DNA of 64,000 nucleotides, from assembly GCA_043228905.1 (NCBI GenBank), contig JBHGNT010000003.1:12648001-12712000 (forward strand). Direction: 5' to 3'. Made by a program: the position numbers and the translations under genes. Shown piece after piece: positions 1-64,000 of this stretch (position 1 is its first letter; every line of letters starts with the position of its first letter). The DNA is from Azolla caroliniana. Its lineage: Eukaryota; Plantae; Polypodiophyta. The notes below the pieces were generated by a model. That model made no database searches. It was not told the origin of the DNA and saw only the letters and a program-made list of their open reading frames with translations.

Positions 1-680
1 CTCCAAATGTCTTCCGACCAATTTGGCTGGCCCAATGTGTTCTTTATCTAACATCCGACTTCCGGCTGGATGGTGCGTATCTCATCCGGTGTTCTCTTCC
101 AGTCAACTAGGAGGATGATCCCATCTTCTCCGTCTCCCAATCAGCAATAGCGTTTTCTGCCATGAAGACTATGTACCGGATCCTGATGACCTGGTTCTAC
201 TTCTCAGGGGGGCGTTCTACTTCTTAAAGGGTGTCTCTTCCCTTGGTTATGATTAGTCGGCTCTGCATCGTTCTCTTTTGTTGGCTTCTCATCCGAGTTC
301 GATTTGGATCCTTGTCAATGTCCGTCTTCCGGATGCCCTTTCGGATGGTCCGGCTCCTTGTCTGGATCTGGCCTCCAAATGTTCTCCGATCGATTTGACT
401 GGCCCAATGTGTTCTGGAGCTAATATTTGACTTCCGGCTGGATGGTGCATATCTCATCTAACTGTTCTCTTCTGGTCAACGAGGAGGATGATCTCATCTT
501 CTCTGTCTCCTAATTGGCAATAGCCTTTTCTTCCATGAAGACTATGTACCGGGTCCTGATGACCTAGTTCTGCTTCTCAAGGGTGTATCTGCTGCCTTGG
601 TTTTGATTAGTCAGCTCTGCATCGTTCTCTTTTGCTGGTTTGTCATCTGAGTCTGATTTAGATCCTTGTCCATGACACAT
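1..680. repeat. Imperfect tandem duplication (~350-370 bp period) in the post-integrase region
   Basis: ctccaaatgt...ggcccaatgtgttc occurs at 1 and ~372. aagggtgt...gctctgcatcgttctcttttg occurs at ~227 and ~579. Confidence 0.85.
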
Positions 681-2747
681 CCTTGCCCGTCCTCACCCTC
701 TATGGGATATCACCATCTAAAGGAATTGAGGGAGACTTGGTTATTACATACGCCGTCGTCATCAATGCTTCTAACCAAAAGGTTTTTGACAACCTAGCAT
801 GTACCAACATACATCGAACCCTTTCCATTACGGTCTGGTCCTTTCCATTATGGTCTGGTTCATCCTTTCGGCCATTCCGTTTAGTTTCGGAGTCTTCAAC
901 ACTTTATACTCTAGCTGGATACCTTATGATCAGTAGTATTCTTCAAACTCCCCTTTGTACTCTCCTCCATTTTCCATCCAGACGGCCTTCAGCTTTTGTC
1001 CGAATTCCCTTTCTTCCCTCACCTGGAACTCTTTGAAGACGGACAAGACCTGGTCCATTATCTTTAGCATGAAAGCCCATAATACAACTTCTGGCTATAA
1101 TAATCTATGAAGGTAACAAAGTAAAGTATTGTGCACCAACATGTGATTTTGCATCTACATACCATACATCATTGTGCACGGAGGCCTAGGGCAGAAGGTG
1201 GCCCTATTCTGCTTTCTCGCTAGGTAGTCAACACATTTTGTCCAGATGCACATTCTTCACCTTCGGCATGAGTTCTTTTACAGCTAGCATCTACGTGCCC
1301 TTCTTACTCATGTGGCACAACCTCTTATGCTAGAGCTCGATGGCTATGTCGGCCGCCACATTTGCCTCATTCCAGCTCAGCCATGCATGCATCACATATA
1401 ATGTATTTTGCTTCCGGCATGAGCCACAATTAGGTTTCCCTTGCAGAATTTCCATGTGCCATTTCGGAAGTTACCATTGTTACCTTCATCATCTAGCCAT
1501 CCGGTTGATATCAAATTTAGGCTGATATTTGGAACATGGCGCACATCTTTTAGCATCATTTTGCAGTCTGTTGAGGTTAGCAAACATACATTTCCGATTC
1601 TGATGATCTTGCATGCATTGTCATTTCCCATCTTCACATAGTCGTAATCTTTGGCCGTGTAGGATGAGAAGCATTCTCTGTTGGGGATCAGGTGAAACGA
1701 CGCACCAGAATCGACCATCCATGACGATTCATCACCAACGAGATTTACTTCATTCTGTTCAGTAATGAACAACAACTCCTCTTCACTCATGGCGATGGCT
1801 GACGTGATCTTGCCATCTGAAATCTTTTTCGGCTCAACACCTTTGTTTTTCTGGTAATGTTGATAATTCTTCTAGAAGTGTCCCAACTGCCCATAGTAGA
1901 AGCATGTGAGCTTTCCCTTCGATTTCGACCCCGGCTTGGACCTATCCCTGTTCTGCGGACTTCTCTACCTGCCACTTCCTTTATTGGAGTCACCTTTTGT
2001 GACTAGGACCTTATGATCAGAGATGGACTCTCTGTCCTTCCGACGAGCTTCTTCATTAAGCAAGCTCAACTTCACCATCTCCAAAGACAATTGTTTTCCT
2101 TGTGGTCCTGCATTACCCAAAGTCACCAAGAGCGTCTCTCAGCTGTCCTGAAAGGATCCCAACAACAACAATGCTAGTACCTCGTCGGCTAGAGGTACTT
2201 CTAGAGAGGTGGTCTAATTGATCAGTCCTTGGAAGGCATGCATGTGCTCAACTATGCTTGAGCCATCCTGATATCTCAACCTCACTATCTTCTTGAAGAC
2301 AAAGATTGTTTACGACGTTCTTGTTTTCGAACATGAACCTGATCTTCTTCCAAAGGACACTAGTTTTTGTTTCTTTATTAAAGTTGTTGTATAGACTCAT
2401 GTCTATAATTTAAACACCTTATGTATGCAGTTGTCTTCAGATGCATGACTTCCCAAATCAATGCATCGATCTTGTTCGGTTTTTTGTTGTCGTACTACAC
2501 CAACAACCATAAGACTTTGCACATGAGCATATCTCTCATCTTTGACTTCCAAACGGAGTAGTTGGAGCCAGTAAGCTTGAACATTCCTCTAAGAGATTCA
2601 TCCATTTCTCTGATACCAATTTGATTAGCATATGGGATGGGTCATAACTAATTCACAAGCAGAAATGAGAAAGACAATAACCGAAACAACCGAAAACAAA
2701 ATAGACAAATGCACAGACACAAAGACACGAGATTTTAATATGGAAAT
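1..2747 (-). mobile_element. Degenerate Ty1/copia (Tnt1/Tork-like) 5' part: partial 5' LTR, PBS, gag, protease, integrase; runs off window start
   Basis: ORF 1392-1790(-) has protease WMVDSGASFH and LKDVRHVP, homologous to the intact copies at 15-19 kb and 47-51 kb. PBS TGGTATCAGAG is on the minus strand at 2608-2618, the LTR edge is at 2622, and the LTR is cut at 2748 by another LTR. Confidence 0.85.
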
Positions 2748-3505
2748 TGTCACATTCTAGACTTGAACCTCTAACCTGTAACACACCCAGTACATAGTGT
2801 TAGATAAACCATATGAAAATTGTTAAGTTATATGTGAACTTGTATATGGTTTAATATTGTATAGTCTAGGATATAATACATTACAGAATATTTTAGTCTT
2901 TAGTATATTCTAGAAATATTCTATGGTATATTCTAGACGGGTATATTCTAGAGATATTCAATCCCGGAACTTGTATAAATATGTGTGTTCACCTAGATTA
3001 CAATCAATGTGAACAACACCAATTACAAAGTCTTTCAATTAAACTCATCCATTTGATTCTCTTCTAATCTCTTGTACATATTATCTATCCGGGACTGTTT
3101 GTTCACCTTCCCATTCTTGTAGCTTTCCCTCTCATTAGTCGTAGCTATGGCCGACCAAGCTAGTGACTTAAGTCAGATAATGACAACCTTACAACAACTC
3201 CAGCTTGAAAATAAAGCTCTTCGGGATTCTTTACGAGAACTTCAAGTTGGCGCATTACTATACTCATAGACCGCGGAGCCTAATCTTCCACAACAACCTA
3301 GCCCGGAGCCCAATCTTCTATTGACATCTAGCCTAGATTCTTCTCATTTTCTTGAGCCTAAGGTTAGCCTCCCAAATTTTTTTGATGGAACGAGGTCATG
3401 TTTCTAGGGGCTCATCAACCAAATTCATCTTATCATTCGGCTACAACCTCAATGTTATGCAGATGGTCTTCGACAAGTCGGCCTTGTGGGCACCCTCCTC
3501 TCCGG
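2748..3505 (+). mobile_element. Truncated Tcn1/Tf1-sushi-like Ty3/gypsy: 5' LTR (~2748-3096) and gag N-terminus
   Basis: TGTCACA start and TATAAATA at 2974. Frameshifted gag fragments EPKVSLP..FDGTRS..F.GLINQI..GLVGTLLSG are homologous to gag at 45952-46419. The element is interrupted at 3506. Confidence 0.75.
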
Positions 3506-4663
3506 TGTCATGTCAAAGAAATTTGCGTGTCCAGGTGGAACCTCTGGGGTTCTGAACTAGGAGCGTGAAAATAAGAGGAAGGAAGGATAGAGTAGGAAGT
3601 CGAGCTGAAAGTATCCGAATAGTCCGGTGTAGCTTCCAACCCTATGTGTGAAGAAGAAAATCCTTATAACGTTTCATATATATAACCAAATCAAGCGTGC
3701 AGACACAAATAAGAAATCTCTTTCCAACGAGCTATAGAACGTAAAAAACGGACGTCAGAGTTGAGAGTTATGAACAAAACACCCTACACAGTTAACCCTC
3801 AAACGCGGAAGAAGAAAGAATGCCAAATAGAAGAATCTCCATTATTTCAAGAAGGAAAAAAAACCCTTTACAAAATATGTCTCTTTGATTGTCCCCCCCT
3901 TAACAATAATCCTTTCCCTTCTTATTCTAAATCTACACCTTTGCATGCGGGACATGTGGCACCAAATTCCTCTTTCCCTTTATTTGAAAAGTTGATGCAC
4001 ACCAATCATCTTCATTCAATTCTGGAATCGACACGAGAGTCATCTTCATCCCCTTTGCTCGAAAAGCTAACTCCTCATTTACATTCTCTTCTAGACCAGT
4101 ATCCTGTGATGAAATTGTCGTTACCGCTTCTAATTGGATACTTGTAGCTGTCGTTTCATGAACCACCTCTTCTTCAACATCTTCTTCCCAATTCGAATTA
4201 GCTTCCACTGATCCTTCATCTTGCAAAATGTCACGAACAAGAGAGATTCTTTGAATAACGAGTTTAATTCATTTACCAACAATTGGAACTTGAAGAAGAG
4301 TTCCATCAAATTCTGATAAAATATATGTTCCATTTTGTCGGACTTCTACCACTCGATACGACCCAAACCAACTATGAGAGAATTTTCGAATAGATTTGTG
4401 TTGATGTTCGTAACTACAATCAAACACCAAAACCCAATCTCCTTTTTTAATGGGAATATTTCGAAGTCGATGTCTCTTGTCAAACCGATCCTTATTCTTC
4501 AATTGAACTTCTTGTTGTTTCCTAGCAGCTTTAGCTATATCCTCTAGTCTATTTTCTAATTGACAAATTCTAATAGCCAAGAAATTTTCACGTTCCATCC
4601 GATCTTCCCAAGGTAAAACTCCCCAAGTGGGAATCATCCCCTCTGTTGGCATAATAGGCTTCT

Positions 4664-7600
4664 TGTTAAGAGACAAGCTCAACATCGGCTGGATCGGCAG
4701 AGCAAGCCGAGGACTGGATCGGTTGGGACCGATCGGTTAGGCCGGACCGGTGTGTAAAACGTGTGTGTAAACCGGTACGCAGACCGGTGCGTAGAAAGGC
4801 CGTATCGGTGCGTAAACCGAAAGGCCGTTAGAGAGATATTCCTCGTAAGGAATAGTTTTGGGAGTAAGAGTCGAAGCTCATTTATGAGCAATCAAGTACT
4901 GTCAGTACTTGTGTCAGCTTGATTGTCAGGGCTCGTATAAAAGTGCTCATTGAGCACATCCTATGTACAGGTTGAGTATTATTTTTGAATTAAGTTCTGT
5001 GTCTTACTCTCTCTCTGTCTCTCCCGTGCGTACTGTGCAAACCTAAGCTTTCCATTAAACCTGCGTTTTATGTTGTTCGGTTTTCCTATATTGCTTCTGC
5101 ACGCAATTCTTCTCATGGTATCAGAGTGCGAGGGTTGAGAACCTCTACAACCGACTTTGCTTGAAGGAAAAACCAATGAAGAAGAACAAGAAAACCGATG
5201 GATAGTGGAATGGCTAGCTCGCTTCCAACGGAGAAGCTCGACCGAAACAACTGCACGTCTTGGTCTTACAAGATGCACCAGTACTTGCTCAGACACGGTT
5301 ACTGGAGCTATGTTGATGGTGCAAATGACACAGCACCCGATTCGACACACAAAGACTTCCCAGCGTGGGAACAATCGGCGAGCAGAGTGGTGTACTGTTT
5401 CGCGTCTTGTGTGGGTGAACAACTATTACGCTACATTCGGTATGCAAAAATGCGAGCACCACAACTAGGAAGATCTGAAGAAGATTTTCGCCACGAGCAC
5501 CACAACTAGGAAGCTTCAACTCCGACAAGAGTTGAGCAACCTACAACAACACGATTTGCCGGTAGCTGACTATACCTCGAGGATTAAGGACATATGCGAC
5601 TCCTTAGCTTCCATCGATGTGAACATCGAGGAAAGCGAGATTGTCCAGGTCTGTCTCGGGATTTGGCGTCGAAGTTTGGGGTGTTCCAAACTACTTTGTG
5701 TACCCGGGAGAATACGCTGTCCTTTTTTGACTTACAGTCGATGCTCCTTATAGAGGAGAACCACGCCGGTGCGTCGACAAGCACGCATGCCGATAGCAAG
5801 ATGTTGTACACGGAGGGAGAGAGGCCCTGTGGTCGTGGCGGATGAGGCGAGTCGGAACACAATGGTGGCAGCCGACGGGATCAAGGAAGAAGGCACCGAA
5901 GTGATGCCGACAACAATTCTGGACCCTCCGGAAACAGGGGGAGTCGGGGCGACGAGAACCGGCAAGGGAAATCTGCCGCGGAATGTTGGTACTGTGGCAA
6001 GAAAGGCCACAGGGAGAGCGAGTGCTGGAAAAAGCGCGCCGAGTCGGAGAGGATCGGTTCCGGATCTGGTTTCGGATATACTGACAAAGGAAACCGACAA
6101 CAATCGCACTATGCCGAAGGATCCGGAGAAGCCGGAAAAGGGTTAGTCTTCGTGACGAGACACGAAGCAAACTCAATGAAGCAGTCTACCCTGAAATCGG
6201 ACGAGGTGTGGTACGTCGACTCCGGCACGTCAAACCACATGACGTGCCACGAGGAGTGGTTCTCATATCTTGAGAAACCGACGCAACCAGGAGTAGTCGC
6301 AACCGGAGACGACACTCCGCATCCGATCGCGAATGTCGGTGAAGTTCCCTTGAGCCATGTCGGGCAGAAAGGGAAACTTATGAACGTGTTACACGTCCCG
6401 ACCATCACGAAGAATGTGGTGTCGGTTGGGCAGATCGGTGACCAGGAGATACAGGTTCGGTTTACACACCTCGGGTGCTTCATTGAGGAAGAAGGTCGTA
6501 TTATTGCGCAAGGGCGCAGAGATGGGAGGATGTTCATCCTCGACTCTACTGATGGCGGCACCGCAATGTTCACGAAGGGACAGAAAGTCGAGTCGGACAT
6601 CAACTTATGGCACAAGTGGATAGGCCACGTCAACTACTAGCGGCTTCAAGACCTGCAATCGAAACAAGTGGTGTTCGGATTGCCCAAATTTAGTGGCCGG
6701 AAGGCACAAGTTTGTGAAGCCTGCCAGCTTCGGAAGCAACACCGACTTCTCTTCCCCAACGAGTGTAACCAGAGCCAGAACAAGCTCGACTTGATACACT
6801 CCGATGTGTGGGGGCCGGCACAAAACGTTAGTCTTGGCGGGAGCCGATATTTCGTCTCCTTCATCGACGACTACATGCGGCACACGTGGATCTACCTCAT
6901 TGAGAGGAAGAGCGAAGTCTTCGACTGTTTCTGGGACCTCAAAGGGTTCGTGGAAACGGAAACAGGAAGAAAGATCAAGTGCATGCAGTCGGATGGCGGA
7001 AAAGAATACTTTTCCGGTCAATTCAACAGTTATTTACAACAGATGGGAATTCGGCGCGAATTCAGTTGTAGATTCACGCCAGAGCAAAACTGCGTGGCCG
7101 AGAGGAAAAATCGGTCGGTGGTGGAAGCGGCATGGGCAATGCTGGAGGAGAAGAGCTTGCCCAAGTTCTACTGGGCTGAGGTGGTAAGGACTGCGGTATA
7201 AATCCAAAACCGGATCGGAGACAAAGTGTCGGCGCACGAGCTATATTTTGGAATGAAGCCGAACTTGCGACACTTACGAATTTTCAGTAGCATTGCCTAT
7301 GTGCATGTGCCGAAAGAGAAAAGGAGGAAGTTGGACGCGAAAGCTGAGAAGTGTATCTTGGTCGGCTATTCGAACGAGCAGAAGGGTTACAAGTGTTATA
7401 ACCCACACACCAAACAAGTGCGCGTGAGCCGCGACGTTGTGTTTGATGAGTCCGCGTCTTGGTACTTGCCTCTGACTCCGGACCTCACCTCCAATCCGAG
7501 TTCTGATGATGAGGGCAGCGAGGCCGAGGTTCCTCCGGTTGAGCCTGAAATCGGGATCCCCGAAGAGATTCCGATTTCGTTTCGGTTAAGTGGACCGAAT

Positions 7601-10409
7601 GGACGACTGAGTCAGTTCGACCAGTCCAATGAAGAGCCGGTGAGTAGAGGAGACTCGGCCGTACATTCCCCGCGCAGGAAGCTGAGGAGACGGCTCACGC
7701 GCAAAGAAAAAGGGAAGAAGAAGGTGTCGAATTACGACACAGATAGGAACGAGTCGGATCGACGCGAGTCCGACTCCGAGGGAAGCCATGATGGAGCGAA
7801 GTCCGCGTCGGCCGAATGACCTCGACATCGGCTAAAGACCGATTACGCTGATCTACCCACCAGAAGAACCCAGTTGTGCGCTTCGGATAGAACGAGTACA
7901 TGGCGCATCATTATGCATACATGACCCGTGTAGCGGAAGTGCGTGAGCCGGAGAGCTACGCTGAAGCGGCTAAGGACACGAATTGGCGCGCCGCGATGGA
8001 GGAAGAGATGCACGCATTGGCGGAAAACGAGACTTGGGACCTAGTTGACGCACCAAAGGGTGTGAAGCCGATCGGATGTAGGTGGGTGTACAAGGTCAAG
8101 TACAACACCGACGGCACGGTCAACCCATACAAGGCCCGGTTAGTAACGAAAGGCTACGCGCAAAAACACGGCATTGACTACGATGAGACGTTTGCGCCGG
8201 TCGCGAAGATGATGACCGTCCGTGTTTTGCTCACGGTAGCTGCGGCAAAGGGGTGGCACTTACATCAGATGGATGTAAAGAATGCGTTCCTGCAAGGTGA
8301 GCTTGAGGAACAAGTAAGTGTACATGGTACAACCCCCCGAATTTCACTCTGGAACGAACACTTCGGCAGTGTGCCGATTGAAGAAGTCCCTTTACGGACT
8401 GAAGCAAGCCCCGCGTGCCTGGAACGCGAAGATCACGCAGCAACTGCGTCGGATGGGCTTTGCAACGTCAAAATTGAACTCTTCCTTGTTCATCCGGAAA
8501 GGTCGACTTGGGCCGGTTAGTATTTTACTATATGTTGATGACTTGGTCATCATCGGCGCCAACCTAGGTGAAATCGACCGCGTGAAGCTCCAGCTTGCAG
8601 CATCATTCGACATGAAGGATCTGGGGGGGGCCTTCATTACTTCCTCGGGATCGAGGTGATTCGCACCCCCGAAGGCATATTGATAAGCCAACGTCATTAC
8701 GCGCTGAATATGCTCTTCAAATTCGGGATGGCAGACTATAAGTCCGTCACGACTCCTCTGGATAGAACCATCAACCTTCGCCCCGAGTCCGGCAAGGTAT
8801 GCGACCCGACGAGGTTCCGACAAATAGTCGGCAGCCTCATATACTTGACCATCACCCAACCCGATCTCAGTTATCCGGTCGAGGTGATTAGTTAGTTTAT
8901 GGCGCAATCTACCGAGGAGCACCTTCAGCGTGCGCAACGCGTACTACGGTATGTAAGCGGCACTAAGGACCGGGGACTGCTATATCGGACTGGTACAGCC
9001 TCGCCGTTGGTAAGCTACACTGACGTTGATTGGGCTGGGAACATCGTTGATCGCCGATCCACGTCCGGATACGCGTTCTGTCTTGGGAGTGCCATGATCG
9101 CGTGGAGTAGTAAGAAGCAGCCGGCAGTTGCACTGTCATGCACCGAAGCTGAGTACCAAGGAGCGGCTGTCGTGACATGCGAAGCCATTTGGTCGAAACG
9201 GCTACTTAAGGACTTGCAAGAGGAGGTGTCCGATCCGACGACGATCTACTACGACAACCTCAGCAGCATCCAGCTTGCCAAGAACCTTGTTTTCCACGCC
9301 TGGACTAAGCACATTGAGGTGCACTACCATTTCGTCCGTGAGCGTGCTCTCTCCAGTGAAGTCGAACTTCAGTATGTTCCGACGAATCGGCAGCCCGCCG
9401 ACATCTTCACCAAGCCTCTTGGTCTAGACAAGTTGCGGCAATTCTAGAGTGCACTTGGGTTGCATCACCTCGACGTGCCGAACTTGAGGGGGAGAGGTGT
9501 CCTGAATGGTGTCCCGAATGACCACCGAACCGAGTTGGATAATGAGTTCAATTTCGGATCAGCTGAAGAAGCCGAGGGCGGACCCGTGGAAGAGTCCAAA
9601 AGCGGACACGAAGGGAGCAGTTGGGAGAAAGAGCCGAAGCCAATCAAGCATGGGGGAGATGGCACCGTCAAGGGCGAGAAGACTGAAGAAGAGTTGGAGA
9701 CAGCAAACTCAGATGAGAGCGAAAACCGATCGGAGGTAGCCGAGTCGGTTCAGATGTTTGATTCAGATACGCTGAATCAACCAAGGGCCAAGCGGAAGAG
9801 AAGGCGGCATAAGAGGCGCCAACACCGCAACAACAAGGAAGCTGAGAAGGGTCGTGGGAGCAGACAAGCTGACCGGAAGGATCAAAGCACGCGGAGTCGA
9901 ACAGGCCAAGGAGCGCGAGCAAGGCGTGGAGCCAGGAGAAGCCGGAGCGTAGATCCGGAGGAGAAGGCAAAACCTCAAGTTGAGCTTGAGGGGGAGTGTG
10001 AAGAGACAAGCTCAACATCGGTCGGATCGGCTGAGCAAGCCGAGGACTGGATAGGTTAGGCCGGACCGGTACGCAGACCGGTGCGTAGGAAGGCCGTATC
10101 GGTGCGTAAACCGAAAGGCCGTTAGAGAGATATTCCTCGTAAGGAATAGTTTTGGGAGTAAGAGTCGAAGCTCATTTATGAGCGGTCAAGTACTGTCAGT
10201 ACTTGTGTCAGCCCGATTGTCAGGGCTTGTATAAAAGTGCTCATTGAGCACATCCTATGTACAGATTGAGTATTATTTTTGAATTAAGTTCTGTGTCTTA
10301 CTCTCTCTCTGTCTCTCCCGTGCGTACTGTGCAAACCTAAGCTTTCCATTAAACCTGCGTTTTCTGTTGTTCGGTTTTCCTATATTGCTTCTGCATGCAA
10401 TTCTTTTCA
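4664..10409 (+). mobile_element. Full-length Ty1/copia LTR retrotransposon, pseudogenised
   Basis: 5' LTR 4664-5115 and 3' LTR 9997-10409 (TG..CA), TSD CTTCT, PBS TGGTATCAGAG 5116-5126 (initiator Met), PPT 9985-9996. Domain order is gag-PR(WYVDSG)-INT-RT(LYVDD)-RNase H. Confidence 0.97.
5198..9447 (+). pseudogene. Disrupted copia gag-pol polyprotein
   Basis: Chain of ORFs (5198, 5594, 6152, 6668, 7226, 7900, 8318, 8656, 8899) with stops and frameshifts. Includes a CCHC knuckle, HSDVWGP integrase, [11 protein letters not shown], and RNase H ADIFTKPL. Confidence 0.93.
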
Positions 10410-12033
10410 CTTCTGACCTTAAAGTAATTTTGATAGCATAAATCCTGTAACGGAGTTGTGAGTGCATCTATCAGCCCCAGAGAGCATAAGGTAGCATGTC
10501 AGACCACATAGAAATTCGACGATCACATGGTTTGACCAAAGCTTTTGACAATTGGACCATGGCCCCTTTCCACTTTACCATTTCCCTCCGAATTATATGC
10601 AGTAGTTAGAGCCAATCGGATCCCGAATCTTTGGAAGAACATTTGAGCTTCATCTGAATCATGCTCCCCTCGATCTGTTACAATTTGCCCAACATTACCA
10701 TATCTACAAGTTACATCCTTTAATAAAAACTTTAGAACAACTGATGCAGACTTGTTTCAAAGAGGTCTTCCTTCCACCTAGTTGGACAAATCCTCACGAG
10801 CAAGAACCAAATATATCATTTGATTTCGACCAATGGCCATATGAACTACATCCACCATCCACTTATAATGCAATATAGGTGAGTACGCTGGATGTAGCTC
10901 ATCTCTCACCATGTAATTAGAATATATTTGACATTCAATGAATGACACCACATACCTTTGAATGTCCTCATACATTCCTTTCCACTGATACCGATCCTTA
11001 ATCTTCAAAAATGTGTTCACCACTCCTTTATGACCAGCCCAATCACTATCTTGAAAATCTGAAATAATTTGATCTTTCTGAGCCTGTAAACTAATAGCTC
11101 GAGTTGGAGGTTCCTTAACTTTCTTTGCAAGTCTCCAAAGATATCCATCCTTCAAGAAAAATCTATAAGCCTTCTTCCTGAATAGCCGAAAATCCTTTGG
11201 TGTCCAAACAAGGCTTCCTTCTTGTGTTTGCAGGAATTTCCCGATTTGCAATAACTCCCCTTCATATTCCTCCTCTCTAAATTCAAGAACCTATACACCA
11301 ATATCATTACAAAAGAATCCATTATCAAAATCATCCTCTTCCTCTAGAGAGCATAGATTTAGAATAGTCCGTGCTCGGGAACATATCAGCCATAGCATTG
11401 TTTTTCCCTATAATGTGTCGGATCTTTGGTTTAATGTTTTAATATAGGTAATCCATCTTAGCATGGATATGTTTGTAGAAGAGCATCTTCAAATCATTCT
11501 AAGGATTGGTAGACAATCTGTCTCTATAACCACTTCCAATCCAATCAAATAATCCTTGTATGCTTTAATCACAAAAACTATACTCCACAACTCTCTCTTT
11601 ATTTGAGCATACCGTCTTTGTTGATAATGTAAAATCTTTGTTGATCAGATGCACCTCCTCTAAATACTTCAATATGTCTTCACAATCTGCAATATGATTC
11701 GAGATGAATTTTTGACATCCATCCTGTTACGGGCATGACCATATAATATCCCATGGTGAGAATTTACCATAGTATTCTATACACATGGATAAGCGTGAGG
11801 GTTAAACGAGAGTGTAAAGAAGGGGAGGATTACTTTTAATCCTCGGGATTGAGACAACCCATTAGGACAAGTGTGAACTTGCTTGGGGGCCTTGGGTATC
11901 ATTATAAATAAGAGGCCTAACTACCCTCATTTCATCATCTTTTGACTACGTCGAGACTCTGTTTTGTGGTGGGTCAACTCTTGTAGCAAGTGTGCCAACA
12001 CCAGGTACAACTCGATGCCACAACGGTGGTATG

Positions 12034-12755
12034 TGTCATAGACACAATGGAATGTAGGGGGTTGAACCCATGACCTCTTAGTCTTAATGGGCAACCTTAC
12101 CAATTGAGCTACATTCCATCTATGCATTATTGTATTGTATAAGTTTCAAATTATTACATTGTAAGTTAATCACTAGAACTTTCAAGAAACTTCTAGAGAA
12201 TGCATAGACATGCACTCTCTAGAAGTTTCCATGCATTCTCTAGATGTTTCCTAGCTTACATGCATAGCACCACATTCTTGTATAAATACTTCAGTGCACC
12301 TTGATTACAATCAAGGTGAACAACACTATTTACGGAAGCATAATTTAGTTCACGCTCTTTTGTCTACCCTCTCTCTCTCTCTTGTTCTCTTGTCTATGCT
12401 CCTCTCTATCTATATATCTATCTTTCTCTCTTTCTTAATATTGAGCTCGCCTACTTGTCCTTGCCCTCGTCTACGTCTGTGATAGTTTGTTCACCTTCCC
12501 TTCTTGTTACCATGTCTGCCTCGGCCTTAAACTAAGTAATGGTAGCCTTGGAGCAACTTCAATTAGAAAATGAAAGCCTTCGTCAGTCATTGCGAGAGCT
12601 TCAAAATAGCACAACCAACAATCCTTCACCCGTTGAGCCTCACGTTCCGTCAGCATCTAACCCAACCCCTTCCTCTTGCCATTCATATGTCCTCGAACCT
12701 AACGTAAACCTACCTGACAAATTCAACGACTCGAGGGCGCATCTTCGTGGCTTCA
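12034..12755 (+). mobile_element. Truncated Tcn1-like gypsy: 5' LTR 12034-12484 and gag N-terminus
   Basis: LTR termini TGTCATAGAC..GTCTGTGATA, TATAAATA at 12281, and gag EPNVNLPDKFNDSRAHLRGF (12539-12755). Confidence 0.8.
12048..12118 (-). promoter_or_regulatory. tRNA-like 71-nt module with Pol III A box and B box inside an LTR
   Basis: Minus strand reads TGGAATG-TAGCTCAATTGG...GGTTCAACCCC-TA-CATTCCA. The 7-bp acceptor-like stem is paired and A-to-B spacing is 43 nt. The anticodon arm is not well formed. Confidence 0.65.
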
Positions 12756-13845
12756 TGGTAAAATCATGAATCCCACGAATATTTTATATTAATTCCCCTT
12801 ACAAAAAATCAACATCCTCTATACATCTTTCTCTCTCCCTTATATAGTGTGAAAGTGTTTTTAGAATTCAAGGTATTGAAGTCTACAAGAATATAAGGTA
12901 TGGTGCGTTCACATCCGGAGGGCAAGATCACGAGCCAAGGTTTTGAGGATAGGTCAATTTAAAAGCAAGACACATGGTGAAAAGTAAAAGAAGAAAAAAG
13001 CGGGCCACTAGAACGCAGTCTGCAACGAACGCTCATAACTCATTCGTTTGGAAGCCAAATATAACGTGAAAATATGGGTTAGAAAGCTTGTGAAGAGAGT
13101 TATCCATAGGTTTTTAAATCGTTAAATTTGGAGCTCGGACGAAGGAAAATATGATGATTTGAATATCGTTGTGTCATAGATAAGAATAGGACTAGATGAA
13201 AACTCTAAAAAAAGCATAAAAAAGAAAGCAAGGGAAGCTAATCCAATGGAAGAGAACTTTATATAAAGGAAGAAGAGTAAGGTGGTGCGTGAGAGTCTCT
13301 TTCTTGTGATGTTTTCTAGCCTATTCACGTAGTCTTGGTTGAGTTGTTATCAATTTATCCTTGTAGACTTGGATTTATGTATCTTCTTTCTCTCTTCCTT
13401 CCATCATAATTATTCATTAGCAATACATCTTTGTGGTTTTGGGTCTATTTATCTTCCTTATCTCTCCTTTCTATCATCTCTACTTCATCATATAGTAATG
13501 GAAGAGTCTAAGTTTATCACATGCAAACATCATGCTTTTTCTAACTTTAGTTTTCATGCACACTACATGTGCATGATTAGCTTTCTATCACATCTTTTCT
13601 TTTAACTCGAGTGTGTATGCATGAATAACTTTTTCTATCATGCTTATCTAGAATATTTAGATGGGATAAAGTTTAGTATAACTTTAAAAACTCATAATAT
13701 GCTAGTTCAATAGTACGGCTTAAAATCGTTAACATGGAGGTACAAGGTTCAAATCTTACCCTATGCATGTATCACCTATTTTAACATTTTCTTCTATTTC
13801 TTCATATTTATTGAATCGAATACTATATACGTTTTTCACATAGTG
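12756..13845. repeat. Unclassified AT-rich LTR-like or other TE fragment
   Basis: Non-coding. Motifs at ~13030-13160 loosely resemble the 3506-3780 LTR-like region. Contains an A/B-box pair at 13703-13756. Confidence 0.35.
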
Positions 13846-13905
13846 TACGAAATACACTACGACAACAGTTCGGAAGTACGATAGTTCCGTAAAATGCAGA
13901 AATCA

Positions 13906-13949
<44 letters not shown>

Positions 13950-14175
13950 AAAACGAAACTATATTAAAAAAGAATTCTTTATATGTTCTCTGTACATACT
14001 TCGTGCTCAGTGAGCACATTTTATACAAGCCCTCATAGTTGGGCTGACACAAGTACTTACACTACTGACAGTTGAGCATCCTACACTTACTCTCAAAATT
14101 ATTCCTTATGAGGAATAACATTCTAATGACCTCTTGCTTTACATACCGCTACGGCCATATTTTGCGCACGGTTTT
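13846..14175 (-). repeat. Inverted partial LTR of the 4664 copia lineage, including a (GA)n tract at 13909-13948
   Basis: Reverse complement aligns with 4800-5030 (ttcctc.taaggaata.ttttg..agtaag; gtacttgtgtcagc; gtataaaa..tgctca.tgagcac). Confidence 0.75.
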
Positions 14176-14815
14176 ACCCGATTCTTCAAAACCTTTTGAA
14201 GTTGAAACCGCTTCTTTTACATATTTTGCGCACGGTTTTACATATTGCTTCTTTTACCCGATCCTTCAAAACCTTTTGAAGTTGAAACCGATGCAAGTGA
14301 TTATGTTATAGGTGTTGTCTTATATCAAGATGGCAAACCAATAGCATTCGAGGGTAAGAAACTTGATTCTGCTCAATCTCAGTATATGGTTCAAGAAAAT
14401 GAATTATTTGCAATTATACATGCGCTCAAAACATGGCGTCATTATCTTTATGGAAATCGTTTTGTGGTAACTACGGACCACAAGTCCCTGAAATATTTCT
14501 GTGACCAACAAGACTTGAAAGGTCGTAAGGCATGATGGGTTGATCTCATCCAGGACTTTGATTTTTCCATATGATATCGTAAAGGTTCCATGAACATTGT
14601 TGTTGATGCACTAAGTCACATCTGCGAAGTTAACATGCTTAGCTTTAGTGAAATAACATTAGATCTTTATGATCACCTTGGAGGAAAGTATCCTGATGAC
14701 AGTTATTTTGTGAAATATTGGGCAAGAATTGAGTCTGGAATAGACACCACCACATCCTCAAAGGAATCCTTCCACATTCCTAACAATCTGCTCGACCGTA
14801 ATGGGAAGGTTTGTG

Positions 14816-17800
14816 TGATGGAAAATTAATCAACACTTTCCAAACTTCACCTCTCGGCCACAACCAAGGAAACACACGAATCGTTGTTGCAGAAAATGGG
14901 ACACATGATTTAACGTGGAAAACCCTGTACGGGAAAAAAAACCACAGGAGTACAAGACTCCGAACCAAAACTATGCACAGAGAAATATACAATGGCGAGC
15001 TGCAAGGCGACGACCTTGAGCTCGCTGTCCTCGCCACAGGCGGCGGAAATACACAGAGGCGTCGACCTCTTCCTCTCTCACGCTCTATCTCTCTCACGGC
15101 TGCTCTCTCTTCACTCCTCTTGAGTGGAAAAACAGAAAAATGAGTAGCAACATTAAAACTGTTTGCCCTAAGTCATATTTATACACATATGACTTTGGGG
15201 CTATTTACAACTATAGCCTCAAGGGCCCTTGGCAAACATATTCACAGATATGTCCCCGCATCCGGATCTCTCTCCGGGTACATTCGTCATCCGGCTCCGA
15301 AGCCGGGGTCTTCATCATCCGGTTCCGAAACCGCAACCGGGCTTGTCGGCATTCAACTCCGAAATCCGACCATCCCATCCGAAGGGACCGAAATCCCAAC
15401 AAACTCCCCCTTCACTTCGGCATGGGATGTCTCTCCAATCCGATCCTCTTCCGGCATGCTTCCAGCTTGTCGGGTGTGAGCACCTTGGTCAGCATATCCG
15501 ACCCGTTCTCGTCCATGTGGATCTTCGTCAGCACGAACTCCTTGTCTTCTATCCTTTCCCGGATCCAGTGATATCTTCACTGGATGTGCTTCGTCCGGGA
15601 GTGATAGGCCGCGTTCTTCGCAAGGCGGATTGCACTCTGACTGTCGCAGTAGAGTCGGTACTCCTCCTGCCGGATACCGAGCTCTCTAATGAAGTCCTTC
15701 ATCCATATTATTTCCTTGCCGGCTTCAACAGCCGCCATGTACTCCGCCTCCTGGTTGACAACGCAACCGTCTTCTGCAGCCTCGACTGCCATGAAACAGC
15801 TCCCCCTGCATACGTCATCACATACCCTGATGTGGACCGGCTGGTATCTGCATCAGCCGACATATCCGAATCGGTATAGCCGTCGAGTTCGGGCTTACCG
15901 GAGCCGAATCGGAGGCACACGTTTGCCGTGCCCTTCAGGTATCGGAGTATCCACTTGGCCGCGTTCCAATGCTCTTTGCCGGGATTGCTCATGTACCGGC
16001 TCACCACTCCGACTGCATATCCTATGTCCGGTCGGGTACACACCATTGCGTACATCAAGCTCCCGACGGCAGAGGCATATGGTACTTTCATCATGTCCTC
16101 CTTCTCAGCCTTTGTCTTGGGGCTTTGCTTGCTGGACAGCTTGCAGTTTGCCGGGAGTGTTGACCCGACCGGTCTTGCTTCCGACATGTTGAACCGGTGA
16201 AGCACCTTTGTCACGTACTTCTCCTGTGACAGCCACAACTGCTTCTTCTTCCGGTCCCAGATGATGTGCATCCCTAGTATTTGCCTCGCCGGACCCAGGT
16301 CCTTCATTGCGAAGGTTCGGTGAAGAGCCTTCTTCAGCATCCGTATCTTGACCTGGTCCCGTCCGACGATCAACATGTCGTCCACGTACAGGAGGAGTAT
16401 TAGAAAGTCTCCTCCTTCGAACTTCTTCACAAACACGCAGTGGTCGGACTGCGTTTTGAGGTACCCTTCGTCGGTCATGAAGGAGTCGAACTTCCGGTAC
16501 CATTGCCGGGGAGCCTCCTTCAGTCCGTAAAGGCTCTTCTTCAACCGGCATACCAGGTGCTCCTTCCCTTTCTTCTCGAATCCTTCCGGTTGCTGCATGT
16601 AGATCTCTTCTTCGAGGTCACCGTGAAGGAATGCCGTCTTCACGTCCATCTGTTCTACCTCGAGGTCCATGCTTGCCGCTATGCTCAGCACCGTCCGGAT
16701 GGAGATCATCTTCACCACCGGGGCAAATATCTCGTCGAAGTCGACGCCCTTCTTTTGTTGAAACCCCTTCACCACGATCCTGGCTTTGTATCTCGGGGGG
16801 TTTCCGGCATCTCCCGGTTTCAGCTTGAACACCCACTTGTTTCGGAGTGCCCGCTTTCCTTTCGGCAACTCCACAAGTTCATATGTGTGGTTCTCATGCA
16901 GGGAATCCATCTCGTCCTGCATGGCACTCAACCACCTGCGGCTCTGGGTGTCATGCTTTGCTTCTTCAAAGCTCTCCGGCTCCCCCTCGTCGGTTAGCAG
17001 CACGTGCTCTGGTTCCGGAAATCTCCGGGGGGCCCTTCTCTCTCTTAGAGGATATCTCCGTTCCGGAGCTTCGGTAACCGGTTCTTCCGATTCTTCTTCA
17101 TCCGAATCTATTTCGGGATCGGGGCCGGTTCCGGTATCAGTTTCATCTTCCTCGGCCAGTTCTGTTTCTTCACCGTCTTCGGCCGGATCCTCGAGTGCTA
17201 ACCGGTCCCTTGCCGGTCGGGACTGCTCCTCGTAGAGTTGATCCTCACCGGTCGACTTGGAGCTCTTCATCTTCTTCTCCGACTCCCAGTCGGCGAGTGT
17301 CTTGTTCTCCATGAAGATGATATCACGACTCCGGAATATCTTCTTGTCGACCGGGTCCCATACTCGGTAGCCGAACTCGTCATCGCCGTAACCGAGGAAT
17401 ATGCATGGCCGGGTCTTTGGATCTAGCTTTCCTCTCCGGTCCTTTGCCACATGCACGTATGCGAGACACCCGAACACCTTCAGATGCCGGTAGGATACTT
17501 CCCTGCCGGTCCACACTCTCTGCGGCGTGTCTCCGTCCAAAGGTACTGAGGGTGATCTGTTTATCACGTATGTCGCCGTCGACATTGCCTCAGCCCAAAA
17601 CCCCTTGGGTAATTCCGCATGCGCCAGCATACTCCGGACCCTCTCCATTATGGTCCGGTTCATCCTCTCGGCCAGCCCGTTCAGTTCCGGCGTCTTCGGC
17701 ACAGTAAACTCGAGCCGGATTCCCTTCGAGCGACAATACTCCGCGAACTGCCCCCGGTATTCCCCTCCGTTATCCGCTCGTATCGCTTTCAGCTTCTTGC

Positions 17801-20100
17801 CGGATTCCCTTTCCACTCTTGCGTGGAGTTCTTTGAAGACGCACAACACTTGGTCCTTTGTCTTCAGCAGTGCCGTCCACAGTTTTCGGCTATGATCATC
17901 TATGAATGTTACGAAGTATTGGGCTCCGCCATGTGACTTCGTTTCTACCTGACACACATCAGTGTGCACCAACTCCAATGGTGCGCTACGTCTCGTCGGT
18001 GGCCTTGAGTGGAAGGAGGTTCGGTTCTGCTTACCGGCCAGGCAATCGGTGCACTTCTCCAGGTGCACATGCTTCACTGGAATAAGGTTGTCTTCTGCAA
18101 GCCTCTTCATCCCCTTCTCACTCATGTGGCACAGTCTCTTGTGCCACAGCTCACCGGCAGTGTCGGCTGCTACGTTCAGCTCCTCCGGACATAGCCGGGA
18201 ATTCATCAGGTACAGTGTGTTGACCGTCCGGGCCCGAGCCACTATCAGGCTCCCTTTGCTGAACTTCATGACATCGTTCCGGATGCTACCCGTGTAGCCT
18301 TCATCGTCTAGCCTCCCGGCCGAAATCAGGTTCAATCGAACCTCCGGAACGTGTCGGACATCCTTCAGCAGCATTTTGCATCCGGTCGGGGTTGTCAACC
18401 ACACGTCTCCTATGCCGGCAATCCGGCACGTACCTTCATTTCCCATCCGAACACAGCCATGCTCACCGGCTGTGTAGGATGAGAAGTATCTTCTCTCCGG
18501 GGTCAGGTGGAACGATGCTCCGGAATCGACCACCCAGGTCGTCTCATCGCCGGCAATGTTTAGTTCACCTTCTTCGGTGATGAGCATGATCTCCTCTTCA
18601 CTTGCCGCGAGTGCCGTCGTTCCTTTCCGGTCCTGCCCTCGCCGATCCGAACCATTTCGGTCCGTGGCTCCCCGGTAAGCACCGTTCCGTTCCGAAGACT
18701 TCTTCGAATCGGTGTCGTCGGCTCCGTTGTCTTTTCGGTAATGCCGACAATTCTTTCGGAAGTGCCCCGGCTTCCCACAGTGGAAGCATGTGGGCCTTCC
18801 TCTTGACTGCGACCGGGTCCCCGACTTCTCCCGTCTTTGCGGACTCCGGTTCCATTGTCTTCCCCGTTCCGATTCGGTAAGCAGCGCCTTCGAGTCGGAG
18901 GCCGGTTCTTTATCTCTCCGACGCGCTTCTTCGTTCAAGATACTTGTATTTACCGTTTGTAGGGACAAGTTATCTTCCGTGCAGGAGGTGCTGAGAGTCA
19001 CCACCAAGTTCTCCCAGCTTTCCGGCAATGTACACATCAGAATGATGGCTTGCATTGCATCCTCCAGCGGGAACTTGATCGCCGCAAGCTGGTTCACGAA
19101 TCCCATGAACGTGCTTACGTGTTCCACCATACTCTCGCCGTCCCGGTACTTGAGGTTCACTATCTTCCTCATCAGGGAGGTCCGGTTCAACGCATTCTTC
19201 CTCTCGTAGAGGCCCGACAGCTTCCGCCACATCTCATATGCGTTGATGTCGTTCGCCACATGTTGTAGAACGCTCACGTCTACGTATTGCCGAATGGTTG
19301 CAACGGCTTTCCGGTTCAGAAGCCTCCATTCTCACTCAAGTACTCCCTTCGGTATTTCCGACCTGTCAATCGGTTCGTACAGGTCCCGAACAATCAGAAG
19401 ATCCTCCATCTTGATCTTCCAGTCGGCGTAATTCTGCGCATTCAGCACCATCATCCCCGGCTGCCCGCTGCCGCCGCCTTCCATTTTCTGCAGCAGCTCG
19501 CTCTGATACCAAATTGATGGAAAATTAATCAACACTTTCCAAACTTCACCTCTCGGCCACAACCAAGGAAACACACGAATCGTTGTTGCAGAAAATGGGA
19601 CACATGATTTAACGTGGAAAACCCTGTACGGGAAAAAAAACCACGGGAGTACAAGACTCCGAACCAAAACTATGCACAGAGAAATATACAATGGCGAGCT
19701 GCAAGGCGACGACCTTGAGCTCGCTGTCCTCGCCACAGGCGGCGGAAATACACAGAGGCGTCGACCTCTTCCTCTCTCACGCTCTATCTCTCTCACGGCT
19801 GCTCTCTCTTCACTCCTCTTGAGTGGAAAAACAGAAAAATGAGTAGTAACATTAAAACTGTTTGCCCTAAGTCATATTTATACACATATGACTTTGGGGC
19901 TATTTACAACTATAGCCTCAAGGGCCCTTGGCAAACATATTCACAGATATGTCCCCGCATCCGGATCTCTCTCCGGGTACATTCGTCATCCGGCTCCGAA
20001 GCCGGGGTCTTCATCATCCGGTTCCGAAACCGCAACCGGGCTTGTCGGCATTCAACTCCGAAATCCGACCATCCCATCCGAAGGGACCGAAATCCCAACA
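14816..20100 (-). mobile_element. Young full-length Ty1/copia (Tnt1/Tork-like)
   Basis: 586-bp LTRs at 14816-15401 and 19515-20100, with about 2 substitutions seen by eye. TSD TTGTG, PBS TGGTATCAGAGCG (19499-19511), PPT complement 15402-15413. Confidence 0.98.
15412..19484 (-). pseudogene. Nearly intact gag-pol (1189-aa uninterrupted segment 15708-19277)
   Basis: Motifs CFHCGKPGHFRKNC, WVVDSGAS, HTDVCQ, LLYVDDMLI and RNase H. Lesions are a TGA at 19332-19334, a 1-bp frameshift at ~15750 and a TGA at 15577-15579. Confidence 0.93.
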
Positions 20101-21829
20101 TTGTGTTCCAGATTTGCCTGAGGTCAAAAAGAGAATTCTTTTTGAATGTCATGATGCACCCTTAGTAGGGCACCCTGGAATACATGGTACACTCGTTCTC
20201 ATCTCCACTCAATTTTATTGGCCTAAGATGTGTCCTGACATACATAACAATGTGACTAAATGTCACCAATGTCAAGTTAACAAAGCCGAGTGACTTAAAG
20301 CCGTAGGACTTTTACATCCCTTGGACATTCCCAATAATAAGTGGGAAAGTATATCCATGGATTTTATTGTTAGCCTTCCTCGCACCCAAAAAGGCCATGA
20401 TGCCATCTAGGTTGATAAACTAACTAAAATGGCCAAATTTATTGCTACTAAAACCACGGTAACAACTCCTGAATTGGCTTACCAATTTGTTGATGAGTTA
20501 TTTCATTTTTATGGGTTACCGATGGATATTGTGAGTGATCGAGATCCAAAGATTACTAGTGACTTCTGGACAAAAGTCTTTAAGAAGTTAGAAACTACGT
20601 AGAGCATGATCTCCACGGATCATCCTCAATCCAATGGATAGACTGAACGAGTAAATCAAATTATTGAGGACATGCTTCAAGCATACGTTGGTGCAAAACC
20701 AACAAAATGGGAACGTTATCTCCCAATTTTGGAGTTTGCTTATAACAACTCCAACCATACGTTGACGGGATATAGTCCTTTTATGTTGATGTATGGTTTT
20801 CAGCCACAAGCCTCGATTGATGTTAATATACATCATGATGAGTTGCGAAGTACGCAAAACTTTCTTCGGGATATGCAAGATATTTTGCATATTGCACGAG
20901 ATAATATAAACACAACTCAAAATGGAGCGCATTTTTACGCCAATCATAATAGGCAACCTCGTCTATTCAACCCTAGACAGAAGGTATTTTTACATGTACC
21001 TCACAATTCTAAGACATTGTCTATGGGTAAGTGCGCTAAGTTAGCCCCACGATTTTGTGGACCTTTTCAAGTCCTCAAACGCATTGGTTCATCAGCCTAT
21101 CGTCTCACTCTTCCCGATGACGTTGAAATTCATCTAGTTTTTCATGTAAGTCATCTAAAAGAACTTCTAGGTTCTGGTGACAATACAATTACAACTGAAA
21201 CTCTGATTACTTCTGAAGAATTATCTTCTAAACCACATGTACCAAAAAGAATTGTCGATGTTAAAACAAAAGATCTCCATACTAAAATAATCCGAGAATT
21301 TAAAATTAAATGGATGGATACATTTATCAAAGATGCCACATGGGAACACGAAAATACTCTTAGAACTAACTTCCCTAACTTTCCATTGCAAGAGTGCAAT
21401 GTTTTAAAGAGGGGGGAGTATATTACGGGCATGACCACATAATATCCTGTGGTGAGAATTTACCGTAATATTCTATACGCGTGGATAAGTGTGAGGGTTA
21501 AATGAGAGTGTAAAGAAGGGGAGGATTACTTTTAATCCTCAGGATTGAGACAACCCATTAGGCCAAGTGTGAACTTGTCTGGGGCGCTTGGGTATCGCTA
21601 TAAATATGAGGCCTTGCTACCCTCATTTCATCATCTTTTGACTACGTCGAAACTCTGATGTTGTGGTGGGTCAACTCTCGTAGCGAGCGCGCCAACACCA
21701 TGTACGACTCGACACTACAGCGGTGGTATGGGTGGTCGGGTGCCTTCTTTCTCTCTCACCTTTCTTATTTCTTATATCTTTTATCCTTATCATATGCTTA
21801 CGTTAGATCATAACTCTAACAAATCTGAA

Positions 21830-23426
21830 GGAAAGGAAGGTCATTGGAATCCGACTTGAGGATGACGATGGTGTAAATGGCCTCACCAAAAATTGGGCCT
21901 ATGTTGAAAGAGTGTGTCGGCAACATGACAAGAGAAAGATGGCAATCTTGTCGACAACATCATGTTCTACTAGGGACGATCAAAGGAGGATGAGATGTGG
22001 CACCACGCCACCACCAAAGGAAGAGAGATCAAAGAGAGAAGATTCAAAGACACCCAACATAGAAGCTTTGATGAGAGAAGCATTCGAGAACTTAACATCA
22101 CAAGTCGATGTTGAAGAGGAGCTTAAAAGGGAGCAAAAACTGAGGCAAATGGAGATCAAGGAAGAAGAGACCTCTGAGAAATGTGGGTTAATGAAGTGGT
22201 ACAAAAATACAGAAGCCCAGATTTGGTACAAAAATACCGAGAGAGAAGGTGTGGAACAAGTTTCTTTCTCATATGGAGGAGTAACAACGGTCAAGGATAA
22301 GGCTGAAGACTCGATAGTAGGGAACACTGCTTTGAGAGTGGACAAGCGTTTTGGAACACATGTTGTTTCAGAAACATCAAGTGATGAAGGGAGATAAAAA
22401 ATGTGAGGCCAACATGATTGAGGAGATAGTCACGAAAAATGACATCGAGTCAGAGGTGGTTATGGACGAGTCAATGGCAGATGGTCGTGTCGAGACTTTC
22501 TCCACACTTGTTCTAGAGACTTGGGCAGTTGCATCTGAAAGCCAATGTGAGACCCAAAAGACGGAAGGCGGCGGCGAGTAAGCGAAGGTTGAAGCTGATA
22601 CATACGAGGAAGAGGGAAGCATAATCAAGGCTTGCTCGATCGAGAAGGTCAATGGGTACGAGACCCATGAGTTTGAAGAGATGGCGACGAATAATGACTT
22701 AGAGGTAGAGGTGGCTATGGACAACACAATGAAGAGACGGAAGGTGGTGGCGAGGAAGTGAAGGTCGAAACTGATACATATGACGAAGAGGGAAGCATAA
22801 TCGAGGCTTGCTCGATCGAGAAGGTCAATGGGTACGAGACCAATGAGTTTGAAGAGATGGCCACAGATAACGACTTAAAGGTAGAGGTGGCTATGGACAA
22901 CACAATGAAGGAGGACGACAAGTGTACTGAGACTTCCTCCCCACTATTTCAAGAGACTTGCGTAATGGTAGATGGGAACATATCGGTCCGTGGAGAAAGG
23001 GCTAACACCGAAGAGACATACCCGAGCCAAATTAAGACCCAAGAGAAGGAAGGTCAAGGAGAGGAAGCAAAGGTCAAAGCTAATTCATATGATGAAGAGG
23101 TCAAACAAAGTGTTGAGAGATCAAGCTCAACTTAGTTTAGTTAGTTAGTCAACCATGTAACTTCATAGTTACCTAGATAGAATCTAGTTAGAAGTGTTGA
23201 CTATAACGGCTTAAATAGGACCTTGTACTTAAGTGGGATATTCTAGATCCTCCACTCCTAAGTACATTTAATATAGGACTTACACCTTAGTACCTATATT
23301 CTACTCACATGTGCACCTTTGCACATTGGATGTATATATACCTCATTGTGGGTATTTTTGTATTTGATGATGATGATGATAATGCCAATTTAATATAGTT
23401 ACTCATCCCCCATCTTGTGTTGTTCA

Positions 23427-23492
<66 letters not shown>

Positions 23493-26400
23493 ATATCACA
23501 TAATCTTCCGCTTATCAACTAATCACATAATTAGGTACTAATTAACTCTTGCTTACAATCAACATGAACACACAAATGGGTAGCTCGCTCCCTAGTGAAA
23601 AGCTAGACCGAAACAATTATTCATCTTGGGAGTACAAGATGAACCAATACCTCATTGGCCAAGGGTATTGGAGCTACATCAATGGCACTCAAGAAAATCG
23701 ACCCGACCCAAAGAACACCGACTACGCAATATGGGAGCAAGCGGCTAGTCAAGTCATGCATTGCTTGGCAACATGTGTCCACGACCACATGCTTAGCCAC
23801 ATTCGAGACGCCAAGACGCCCAAAGAGACGTGGGAGAACTTAAAGAAAATGTTCGCCGCCAACACAACCGCCCGAAAGTTTCAACTCCGACAAAAGTTGA
23901 ACAACATTCGGCAAAAAGACATGTCTGTGTCGGACTACACTACCAAGATCAAGAGCATTTGCGACTCACTTGGCTCCATCAAAATAAACGTCGACGAAGA
24001 CGAGATGGTTCAAGTATGCTTGGGCGGCCTTGCACGACGATTCGATCCATTACGGACGGCAATCTAGGCAAGATAAAACCCTTTGTTCTTTGACCTCCAA
24101 TCAATGTTATTGGTCAAAGAGAACCATGTCCAAACCAAGATGAAGACGTCGGAAGGACAAATGTTCTTCTCAAGTTCAGATGGTGGCCGAGGACGAGGTC
24201 ACGGCGGTAGAAGAGGCCAATTCGGCCCATCACACAAAGGGAACTCAAACCTTCACGGAAGCCATCGAGGAACCTTCGGAAGAAGGGGGAGCTTCCACGC
24301 CGAACATGATCGGCAAATGAGGCTCGCACCTTGCAATTATTGTGGCAAAATTGGGCACTACGAGGCGAAGTGTCGGAAAAAGAGACGTGAGTCGGCTTCA
24401 ACAAGTTGACAACTCACAAACTACGCATCGAACTCCGACTACAACAATCATAGCGGAATGTTCACGAATCACGTATCGAATTCAGACTATGACGATCGTA
24501 GTGAAATGTTTACAAATTATGGCACGAATTCCGACTATGGCGACCGTGGCAGAATGTTCGTAATGAGGCATAGAGCGAACTCTATGAAGGCCTCCAACTC
24601 CGCAAGCACCTCCAATTCATAAGACATGTGGTTCGTCGATTCCGGCACCTCACATCACATGAAATCCCACAAAGAGTGGTTCAATGACTTGCGTACAGTG
24701 GATCAACCCGGCTACATAGAGACGGGAGACGACACCACGCATCCCATTCGGCACATCGGCAATGTCCCATTCGGGAAAGAAGGCGAGCAAACTTGCATCA
24801 AGAATGTCTTGCACGTGCCCAAAATAACGAAGAATTTGGTCTCGTTCAGCCAAATCATGGAGCAAGGCATGCAAGTCCGCTTCAACAACGAAGGTTGTTT
24901 CATCGAGAAAGATGGCCGACTAATAGCAAAGGGGTGGAGAGACGGCCGAATATTCATCCTCGATTCGAACGAGGTGAAATTGGCAATGTACACCAAAGGT
25001 CTCAAAACCGAGACAAGCATCAAGTTGTGGCATAAGAGAATCGACCACATAAACCTCCAACTCCTTCGAGCTATGCAAACAAAGGGAGTCGTCATCGGAC
25101 TTCCGAAATTCAAGTCGACCGAGTATGCGAAGCGTGTCAACTCAGCAAACAACATTGACTCCCATTCCCAAAGGAGGGCTCCGCAAGCAAAGGCCTCCTC
25201 GACGTCATACACTCGGATGTATGGGGACCGACTCAAACGCCGACGATCGGCGGATGCCGATACTACGTAACCTTCAACGACGACTACTCGCACTACGTGT
25301 GGATCTACCCAATGAAGAAGAAGAGTGAAGTGTTCTCCCACTTCCAAAAGCTCAAGGGGCAAGTCGAAAAAGAAACCCGTCGGCACATTCAATGCCTACG
25401 ATCGGATAGAGGAAAGGAGTACTTCTCCGACGAATTCACCTCCTACCTCCAAAGTCAAGGCATTTGGAGAGAATTCTCATGATGACAGACACCCCAACAA
25501 AATGGAGTAGCCAAAAGGAAGAATCAGCAAATACTCGAGGTAGCACGTGCCATGATGCATGAGAAGCACATGCCGAATTTCTATTGGGCCGAAGCGGCAT
25601 CCACGGCCGTCTATCTCATGAACCAGTGCACCACTAATGGAGTGCATGAGTTAACTCCATACGAGCTCCTCTTCGGAAGGAAGCCGATCCTGTCGCACCT
25701 CAAGGTGTTCGGAAGCATTGCGGATGTACACATTCGGAACGAACAACGATAGAAGCCCGACGCGAAGTCAAAGGAATGTATCCTCATAGGATACTTGTCT
25801 GAGAAGAAGGCATACAAGTGCTACAACCCTTCTACCCGAGAGGTTTGGGTAAGTCAAGATGTAGTCTTCGACGAGTCCGCATCCTGGTACGCACCAGAGA
25901 CAACCTTGACTCCGACTCTGCTCGACCCGGAATCCTCCAAACAAGAGGTAGAAGATGGAGATCGCTTTGATGTGTTCGAAGAAAGTCCAATTATGGCAAG
26001 GCCTAATGGGCCACAAGAGCCCCCACACGACCCAAGCACGTCGCGGCCAAGTACGAACTTGGACAAAGGCAAAGGTAATATGCCCGAATACGAAGTCGAT
26101 CACCCCGACGACAGTGATTCGGATGTGTCTGCTCCCTCACTAGACAATGAGTTCGGTGTACCCATCATGCGGTCACCAGGAGCAAAGAAGGCGCTCACAT
26201 CGGCTAGCGAAAAACTTCAACGCTCATCTAGAGCAAAGAATCCCATCACTCGGCATGGCTACAACGAGTACATGGCCCATCACTATGCCTTCTCGATGAA
26301 GGTAGCGGCCGAACAAAAGCCCAAGAGCTCCACCGAAGCAACTCGTAACCCACGATGGGTGGAAGTAGTCGGCCTTCACCCACACACTACAAGCCTTCAT

Positions 26401-26816
26401 CACCAGCTTGAGGGGGAGGACCCGAGATTGCCACGGAGAACAAAGCCGAAGGCGGGACAGAAGCCGCACAGAAGCCGACATCGAAAGCCGGACACGCCGA
26501 AAGCAAAACCGAATGTCGGACGACGCACACTTTAGCTTGAGGGGGCCTGTTGAGAGATCAAGCTCAACTTAGTTTAGTTAGTTAGTCAACCATGTAACTT
26601 CGTAGTTACCTAGATAGAATCTAGTTAGAAGTGTTGACTATAATGCCTTAAATAGGACCTTGTACTTAAGTGGGATATTCTAGATCCTCCACTCAAACAT
26701 GTGCACCTTTGCACATTGGATGTATATATACCTCATTGTGGGTATTTTTGTATTTGATGATGATGATGATAATGCTAATTTAATATAGTTACTCATCCCC
26801 CATCTTGTGTTGTTCA

Positions 26817-26888
<72 letters not shown>

Positions 26889-27300
26889 ACACATATCACA
26901 TAATCTTCAGCTTATCAACTAATCACATAATTAGGTACTAATTAACTCTTGCTTAATTACCTAATTCTTAACACAAAGCATAATGGTGCACGCCAAGGGC
27001 CAAACAAACAAAGTGAATTCGAAGGGATTTTCTTGGGATTTGATCACAATATCAAACTAGAAAGGAGACACCATTACAAAGATCAAACAACCGATGGTCA
27101 ACTGTCGAAACGTTGGTGGCACATGCATGGTGCATGAAGGGTTATGCTTAGGAAAGGCGAAAGAGGCCACGACAGCTCGGACGAAGGATTTGGTGGTTTG
27201 GATGGTCTCCATCGCTATGGTGGAAAGAATGGTCATGGTAGCATTGGAAGAGATCTAAGGAGCCAATGAGCTAGTTCAAGGTCAATCTCCACCATAGATA
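21830..27300 (+). mobile_element. Degenerate gag-like/acidic TE coding region, host of the 23111 copia
   Basis: Broken Glu-rich ORFs at 21912-23110 with a ~176-bp tandem duplication (22561 and 22737). The sequence resumes after the TSD at 26979. Confidence 0.4.
23111..26973 (+). mobile_element. Internally deleted Ty1/copia (gag-PR-INT present; RT, RNase H and PBS deleted)
   Basis: LTRs 23111-~23555 and 26548-26973 with a (CT)n(CA)n microsatellite, TSD CAAAG. Gag LPSEKLDRNNY and WFVDSG are homologous to the 4664 element. The sequence jumps from RWVE (26355-26365) to the 3' end. Confidence 0.93.
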
Positions 27301-27304
27301 GTTA

Positions 27305-28155
27305 GGTTATGAAGAAAGGAAAATATTCGGACAAGGATTAAAGATTTCAACTAGGCGGATGTAACTCAGTACCACACTTGGCACATAATGAAAAATAATG
27401 AAATAATTATTTGATATTAGCTTAATGGATTGGTACGAAAATATGGGCGTCTTCAAGAGCTTCCAAACGCATTTTACTACGTATGAAACGGACAACTACG
27501 TATCAAGTTATGTGTGTATGAAGTTGGAGAAGATGAGGGAACATAACTGTTACAAGATATCCCACATAAGCAGGAAAATATCGAATCCAGTAGTATATAA
27601 GTAGACCCAGAACCCATCAATTCATATTTGAGGGTTTGGAACGGATCAGAACAACTAGAATGGTTTGGAATGGCTAGAACGGTTCGAAACGTCCAGAATG
27701 GGCCGAGCGATCGAATGCGGTTGAATTGCTCCTGCAGTGATCCGTAGTGCATGGGCCGGATGGTATGGACGGTAGGCATGCCACGAACGTGGAGCCTGGA
27801 GGCCATGCAACTAAAGAAAACGCCATGTGGGACGCATGCAACTGAGCTGGAGATGCAAACTAGAGTTCCTGCATGCAAGTGCAGATATCTTCGGGTGAAG
27901 AAAAACCCAGAATCCTTAGGAAGGAAGGGGCTATCACTTGAAAACCCTAATTTATCTTATCAAAGCCATCACTCAGGGACCCTAATTTTTCTTATCTAAG
28001 CCATATCTCAAAAACCCTAACCCTAATTTTTCTTGTCTGTTAATCTCTGTAAGCCTAAAACTTTTGTAATCCCAATCTTGGAATAGATTGTAATTTTTCT
28101 TTTCTTTGCTAATGAAAATTACTAAACTTTCTCATTTCGGTTAATTCATAAAACA
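27305..28155. repeat. Probable LTR of an unclassified element
   Basis: Short terminal inverted match TTATGAA/TTCATAA, AAACCCTAA motifs, non-coding. Boundaries are approximate. Confidence 0.35.
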
Positions 28156-30623
28156 TAAATGCACGAATCTGGTATCCTCTGGTCGGAGGCCCCGGGTACC
28201 TGCCTCAAGTTCACACATCTTTGTCGTATTTTCACGACAACAGTTTTCCCCTTTGATCGGGTCATGACTTGTTGTACATCGGTGACTTCGGCTATAACCA
28301 TATTTACCACCGATTGTTTTACCTTAATCTTGACCGGGGCATGGCTGCTGTAATGCCCTTCTTGTCGGCAATAATAGCAATATACTTTCCGGGCCCTGCT
28401 CGATTCACCTTTATATTCGCCTGTCGGTTGCATATTAGGAGTCATCTAATTAATTTCTTCTGGTCTTCGTTGCTCCGGATGTGCTACTACTTTACTTGTG
28501 TCAGGCCCCCAATGGTACTCTTGTTCCATGTCCCCGTGCTCATTTATCCGATTGTAATTCCTACGTCGGTTGCGGCGTTGGTACCCTTGCCTATCCGGTA
28601 CCCCTTCGATCTATTCCTCTTCTCCGGTCATACTCTGGAGAGTAGTCTCTATCATATCGGACCCGAGGGTACTCATCCTTCCTTCGGTCATCGTACTGGA
28701 ATCATCCCTCCGATCTATATTTATCCTCTCTCCGAAACTAATCATCTTCTGGCCTCCGTTCTTCTTGAGGCTCTATCTACCTTACCGGCACTGCCTACCG
28801 ATTCAGCATGCTATATTCGCATCGTTCGATGTTATGTGCCTGTGAGTGGCGTAGTGCACACTACGTTCGCATTGTACATTCTAAACTTGAATGTCTCAGA
28901 TTGAGGCATGTTGTACATTGTATTGCCTGCCGGAATTGGAGGTCCTCCTCTCTGGGTAGTGCTCATTGTAAGGCTCCCATCGCCATGTGATTACCATTCT
29001 GGGCTTGATCCATGTCGAGCACCCGATCAATTACTTGATTGATACTACTGGTTCTAAAATCCAAAACCGCCAAAGTAGTCTGGAGTGGCTCTCTTAGAGC
29101 TGTCAAAAATATTTCTTTAACCTCATCTTCTAGGAGCGCTCGCGTCAACTGTTTGTGAAGATTCTGAAATCAGATGATAAACTACAGGTACTATTTCATG
29201 CGCCTCTTGATAGGTGGCATAAAATTTTCCGATTAATTCCCTTTGGGTGACCTGTCGGTGAAATAGCCATAGGAACTTGTCCCTTAGGGCCTGGAATGTC
29301 ACAAAGTCCCCTGGGTTATGTTGGCACTACCATCCTGTGGCCTGTCCGTCTAGGGATAGCCCAAATTATTTCTCCACGTCAGGTTCCACAAGCCGCTGAG
29401 AGACATGGTTGGCTTCCCATGTCACTAGGAATGTGTGGGCGTGTACTTCCACGTCAGGTTCATCCTAGTACTTTGGATACATGCACGACATGGTATCGTC
29501 TTCTTCGACATGTTCTGTTGCCAATATGATTTCTTGTGCCGGTGGTGTCAGCATTGAATTGTCTTCCTCTATCGGTGGTTGTTCCAGAATAACTTCTTTC
29601 GGCAGCACCAGATTGACTTCCTCTACCAGTGTCGTTGGAACCAGAATTACTTGTTTAGTTGGAAGTGTTGGTGTTGTAGTTTCCGACTCCGGTGTTGGTG
29701 TGTGCTCGGACCCGTCTTCCGTCGGCTCTTCCAGAGTATTGTGACTGGATCTATAATTCGAGTGGGCGTGCCGCTCGTTGTTGTCCGATCCCAACTCAAA
29801 TGCGGAAAAGGATTCTGAATCACCAGCTCATGTTGCTAAAGTCTGCAATACCGATTCAACGTCGATCTGACCAGTAAGGTTGCTTCCTTCTTTTGAGTGT
29901 TGTTGAGTTTGAATTAGGATTGTCTCATCTACAACCTACCGAAGCACTCTGGGATAAGATTGATCCTGTCGGATTTCTTCTACCGCCTGTTGGTAAGCTT
30001 CCTGCCTCCGTAGTCGGTCAACTAGTCTTCTCGCTCGTTTAGCCACTGGGTCGTTCGTTTGTCCATGCATCCATCCCCCATTGTTCACTACTCTGTGCAG
30101 AAATCGTGGCCGCCAAAACTGTGTTACTTCTAGGTTGGACTCACCGCAAACACAAGGTATTCCATTCCAGAATACTTATCCAAATGGGTGGTTGGAGTTA
30201 TGGATTATGATTCTTCAATCATACACTTATAAATATACTGTTATTTTCCGGATTGCCTTCCGAACACATACAACGTATCCGACACTTAATTACATGTGTA
30301 AGATCACAATATATAGCACAAACGGCAAGTACACAAGATAGAAAACAAGATAAAAAATCCACTATATTACTCGCATTACTTTCGTATAAGATACATCAAT
30401 CCGGATCCTTTATATGGGCATCCGGTAAGTAGTTGAAAACGGTGCCTCGTCTGACTGCCGATTACAAATGGTGCAGATCTGGATCGATACAACTATCCGG
30501 ATCCCTCATTTCCTTAATCTAAATTCTCTATAATATATTATTAATATCCGGATTTATCCCTTTCTGGTTCACACCTCCGCCTCCGGTTCATACTCTTCTT
30601 AGGTCAACACTCCACCGATAACA
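28156..30623 (-). mobile_element. 5' part of a non-chromovirus Ty3/gypsy: 5' LTR 30122-30623 and degenerate gag
   Basis: Zinc knuckle CYYCRQEGH at ~28350-28385 and gag KEIFLTALREPL at ~29080-29120. LTR termini TGTTAC..TAACA. PBS-like TGGCGGCCACG on the minus strand at ~30105-30115. Confidence 0.7.
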
Positions 30624-31570
30624 CCTTTGTTAGCATGTCTGATCTGTTCTCCGATGTGTGGATCTTCATTAGAGAAAGCTCCTTTTCTTCTACCCTCTCC
30701 CAGAGCCAATGCTATCTCCTCTCGATGTGCTTGGTCCTCGAGTGGTAGGCGGCATTCTTTGCAAGGTGGATGACACTTTGGTTGTCATAATTGTCGAATT
30801 CTTAGCTCTCCAATAAACTCCTTTATCCAGATTAAATCTTTGTCGGCTTGCACTACGGCCATATACTCCGCCTTTGTAGTTGACAATGCCACGGCCTTCT
30901 ACAACCTCAACTGCCATGAGATGTCCCCCCTTGCATAAGTCATTACATACCCGGGCATGGACCGATTGGTATCTACATCAGCCGACATGTCTGAGTCAGT
31001 AAAACCTTCTAATATGGGGTTACTTGAACCTAATCAGAGGCACACACTTGAGGTTCCTCTCAGGTACTAGAGTATCCAGTTGACTGTTCCCAAATCTCTC
31101 TGCCTAGATTGCACATGAACCGGTTGAGACTCCGACCGCATATCCGATGTCCAACCTAGTATATACCATCACCATCACGTACATTCGGCTTCCGACTGCT
31201 GAGGCATAGGGTACCTTCATCATCTCAGGCTCCTCCGTCTTTGTCTTCAAACATTGTCTCTAGGATAGCTTGTTGTTTCTCAGCAATGTTGAACCGATCG
31301 ACTTTTCGCTTTCTGCTTTCCATGTTGAACCTTTGGAGCACCTTTGTCACGTACGTCTCCTGTGACAGCCACACCAATTTCTTTGTCCGGTTCCAGACAA
31401 TGTGCATTCCAAGGATCTGTCTTGCCGGACCCATATCCTTCATTAAGAATGACTTGCTTAGAGCCTTCTTCAGCATTCCGATCTTGATATGGTCCCGTTT
31501 GACAATCAACATGTCGTGCACATATAGCAGGAGGATGAGGAAATCTCCTCCGTCGAACTTCTTCACACAC
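30624..31570 (-). mobile_element. Tnt1/Tork-like copia RT-RNase H fragment
   Basis: KKFDGGDFLILLLYVHDMLIV (31225-31566) and RNase H SDMLTKV, homologous to the 15 kb and 50 kb copies. Confidence 0.85.
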
Positions 31571-32087
31571 TTGTAATTTTAGGATGTGTTCACACCATAC
31601 GGAAGTTGAGTTTGATTCTCAACAAACCCTGCTTACATACGTATCAAAATTTACTTATGTGTTAGCCCTAAATGTATGCATATCTTATGTGGTCCCAACT
31701 TATTTATGTAAACCCTAAGCTTTGGAATATGGGCCCTCAACAATGAAATCATTCCATGGAACATAAGGCACTATAAAAATCATCATCAACTTCAGAAGCT
31801 TTGAATCAACATACCTGATCTCTTGTGAACTCAAAAAACTAAGGTTGTGGGGGGTAAGTGGGTTAGACATGCATACTAGCCCTCGTGCATGGGGTTAGTA
31901 TATAAATATGTTCTCATGTTGACATGACATGCTTAAGAACAAATCATGTCTCCTAAGTGTTTATTATTCAAGGCATTAGTTGGCACTTTGGTATTATCAT
32001 AAGTCCAACCTTGACAAATCTACCACTATGGAATCAATAATAAGAGCAAGTTAGTTACCTTAAAACGTTCCAATTATATTAGATCAT

Positions 32088-32597
32088 TGTTGAGATACAA
32101 GCTCAACATAGGCCGGATCGGCTGTGCAAGCCGAGAACCCGATCGGTTGGGACCGATCGGTTAGGCCGGACCGGTGCACAAACCGGTGCACAACGAGAAG
32201 CCGCTGTGCAAGCCGAGAACCCGATCGGTTAGGCTGGACCGGTGCACAAACCGGTGCACAACGAGAAGCCGTAGCGGTGCGTAAACCGTGAGGCCGTTGG
32301 AAAGATATTCCGCATAGGAATATATTTTGGGAGTTAGTGTAGAGCTCAGTTATGAGCATTGAAGTACGTGTCAATACTTCTGTCAGTCCATATGGACTTG
32401 TATAAAAGTGCTCATTGAGCACATCCCATGTACAGATTGAGTATTATTATTTTGAATAGAGGTGCGTGTATTGACTCTCTCTCTCCCTCTCTCTGTGTGT
32501 CTCTCCCGCGTATTGTGTGTGTCCAATCTTTCCATTAAACTTGTGTTTTTTTCCTACGTTCGGTTTTCTGTTGCTTCCGCACGTTGTTCTTTTTACA
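32088..32597 (+). mobile_element. Solo LTR of the 4664 copia lineage
   Basis: TG..CA termini flanked by TSD ATCAT (32083-32087 and 32598-32602). Aligns with LTR 4664-5115 and has an internal ~70-80 bp duplication. Confidence 0.92.
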
Positions 32598-33370
32598 ATC
32601 ATATTTGTATTGATATACATAATATTAGCTTAGGACAAAAACTCTTAGTGGGAATGAATGATTGTGGATATTCCAGAGTTGTTAATTGTTTTAATGAAAA
32701 GGCCATACTATTGAGTCGTGGCAAAGCAAATCATTGATCTTATTCTCTTCGTTTCGATACATGCCACATGGATACTTTCTTTTTATGTCATTTGACTCTT
32801 TATTTTAAATGACTCCATTTCATAAAGTAAAATATTACAAGTCAAAATCAATCGTGAGAGAGCTATAATGATTTGAGTGATCATTTATTTGCTTGATGCA
32901 CAAGAAACCGAACACCAAGAGGAGGGGCATGCTTGGTCTTTGTTTTTGGTTTTTTCACACACACACATATATTTTCTTGGAATATAGTTTATTTTGCTGA
33001 AAGTGCTGTTGTGTAGAATGGGAATCGTGCCATCTCCAACTTGCTTACTTCCTGCATTGCATGCTGTACCATGGCAAGAAGCATCCGAGAAAAACATGCT
33101 TGCAAGAAACAAAAACCAAAGAGGGGATAGTCATAGAAGGAGGGGATGACTAGTACTAGTAGTAAGTAGTAAGCGGTGTCCGAGAAGCCTCTTCTTCTTC
33201 AACATCCATTATGTATACATTATAAGAAAGAGAATGGTCCGTCTCATGATGATAGATAGAAGATAAGATACATACATACATAATGAAAGAAGAAAGATGC
33301 CTGCCTGCCTCTTCTTTATCCTTTATCCATATCCATAAACAATCAACGCCATACATACATACATACATAT

Positions 33371-33408
<38 letters not shown>

Positions 33409-33479
33409 AGGGCACAGAAATAGCGTAAGTAGATTACGTAGAGTAGAGGAAGAGTAATTAATATCTGTGTAAGCAAGGC

Positions 33480-35387
33480 ATGTCAGATGATCATCCGGCG
33501 GAGGAGCTGCCCGATCTGCATCGAGAGGCAGGTAATGGAGACGTGGGCAAGGTGAAGTCTCTCCTCACCTCTGCCTCATCGTCCTCATCCATCAACATGG
33601 AGGCGGGTTCCAAGAAGAACACGCCTTTGCACATCTCCATCCTTTTCAGAAACAAAGAGATCACAAGGCTTTTGATAGACTCAGGCGCATGCGTTACACA
33701 GCTGAATGCTGATATAGCCATGCCCATCAGTTATTGCAACGACAGAGATATGTTCGAGTCCATTCTCTCGTCTGTCCTCAATTATAGAAAGAAGCATCAT
33801 AACAACAAAAACATGGAGAACATATGGGGTGTTGTGGATTATAAGGGCAGGAACATTCTGCACTATGCCGCATCCATCCATGGCAGTAACAGAGCAGACC
33901 TCATCTTTGATTTGATCTCAACAACAAACTCTAGTGACGATCTTACCCGCGCAGATAGCGAAGGAGCTACATTCTTAGACATAGCTGCCAGAGAAGGGAA
34001 CACGGCTGTGTTAGAGGCACTTAAGAAGAACATGGATAGTAACATTAACAATATGAATGCGGATACTAGGAAAACATTGATCAACGGGCACCAAGTTGGT
34101 CTAACTGCTCTTATGCACAACCACAGGGAGTTCTTCGATGAGCTCCTGGGGTTAGGGAAAGTGAAAATCACTCTTGAGAACATATTGTTGAAGCTACATG
34201 AAGTTGTGGGGAGTAGTAGCATCATGGTAGCTGACAGAGCAGCAATGCTAAAAGAAGCAGGGAACTCCGACTACTACTCGAACGTGTGGTGGAGTCATGG
34301 GAGTGCACACTCTCCGACGGTAGAGAAGTTAAAGAAGATCGGTGAGAGTTTGCCTACATATGTAGCCTTGTATGCCGAGAAAGACGAGGTATTCAGGTTT
34401 TTGCTAGAAACGGAGGTGGTAACAGAGAATCAATGGGATGAGGAGAAGAAGAGGACATGTCTACACTGGGCTGTCGTCCACAAGAGGGCGGACATAGTCC
34501 AGAAGCTGATCTGTGGTGTGAAGTTCGAGCACTTGAGGAGGCCGAGTCCCAGTATTCAAGATGCAGATGGGAAGACAGCCCTACATATGGCTTTTGAGGA
34601 CAAGAACCATGAAGTGATGGAGATAATGAAAGGAAGGGCATCATTCAAAGAGTACGAGGACAAGCTGTTCAGGGACAGGGAGGTGTATATGCAAGCGCTG
34701 AATGCAGTATTGGTGGGGTCAGCCCTGATAGGGAGTGTGACCTTTGCGGGGTGGCTACAACTGCCATCCGACACATTCCAGGCGATAGAGATGAAGACGT
34801 TTTGGGGGAGCAACAGTGTGTCATTCTACTCCGCGGTTGCGTCCATGTGTGTGGCCATAGCCGCAGCCCTCCCGACGCCTACAAAGTATGTGGGCGCCAT
34901 AGTGAAGCAGCTGGGCTTAGCTCTGTTGATGGCCGCCATGTTGTTGGGTGTGTCTCTGGTTCAAGTGACCATGGCGTTTGCGGGTGCGGGCTTCGCGGCC
35001 TCCCTAACCATCCCTTCCACCCATCAGAGGAGCTACTATCACAACATCATGGTCTTCACCACCGCCATAGCTGCATGTGTATGTGCTATCACATTGGCCA
35101 GGTTCTTGGTGCAGCTGTTCCATTGTGTGCCGTCCTTCCCCGATGTCCTCTTGGCACTCTGCCCCTTCTTCACGACTCTGCCTTCCGTGGGATTGGGAGC
35201 TCATCCCGCTACCAAGTCTCTACTGGACCGAGTTGGGAAAAGTTCTCGCTCAGGATACCCTCATGCCAACCTCTCAGAGCACCAGCATTTGAAACGCGAT
35301 CTTGTGGGGAGTTATCTCCCACCTCCCGATACCAACGCCTCCAAGATGAAGAAATATCTCAAGGCCTTGGGTATTCAGCCAAGGTAG
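33480..35387 (+). CDS. Ankyrin-repeat protein with C-terminal PGG-like multi-pass transmembrane domain (ACD6/ITN1-like ANK-TM)
   Basis: Uninterrupted 635-aa ORF. Ankyrin motifs NTPLHISI, GRNILHYAA, GATFLDIAAREG, RTCLHWAV, GKTALHMA. These are followed by LNAVLVGSALIGSVTFAGWLQLP and three or more further hydrophobic helices. Confidence 0.9.
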   Translation: MSDDHPAEELPDLHREAGNGDVGKVKSLLTSASSSSSINMEAGSKKNTPLHISILFRNKEITRLLIDSGACVTQLNADIAMPISYCNDRDMFESILSSVLNYRKKHHNNKNMENIWGVVDYKGRNILHYAASIHGSNRADLIFDLISTTNSSDDLTRADSEGATFLDIAAREGNTAVLEALKKNMDSNINNMNADTRKTLINGHQVGLTALMHNHREFFDELLGLGKVKITLENILLKLHEVVGSSSIMVADRAAMLKEAGNSDYYSNVWWSHGSAHSPTVEKLKKIGESLPTYVALYAEKDEVFRFLLETEVVTENQWDEEKKRTCLHWAVVHKRADIVQKLICGVKFEHLRRPSPSIQDADGKTALHMAFEDKNHEVMEIMKGRASFKEYEDKLFRDREVYMQALNAVLVGSALIGSVTFAGWLQLPSDTFQAIEMKTFWGSNSVSFYSAVASMCVAIAAALPTPTKYVGAIVKQLGLALLMAAMLLGVSLVQVTMAFAGAGFAASLTIPSTHQRSYYHNIMVFTTAIAACVCAITLARFLVQLFHCVPSFPDVLLALCPFFTTLPSVGLGAHPATKSLLDRVGKSSRSGYPHANLSEHQHLKRDLVGSYLPPPDTNASKMKKYLKALGIQPR

Positions 35388-36299
35388 GCAAGGATGGAGG
35401 CCAACACCACCATGTCCATATGGGTTCCCATGTCCATGTCCCGTCCCAAAGCAGGAGAGGGCTTAGGACGGAAGGGCTCATCAACAATTCCATTTCATTG
35501 CTTCCCAGTCCCATTAAAATTCAATGCAATTCATCTATTCATGCTCATGCTCATGCTCATTCTTGCCTGCCTTCTTCTAGGCGTTGTACCTCCACCCCAT
35601 TTCTGAATTCCTTTGTTTTTGGGAGACGGATCTGCATTGTAGCACACACATAGTATGTCACTACTACTACCCTAAACTTTTCTGGGGAGGATGAGTGGAG
35701 ACAAACTGTCAAAAGGTATTGTACTAAGATGGATGTATACATTTGGTAGCAAGCCTTATGTATTGCTATCTATGAGCAGGTTGAATGTGGAAAATAGAAG
35801 ACTGTCTCAAGATGCAAATACTTTGTGTACATTGAAAGTGGAAATTAGAAGAGTGGTTTGACTTTGCTTGGGGAAGCCATCCTTATGGGAAAATCTTTTT
35901 ACTGTGGGGCGGAGATGGATGATGTTAAAAGATGTTGAAGCAGTTCTAGGGAGTGACAAGGCGATAGATTATGTTTCATTTACTTTTCAAATTTGGAGAG
36001 TGGTTTTCTCATTTTTTTGGGAAGGATGAGTGGAGACAATTGGTACCACGTTGTAGTTGTAGCTAACTATGAACAAGTTGAAGAAGGTCGATGTTTCACA
36101 ATGCAACTTTTTTGTGTGGAGACAAAGTAATGGAAGACGCTAGAAGGCTGCCATATGACGATCATCTTGTGTGTTTTACCCATGAGGAAAGAGGGCAAGC
36201 TTGAAAAGGAAAAAAATAAAAATAAAAACATTCAATGATATTCAATTTGAGATGTGGTTTCTTGGATGTACGCTAGGTGTTGATATTTGTTAGATACAC

Positions 36300-36730
36300 A
36301 TGATGTATTTCATATTCTTGCAAAGAGAGATGTTCTCTTGTGGAATGCATCTATTATAGGATAGGTGAACCATGGATCACTACAGTTTTTTTGTGGTTTA
36401 TTTGGTGAGGCACAAAAAATATTTTTAACTTTGATTTTGAGATATAAGGATGTGGGATGCAGTTATTTTGGCCTTGAGAAGTTTGCCAAGGTGGTTGTGA
36501 AAGAGTGATTGACATGCATAGAAAATCACATTAAAATTATGAGTAAGAGGCTGTTAGAAGACAATATTGAACTTGGGAATGCTTTGTTGGACATGTATGT
36601 TATATGTGGCAATCTTGAAAAAACACCAAAAACAGTCGATGATATTTCAGTTCGAGATGTAATTGATATTCTTGCAAACAAACATGTTCGCTTGTGAAAT
36701 GCATCTATCACAAGATATGTTGAGCATGGC
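36300..36730 (+). pseudogene. PPR (PLS-class) gene remnant
   Basis: ELGNALLDMYVICGNLEK..ISVRDV and RDVLLWNASIIG*VNHG motifs, with stops and frameshifts. Confidence 0.7.
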
Positions 36731-37749
36731 TCAACGGAGATTGGTAGCGTAAATGCGGAGCAATAATTGAAGCCTGAGCATAGTTTGAGAATTTATTGTT
36801 GGTGGAAAGAAATGGGTGAACCTCAGGATGTTCGTGAAAGTAATGCTAATAGGAAGGATCAAGGTTTTCATTTCCAACAAGGAGTGGATGTGGCAGAATG
36901 ACGTAATTTGAAGAATGTTCTGCATGCTATGGGTCTCCGAAGTTGTGTGAGCATACAAGTGGTTCATTGTCTTCAGGCATACGAGGTGGTTTCAAGAGAA
37001 TGGAGGGAATGTAGAACCAGGTTGGAAGCTTGTTTACTTTGGAGATACAAGACGTTGTGAAGCAATGGTTGAAGCTTCAATTGGACCTACGGTTTTAATA
37101 CATGACGCAACTTTTGATGATAGCATACATGATGGAACGAACGATCATGAATAATCATAGTACAAGAAAAGAAGTACTACAAGTTGCAAAATCTTCTAGA
37201 GTGTATCGAATCATTCTCACACATTTCAGTCAATGTAACCCAAAAATTTCTATTTTCAGTGACAACTATACAAGCCATGCTTGCATTGTATTTGATATGA
37301 TGAGTGTAAACTTGGTGGATTTGCCGTTAGTACCAAGGTTAATACACTTTTCAAATATGAAATGTTATTGGATGATGATATAGAAATGATAGCTTGAAAT
37401 AAAAGCAACCTGGGATTGAAGAGAATAGAAGGATATTAAAACCTGGGTAGCCATACCTCCATGGCTAGTCATTGGGATAGTTCTTTCCCTTCTTTTTCAT
37501 CTCTACAAACTACATATCACTCAATCTTCAATGCAAGTCTTTTTTGAATAGAACTACCACATTTTCTTCTTGTATTGGAATTTAAATTCTTGCTGCAAAA
37601 CATACCTATAATATACTTATTGATCATCAATGGAACAGACAAGTGCATGAACAAAGAAAATAAATTATCCCAATAATTCCATGAACCACCTAGCCTTACT
37701 TGATAGAATAGTTTTGATGTAGGAAACATATTAGAATTACCTTACTTTA

Positions 37750-39469
37750 ATATTTTTCCTTTTTTAAAATAAATGTTGTAACCCTTCATATCCCTTCACA
37801 TGAAGTAACCTCCAATAACTTGTAACACACAAACGTAACGAAGAATCAATTAATCTGAGAATTACCTACTTTGCACTCTCACTCTCACTCTCACTCACTC
37901 TCTCACTCTCTCTCGGTGAAAACACACAATTATATTAATAAGTGTGTGAAAAACACTAGTTACAATGGGTGTCACAATGGAGTATGGTCACCCACTAACT
38001 ACACTACATGGGTAGTGGAACATGTTAAATTGCCAATAGGCAGGACGAACACTCCATTGAGGAAAGAATTTCCACTTTCTCCAATAAAGAAATTTGCCAT
38101 ATTAGTACTCCCTTCAATTTCGTAGATATGCTTTCACTGCATGCCTATCATCAAATACAAAAGTATTGCACATATCCCAATTATGACGCAATCCCAGATA
38201 TCTTGGAAATAGGAAAACAATCTCCATCTCTGATTTTGGGTCAACGTGTGTAAATTGTGGAACAAGCAATCGAATATTGTATAAATCGATGAGTACTATC
38301 TTCCATTTGGACAATGCAAAAGAAACAATTACCCATTGGTAGTCCACGGCGCTTTAGAGCTAGTCCCACTGTTTAGGTGCCAAATAACATTGTGATAAAA
38401 CTTGCCAAATTTGAGAAATATAACTCCAAATTGAACAAGCAATCGAACATTGTATAAATCGATGAGTACTATCTTCCATTTGGACAATGCAAAAGAAACA
38501 ATTACCCATTGCTAGTCCACGACGCTTTAGAGCTAGTCCCAAATGTAATTCTCCAATCAAAACTCTCCAAATGAAGACCTTTGCTACAAGTGATAATCTA
38601 AAATGCCAACTACGTTTTAAGGTCTACCACCACCCATGATCAAATTTGTGTATTTTGCATTCTTCTTCAGCCTTAGATGATAGCCATCCAAGAGACTCAA
38701 CGAACCAATGATACAAAAGACTAGTAGTCACTTGTAGCAACGACGTCTGACCCTGTAAACACCAATCAATCCACGGTTGTTCTCCTATTTGTAGGGGTAA
38801 AGGACCTTGCATCAATGCAATATTTTGTAGTTGTTGCCAGATAAACCCATAATGAAGCGGGATGCATAATAATTGTCGCACTTCAACAAACTCCAAAATT
38901 CTTTGAGATGTAGCCTTAACTATATCTCCCACCTCTTTGACCCCCAAATGAAACAAACGATTAAATTGACAGCACGATCTCTCCTTTCCTGGCCAACATA
39001 ATAACCGAGAAGACACAAGTAACTCTTTTTGCAAAGAATTACAATGCTCTCTACTAGATGATGGTTTCCATGCACATAACAAGAGTTCTTCTTTCCAAGA
39101 GCTAACCAAGTGTTAAACACATGAAGCCTAAGTGAAATACATTCATTCAATAATTGCCACCATGAAGCTTTAATCGTTGTCCTCTCAGGTGTTAAACCCT
39201 TGTTCTTAATGAAATATTGAACAATAGATACACATGGTTGTGAGTTTGAACACACATTGTCTTGTAATAATGAAAATCTATGCGCCATATGCATAGATAA
39301 GTCCAATATTCCAACTCCCCCCTAAGCGCTTATGGGTTGTTAGATGATTCCATGCAACCCATGTGATTCCCATCTTATCCCTCTTCTTCCACAACAAATA
39401 TCGAAGAGGTTGCGAAACAAAATGCAAAGCCTTCTTTGTCCATGGCAACAATCATGGCAAGTAATATAA
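37750..39469 (-). mobile_element. LINE (L1-like) ORF2 3' remnant
   Basis: zf-RVT-like CFFC..EDSTHRFIQCSIACSIW (38360-38560) preceded by KVFIWRVL, with many frameshifts. Internal duplication ~38270-38365 vs ~38448-38540. Left boundary is approximate. Confidence 0.7.
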
Positions 39470-39799
39470 TATCATGGGTTCCATAATACTTGTACAACCT
39501 TCATGTTATGTACACATAACGTAAGTGAGGGTAGATCACTATTATTTATATAAGTGAAGGGTATGTTAGGTAATGTTAAAAATGGGACTAATGTGATTGG
39601 ATAGAAGGAATGATAGGTGCATGCACTATCATGATTTGGACAACCAATGAATGGAGAGCCTTTTAGAAAGGCACATCTACTCAAGGGGCCTAGGAAAAGG
39701 TATAAATATGAGGCTTAACTACTCTCATAAGGAGATTACGTTGGAAGGCTGCTATCTTAGACACCGGTGATGTGGGTTGATGATACGATGTTAATCTAC

Positions 39800-40250
39800 T
39801 TATGCATCGGGTCAAGCGTGTTTGCACTAATCGCACACGCTCAACTCATGGCACTTTTGCTATTTTGTGATTTATCTCCCACTCTCCCTTTTCTTGAGAC
39901 ATCTCTTACGGTAATAATTATTCTTGTGTAGCGGGTGAAGCGTGTTTGCCCTAATCGCACACGCTCACCTCATGGCCCTTTCGCATATGATGTTGAGTAT
40001 GTCACCCTTCCCTTTATTGAGCCATCACTTGACCAATTCTATGGGATGTTGTGGTCTTAACGAGGTGTATGTCGCCTACCTATCCCACTTTACTTTCTAT
40101 TGAGCCATCACTTGGCTGATTCTATGGGATGTTGTGGCCTTGACGAGGTGTATGTCGCTTACCTATGCCACTTTACTCTCTATTGAGTCATTACTTGGCC
40201 GATTCTAGGGATATGTGGTGGTCTTGAGGAGGTGCATGTCGACTGCCCTA
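39800..40250. repeat. Tandem repeats within the LTR
   Basis: Two copies of aagcgtgtttgc.ctaatcgcacacgctca (~39815 and ~39938). Three ~83-bp units begin tattgag.cat.acttg (~40015, ~40098, ~40181). Confidence 0.8.
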
Positions 40251-42194
40251 GGGTTTCTTACCTTAAGGCATGCTTAATGTTCCAACACCTAATTGATTAT
40301 TATTCTAATTAATTTCTAATTACACAAATTGTTGTTTCACTTTTCAAATTGTATGATTTTCTCACAATTGTCATTTACCCACCCACAATTAACTCTCTTT
40401 CCCCCCTTCCTTTTAATGTTTAAAGTATTTACGTGCGTTTACCTATGATGTAACACTTCCGTGCAGACTATTTTTTTGTATTGAGTGGGCATCATGCCGT
40501 TTTTTAAACGGTTTTTCCCAACGTGTCATCTAGGTTTAACTCATATTATTAAGCCTTAGAACTCAAGTGAAACCACATGAGTTTCCCTATTGATGTTTTA
40601 CTCATAAATTTGAGTACAATACCACCACCATTTGTATCAACTTGTGGCTTATATCACAATTGAGCAAATTATAACCATCATAGTGAAATGTATATGTGCA
40701 TACCTCGCACAATCCATTTATTTGTGACATTGTTTCTTTTTTAGTAGGTAGTACATGGGTTTTTTTTTAGCCTTGTTTTCGTCACTGTTTAACTCTTATA
40801 GGTAGTGCCTTATTTTATCGTTTTTATCATAACATTTGCTTGTTACTCGCAAGACTAGAATATTACTTGCGAGTGCACTTGTTTTTTCACGTAGTACACT
40901 TTCTCGACCATATCAATACATGTTGGGTTGGCATTCTAATATAAGGCTAACTAGGAAAATACATTGATGTTGAACCATGATTATTCAAGTTAGAGATCTG
41001 AGAAAGACATCTTAGCTATGTTTCCCCCCATGGTTTGTAAAACATGATAGTGTTACCATAGTTATTGGATATTGAATCACATCTCATATGTCTAGAGGGG
41101 TAAAGACGTGAGATGCTTTCTTGGTGAAGTTCTTCCAATCAAAATTTCTAGCATTCATTTTGCTTATGTATTTTCTGAACCTCCTTATTTATATTGCATA
41201 CCCATAGCTTGCATCATGGAACAAGTTTTGAACGTTGTTGGAGCGATCTCTCCGACCGAGACCACTCAACTCCAATCTGCATCTCACACACAAGCTGAGG
41301 TCTCTATTGAGCAATTGCTCACTACTACCTTGAATGAATTGGCCGAAATGAGGCAAGCCACTATGGCATTGGAAAAGAAATTCCAAGAATTGACTATTGA
41401 GTCCAAGAAAGAAGGTGAACCTTCTTTCGCAGTCACGTCATTCAAAGGAGATACGAAAGAAAGAACCTTGGAGGCCATTAGCACTTGACTTGGTCGTTGG
41501 GAGACTCACTTTGAGCTCCACCCCAAACCCGATGCTATCAAAATTGGTTATGTCGGTCGCGAGTTAGGTGGCCGAGCTGCTTGGTGGCGCGGCCTAAGGA
41601 CTACGAAGAACTTACCCACAACTTGGGAATGTTTCGTTGATGTTTTTAAGAAATAGTTCTTGCAACCACCTTCTCAAACCGAACAAATGCAACACTTGTT
41701 CACGTTGTTGAGTAAGCCATTTACCTCTCTCGAGGATTATGTGCATCATACTCAAACCTAGATCTGAAAATCGGGACTTCCGGGTGAGAAATGGTTTGTC
41801 ACTTGCTTTTTTAATGGTATTCCCAATGGGGATTACCATTGGATTGTCCATGACAAGGACCCCACAACTTTCGAGGAAGCCCTCAACATTGTCCTTCGGT
41901 ACCATAGGACTTCCAAGAAAGAACACAATAAACTTGAGTTCGCCAAAACTCCGAATGTGAAGTTCATTGGGAAACGTAACCCATCCAGTGACACTCTTGA
42001 CCATGACTCCAAGAAACTGAACCTCTTCTATGCATATTGCAAGAAGCGGGGCCACACAAAGGATACTTGTCGTCGTCTTGAGAGTGTTAATAATAGTACT
42101 AAAACAGAGAGAGAATCAATACTAGAGAAGGGAAGTACTATTAGTACTAAGAGGACTGACTGCATAAGACTCACGAGAGAGGAAGAGAGAAAAG

Positions 42195-42225
<31 letters not shown>

Positions 42226-42473
42226 TGAGGGTGAGAGACAGAGAGGATGATGATAACAAATGATATATTATGTGAAGAGTAAATACAAAATAGCTATGAG
42301 GCTTAAGATTAGCGTTGAACCAATTTGGTTCGAAATAATGCCACGTGCCTCCTTTTATAGTGTCCTCAGGAGTAGTCCTGAAGTTTCTAGAATGTTCCAG
42401 AGAAATCTAGAATATACATTAATTTTCTATTGTAAAACTTACATGAAAATAATACCCTATGTATTACAATTGA

Positions 42474-42528
42474 TAGTGTAATGGTCAAGAGCTCGACCCA
42501 TATAACATAAGGTCATGGGTTCGAGTTT
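42474..42528 (+). promoter_or_regulatory. Pol III-type A box/B box pair in the 3' LTR, antisense to the element
   Basis: TAGTGTAATGG at 42474-42484 and GGTTCGAGTTT at 42518-42528, spacing 44 nt. Confidence 0.6.
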
Positions 42529-45500
42529 TGCTATATCATGACACTATCCCCCCTTAAAACGATGAGTGTTACAAGTCAGCGTTGATTGGGGACCAAGTTT
42601 GTCTAGATACTGTCGGTGGAAATCAACAAGAAGATCCTGAGCATTGGCGACATGCTCGACAGGTTCCCAAGTACGTTCGCTCGAACTATAGCCTAGCCAA
42701 TCGACCAAATAATAAAGTTTTTTGCGAACAAACTTGGAGTTGAGGATGGCAGCAATTTCATACTCCGGGCCGGCATCCAACTCAAGCGGGGGTGACGGTG
42801 GTGTAACACGATCGGGAATAGTGTTGGCTTGATAAGGTTCGAGAAGAGAACTATGGAAGACCAGATGTATTTGAAGCGGCGGAGGAAGATCAAGGCGGAA
42901 AGTGACATCATTAATCTTGCCGGTAATACAGAAAGGACCGAGTTGTCGATAATCCAATTTGTCGCATGGTTGAGTAGTCTTCATGTGAAGACGTAAAAGC
43001 CCCATACTCAATCTCCGATGGAAAAAGAGGAGGGAATCCGATGACGATCTGCATAAGTCTTCTGTGTGTGTTGAGCATGACGAAGATGAGTAGATAGATC
43101 TGTCTGAATCTTGTGTAGCCTCTCCAAATGATCCTCGGCACGAGGATTGGTAGGTAGCTTCGGAGTGTCGATCACAGACCAATGAGGATGAGAACCGGTG
43201 TAAGCGTAAAATGGGGAGACTTGAGTGGAGGAGTGAATAGCGTTATTATAAGCAAACTCAGCAAAGTGGAGAATATCAGCCCAATCGTCTTGTTGATAAC
43301 TCAGAAAACACCGAAGATATTGTTCCAGCGTTTGGTTTGTTCGTTCCGTTTGCCCATCAGTTTCGGGATGATAGCCAGAGGAGAGGTTGCAAGAGACCTT
43401 GAGCATCTTGAAGAGATGCTTCCAAAATTTGGAGACGAAATGAGGTCCTCGGTCACTGATGATACTGTCTGGGAGGCCATGATGCCAAAAAACCTCATGC
43501 ATGACAAGGGCGGCAGTTTCCTCACTTGTGATGGCTTTAGTACGAGGCACAAAATGTGCCATCTTAGTATATCGGTCAACGACAGTTAAGATAGCATCGA
43601 AGCCTTTCCAATCTGGAAGATCTATGATAAAATCAAGACAAATGGATTGCCACGGCTTACTTGGAATTGGTATGAATTCCAACAAGCCATATGGATGATG
43701 TCATGGTATCGTTGCTCGGCAACAAGCATCATAGGTCCAAACGTAGTAGTCGACAAAACATCGCATATGGGGCCACCAAAAAGATCGTCGGACTAGATCC
43801 AACGTCTTAGTACTACCGAAATGTCCACCTGTATGGGTTTCGTGACAATTTTGGACGATTTGAAGGCGACAGGAGCAATCGGGAACATACACAAGATTTT
43901 TAAAGAATAATAAACCATCATGATATTCGAATTGTCGGTAGTCCATACCTGGTTGTTGAGACTGGGAACAAGATGCCTGAGAAGCATCAATTTGCGCTAG
44001 AATGGCTTGAGCAAAACTGTCCGTCTTCAAATTGGCACGTATGGCATCGATAATCCAAGAATCCAGTGGAGTGTGAAAAATCCGCGTTGTGTGCAAACGT
44101 GTTGGTCCCAAGATTACCTGCTTTTGATTATCAAATGCTGGATCACCAGGGCGAGGTGTAAGATATGAGCATCGCGATAGTTTATCTGCTTTTCCTTGTT
44201 GCTTCCCCGACCAATATGTGATTTTGAAGTCAAAACACGTGAGAAATTGGGCCCACCGAGCTTGCCGCCGATTTAGCACGTGAGAGTTTTGGAAATAAGC
44301 AAGATTTTTGTGATCACTAAAGACGATGACCTGATGAGGAGAGCCCTCTAAGAAGTGTTGTCATTGCACAAACGAATCCACAATGGCTAATAACTCATTG
44401 TCATGTATCTTGTAGTTAATTTCCGCGGCATCAAATTTGCGCGAGTGGAAAGCCACAGGATGTAACTCTTCTTTATCTCCTTGTTATCAAAGGATGCTAC
44501 CGAGGGCGAAATCCGATGCGTCGGCCTCCATGATGAATGGTTTGTTTGTATCCACATGAGCTAGAATAGGAGCTGATGTAAAGGCTTTCTTAAGATGCAT
44601 AAAATCCATGTCCGCTTCATTGGACCAAAGAAATGATTGTCCCTTCCTGGTAAGTTGTGTGAGAGGCAAAATAATCTTCGAGTAATCTTGTATAAACTTG
44701 TGGTAGAAGTTAGCGAAGCGTAGGAAACATTGCACATCGCGTAACGAACGTGGAGTTTGCCACTCTAGCACAATTTTGACTTTAGTTGGATCCATGGAGA
44801 TGCCTTTTGAGGAGATGACATAGCCTAGAAATTCCATTTGCTTGCAGTCAAAGCTACATTTTTCTAGTTTGGCATAAAGACCATGCTCTCGGAGTCGTTT
44901 TAGTACTAATAGTACATGAGAATCACGCTATTCTTGGGTCTTCGAATAAATCAATAGATCATCTAGATAGATGATCAAACAGATATCCAAGATGTCTTTG
45001 AATATAGCATTTTCCATGTGCTCGAAGACTGTGGGTGCATTGGTTAGACCGAACGCCATAACGGTATACTCGAAGTGCCCACTTCCATTCGTCTCCCGGT
45101 CGGATCCGCACGAGGTTATATGCTCCTCGTAAGTTGAATTTTGTAAAAAACTTGGCACCATTTACATGTTCTAAAAGACTTGATATAAGGGGAAGTGCAT
45201 ACCTATTCTTGATGGTGACCTTATTCAAGCTGTGGTAATCAACGACAAGACGAAGGGATCCATCTTTCTTCTTGACAAAGAAAATGGGTGCACTGGCCGG
45301 AGATTTCAAATGACGAGTAAACCCTCTTGCCAAATTCTCCTCTATGTAGGCTCGAAGGACTTCCATGAAACAGGATTTGGCTCTAGAATCTAAAAGTGCT
45401 AAGACATGTACTAGAGGGGTACTTTTACTACTAACCATGACTTGGGCTAAGAACACATTGCTAATTTGCTTAGAGGGAATGGAACCTATAATGGGTTGCA

Positions 45501-46620
45501 CAGATCTAGGGTTGTCCAACCAAACGACTCCTATTTTGGCTGGACTTAGTTGTTTAACTCTTCCTTTAATTGACTAACAATTTCAAATTTGTTTGAGATA
45601 CTTGGGCTATCAGTACTATTAATATTATCAGACACTCCTAAGGGAATTGACTCGGGTTTAGTATAGGCTACAATTTGATTTACCTGTCTTCTTGGCCTAT
45701 GGGGACAATTGATTGTGATATGCCCTAGTCCACCGCAATAAAGACATAATCGATTTGCACGTCGTTGTTGCTTTTCTTCTTCTAATAACAGGCCACGTCG
45801 ATGCATGGTGTCAATTTCCATCGGTGTCGAAGTATTTGCCTGAGATACATCTCGTGCAAACAGTTTAGCTGTGATTGAGGCATATGTGGGCTCTGACCTA
45901 GTCCGTGGTATTTGTAATTGTCGTTCTGAACGTCGTTCAAAAAGGTGGTTGTCACATCGAACCGCTCGACTGATTGCTTCTGTTAGAGATTTTGGTTCTT
46001 CGGGGAAGGTTAAAAGTAAATCTTTGACATCGTTTTGCAGGCCGTAGGGAAATTGCTCCATTAGTGCTCGATGATCCCAGGGGATATCTGAGGCGAGTAG
46101 ACGGAGAATCCGCCGTGTAGGCAGAGGCTGGACAATCGCTTTGATGCAATCGTTGGATCTTGTTGATCGTCGTTCTGATGCTGTTGGTATCTCTAAAGTA
46201 GGCTTTAAACTCGCTAATAAAGTCTTCAAAGTTATTAAGCAAGGGAGATTGTTTTTCTGAAAGCTGAGCGAACCATGCCAAGGCTGAGCCGCTGAGCAAC
46301 GTGCTTATTAAGCCTACTCGGGATGCATCAGTGGGGTATCGGGAAGGATACATCTGAATGACTAAACGTACTTGATTAAGGAATCCTCTGAATTGTGATC
46401 GTGTTCCGTCGAATTTCACAAGAAGTCCAATCTTGGCTCTTTATGAGGTCCTTGGGGACTTGATCCCTGTTGTTGCAACGCTACGATGGTTGCTTTGAGT
46501 TATTGCACACTTAACATTAACTCCCCATGTTGCTGTTGCAACTCCCCATGTTGTTGGTGCGTTTTTTGTTTTTCTAAAGCAATTTGTTGAAGATTCCCTA
46601 ACAATCGTTGGTTTTCTTAT

Positions 46621-49600
46621 TGTTGGGATTTCGGTCCCTCCGGATGGGATGTCTGGAGATGAATGACGGCAAGCCCGGAGGCCGTTACGGAACCAGGTGA
46701 TGAAGAGTACCCGGCATGAAGCCGGATGAAGAGTACCCGGCTACGGATCCGGATGATGAAGACCCCGGTTACGGAGCCGGATGCTGAATACCCCGATTAC
46801 GGAGCCGAATGCTGAATACCCCGGTTACGGAGCCGGATGACGAATGTACCCGGAGAGAGAGATCCGGATGCGGGGACATATTTGTGAATATGTTTTGCCA
46901 AGAGCCCTTGAGGCTATATTTGTAAATAGCCCGAAAGTCATATGTGTATAAATATGACTTAGGGCAAACAGTTTTATGTCGTTGTTGCTCATTTTTTATG
47001 CGAAGAGAGAGAGCAGCCGAGAGAGAAAGAGAGAGAGAAAGGAAGAGGTCGATGCCTCTGTGTATTGCCGCCGCCTGTGGCGAAGACAGTGAGCTCAAGG
47101 TTGCTGCCTTGTAGCTTCACCATTGTACATCTCTGTTTATAGTGATAGTTGGAGTTTGAGGACTCCCGTGGTTTTTCCCATTTAGGGTTTTCCACGTAAA
47201 ACATCCTGTGTACCTTTCTCTCTGTTGTCTTCGTGCAGTTTGTATTTCCTGTTTTTCTGGGAGTTGATCCTATTCCTCGGTTGTGGCCGAGCATTGTTTT
47301 CAACAAATTGGTATCAGAGCGACGGTAACCCAGAAAATGGAAGGCGGCAGCAACGGGCAGCCGGGGATGATGGTGCTGAATGCGCAGAACTACGCCGACT
47401 GGAAAATAAAGATGGAGGATCTCCTCATTGTTCGGGACCTGTATGAACCGATCGACAGGTCGGAAATACCCAAGGGGGTACTTGAGACGGAATGGAGGCT
47501 TCTGAACCGGAAAGCCGTTGCAACCATTCGGCAATACGTCGACGTGAGCGTTCTACAACATGTGGCGAACGACACCAATGCATATGAGATGTGGCGGAAG
47601 CTGTCGGGCCTCTACGAGAGGAAGAATGCGTTGAACCGGACCTCCCTGATGAGGAAGATAGTGAACCTCAAGTACCGGGACGGCGAGAGTATGGTGGAAC
47701 ACGTAAGCACGTTCATGGGATTCGTGAACCAGCTTGCGGCGATCAAGTTCCCGTTGGAGGATGCAATGCAAGCCATCATTCTGATGTGTACATTGCTGGA
47801 AAGCTGGGAGAACTTGGTGGTGACTCTCAGCACCTCCTGCACCGAAGATAACTTGTCTCTACAAACGGTAAAGACAAGCATTTTGAACGAAGAAGCGCGT
47901 CGGAGAGATAAAGAACCGGCCTCCGACTCGAAGGCGCTGCTTACCGAATCGGAATGGGGAAGACATCGGAACCGGAGTCCGCAAAGACGGGAGAAGTCGG
48001 GGACCCGGTCGCAGTCAAGAGGAAGGCCCACATGCTTCCACTGTGGGAAGACGGGGCACTTCCGGAAGAATTGTCGGCATTACCGAAAAGACAACGGAGC
48101 CGACGACACCGATTCGAAGAAGTCACTGGAGAGAAACGGTGCATACCGGGGAGCCACGGACCGGAGAGGTCCGGATCGGCGAGGGCAGGACCGGAAAGGA
48201 ACGACGGCACTCGCGGCAAGTGAAGAAGAGATAATGCTCATTACCGAAGAGAGGGAGCTGAACCTTGCCGGTGTAGAGATGACCTGGGTGGTCGATTCCG
48301 GAGCGTCGTTCCACCTGACCCCGGAGAAGAAATACTTCTCATCCTACACAGCCGGTGAGCATGGCTGTGTCCGGATGGGAAATGAAGGTACATGTCGGAT
48401 TGCCGGCATAGGAGACGTGTGGCTGATGACATCAACCGGATGCAAGATGCTGCTGAAGGATGTTCGACACGTTCCGGAGGTCCGATTGAACCTGATCTCG
48501 GCCGGGAGGCTAGACGATGAAGGCTACACGGGCAGCATCCGGAACGGTGTCATGAAGTTCAGCAAAGGGAGCCTGATAGTGGCTCGGGCCCGGAAGGTCA
48601 ACACACTGTACCTGATGAATGCCCGGTTATGTCCGGAAGAGCTGAATGTGGCAGCCGACACTGCCGGTGAGCTGTGGCACAAAAGACTATGCCACATGAG
48701 TGAGAAGGGGATGAAGAGGCTTGCAGAAGACAACCTTATTCCAGTGAAGCATGTGCACCTGGAGAAGTGCACCGACTGCCTGGCCGGTAAGCAAAACCGG
48801 ACCTCCTTCCACTCAAGGCCACCGACGAGACGTAGCGCACCATTGGAGCTGGTGCACACTGACGTGTGTCAAGTAGAAACGAAGTCACATGGCGGAGCCC
48901 AATACTTCGTGACATTCATTGATGACCACAGCCGGAAGCTGTGGACGGCACCGTTGAAGACAAAGGACCAAGTGTTGTGCGTCTTCAAAGAACTCCACGC
49001 GAGAGTGGAAAGGGAATCCGGCAAGAAGCTGAAAGCGATATGAGCGGATAACGGAGGGGAATACCGGGGGCAGTTCCAGGAGTACTGTCGCTCGAAGGGA
49101 ATCCGGCTCGAGTTTACTGTGCCGAAGACGCCGGAACTGAACGGGCTGGCCGAGAGGATGAACCGGACCATAATGGAGAGGGTCCGGAGTATGCTAGCAC
49201 ATGCGAAATTACCCAAGGGATTTTGGGCTGAGGCAATGTCGACGGCGACGTATGTGATAAATAGATCACCCTCAGTACCTTTGGACGGAGACACGCCGCA
49301 GAAAGTGTGGACCGGTAAGGAAGTGTCCTACCGGCATCTGAAGGTGTTCGGGTGTCTCGCATACGTGCATGTGGCAAAGGACCGGAGAGGAAAGTTAGAT
49401 CCAAAGACCCGGCCATGCATATTCCTCGGTTACGGCGACGACGAGTTCGGCTACCGAGTATGGGACCCGGTCGACAAGAAGATATTCAGGAGTCGAGATA
49501 TCATCTTCATGGAGGACAAGACACTCGCCGACTGGGAGTCGGAGAAGAAGATGAAGAGCTCCAAGTCGACCGGTGAGGATCAACTCTACGAGGAGCAGTC

Positions 49601-52104
49601 CCGACCGGCAAGGGACCGGTTAGTACTCGAGGACCCGGCCGAAGACGGTGAAGAAACAGAACCGGCCGAAGAAGATGAAAATGATACCGGAACCGGCCCC
49701 GATCCCGAAATGGATTCGGATGAAGAAGAATCGGAAGAACCGGTTACCGAAGCTCCGGAACGGAGATATCCTCTAAGAGAGAGAAGGGCCCCCCGGAGAT
49801 TTCCGGAACCAGAGCACGTGCTGCTAACCGACGAGGGGGAGCCGGGAGCTTTGAAGAAGCAAAGCATGACACCCAGAGCCGCAGGTGGTTGAGTGCCATG
49901 CAGGACGAGATGGATTCCCTGCATGAGAACCACACATATGAACTTGTGGAGTTGCCGAAAGGAAAGCGGGCACTTCGAAACAAGTGGGTGTTCAAGCTGA
50001 AACCGGGAGATGCCGGAAACCCCCCGAGATACAAAGCCAGGATCGTGGTGAAGGGGTTTCAGCAGAAGAAGGGCGTCGACTTCGAGGAGATATTTGCCCC
50101 GGTAGTGAAGATGACCTTCATCCGGACGGTGCTGAGCATAGCGGCAAGCATGGACCTCGAGGTAGAACAGATGGACGTGAAGACGGCATTCCTTCACGGT
50201 GACCTCGAAGAAGAGATCTACATGCAGCAACCGGAAGGATTCGAGAAGAAAGGGAAGGAGCACCTGGTATGCCGGTTGAAGAAGAGCCTTTACGGACTGA
50301 AGCAGGCTCCCCGGCAATGGTACCGGAAGTTCGACTCCTTCATGACCGACGAAGGGTACCACAAAACGCAGTCCGATCACTGCGTGTTTGTGAAGAAGTT
50401 CGAAGGAGGAGACTTTCTAATACTCCTCCTATACGTGGACGACATGTTGATCGTCGGACGGGACCAGGTCAAGATACGGACGCTGAAGAAAGCGCTTCAT
50501 CGAACCTTCTCAATGAAGGACCTGGGTCCGGCGAGGCAAATACTAGGGATGCACATCATCCGGGACCGGAAGAAGAAGCAGTTGTGGCTGTCACAGGAGA
50601 AGTACGTGACAAAGGTGCTTCACCGGTTCAACATGTCGGAAGCAAGACCGGTCGGGTCAACCCTCCCGGCAAACTGCAAGTTGTCCAGCAAGCAAAGCCC
50701 CAAGACAAAGGCTGAGAAGGAGGACATGATGAAAGTACCATATGCCTCTACCGTCGGGAGCTTGATGTACGCCATGGTGTGTACGAGACCGGACATAGGA
50801 TATGCAGTCGGAGTGGTGAGCCGGTACATGAGCAATCCCGGCAAAGAGCATTGGAACGCGGTCAAGTGGATACTTCGATACCTGAAGGGCACATCAAACG
50901 TGTGCCTCCGATTCGGCTCCGGTAAGCCCGAACTCGACGGCTTCACCGATTCGGATATGTCGGCTGACGCAGATACTAGCCGGTCCACATCAGGGTATGT
51001 GATGACGTATGTAGGGGGAGCTGTTTCATGGCAGTCGAGGCTGCAGAAGACGGTTGCGTTATCAACCACGGAGGCGGAGTACATGGCGGCCGTTGAAGCC
51101 GGCAAGGAAATAATATGGATGAAGGACTTCATTAGAGAGCTCGGTATCCGGCAGGAGGAGTACCGACTCTACTGCGATAGTCAGAGTGCCATCCACCTTG
51201 CGAAGAACGCGGTCTACCATTCCCGGACGAAACACATCCAGCGTAGATACCACTGGATCCGGGAAAGGATAGAAGACAAGGAGTTCGTGCTGACGAAGAT
51301 CCACACGGACGATAACGGGTCGGATATGCTGACCAAGGTGCTCACATCCGACAAGCTGGAAGCATGCCGGAAGAGGATCGGGTTGGAGAGACATCCCATG
51401 CCGAAGTGAAGGGGGAGTTTGTTGGGATTTCGGTCCCTCCGGATGGGATGTCCGGAGATGAATGACGGCAAGCCCGGAGGCCGTTACGGAACCAGGTGAT
51501 GAAGAGTACCCGGCATGAAGCCGGATGAAGAGTACCCGGCTACGGATCCGGATGATGAAGACCCCGGTTACGGAGCCGGATGCTGAATACCCCGGTTACG
51601 GAGCCGGATGCTGAATACCCCGGTTACGGAGCCGGATGACGAATGTACCCGGAGAGAGAGATCCGGATGCGGGGACATATTTGTGAATATGTTTTGCCAA
51701 GAGCCCTTGAGGCTATATTTGTAAATAGCCCGAAAGTCATATGTGTATAAATATGACTTAGGGCAAACAGTTTTATGTCGTTGTTGCTCATTTTTTATGC
51801 GAAGAGAGAGAGCAGCCGAGAGAGAAAGAGAGAGAGAAAGGAAGAGGTCGATGCCTCTGTGTATTGCCGCCGCCTGTGGCGAAGACAGTGAGCTCAAGGT
51901 TGCTGCCTTGTAGCTTCACCATTGTACATCTCTGTTTATAGTGATAGTTGGAGTTTGAGGACTCCCGTGGTTTTTCCCATTTAGGGTTTTCCACGTAAAA
52001 CATCCTGTGTACCTTTCTCTTTGTTGTCTTCGTGCAGTTTGTATTTCCTGTTTTTCTGGGAGTTGATCCTATTCCTCGGTTGTGGCCGAGCATTGTTTTC
52101 AACA
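46621..52104 (+). mobile_element. Young full-length Ty1/copia (Tnt1/Tork-like), same family as 14816-20100
   Basis: 685-bp LTRs at 46621-47305 and 51420-52104, with about 4 transitions seen by eye. TSD CTTAT, PBS 47309-47321, PPT GAAGGGGGAG before 51420. Confidence 0.98.
47337..51409 (+). pseudogene. Nearly intact copia gag-pol
   Basis: All domains are present. There is a TGA at 49041-49043 (CGA in the sister copy) and a 1-bp frameshift at ~49846. Confidence 0.93.
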
Positions 52105-52636
52105 CTTATTCCAATGCAACAAATTTTTCTTTTAGACACTGAAGCTCGAAAAAAACGGATTGATATTCTTGGGTGCTAACAATAGCCATAGTATTGGAAA
52201 AAGCCGTAAGAGGATGAGGGAAACCGAAAAGGAGACTAGAGGGAGGAAATTTGGTTCAAACTGTCAAGAATAGTACAAAAATAGACAGAGAATTAGTACT
52301 AGAGAAGGGGAGTACTATTAGTACTAAGAGGACTGACTGCGTATGACTCACGAGAGAGGAAGAGAGAAAAGGAGAGAGAGAGAGAGAGAGGGCGAGAGAG
52401 AGAGAGAGGATGATGATAACAGATGATATATTATGTGAAGAGTAAATACAAAATAGCTATGAGGCTTAAGACTGGCGTTGAACCAATTTGGTTCGAAATA
52501 ATGCCTTGTGCGTCCATTTATAGTGTTCTCAGCAGTTGTCCTGAAGCTTCTAGAATGTTCTAGAGAAATCTGGAATATACATTAATTTTCTATTGTTAAA
52601 CTTAAATGAAAATAATATCTTATGTATTACAATTGA

Positions 52637-52691
52637 TAGTGTAATGGTCAAGAGCTCGACCCATATAACATAAGGTCATGGGTTCGAGTCT
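52637..52691 (+). promoter_or_regulatory. Pol III-type A box/B box pair in the 5' LTR, antisense to the element
   Basis: TAGTGTAATGG at 52637-52647 and GGTTCGAGTCT at 52681-52691. Confidence 0.62.
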
Positions 52692-54522
52692 TGCCATATC
52701 AATCTACGAGTCACACAGGTGAGTCTTTTGATGTTATTGAAGTTCATACTTAAGTTCATGTGAATGCACTTTTCTTTCTTGGACCTAATGATTTACTCGG
52801 AGCAATCGGGTATATCAATGGAACACAAGCACATTTCTTGTTTGATTCCGGTAATTCTCACAATTTTCTTAATGATCACTTTGTGCAGCAAATGCAACTC
52901 CACATAAACACAAGTGATCATATCTATCAAGTTCACATGCAAAGTGGAAGCATTCAATACATCAGTGGTATTGTTTGTCAACTCCCAATTCAAATAGATA
53001 CCTATTTGGAGAAGCTTGACTTTCATGTTATGAAACTACAATCCGTAGATGCCATTTTAGGATACCCTTGGTTTTTTAATAAAAACCTTTCTTTGTCCAT
53101 TGATTGGGTTAATCACTTAATCACATTTGAACTTAATAATTGTAAACATTTTATTTAATGTTCCAAACTTCCTTCTCGTTCACTTGTGTCTTCTAAATCT
53201 TTAAGTGAGTATTCTAGTTTGTTAATTTATTTGTGTGTAATTCATCCTGCGCTTCAGTTTTATTATTTTAATATTGAAGCCACAAAATTACCACATTATG
53301 AACAACAATTAATCGACTGTATTTTAGAAGATTTTCAAGATGTGTTTCCTAACGAATTTCCGCTTACTTTACCACCAAAACATAATGTGGACCATCAGAT
53401 TGAAGTCATCCCTAGTGTTGCTCCTGTGAGCATTCCACCTTACCAACATAGTCGATTAGAAGAGGATGAGATCTCGAAAGAACTTAAGGAATATTTAAGT
53501 ATGGGCCACATTAGGTATAGTAAATCACCTTGGGGTGCGTCGGTTCTATTAGTTAAGAAGAAGGAAGGTTCATGGCGAATGTGTTAAAATGCATATCCGT
53601 TACCTCGTGCTGATGATTTAATTGATCGTTTGCATGGGCCCTGAAATTTTACGAAAATTGACTTACGAACAGGTTATCATCAGATTCGCATTGCCGAGGA
53701 TGATATTCCTAAAACCGATTTTCGTACGCGCTATGGCCATTATGAGTTTTTAGTCATGCCTTTCAGATTGACTAATGGTCCAACCACATTCAACAAGCAA
53801 TGAATGATGTTTTCCGAGATCAACTCGGTGATTTTGTTGTCATCTTCTTGGATGATATTTTGAGATATAGTCGTACCTTGCAAGATCATGTTCAACATGT
53901 TTGATTTGTTTTGCAAAAGTTGCGTGAAAACTCTTTCTATGCAAAACATTCAAAATGTGATTTTTTCCAAAACTCTATTGTGTACCTAGGTCATTTAATT
54001 ATGGAAAAGGGCGTTGAAATTGAACCTTCTCATATTGAAAAGGTTAAACTTTGGCCCATTCCTTGTAATATTCGTGAACTTCGATCATTCTTAGGATTTG
54101 TTGGATTATTACGAAAATGAATTCGTAATTATTCTAAATTGAATATGCCATTAACTGACCTTTGAAAAGGTCATCCACATAAGTCTATCAAACCAATTTC
54201 ATGGAATGAACAACTTGACAAATCATTTGAGACACTGAAAGTGCATGTGTGTGAGGCTCTAATTCTTCTTTTACCGGACCCTTCCAAGCCTTTCTCAATC
54301 AAAACCGATGCTAGTCATTATGTTATTGGTGTCGTCCTTTATCAAGGTGGTCACCGTATTGCTTTTCAATATCGGTATTCGATTCAAGAGAAAGAGTTGT
54401 TCGTGGTAATACATGCACTAAAAACATGGAGACCTTATCTCTATGGAAATCAATTTATGGTTACAACGGACCATCAATCCTTGAAGTATTTTTGTGACCA
54501 ACCAGATCTTGTTGGTCGTAAA

Positions 54523-57500
54523 TGTTATGAAGGCGCTCCGGCTCTTCTTTGTGCACAACGGATCGTGATGTGCTGGATCATTTAGTGCTCAAGATAGAAA
54601 GGGGAGGGGAGGAGACTTACCTCTTTGTAGCAAACCAAAAAGATTCTTCTATTTCATATCTCGCAGAGTTCAACTTGCTCTCGTCTGTTTTCAGTTTTCT
54701 GTTTTTCTTCTCTTCTCTTCTCTCACTCTTACTCACTTTTCTACTTACTACTCTTCCTTTTTACCTAAGTTATAAGTGAATTATATATGCAACTAATTAG
54801 TTGTCTGTGGCTAAATAGTTGTCAGTAGCTAAATAGTTGTGTATAGCTAAATAGATGTTTCACCTTTATGTCCACTAGTAGCTAATTAGCTAATAAATAG
54901 CTACTATAGCTTATTTCTCAATAAGTATCACATATGTACCTTTGTTGAGGTTGCTTCTCAACACTCCCCCTTAAGCTCAACTTATCCTATCTTGGGATCA
55001 TTTTCAATCTTCTTTTCTTCATGCTTTTCAACTACCATGCTGATGGTTATAACTCCCATCATGTCTCTAAACTGTGTATGTTTTTCCATGCTCAATCCCT
55101 TCGTAAGAATATCAGCAACTTGCTGATTTGTACTTATATACAACAGATCCAGTTCTCCATCAATCACTTTTTCTCTAACAAAGTGATAATGCACTTCAAT
55201 GTGCTTTGTTCTTGCATGGAACACTAGGTTTTTTGCCAGCTGAATGCTGCTCATATTGTCACACCAAATTTTGACAACACCATCTATATATTCTCCCAAA
55301 TTAGAAAGCAATCTTCTAATCCATACCTCTTCACAGGTGGCTATTGCAGCTCCTCTATATTCAACTTCAGTACTTGATAGTGCAATAGTATCTTGTTTCT
55401 TGCTACTCCATGACATAGTTGCACTTCCCAATGTAAACATATATCCACTTGTGGATCTTGTGTCAGTTTGGCGTCCAACCCAATCAACATCTGTATATCC
55501 TTCCAGCTTTATGTTGAGATCAGCCTTGTAAAACAGTCCATAATTTTGAGTAGCTTTGACATACCTCAAAATTCTTCTAATGCAATCCAAATGTGGCTTT
55601 GTTGGTTGTTGCATAAATTGGCTGACTATGTTGCATACTGTTTTTGCAACATATATATACCACTTTCAGATCTGATCATTCAATACCAAGAAAGTATCTT
55701 AGCTCTCCCAAATCTTTCATATGAAATTGCATTTCAAGATTTTTTTTCTAGCTTGCTTATTTTATCCATGGAATTACCTCCAATGATTAAATCATCAACA
55801 TAAATCAAAATCACAACAATGCAATCATTTATCCTTTTTACATACAATGATGGATCAACCTTTGACATTTTGAAAGCAAATTTTTTCAGAGATTCTGAAA
55901 GTTCTTTATGTCATGCCCTTGGTGCTTGTTTTAGTCCATAGAGAGTCTTTTTCAGCCTACATACATATTCTGTATGCTTCTTATCTTCAAAACCTGGTGG
56001 TTGACACATATATACTTCTTCTTCTAAGTTACCATGTAAAAAAGCATTTTTTACATCCATATGGTGCAAAACCCATCTTTTGGCTGCACTTACAACAAGT
56101 AGTGTCCTCAATGTTGCCATCTTTGCAACCGGTGCAAATGTTTCATCATAATCAATTCCTTGCATCTGGGCATATCCCTTTGCAACAAGTCTTGCTTTAT
56201 GTCTACTAACATTTCCATTTGAATCATGCTTTGTTTTGTAGACCCATTTGCAGCCTACAACATTTTTTTCTTTCGGTAATTTTACCAAATCCCATGTTCT
56301 GTTTTCAACCAATGCATCTATTTCTTCTTGCATTGCATTCACCCATTTCTTATCAGATTTTGCTTCATCAAAACTATTTGGATCAGGGATTTGTACCACT
56401 CGAGACATGTATGCATAATGCATAGCCATATATGTGTCATAACTAAATCTTTCAACAATCTTTTTCTCTCTATCTGATCTTCTCAGTTTTTTATTTGCAT
56501 CCTTCATTGCTTTTTCCATACTAGGGATTTTCAAGGCTCGTATAACAAGGTCATCATCCAATGATGTATCTGAATCTACGTCTTCCATGTTTCTAGATCC
56601 ATCATCAAGCATTTCATATTCTGGCATCTTCTGTTTTCCCTTTCTATGATCATATTTTGTCCTGCATTAGATTCAGATTTACTACCAGAGTTTTTTGATG
56701 GTCCGGAACATTCTATTGATGTTGAACTTTGTTGTCCAACATTGTTTCCATTTCCCTGGGAATCTCTTCCACTTTTAGATTTTTCTCTATCTTCATTTTC
56801 ACAGTCTTCATCAGTTTTTACATTTCCTTTTGGGTTGTACTAGCTGCCCAACTCATCAAATATTACATCATGGCTTACCACAATCTTTTTTGTTAATGGG
56901 TTATAGCATCTATACCCTGTTTGCTCATTTGAATATCCAACGAGAACACATTTTTCAACTTTTGGATCAAGCTTACTTCTTATTTCAACAGGTACATGAA
57001 ACACTTTTAGTTGTCCTAAACTAGGTTTCCTTCCATAGAAACATTCTTTAGGAGTTACTTCATGTACTCCAGATGTTGTCCATCTATTTAAGATATAGTT
57101 TGCTATGTTTACAACTTCTGCCCAATAATACAATGGCATATTTTTTCAGTCATCATGGCTCTTGCTATGTTCACCAGAGTTCTGTTTTTTTCTCAGCAAC
57201 TCCATTTTGCTGTGGAGTATATCTACATGTGAACTGTCTCCTTATCCTTTGATTACATAGAAAATTAGAAAACTCATTTGAGAAGTATTCTCCTCCTCCA
57301 TCAGATTTAGGCATTTTATTCTAGTTCCAATTTGCTTTTCTACCATGCATTTAAACTTATGGAAACAATCAAATACTTCACCTTTTTCCTTCATGAAGTA
57401 AACCCATGTTTTCCTTGAGCAATCATCAATGAAAGTTACATAAAACTTACATCCACTAATTGATGCATTTTTTGTTGGTCCCCATACATTTGTACGTACC

Positions 57501-58102
57501 AAATCCAACCAATTTTTGCTTACATGTCTTTCATGAGGGAAAGGCAACCTGTTTTGCTTTCCATATTGACATGCTTCACATATTTAGCTCATCTCACAGT
57601 CTTTGAGCTTAGGCAGTCCAACCACTGCATTCTTCCTCAACATATTTTTCAATGTTTGCATACTTATGTGACCGATTCTTTTATGCCACATTTCCACTTC
57701 TTAGATGACACTCATTCCTTCTGTAAACATGGTTGTAATCTTCCTAGGCATATCCACATCTAACACAAACATTCTTCCTTGATGTTCTCCTTTTGCAATA
57801 AGTTTTCCCTGTTTCTCTATAAAGCATCCACTTTGCTTAAACTTCACTTGTATTCCTTGCTCCACTATCTGTTCAACAGAAATCAGATTTTTTGAAAGGT
57901 TTGGAACATGCATCACATTCAACATATACTTTGTTTTTCCTTTTTCTTCCCACAATGGGATATCTCCAACATGCTCTATTTGGTGAGTAATATTATCACC
58001 TGTCTATACATAACCAGGAATCTCTGGATCTCTTAGAGTTTCAAACCAGTTTTTATGTCCTATCATATGATTAGATGCCCCAGAATCTACATACCACATA
58101 AA
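54523..58102 (-). mobile_element. AT-rich Ty1/copia 3' part (PR-INT-RT-RNase H, 3' LTR 54523-54963), same lineage as 4664 and 23111
   Basis: PPT complement CTCCCCCTT at 54964-54972, RNase H 54982-55614, RT 55911-56627, INT 57242-57547. Cut just upstream of the protease motif WYVDSG by the 58103 LTR. Confidence 0.9.
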
Positions 58103-61100
58103 TGTTAATCCTTAGGGCTGGACAATGGCCTAACATAGGGTGTCTTCGGAAGACACTTCACCAAAGAGGTGTTATGACGAGATAACTTAAGATACAACGA
58201 TTAATCCGACTTAATTGGCTACTTAGCAATAAGGCATTCACTTAATACACGCATAAGATATAACAATTAATACTGAACGGTAATCAATACGTGAAGATAA
58301 AACAAGAAGCTTATATTAATTCTCCGTTAAAGTTTTACATTGTAACCGGGCCTTTATATAGGTCACCGGTGCTGCGTACAAAATAGTGCCAACCGGCACC
58401 CGTTCGAAACCAATCCGGATCCGGATCGGCATACCGATTCCGGTCCGTCCGTTCACTCCATAATTATAATCTATTCTAATTAATTAAAATATATTCCGAA
58501 TAACCATCCCTTTCACATTCTGGTCTTTAACTCCTTTGCCGACCGGGTAACACATGGCACGCCCGTGGGACAGTACCTTGTACGTCGAATCCCACTATCT
58601 GGCCCATAGCCTTCGTCTAAGATATCCAGAATGCTCTGCTCCAAGGTATCCAATGGTTTTTCGGAACTCTGTTGTTGTTGTTGTTGTGGCTGTTGTTGTT
58701 GCTATGGCTGTTGTTGTGGCTCCGGCTCCTCTGACTGTTGCTCCTTAGATGGTGTCTGTTCGGCTCCCGGTACCGGTAGTTGTGGCGGTGATTCCTCCGT
58801 TAGCTGCTCTGCCGGATTTGACTCCGGTTGACTCACCCCGGCCTTGTTTCCGTCTGGTCCTTGCTCCGGTGATGGCTCGTCATCGCTGAGGTTGACGGTC
58901 GCCACCTGCTTTGCTTCTTCTCTCCATAGCCTGGTCCGTTCATAGCTTTCAAACTGGATTTGAGCATCCAATCGATTATCATCTAGTTGTGCTACAAGTT
59001 GCCGGACCACTGCTGACTGTTCCGCCACCAGAGTTACAAAATCCTCGGCTAACTCATCTCTTACGGCGGTGAAGTCCTCCTTTGTTAGCATGTAGCAGTA
59101 GTCGCCATCCTTCTGCCGGTTTTTCGCGTCCGCCCGTAGCAAGTGGAGCTCGGCTGTGTGCTTTGCCCATTTGTCCCACCATTGCGCGGAGCTTTCGTCA
59201 ATCAAGCATTTGGCCTTGTTCCTCCATGCTTGGACAATGAACTGGATCCGCTCCAATCCCATCTTTGATTTGTCCTCCGCGGCTTGCCGTTTGTCCTTCA
59301 ACTGCTTGATGAGTGCCACCGTATCCACCTCCTGCTCCCGGTAATGTAGCCTTTGCAATACCATTGTCACTCATTCCTTCTCTTCATAATGCTGCTTATG
59401 GAGCTCCATCCGTTCTTGCGCGGCTTCCTCTAGTAGCGTGGTTCTTTCCGCCCGTTCCTCCGCCAGCGCCGTCTCAACTCGATGCACCTCCTGCCAGAGC
59501 TTTGCCATCTTCTCCTGCTGTTTCTTATGCTCCGTGTCCAAGTGCTTGTAGTCCCGGTGCAGGTGCTCAAAATCATCGGTCTTCTGCTTCTGGTGGTTGA
59601 GTTGCCGGCGAGCACGGTCTTCCCGATCCTTCTGTTGATGGAGTTCTTCTTTCAGTCTTTCGATCTCTGTTTCCGCCATCCGTCGCAGCTTCTCCTTTTC
59701 TTGCAACGCCTTCTCTTTCTCCTCCTTCAGTCGGTCATAGGCCTGATGTCCTTTCCACAGATTCTCTTCTGCCTGGCGGAGGTTCTCAGTAGTCTTTCGT
59801 TGCTCTTCTTTTGCCGCTTTTTTCAAGTCCTGCTCTCGGGTGCGTAATGCTTCCTATGTGGCCAGTTCATCTCTCAATTCAGCAAGCTCTTTTGCTTGCG
59901 CCGCCACTATCTCCAGGACTAGTTCCATCTCCGGGGTCTTAATGTTATGTACAGGTGCCGATGCTTCCTTATTCTGTACATCTACTAGAGTCACCGGTGC
60001 TTGGATCGGTGGTCCGGTTAAGGCCATTTTGGCCAATTCATCTGTGGCCAGGTCCAAGTCTTGTTCTAAGCTCCGGATCCTTAACCGGGCCTTCTGTAGT
60101 TCTCCGGTTGTGACGAGCAACCGGTCCACCTGCGCTTTCTCTTCCGCCTCTATGTAGTGTACCACTTCGGCAATCTGTTCTCCAATCCACCGAAGCCATT
60201 GGCTGTCGGTGCCCTGTTGTTGCATCTGCCCGGAGGGTTGGTTGTTGGTGTTGCTCGCTAGTAGTCGGTTTTGTCTGGTTGCGTCGAGCTGCAACTCTGG
60301 CTCTTGTTGGTGACCACTTTGCCGTTCTGGTTGCGGCTCCGTTGGCCGCTCCGGCTCTGAATGCTCTTGGCCTATGGGTGGGGTAGGCAACTGTACTCCG
60401 ACGCTTGCATTTCAGGTCGTGTAATATCCTGACCCGCCGGTAGAGGTTGTTGTGCAGGGAGCTCTGTGACCGGTTCTGTCCGAACTGGTTCCGGTTCCAT
60501 CCTTGGTGCGGGCTGCTCAGTGCGGGGTACATGCGTTCCATCCTTCTTTGGGTCCGAACGCTCCTCGGCATGTTCGGAGGTGCTTGCCTTTTGGCGCCGC
60601 TGGAGGTGCTCTAACGATTCCTCCTCCGTTTCCTCCTCCTGAGTCCCGATGTTGATTTTCGTTGCCACGAGGTCTGGCGCTTGTTGAACCGGTTGGTGAA
60701 GCCTGATCTTGATTGGCCGTACCGGTGGCTCCTCTTGCGATTCCGCTTGCCGCTTCCTATTGGCGCGCTCCTTTGCCGCTTGGTCTGTGTCGGCCGCCTT
60801 CCCTTTGGTTGCCTCAGAAGCCAATAGTTGTTGCCGTTTCGAGGCCGTTTCCGGGGTGCCTTCGGTTGTTCTTCCCCGCTTCGTGGTCTTGACGGGCTCG
60901 ATAGGTGGCGCTAATAGGGTGAGCCCTTGCGCCACTGCCGTCCATATCTTCTGACCCTCCTTGCCTCTGACAGAGTTGATGGCCGAACAGAGGCCATCCG
61001 CAATCAGTACTGCCCAGTCCACCTTCACGCCTTCAAATGTGGCTATGATTAAGCCGGTTCGGTTCTGGGGCATGCACGGGGGTCGAGGGTATACATATCC

Positions 61101-64000
61101 AAATTCATGGAGCACACGAGCAATCTCTCGAAAGAGTGGATCTTCGCCGGCTTGTGTCTGGTAGGCCTTGTTGGCCAGAGAGTATTCCCCAAAATATTTT
61201 CAGAGCTGCTCCGGGGTAGGGTTGTCGATGGTGAAGATGCCCCCCTCCGGAAGGCCAATCAACGCATGGATGGCCTCCTCCGTGATCAGCTCCATGTCGA
61301 TTTCTTTGACTATCTTCTCCACCTCTCGGTGCGGTGGTGCCTCCATGATTGTGAGGAAACCTTCTAACCCGTGTTGCCTTAGCCACTTCTTGGCTGCTTC
61401 AGAGAATGCTTGGCAGTCCATGGCTTCGTCGAGGTCGGTGAGCGCTGGTGAGGGTTGTGTGTGAGGAGTCTTTGTGTGCGTGGGCTCGCGTCTGCTGGTC
61501 TTCAATTGCTTGTCTGCGTTTGTGCTCCTCTATTCGCGAAATGTGAGGGTTTCTATGTGGCGAGGGTTTTCTTGTTGCATGTTGGCTCTTGTTTTTTCCT
61601 TACCCGTGCGTGTTCACGTCGTGTACTAAAATAGAATGTCGTGCCATGTGGCGGCGGTTTAATACCCTATTAATAGCCCACTACGTACCTTTTCAAAGTG
61701 CCTATTCACTCCTTGTTCTTGCATGTGTCCGTTCACCCCTCACCCTTGCATGATTTACTTTGATTTGATTTGATTTGAAATTATTTATTTATTTATATAT
61801 TTTTAATTTTATTTTTTTTAAAGATAACAATGGTTTTGTTAATTCGCATCCGGTCCCACTGGACCCCTATCCGGATTGTGGTCCTTGCCGGCCGCTGGAC
61901 TTCTTGCCGTCGCATCATTCTTGTCGTTTACCAGCTCGTGCTCCCTCTTACCGGCTTCACGTTTGCCGATTGCTAAACGTGTTGCCGTCTCTTCCGACTT
62001 ACTGGTATCCGGTTCTGTGTCGTCCTTTACTTGTTCAAATGGGTTTCTTGGCATGGGTCCATTGTATGGTTTGAGTCGGAACCCATTGACCCATTGACCC
62101 AGAACCTAGCTGGCAAGTGTCCCTAATTGGTAGGAACCGTTGAACTCACGCATAATCCAGTATGGTCCGGTCCACCGAAACCGTAGCTTTCCCGCATCTT
62201 ACCCATCCGGGTCTGGAACACGAGTACCGGCTTACCGATTCCGAACATCTTTTCGTTCCCTTTTCGGTGACGATCCACGAACGCTTTCCTTCGCCGCTGC
62301 TCTAGTTCTAGGTGCATGATGCTGACTAGCCGGTGTTCTTCCAATTCGCACAACGCGTTTAACCGGATAGCTTCCGATTCCTTCTCATTTAGGCGTTCCC
62401 GAATCTGTATTTGTAAACTCGGTACCTGGAACTCTACCGGCATCACTACTTCCAATCCGAATGCTAGGCAAAACGGTGTTGTGCGGATACTTGTCTTATA
62501 TGCCGTTCGGTAGGCCCAGAGTGCACTATGCAGCTTTGTATCCCAATCCGTCCGGTTCTCATTGACGATTTTTCGTAGGATAGTCTATAGTGTTTTATTT
62601 GTGGACTCTGCTAATCCGTTGGCTTGCGGATAATAGGGAGTGCTCCATTTGTGCACCACCGCATAAAATGTCGTCAAACTTTCCACTACCTGCCCTAAGA
62701 AGTGCCCACCTTGGTCACTTATGAGCTCTATCGGACATCCATACCAGCACTAGATGCATTCATATAAAATTTTTGCCGTGGATGCTGTGGTGTTGTCGCG
62801 TAGTGCTTTCGCTTCCACCCATTTCATGCAATAATCCGAAGCGACAATCACGTACCGGTTGTTGGTTCTCATTGCTGGTGGTTTGAATGGACCGACAAAA
62901 TCCCGGCCCCATTTTTGAAATGGTTCTAACGGTAGCACGGGCTAGTGAGGCATTCTTGTTTGTTCGGTTGGTTCGCCCATTCGTTGACATAGGTCACATT
63001 CTGTAGCGTACCAGACTCCATCCTTCAATGTTGTCGGCCACCATAGTCCACTCTGCCATATTTTCATTGCCATAGCGTCTTCGGCATAATGTCCTCCAGC
63101 CACGCCGCAGTGTGTTCACGTAATATTATTTCCTTTTCGTTGTTGCACATTGCATGCCGCCATATGCCATCTGCGCCTTTGTGGTACAGTGTCTCCTGTA
63201 ATAGGCAGAAGTGCCAGCTTTGAACCGCTAAGCGTTTCCTTTCATCTCTGTTCATCTCCTCTGCTCAGAAATTGGTGCATGTTGGTGAGCCACTTGTCTT
63301 CCTTTGCGACCGTACTATCCGATGCCGTTTCTGTTGTGACTCTAAACAGCTCTGCATCCGGAAAGTCGTCTGGGACGCCGTCAACGATTTTGCTAGAATC
63401 TAACCGGCTTAAATAGTCTGCTACCGCATGTCGTATGCCAGGTCGGTGGAATATCTCGAACTCGAATTCTTGTAATAGTAACGTCCACCGGGCTAGCTTA
63501 CCGGTGAGTGATGCTTTGGTCACCAAGTAGAGAAGTGCCGAATGATCTACGTGAAAGGAAAATTTCCTTCCCAACAGATAGTGTCTAAACTTGGTGACAC
63601 TGTAGATCATACCCAAAGCCTCCCTTTCCATTGTGGAATAATTACATTCCACTTGGGACAGCTTCCGGCTGGCATAATAGACTGGCTGGTACCAATTTGG
63701 TTCTGTAAGTTGCATCAGTGCGCTTTCGATTGTGATGTCGGACGCGTCAACGAACACATAGAACTCTTTAGACCAATCCGGAGGTTGCACCACTGGCGCT
63801 TGTGACAATAGAACTTTAAGTGCCCGGTAAGCCTGGTCTTATGTGTCCGTCCATCGGAACGATGTCCGATGTACCGCGGCATACAATGGTGTAGCCAGGT
63901 CTGCCAGATACCGGAGCATTCGGCTATGCCACCGAATTTGTCCTAAGAACTGGCTTAGTGCCTTTGCCGTGGCTAGTTTCAGTGCCTCTAGGATTGCTTT
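58103..64000 (-). mobile_element. Non-chromovirus Ty3/gypsy 3' part: RT end, RNase H, INT, extra ORF, 3' LTR 58103-58552
   Basis: RNase H FYVFVDASD..EREALGMI (63242-63808) and integrase PFQKWG.DFVGP (62750-62938). LTR TGTTA..TAACA is colinear with the 30122-30623 LTR. Confidence 0.88.
58600..61505 (-). pseudogene. Extra (non gag-pol) ORF of the gypsy element, coiled-coil rich, frameshifted
   Basis: Contiguous same-strand ORF chain 61200-61505, 60372-61115, 59854-60390, 59371-59826 and 58702-59370, lying between the integrase and the 3' LTR. Confidence 0.7.

Follow-up and report, generated by a model that had tools for sequence, protein, structure and literature searches.

The window, that is, the whole stretch of 64,000 nt of Azolla caroliniana DNA that was analysed, carries on its minus strand the 3′ part of a Ty3/gypsy element, comprising a pol remnant, an extra open reading frame (ORF), a split copy of the 3′ half of a tRNA-Arg(UCU) and a 3′ LTR (Table 1). 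Read on the plus strand, LTR end 58552 is followed by two bases, a 17-nt core beginning with TGG, a 13-nt insert and the distal copy of 15 nt, which has one extra base in the subfamily of the window. The core, which by its letters is an inverted primer-binding site (PBS) on minus-strand DNA, was found where the initial annotation had placed it, two bases inside the LTR, and the assignment of pol and the extra ORF to the minus strand held for RNase H, integrase and the extra ORF alike. The core occurs once in the window, the chance expectation being 0.06 even at up to 3 mismatches. Relatives of the extra ORF are 972-1194 aa long, and positions 58103-61884 are colinear with a metagenome contig (L009) at 81%. 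As had been claimed, other 3′ LTRs of the window possess a G-rich polypurine tract (PPT), which is true for each of five such LTRs, whereas the 3′ LTR at 58103-58552 has none, with purines at 8 of the 15 nt before it.

Table 1. Parts of the element at 58103-64000 and of a related element in the window.
Feature	Position	Strand	Remarks
3′ LTR (TG...CA) of Ty3/gypsy element	58103..58552	minus	TATA-like box at 58353-58360 in gag-pol sense
Spacer of 2 nt between tRNA-like CCA and LTR	58553..58554	minus	letters variable
17-nt copy of tRNA-Arg(UCU) positions 59-76 including CCA	58555..58571	minus	one base missing at the T-stem/acceptor junction
13-nt insert between tRNA positions 59 and 58	58572..58584	no strand	4-bp covarying hairpin, 58573-58576 with 58580-58583
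T-loop, 5′ T-stem strand and part of variable loop (positions ~45-58)	58585..58599	minus	15 nt
Extra ORF in gag-pol sense	58620..61580 (limits approximate)	minus	stops and frameshifts; no Pfam family
pol remnant (end of RT, RNase H, integrase)	62037..64000	minus	stops; 65% identity to L071 polyprotein
5′ LTR of related subfamily	30122..30623	minus	relative L051 (67%) has the inverted motif
Sense PBS of related element, tRNA-Arg(UCG) type	30106..30115	minus	one mismatch; then gag
gag of related element	29503-28741	minus	44% to L071 gag

The LTR at 30122-30623 precedes a minus-strand gag and is followed by its own PBS, as the initial annotation had stated. The colinearity that it had seen between this LTR and 58103-58552 is only loose, with 270 identical of 603 alignment columns including flanks and no significant BLASTN match between the two LTRs; the orientation of 58103-58552 is settled by other data. 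No tRNA gene was detected in the window with ARAGORN, and a search of the window against Rfam returned nothing but two sub-threshold snoRNA matches. The window additionally contains two young Copia copies in opposite orientation (14816-20100 and 46620-52104; 93% identity), the LTRs of each being more than 99% identical. The second copy is nested in a chromovirus (42085-52701), and an ankyrin-repeat gene lies on the plus strand between retroelements (33462-35653).

Orientation and complete copies of the element

All sequence evidence used here is taken from assembled contigs. Metagenome contigs were scanned for the junction with a search pattern in which the core was fixed, and the matches, all from one accession series, amounted to at least 124 in at least 121 loci. 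Runs under four organism labels contain the junction: the motif occurs under A, B and D, and label C contributes 4 contigs with it. In run X15, which has hardly any words in common with the 4 kb of the window, 201 contigs carry the motif, and 5 contigs do so in run X16, whose RNA origin is a guess, so that these 5 are no guide to expression. Viral contigs yielded neither a relative of the RNase H nor a match to the core, and prokaryote genomes yielded no relative of the RT-RNase H region.

Four runs from four studies were aligned to positions 57950-58850 of the window for the analysis of loose ends. Contigs whose loose end at the outer edge of the LTR contains a sense PBS were obtained in three of the four runs, i.e. 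X1 (19 contigs), X3 (30) and X8 (11), among the 24 of 640 rows listed. The same LTR therefore precedes a PBS as a 5′ LTR and follows the inverted site as a 3′ LTR. Together with a whole element on another contig (L071), these data bear out the initial annotation of 58103-58552 as the 3′ LTR of a minus-strand element, and not as part of a separate element on the plus strand. In another set of loose ends, none of PPT type was among the 20 of 124 rows listed, a sample that leaves room for a PPT-bearing minority.

The whole element consists of a 5′ LTR, a PBS, a gag-pol polyprotein encoded by an open reading frame of 1797 aa in the order gag-(PR)-RT-RH-INT, an extra ORF of 1194 aa, the inverted site and the start of the 3′ LTR; it has both a normal 5′ PBS and the inverted site, and no PPT. 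Its 5′ PBS matches tRNA-Arg(UCU) over 13 nt, including the base that is absent at the 3′ site. A stretch of 55 nt of LTR is repeated at both ends, the remainder being cut off by the start of the contig, which is probably a collapsed assembly of many copies (its name gives a coverage of 151). A tRNA PBS after the 5′ LTR is present in the family, the 5′ LTR of the window's own element lying beyond the window, and the LTR ends of the window are the TG...CA of direct LTRs. No clean flank pair indicating a target-site duplication was found in ten contigs checked.

Among the matches listed, the 5′ PBS was of Arg(UCU) type at 16 of 25 junctions and of Arg(UCG) type at 9, with the same 3′ site in both; the subfamily of the window has the Arg(UCG) type. 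Derivatives in which no ORFs were detected also keep both sites (L006, L010, L011, L046, L055 and L067). Their internal regions measure 1.7-2.3 kb, no pol or extra ORF was detected in them, and they have a 10-nt 5′ PBS of either Arg type that is followed by a common 6-mer. An unrelated Gypsy pol (L042:1-2360; ~26% identity to the RT-RH-INT region of L071) appears to be nested, upstream of the extra ORF, in a copy of the family; its own 3′ junction resembles an ordinary G-rich tract, and pieces of this insert recur in the 30-kb element of the window (27391-27541 and 28041-28244). On one contig (L028:1014-1590) the motif occurs in both orientations ~557 nt apart, which represents either head-to-head copies or an assembly artefact. 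On another (L030: 1062-1137, 2756-2828, 3131-3171) one of two tRNA-Lys genes has a family junction at a distance of ~300 nt, a single case that is possibly due to chance.

With regard to strand, the packaged RNA might be the one opposite to gag-pol, the site being then an ordinary minus-strand PBS and the other PBS the inverted one. The tRNA match of 17 nt plus extension, longer than that of the 10-13-nt 5′ PBS, speaks for such an arrangement. However, among the matches listed, 17 of 51 LTR stretches have a TATA-like box in the gag-pol sense and none has one in the opposite sense, every ORF runs in the gag-pol sense, and a PPT is lacking at the other end as well, so that two tRNA sites would still be required; the arrangement is considered very unlikely. 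The extra ORF ran opposite to the motif in all 40 loci with an extra-ORF match within 1.5 kb (among the matches listed). One might take the uncorrected 1-nt gap as proof that the site is no minus-strand PBS; this was given little weight because, according to PMC5371799, the PBS of Ty1 and Ty3 is not copied from the tRNA.

Conservation of the junction and its match to tRNA-Arg

Among the matches listed, 100 nt of internal sequence were available for 113 junctions, which formed 33 clusters, and the spacing between LTR and CCA was 2 nt in 112 of 124 and 4 nt in the remaining 12. A 10-mer of the distal tRNA part was recognised with up to 2 mismatches at 84 of 114 junctions (among the matches listed) as compared to 1 of 1008 control windows. 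In the scanned loci the constancy of the core is given by construction, as it was fixed in the search pattern. In four runs with sequences not preselected by the core, X5 and X15 among them, no indel row was found at 1% and the commonest listed substitution accounted for 4.6% of the depth in X5 and 10% in X15, a comparison in which short gapped contigs may have escaped alignment.

The motif copies the 3′ half of plant nuclear tRNA-Arg(TCT), for which the sequences in PMC8662596, taken with CCA, were used. The 3′ end of tRNA-Arg(UCU) given in the initial annotation agrees with that of the angiosperm nuclear sequences of that source, and the motif fits this real tRNA 3′ end. The same 3′ half is present in a phage tRNA-Arg(TCT) (L122). 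Angiosperm and phage sequences served as references in place of the tRNA of the host. The phage gene (L122:298-391) is 94 nt long, with extra bases after the anticodon and a plant-like 3′ half. The supplements of a study on Selaginella tRNAs (PMC11573648) contained no matching sequence, and a match in PMC10226591 was rejected as a chance string match. Counted from the CCA inward, the core corresponds to tRNA positions 76-59 but lacks one base where T-stem and acceptor stem meet, the insert is located between positions 59 and 58, and the distal part corresponds to positions 58 to ~45. Position 58 is a methylated adenine, which blocks Watson-Crick pairing and stops reverse transcriptase (PMC13191261).

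A match with one missing base and small insertions had been described initially. The gap was confirmed; the 13-nt insert is a conserved covarying hairpin and not noise. In the 13-nt inserts (n=85, among the matches listed) 320 of 340 stem cells are Watson-Crick pairs, and the non-standard cells include 9 of A-C and 2 of G-T. The excess of A-C over G-T gives a faint tilt to folding in the element RNA, for which decay by deamination alone may account. In 27 distinct rows, chosen because their insert measures 13 nt and the start of the distal part is recognisable in them, all 4 pairs show two-sided changes. Their covariation score of 0.54 was reached by none of 500 shuffles, and slid controls scored 0.02-0.25.

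The two-sided changes and the shuffles also bear on the notion that the motif is a neutral relic of template switching to a tRNA, or that it is held in place because it encodes the last residues of the extra ORF. The extra ORF does read across the motif in some copies (P0151). Such an origin is hardly tenable in view of the covariation at 4 of 4 hairpin pairs and of the persistence of the motif in 33 clusters, in non-coding derivatives and, in the whole element L071, outside the ORF.

The purine content of the junction was low: among the matches listed, at most 60% of the last 15 nt before the LTR were purines in 116 junctions, all of them selected by the motif, and the longest purine run was 3-4 nt in 109 of these 116 motif-selected junctions. 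A PPT before the 3′ LTR, which is usual in Ty3/gypsy elements and unneeded for the superfamily label, was thus absent from motif-selected junctions. The initial annotation had allowed that most copies might have an ordinary PPT here; no junction of PPT type was seen, yet the junctions were chosen by the motif. A structured, lineage-wide cis-element stands in the place of the PPT.

Candidate primers of the plus strand

The architecture, the tRNA match and the hairpin covariation are observations, from which we infer a priming mechanism: in this PPT-less Ty3/gypsy lineage the hairpin-split tRNA-Arg(UCU) copy likely lets a host tRNA prime the plus strand. The genomic RNA has tRNA sense, so that it is the minus-strand DNA alone that could pair with the tRNA. 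Complementarity extends beyond the T-stem and was assessed in 31 of the 33 clusters, L044 and L064 being left out for poor anchoring. A partner for U48 is present in 28 of 31 clusters (expected 0.54, p 2e-5), for U47 in 23 of 31 (p 0.02) and for G45 in 22 of 31 (p 0.004), p-values that overstate independence as the clusters share ancestry; the partner of A46 is not conserved (6 of 31). The complementarity at U48, U47 and G45 favours a tRNA, since a hairpin in the element RNA offers these bases no partner. Co-folding of three motifs with the tRNA end of L122 gave in each case a two-part duplex with the hairpin extruded, at a net -29 to -39 kcal/mol as compared to about -9 for two tRNA-Lys controls, RNA parameters being used as a proxy.

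Both a host tRNA and a tRNA-mimic primer supplied by the element RNA had been proposed initially, and the complementarity past the T-stem tilts the data towards annealing of a host tRNA. As the leading alternative, the T-arm-like hairpin of the element's own RNA could instead escape RNase H, be cut after the CCA and prime the plus strand as a structured replacement of the PPT, making a second host tRNA unnecessary; this has a real though minor probability. The canonical logic of a genomic fragment resistant to RNase H (PMC5371799) would thereby be kept, the sense RNA folds a 7-bp T-stem hairpin, and the excess of A-C over G-T cells fits folding as RNA. The local folds, however, are no more stable than those of shuffled sequences (z -0.65 to 0.57 on the sense strand), the sense-strand folds contain no 5′ acceptor strand paired with the tRNA-like stretch, and the tRNA-Arg(UCU) letters at the acceptor-strand and variable-loop positions would remain unexplained. 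The copy of the T-stem self-folds on either strand, which counts against priming by a host tRNA insofar as it would compete with the tRNA.

The site might also serve in something other than plus-strand priming, i.e. in cis pairing with the 5′ PBS (for RNA circularisation or minus-strand priming), in strand transfer or in packaging. Where the 5′ PBS of a subfamily is of Arg(UCU) type, 10-11 nt of it are complementary to the 3′ copy, and a lentiviral 'primer over-extension sequence' that matches the tRNA past position 58 is connected with strand transfer (PMC13191261). The Arg(UCG)-type subfamilies, that of the window included, keep the same 3′ site although it is unable to pair with their own PBS, and this constancy across PBS types argues against pairing between the two ends. 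The plus strand would then have to start by another route, and a PPT substitute is absent from the LTR edge of the motif-selected junctions; roles of this kind are judged unlikely. The end of a plus-strand primer normally leaves a dinucleotide for integrase, and the fixed spacing of 2 nt between CCA and LTR fits this geometry of a primer end.

For priming by a host tRNA the following course is proposed. tRNA-Arg at the 5′ PBS would prime the minus strand in the usual way. Once strand transfer has taken place, RNase H would clear the RNA and the inverted site would be exposed as single-stranded DNA. tRNA-Arg(UCU) could then pair over ~28-30 nt with one tRNA base bulged, the hairpin looping out beside m1A58, a base incapable of a Watson-Crick pair. 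Extension of the CCA end by reverse transcriptase would produce a DNA end with 2 extra bases, which are normally trimmed by integrase, and the tRNA would be removed by RNase H. A successful, multi-species LTR clade has probably dropped PPT priming entirely, host tRNAs starting both strands and the second of them by way of a three-way junction with the hairpin extruded beside m1A58.

Plus-strand priming from a PPT is treated as a rule common to retroviruses and LTR retrotransposons (PMC5371799, PMC13191261). That a high-copy lineage has open reading frames and lacks a PPT shows that the rule can be broken, whichever primer serves; if the reading is true, the PPT would be no universal requirement of LTR retroelement replication. 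The site offers a short defined sequence for probing how reverse transcriptase and RNase H choose the second-strand primer. For annotation it has to be considered that the inverted site resembles a perfect PBS, so that tools based on PBS and PPT could call the wrong strand.

Comparison with known elements

The TG...CA LTRs, the tRNA PBS after the 5′ LTR, the order gag-PR-RT-RH-INT and a primer site at the U3 edge are shared with canonical Ty3/gypsy and retroviral systems (Ty3, PMC5371799; HIV-1, PMC13191261). While those start the plus strand from an element-encoded purine-rich fragment, a tRNA 3′-end copy with ~53% purines is found here. Binding of a tRNA in two segments, acceptor stem and T-arm, is known from the bipartite PBS of Ty1 and Ty3, with a small loop between the segments in Ty1 (PMC5371799). 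In Ty1 and Ty3, however, it is the genomic RNA whose segments are complementary to the tRNA; they serve minus-strand priming and are accompanied by a PPT (PMC5371799), whereas the new 3′ site, read on the gag-pol strand, is in tRNA sense and is not a bipartite PBS of that kind. Self-priming elements of Tf1 type also depart from standard LTR-element priming, but they alter the minus-strand primer and keep the PPT (bioRxiv 10.1101/2022.12.06.519325).

A description of a PPT-less element in which an inverted tRNA site takes over the position of the PPT was not found in the literature searched, in which subscription journals are incompletely covered. Extra tRNA-related sequence in the 3′ part occurs as a second PBS in micropia of Drosophila and as tRNA-like inserts in Cer elements of C. 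elegans; to our knowledge neither site replaces the PPT at the U3 edge. The literature search returned nothing on these two cases.

Among plant lineages, the lack of a chromodomain is shared with Athila, Tat/Ogre/Retand, Phygy and Selgy, the extra ORF between pol and 3′ LTR with non-chromovirus lineages, and the tRNA-Arg PBS with Ogre, TatIII and part of Retand (PMC6317226). An AT-rich spacer before the 5′ PBS is a further likeness to Athila (PMC6317226; 10.64898/2026.03.20.713144). Tat/Ogre/Retand differ by an extra RNase H of archaeal type, none of which was detected in the L071 polyprotein (Pfam, E 0.1). Athila differs by its tRNA-Asp/Asn PBS (PMC6317226), as opposed to tRNA-Arg here, and by a conserved PPT junction, the conservation being 97% in Brassicaceae Athila (ATHILAfinder, bioRxiv 10.64898/2026.03.20.713144). 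Phygy (tRNA-Trp PBS) and Selgy (tRNA-Ala PBS) have no extra ORF (PMC6317226). Chromoviruses carry a chromodomain at the integrase end, which is missing in L071 and present in another Gypsy element of the window (42544-43242). The element is a non-chromovirus Ty3/gypsy element, set apart by markers, as it does not conform to the markers tabulated for Tat, Athila, Phygy and Selgy in PMC6317226, a survey in whose main text the word 'fern' is absent.

A search of cluster representatives returned no named relatives and did not place the lineage. Atlas matches for pol were generic Gypsy clusters, and the nearest named relatives of the RNase H were from Adiantum nelumboides (54%), which makes a fern or another seed-free plant a plausible host. 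The sense extra ORF (58620-61580; P0124; L071:139-3723) encodes ~1000-1200 aa with a conserved N-terminal domain and a long charged helical region. No Pfam family was assigned to it; in Atlas, leads scoring below 0.9 pointed to Transposase_32 and ATHILA clusters, with a score of 0.84 for the ATHILA family.
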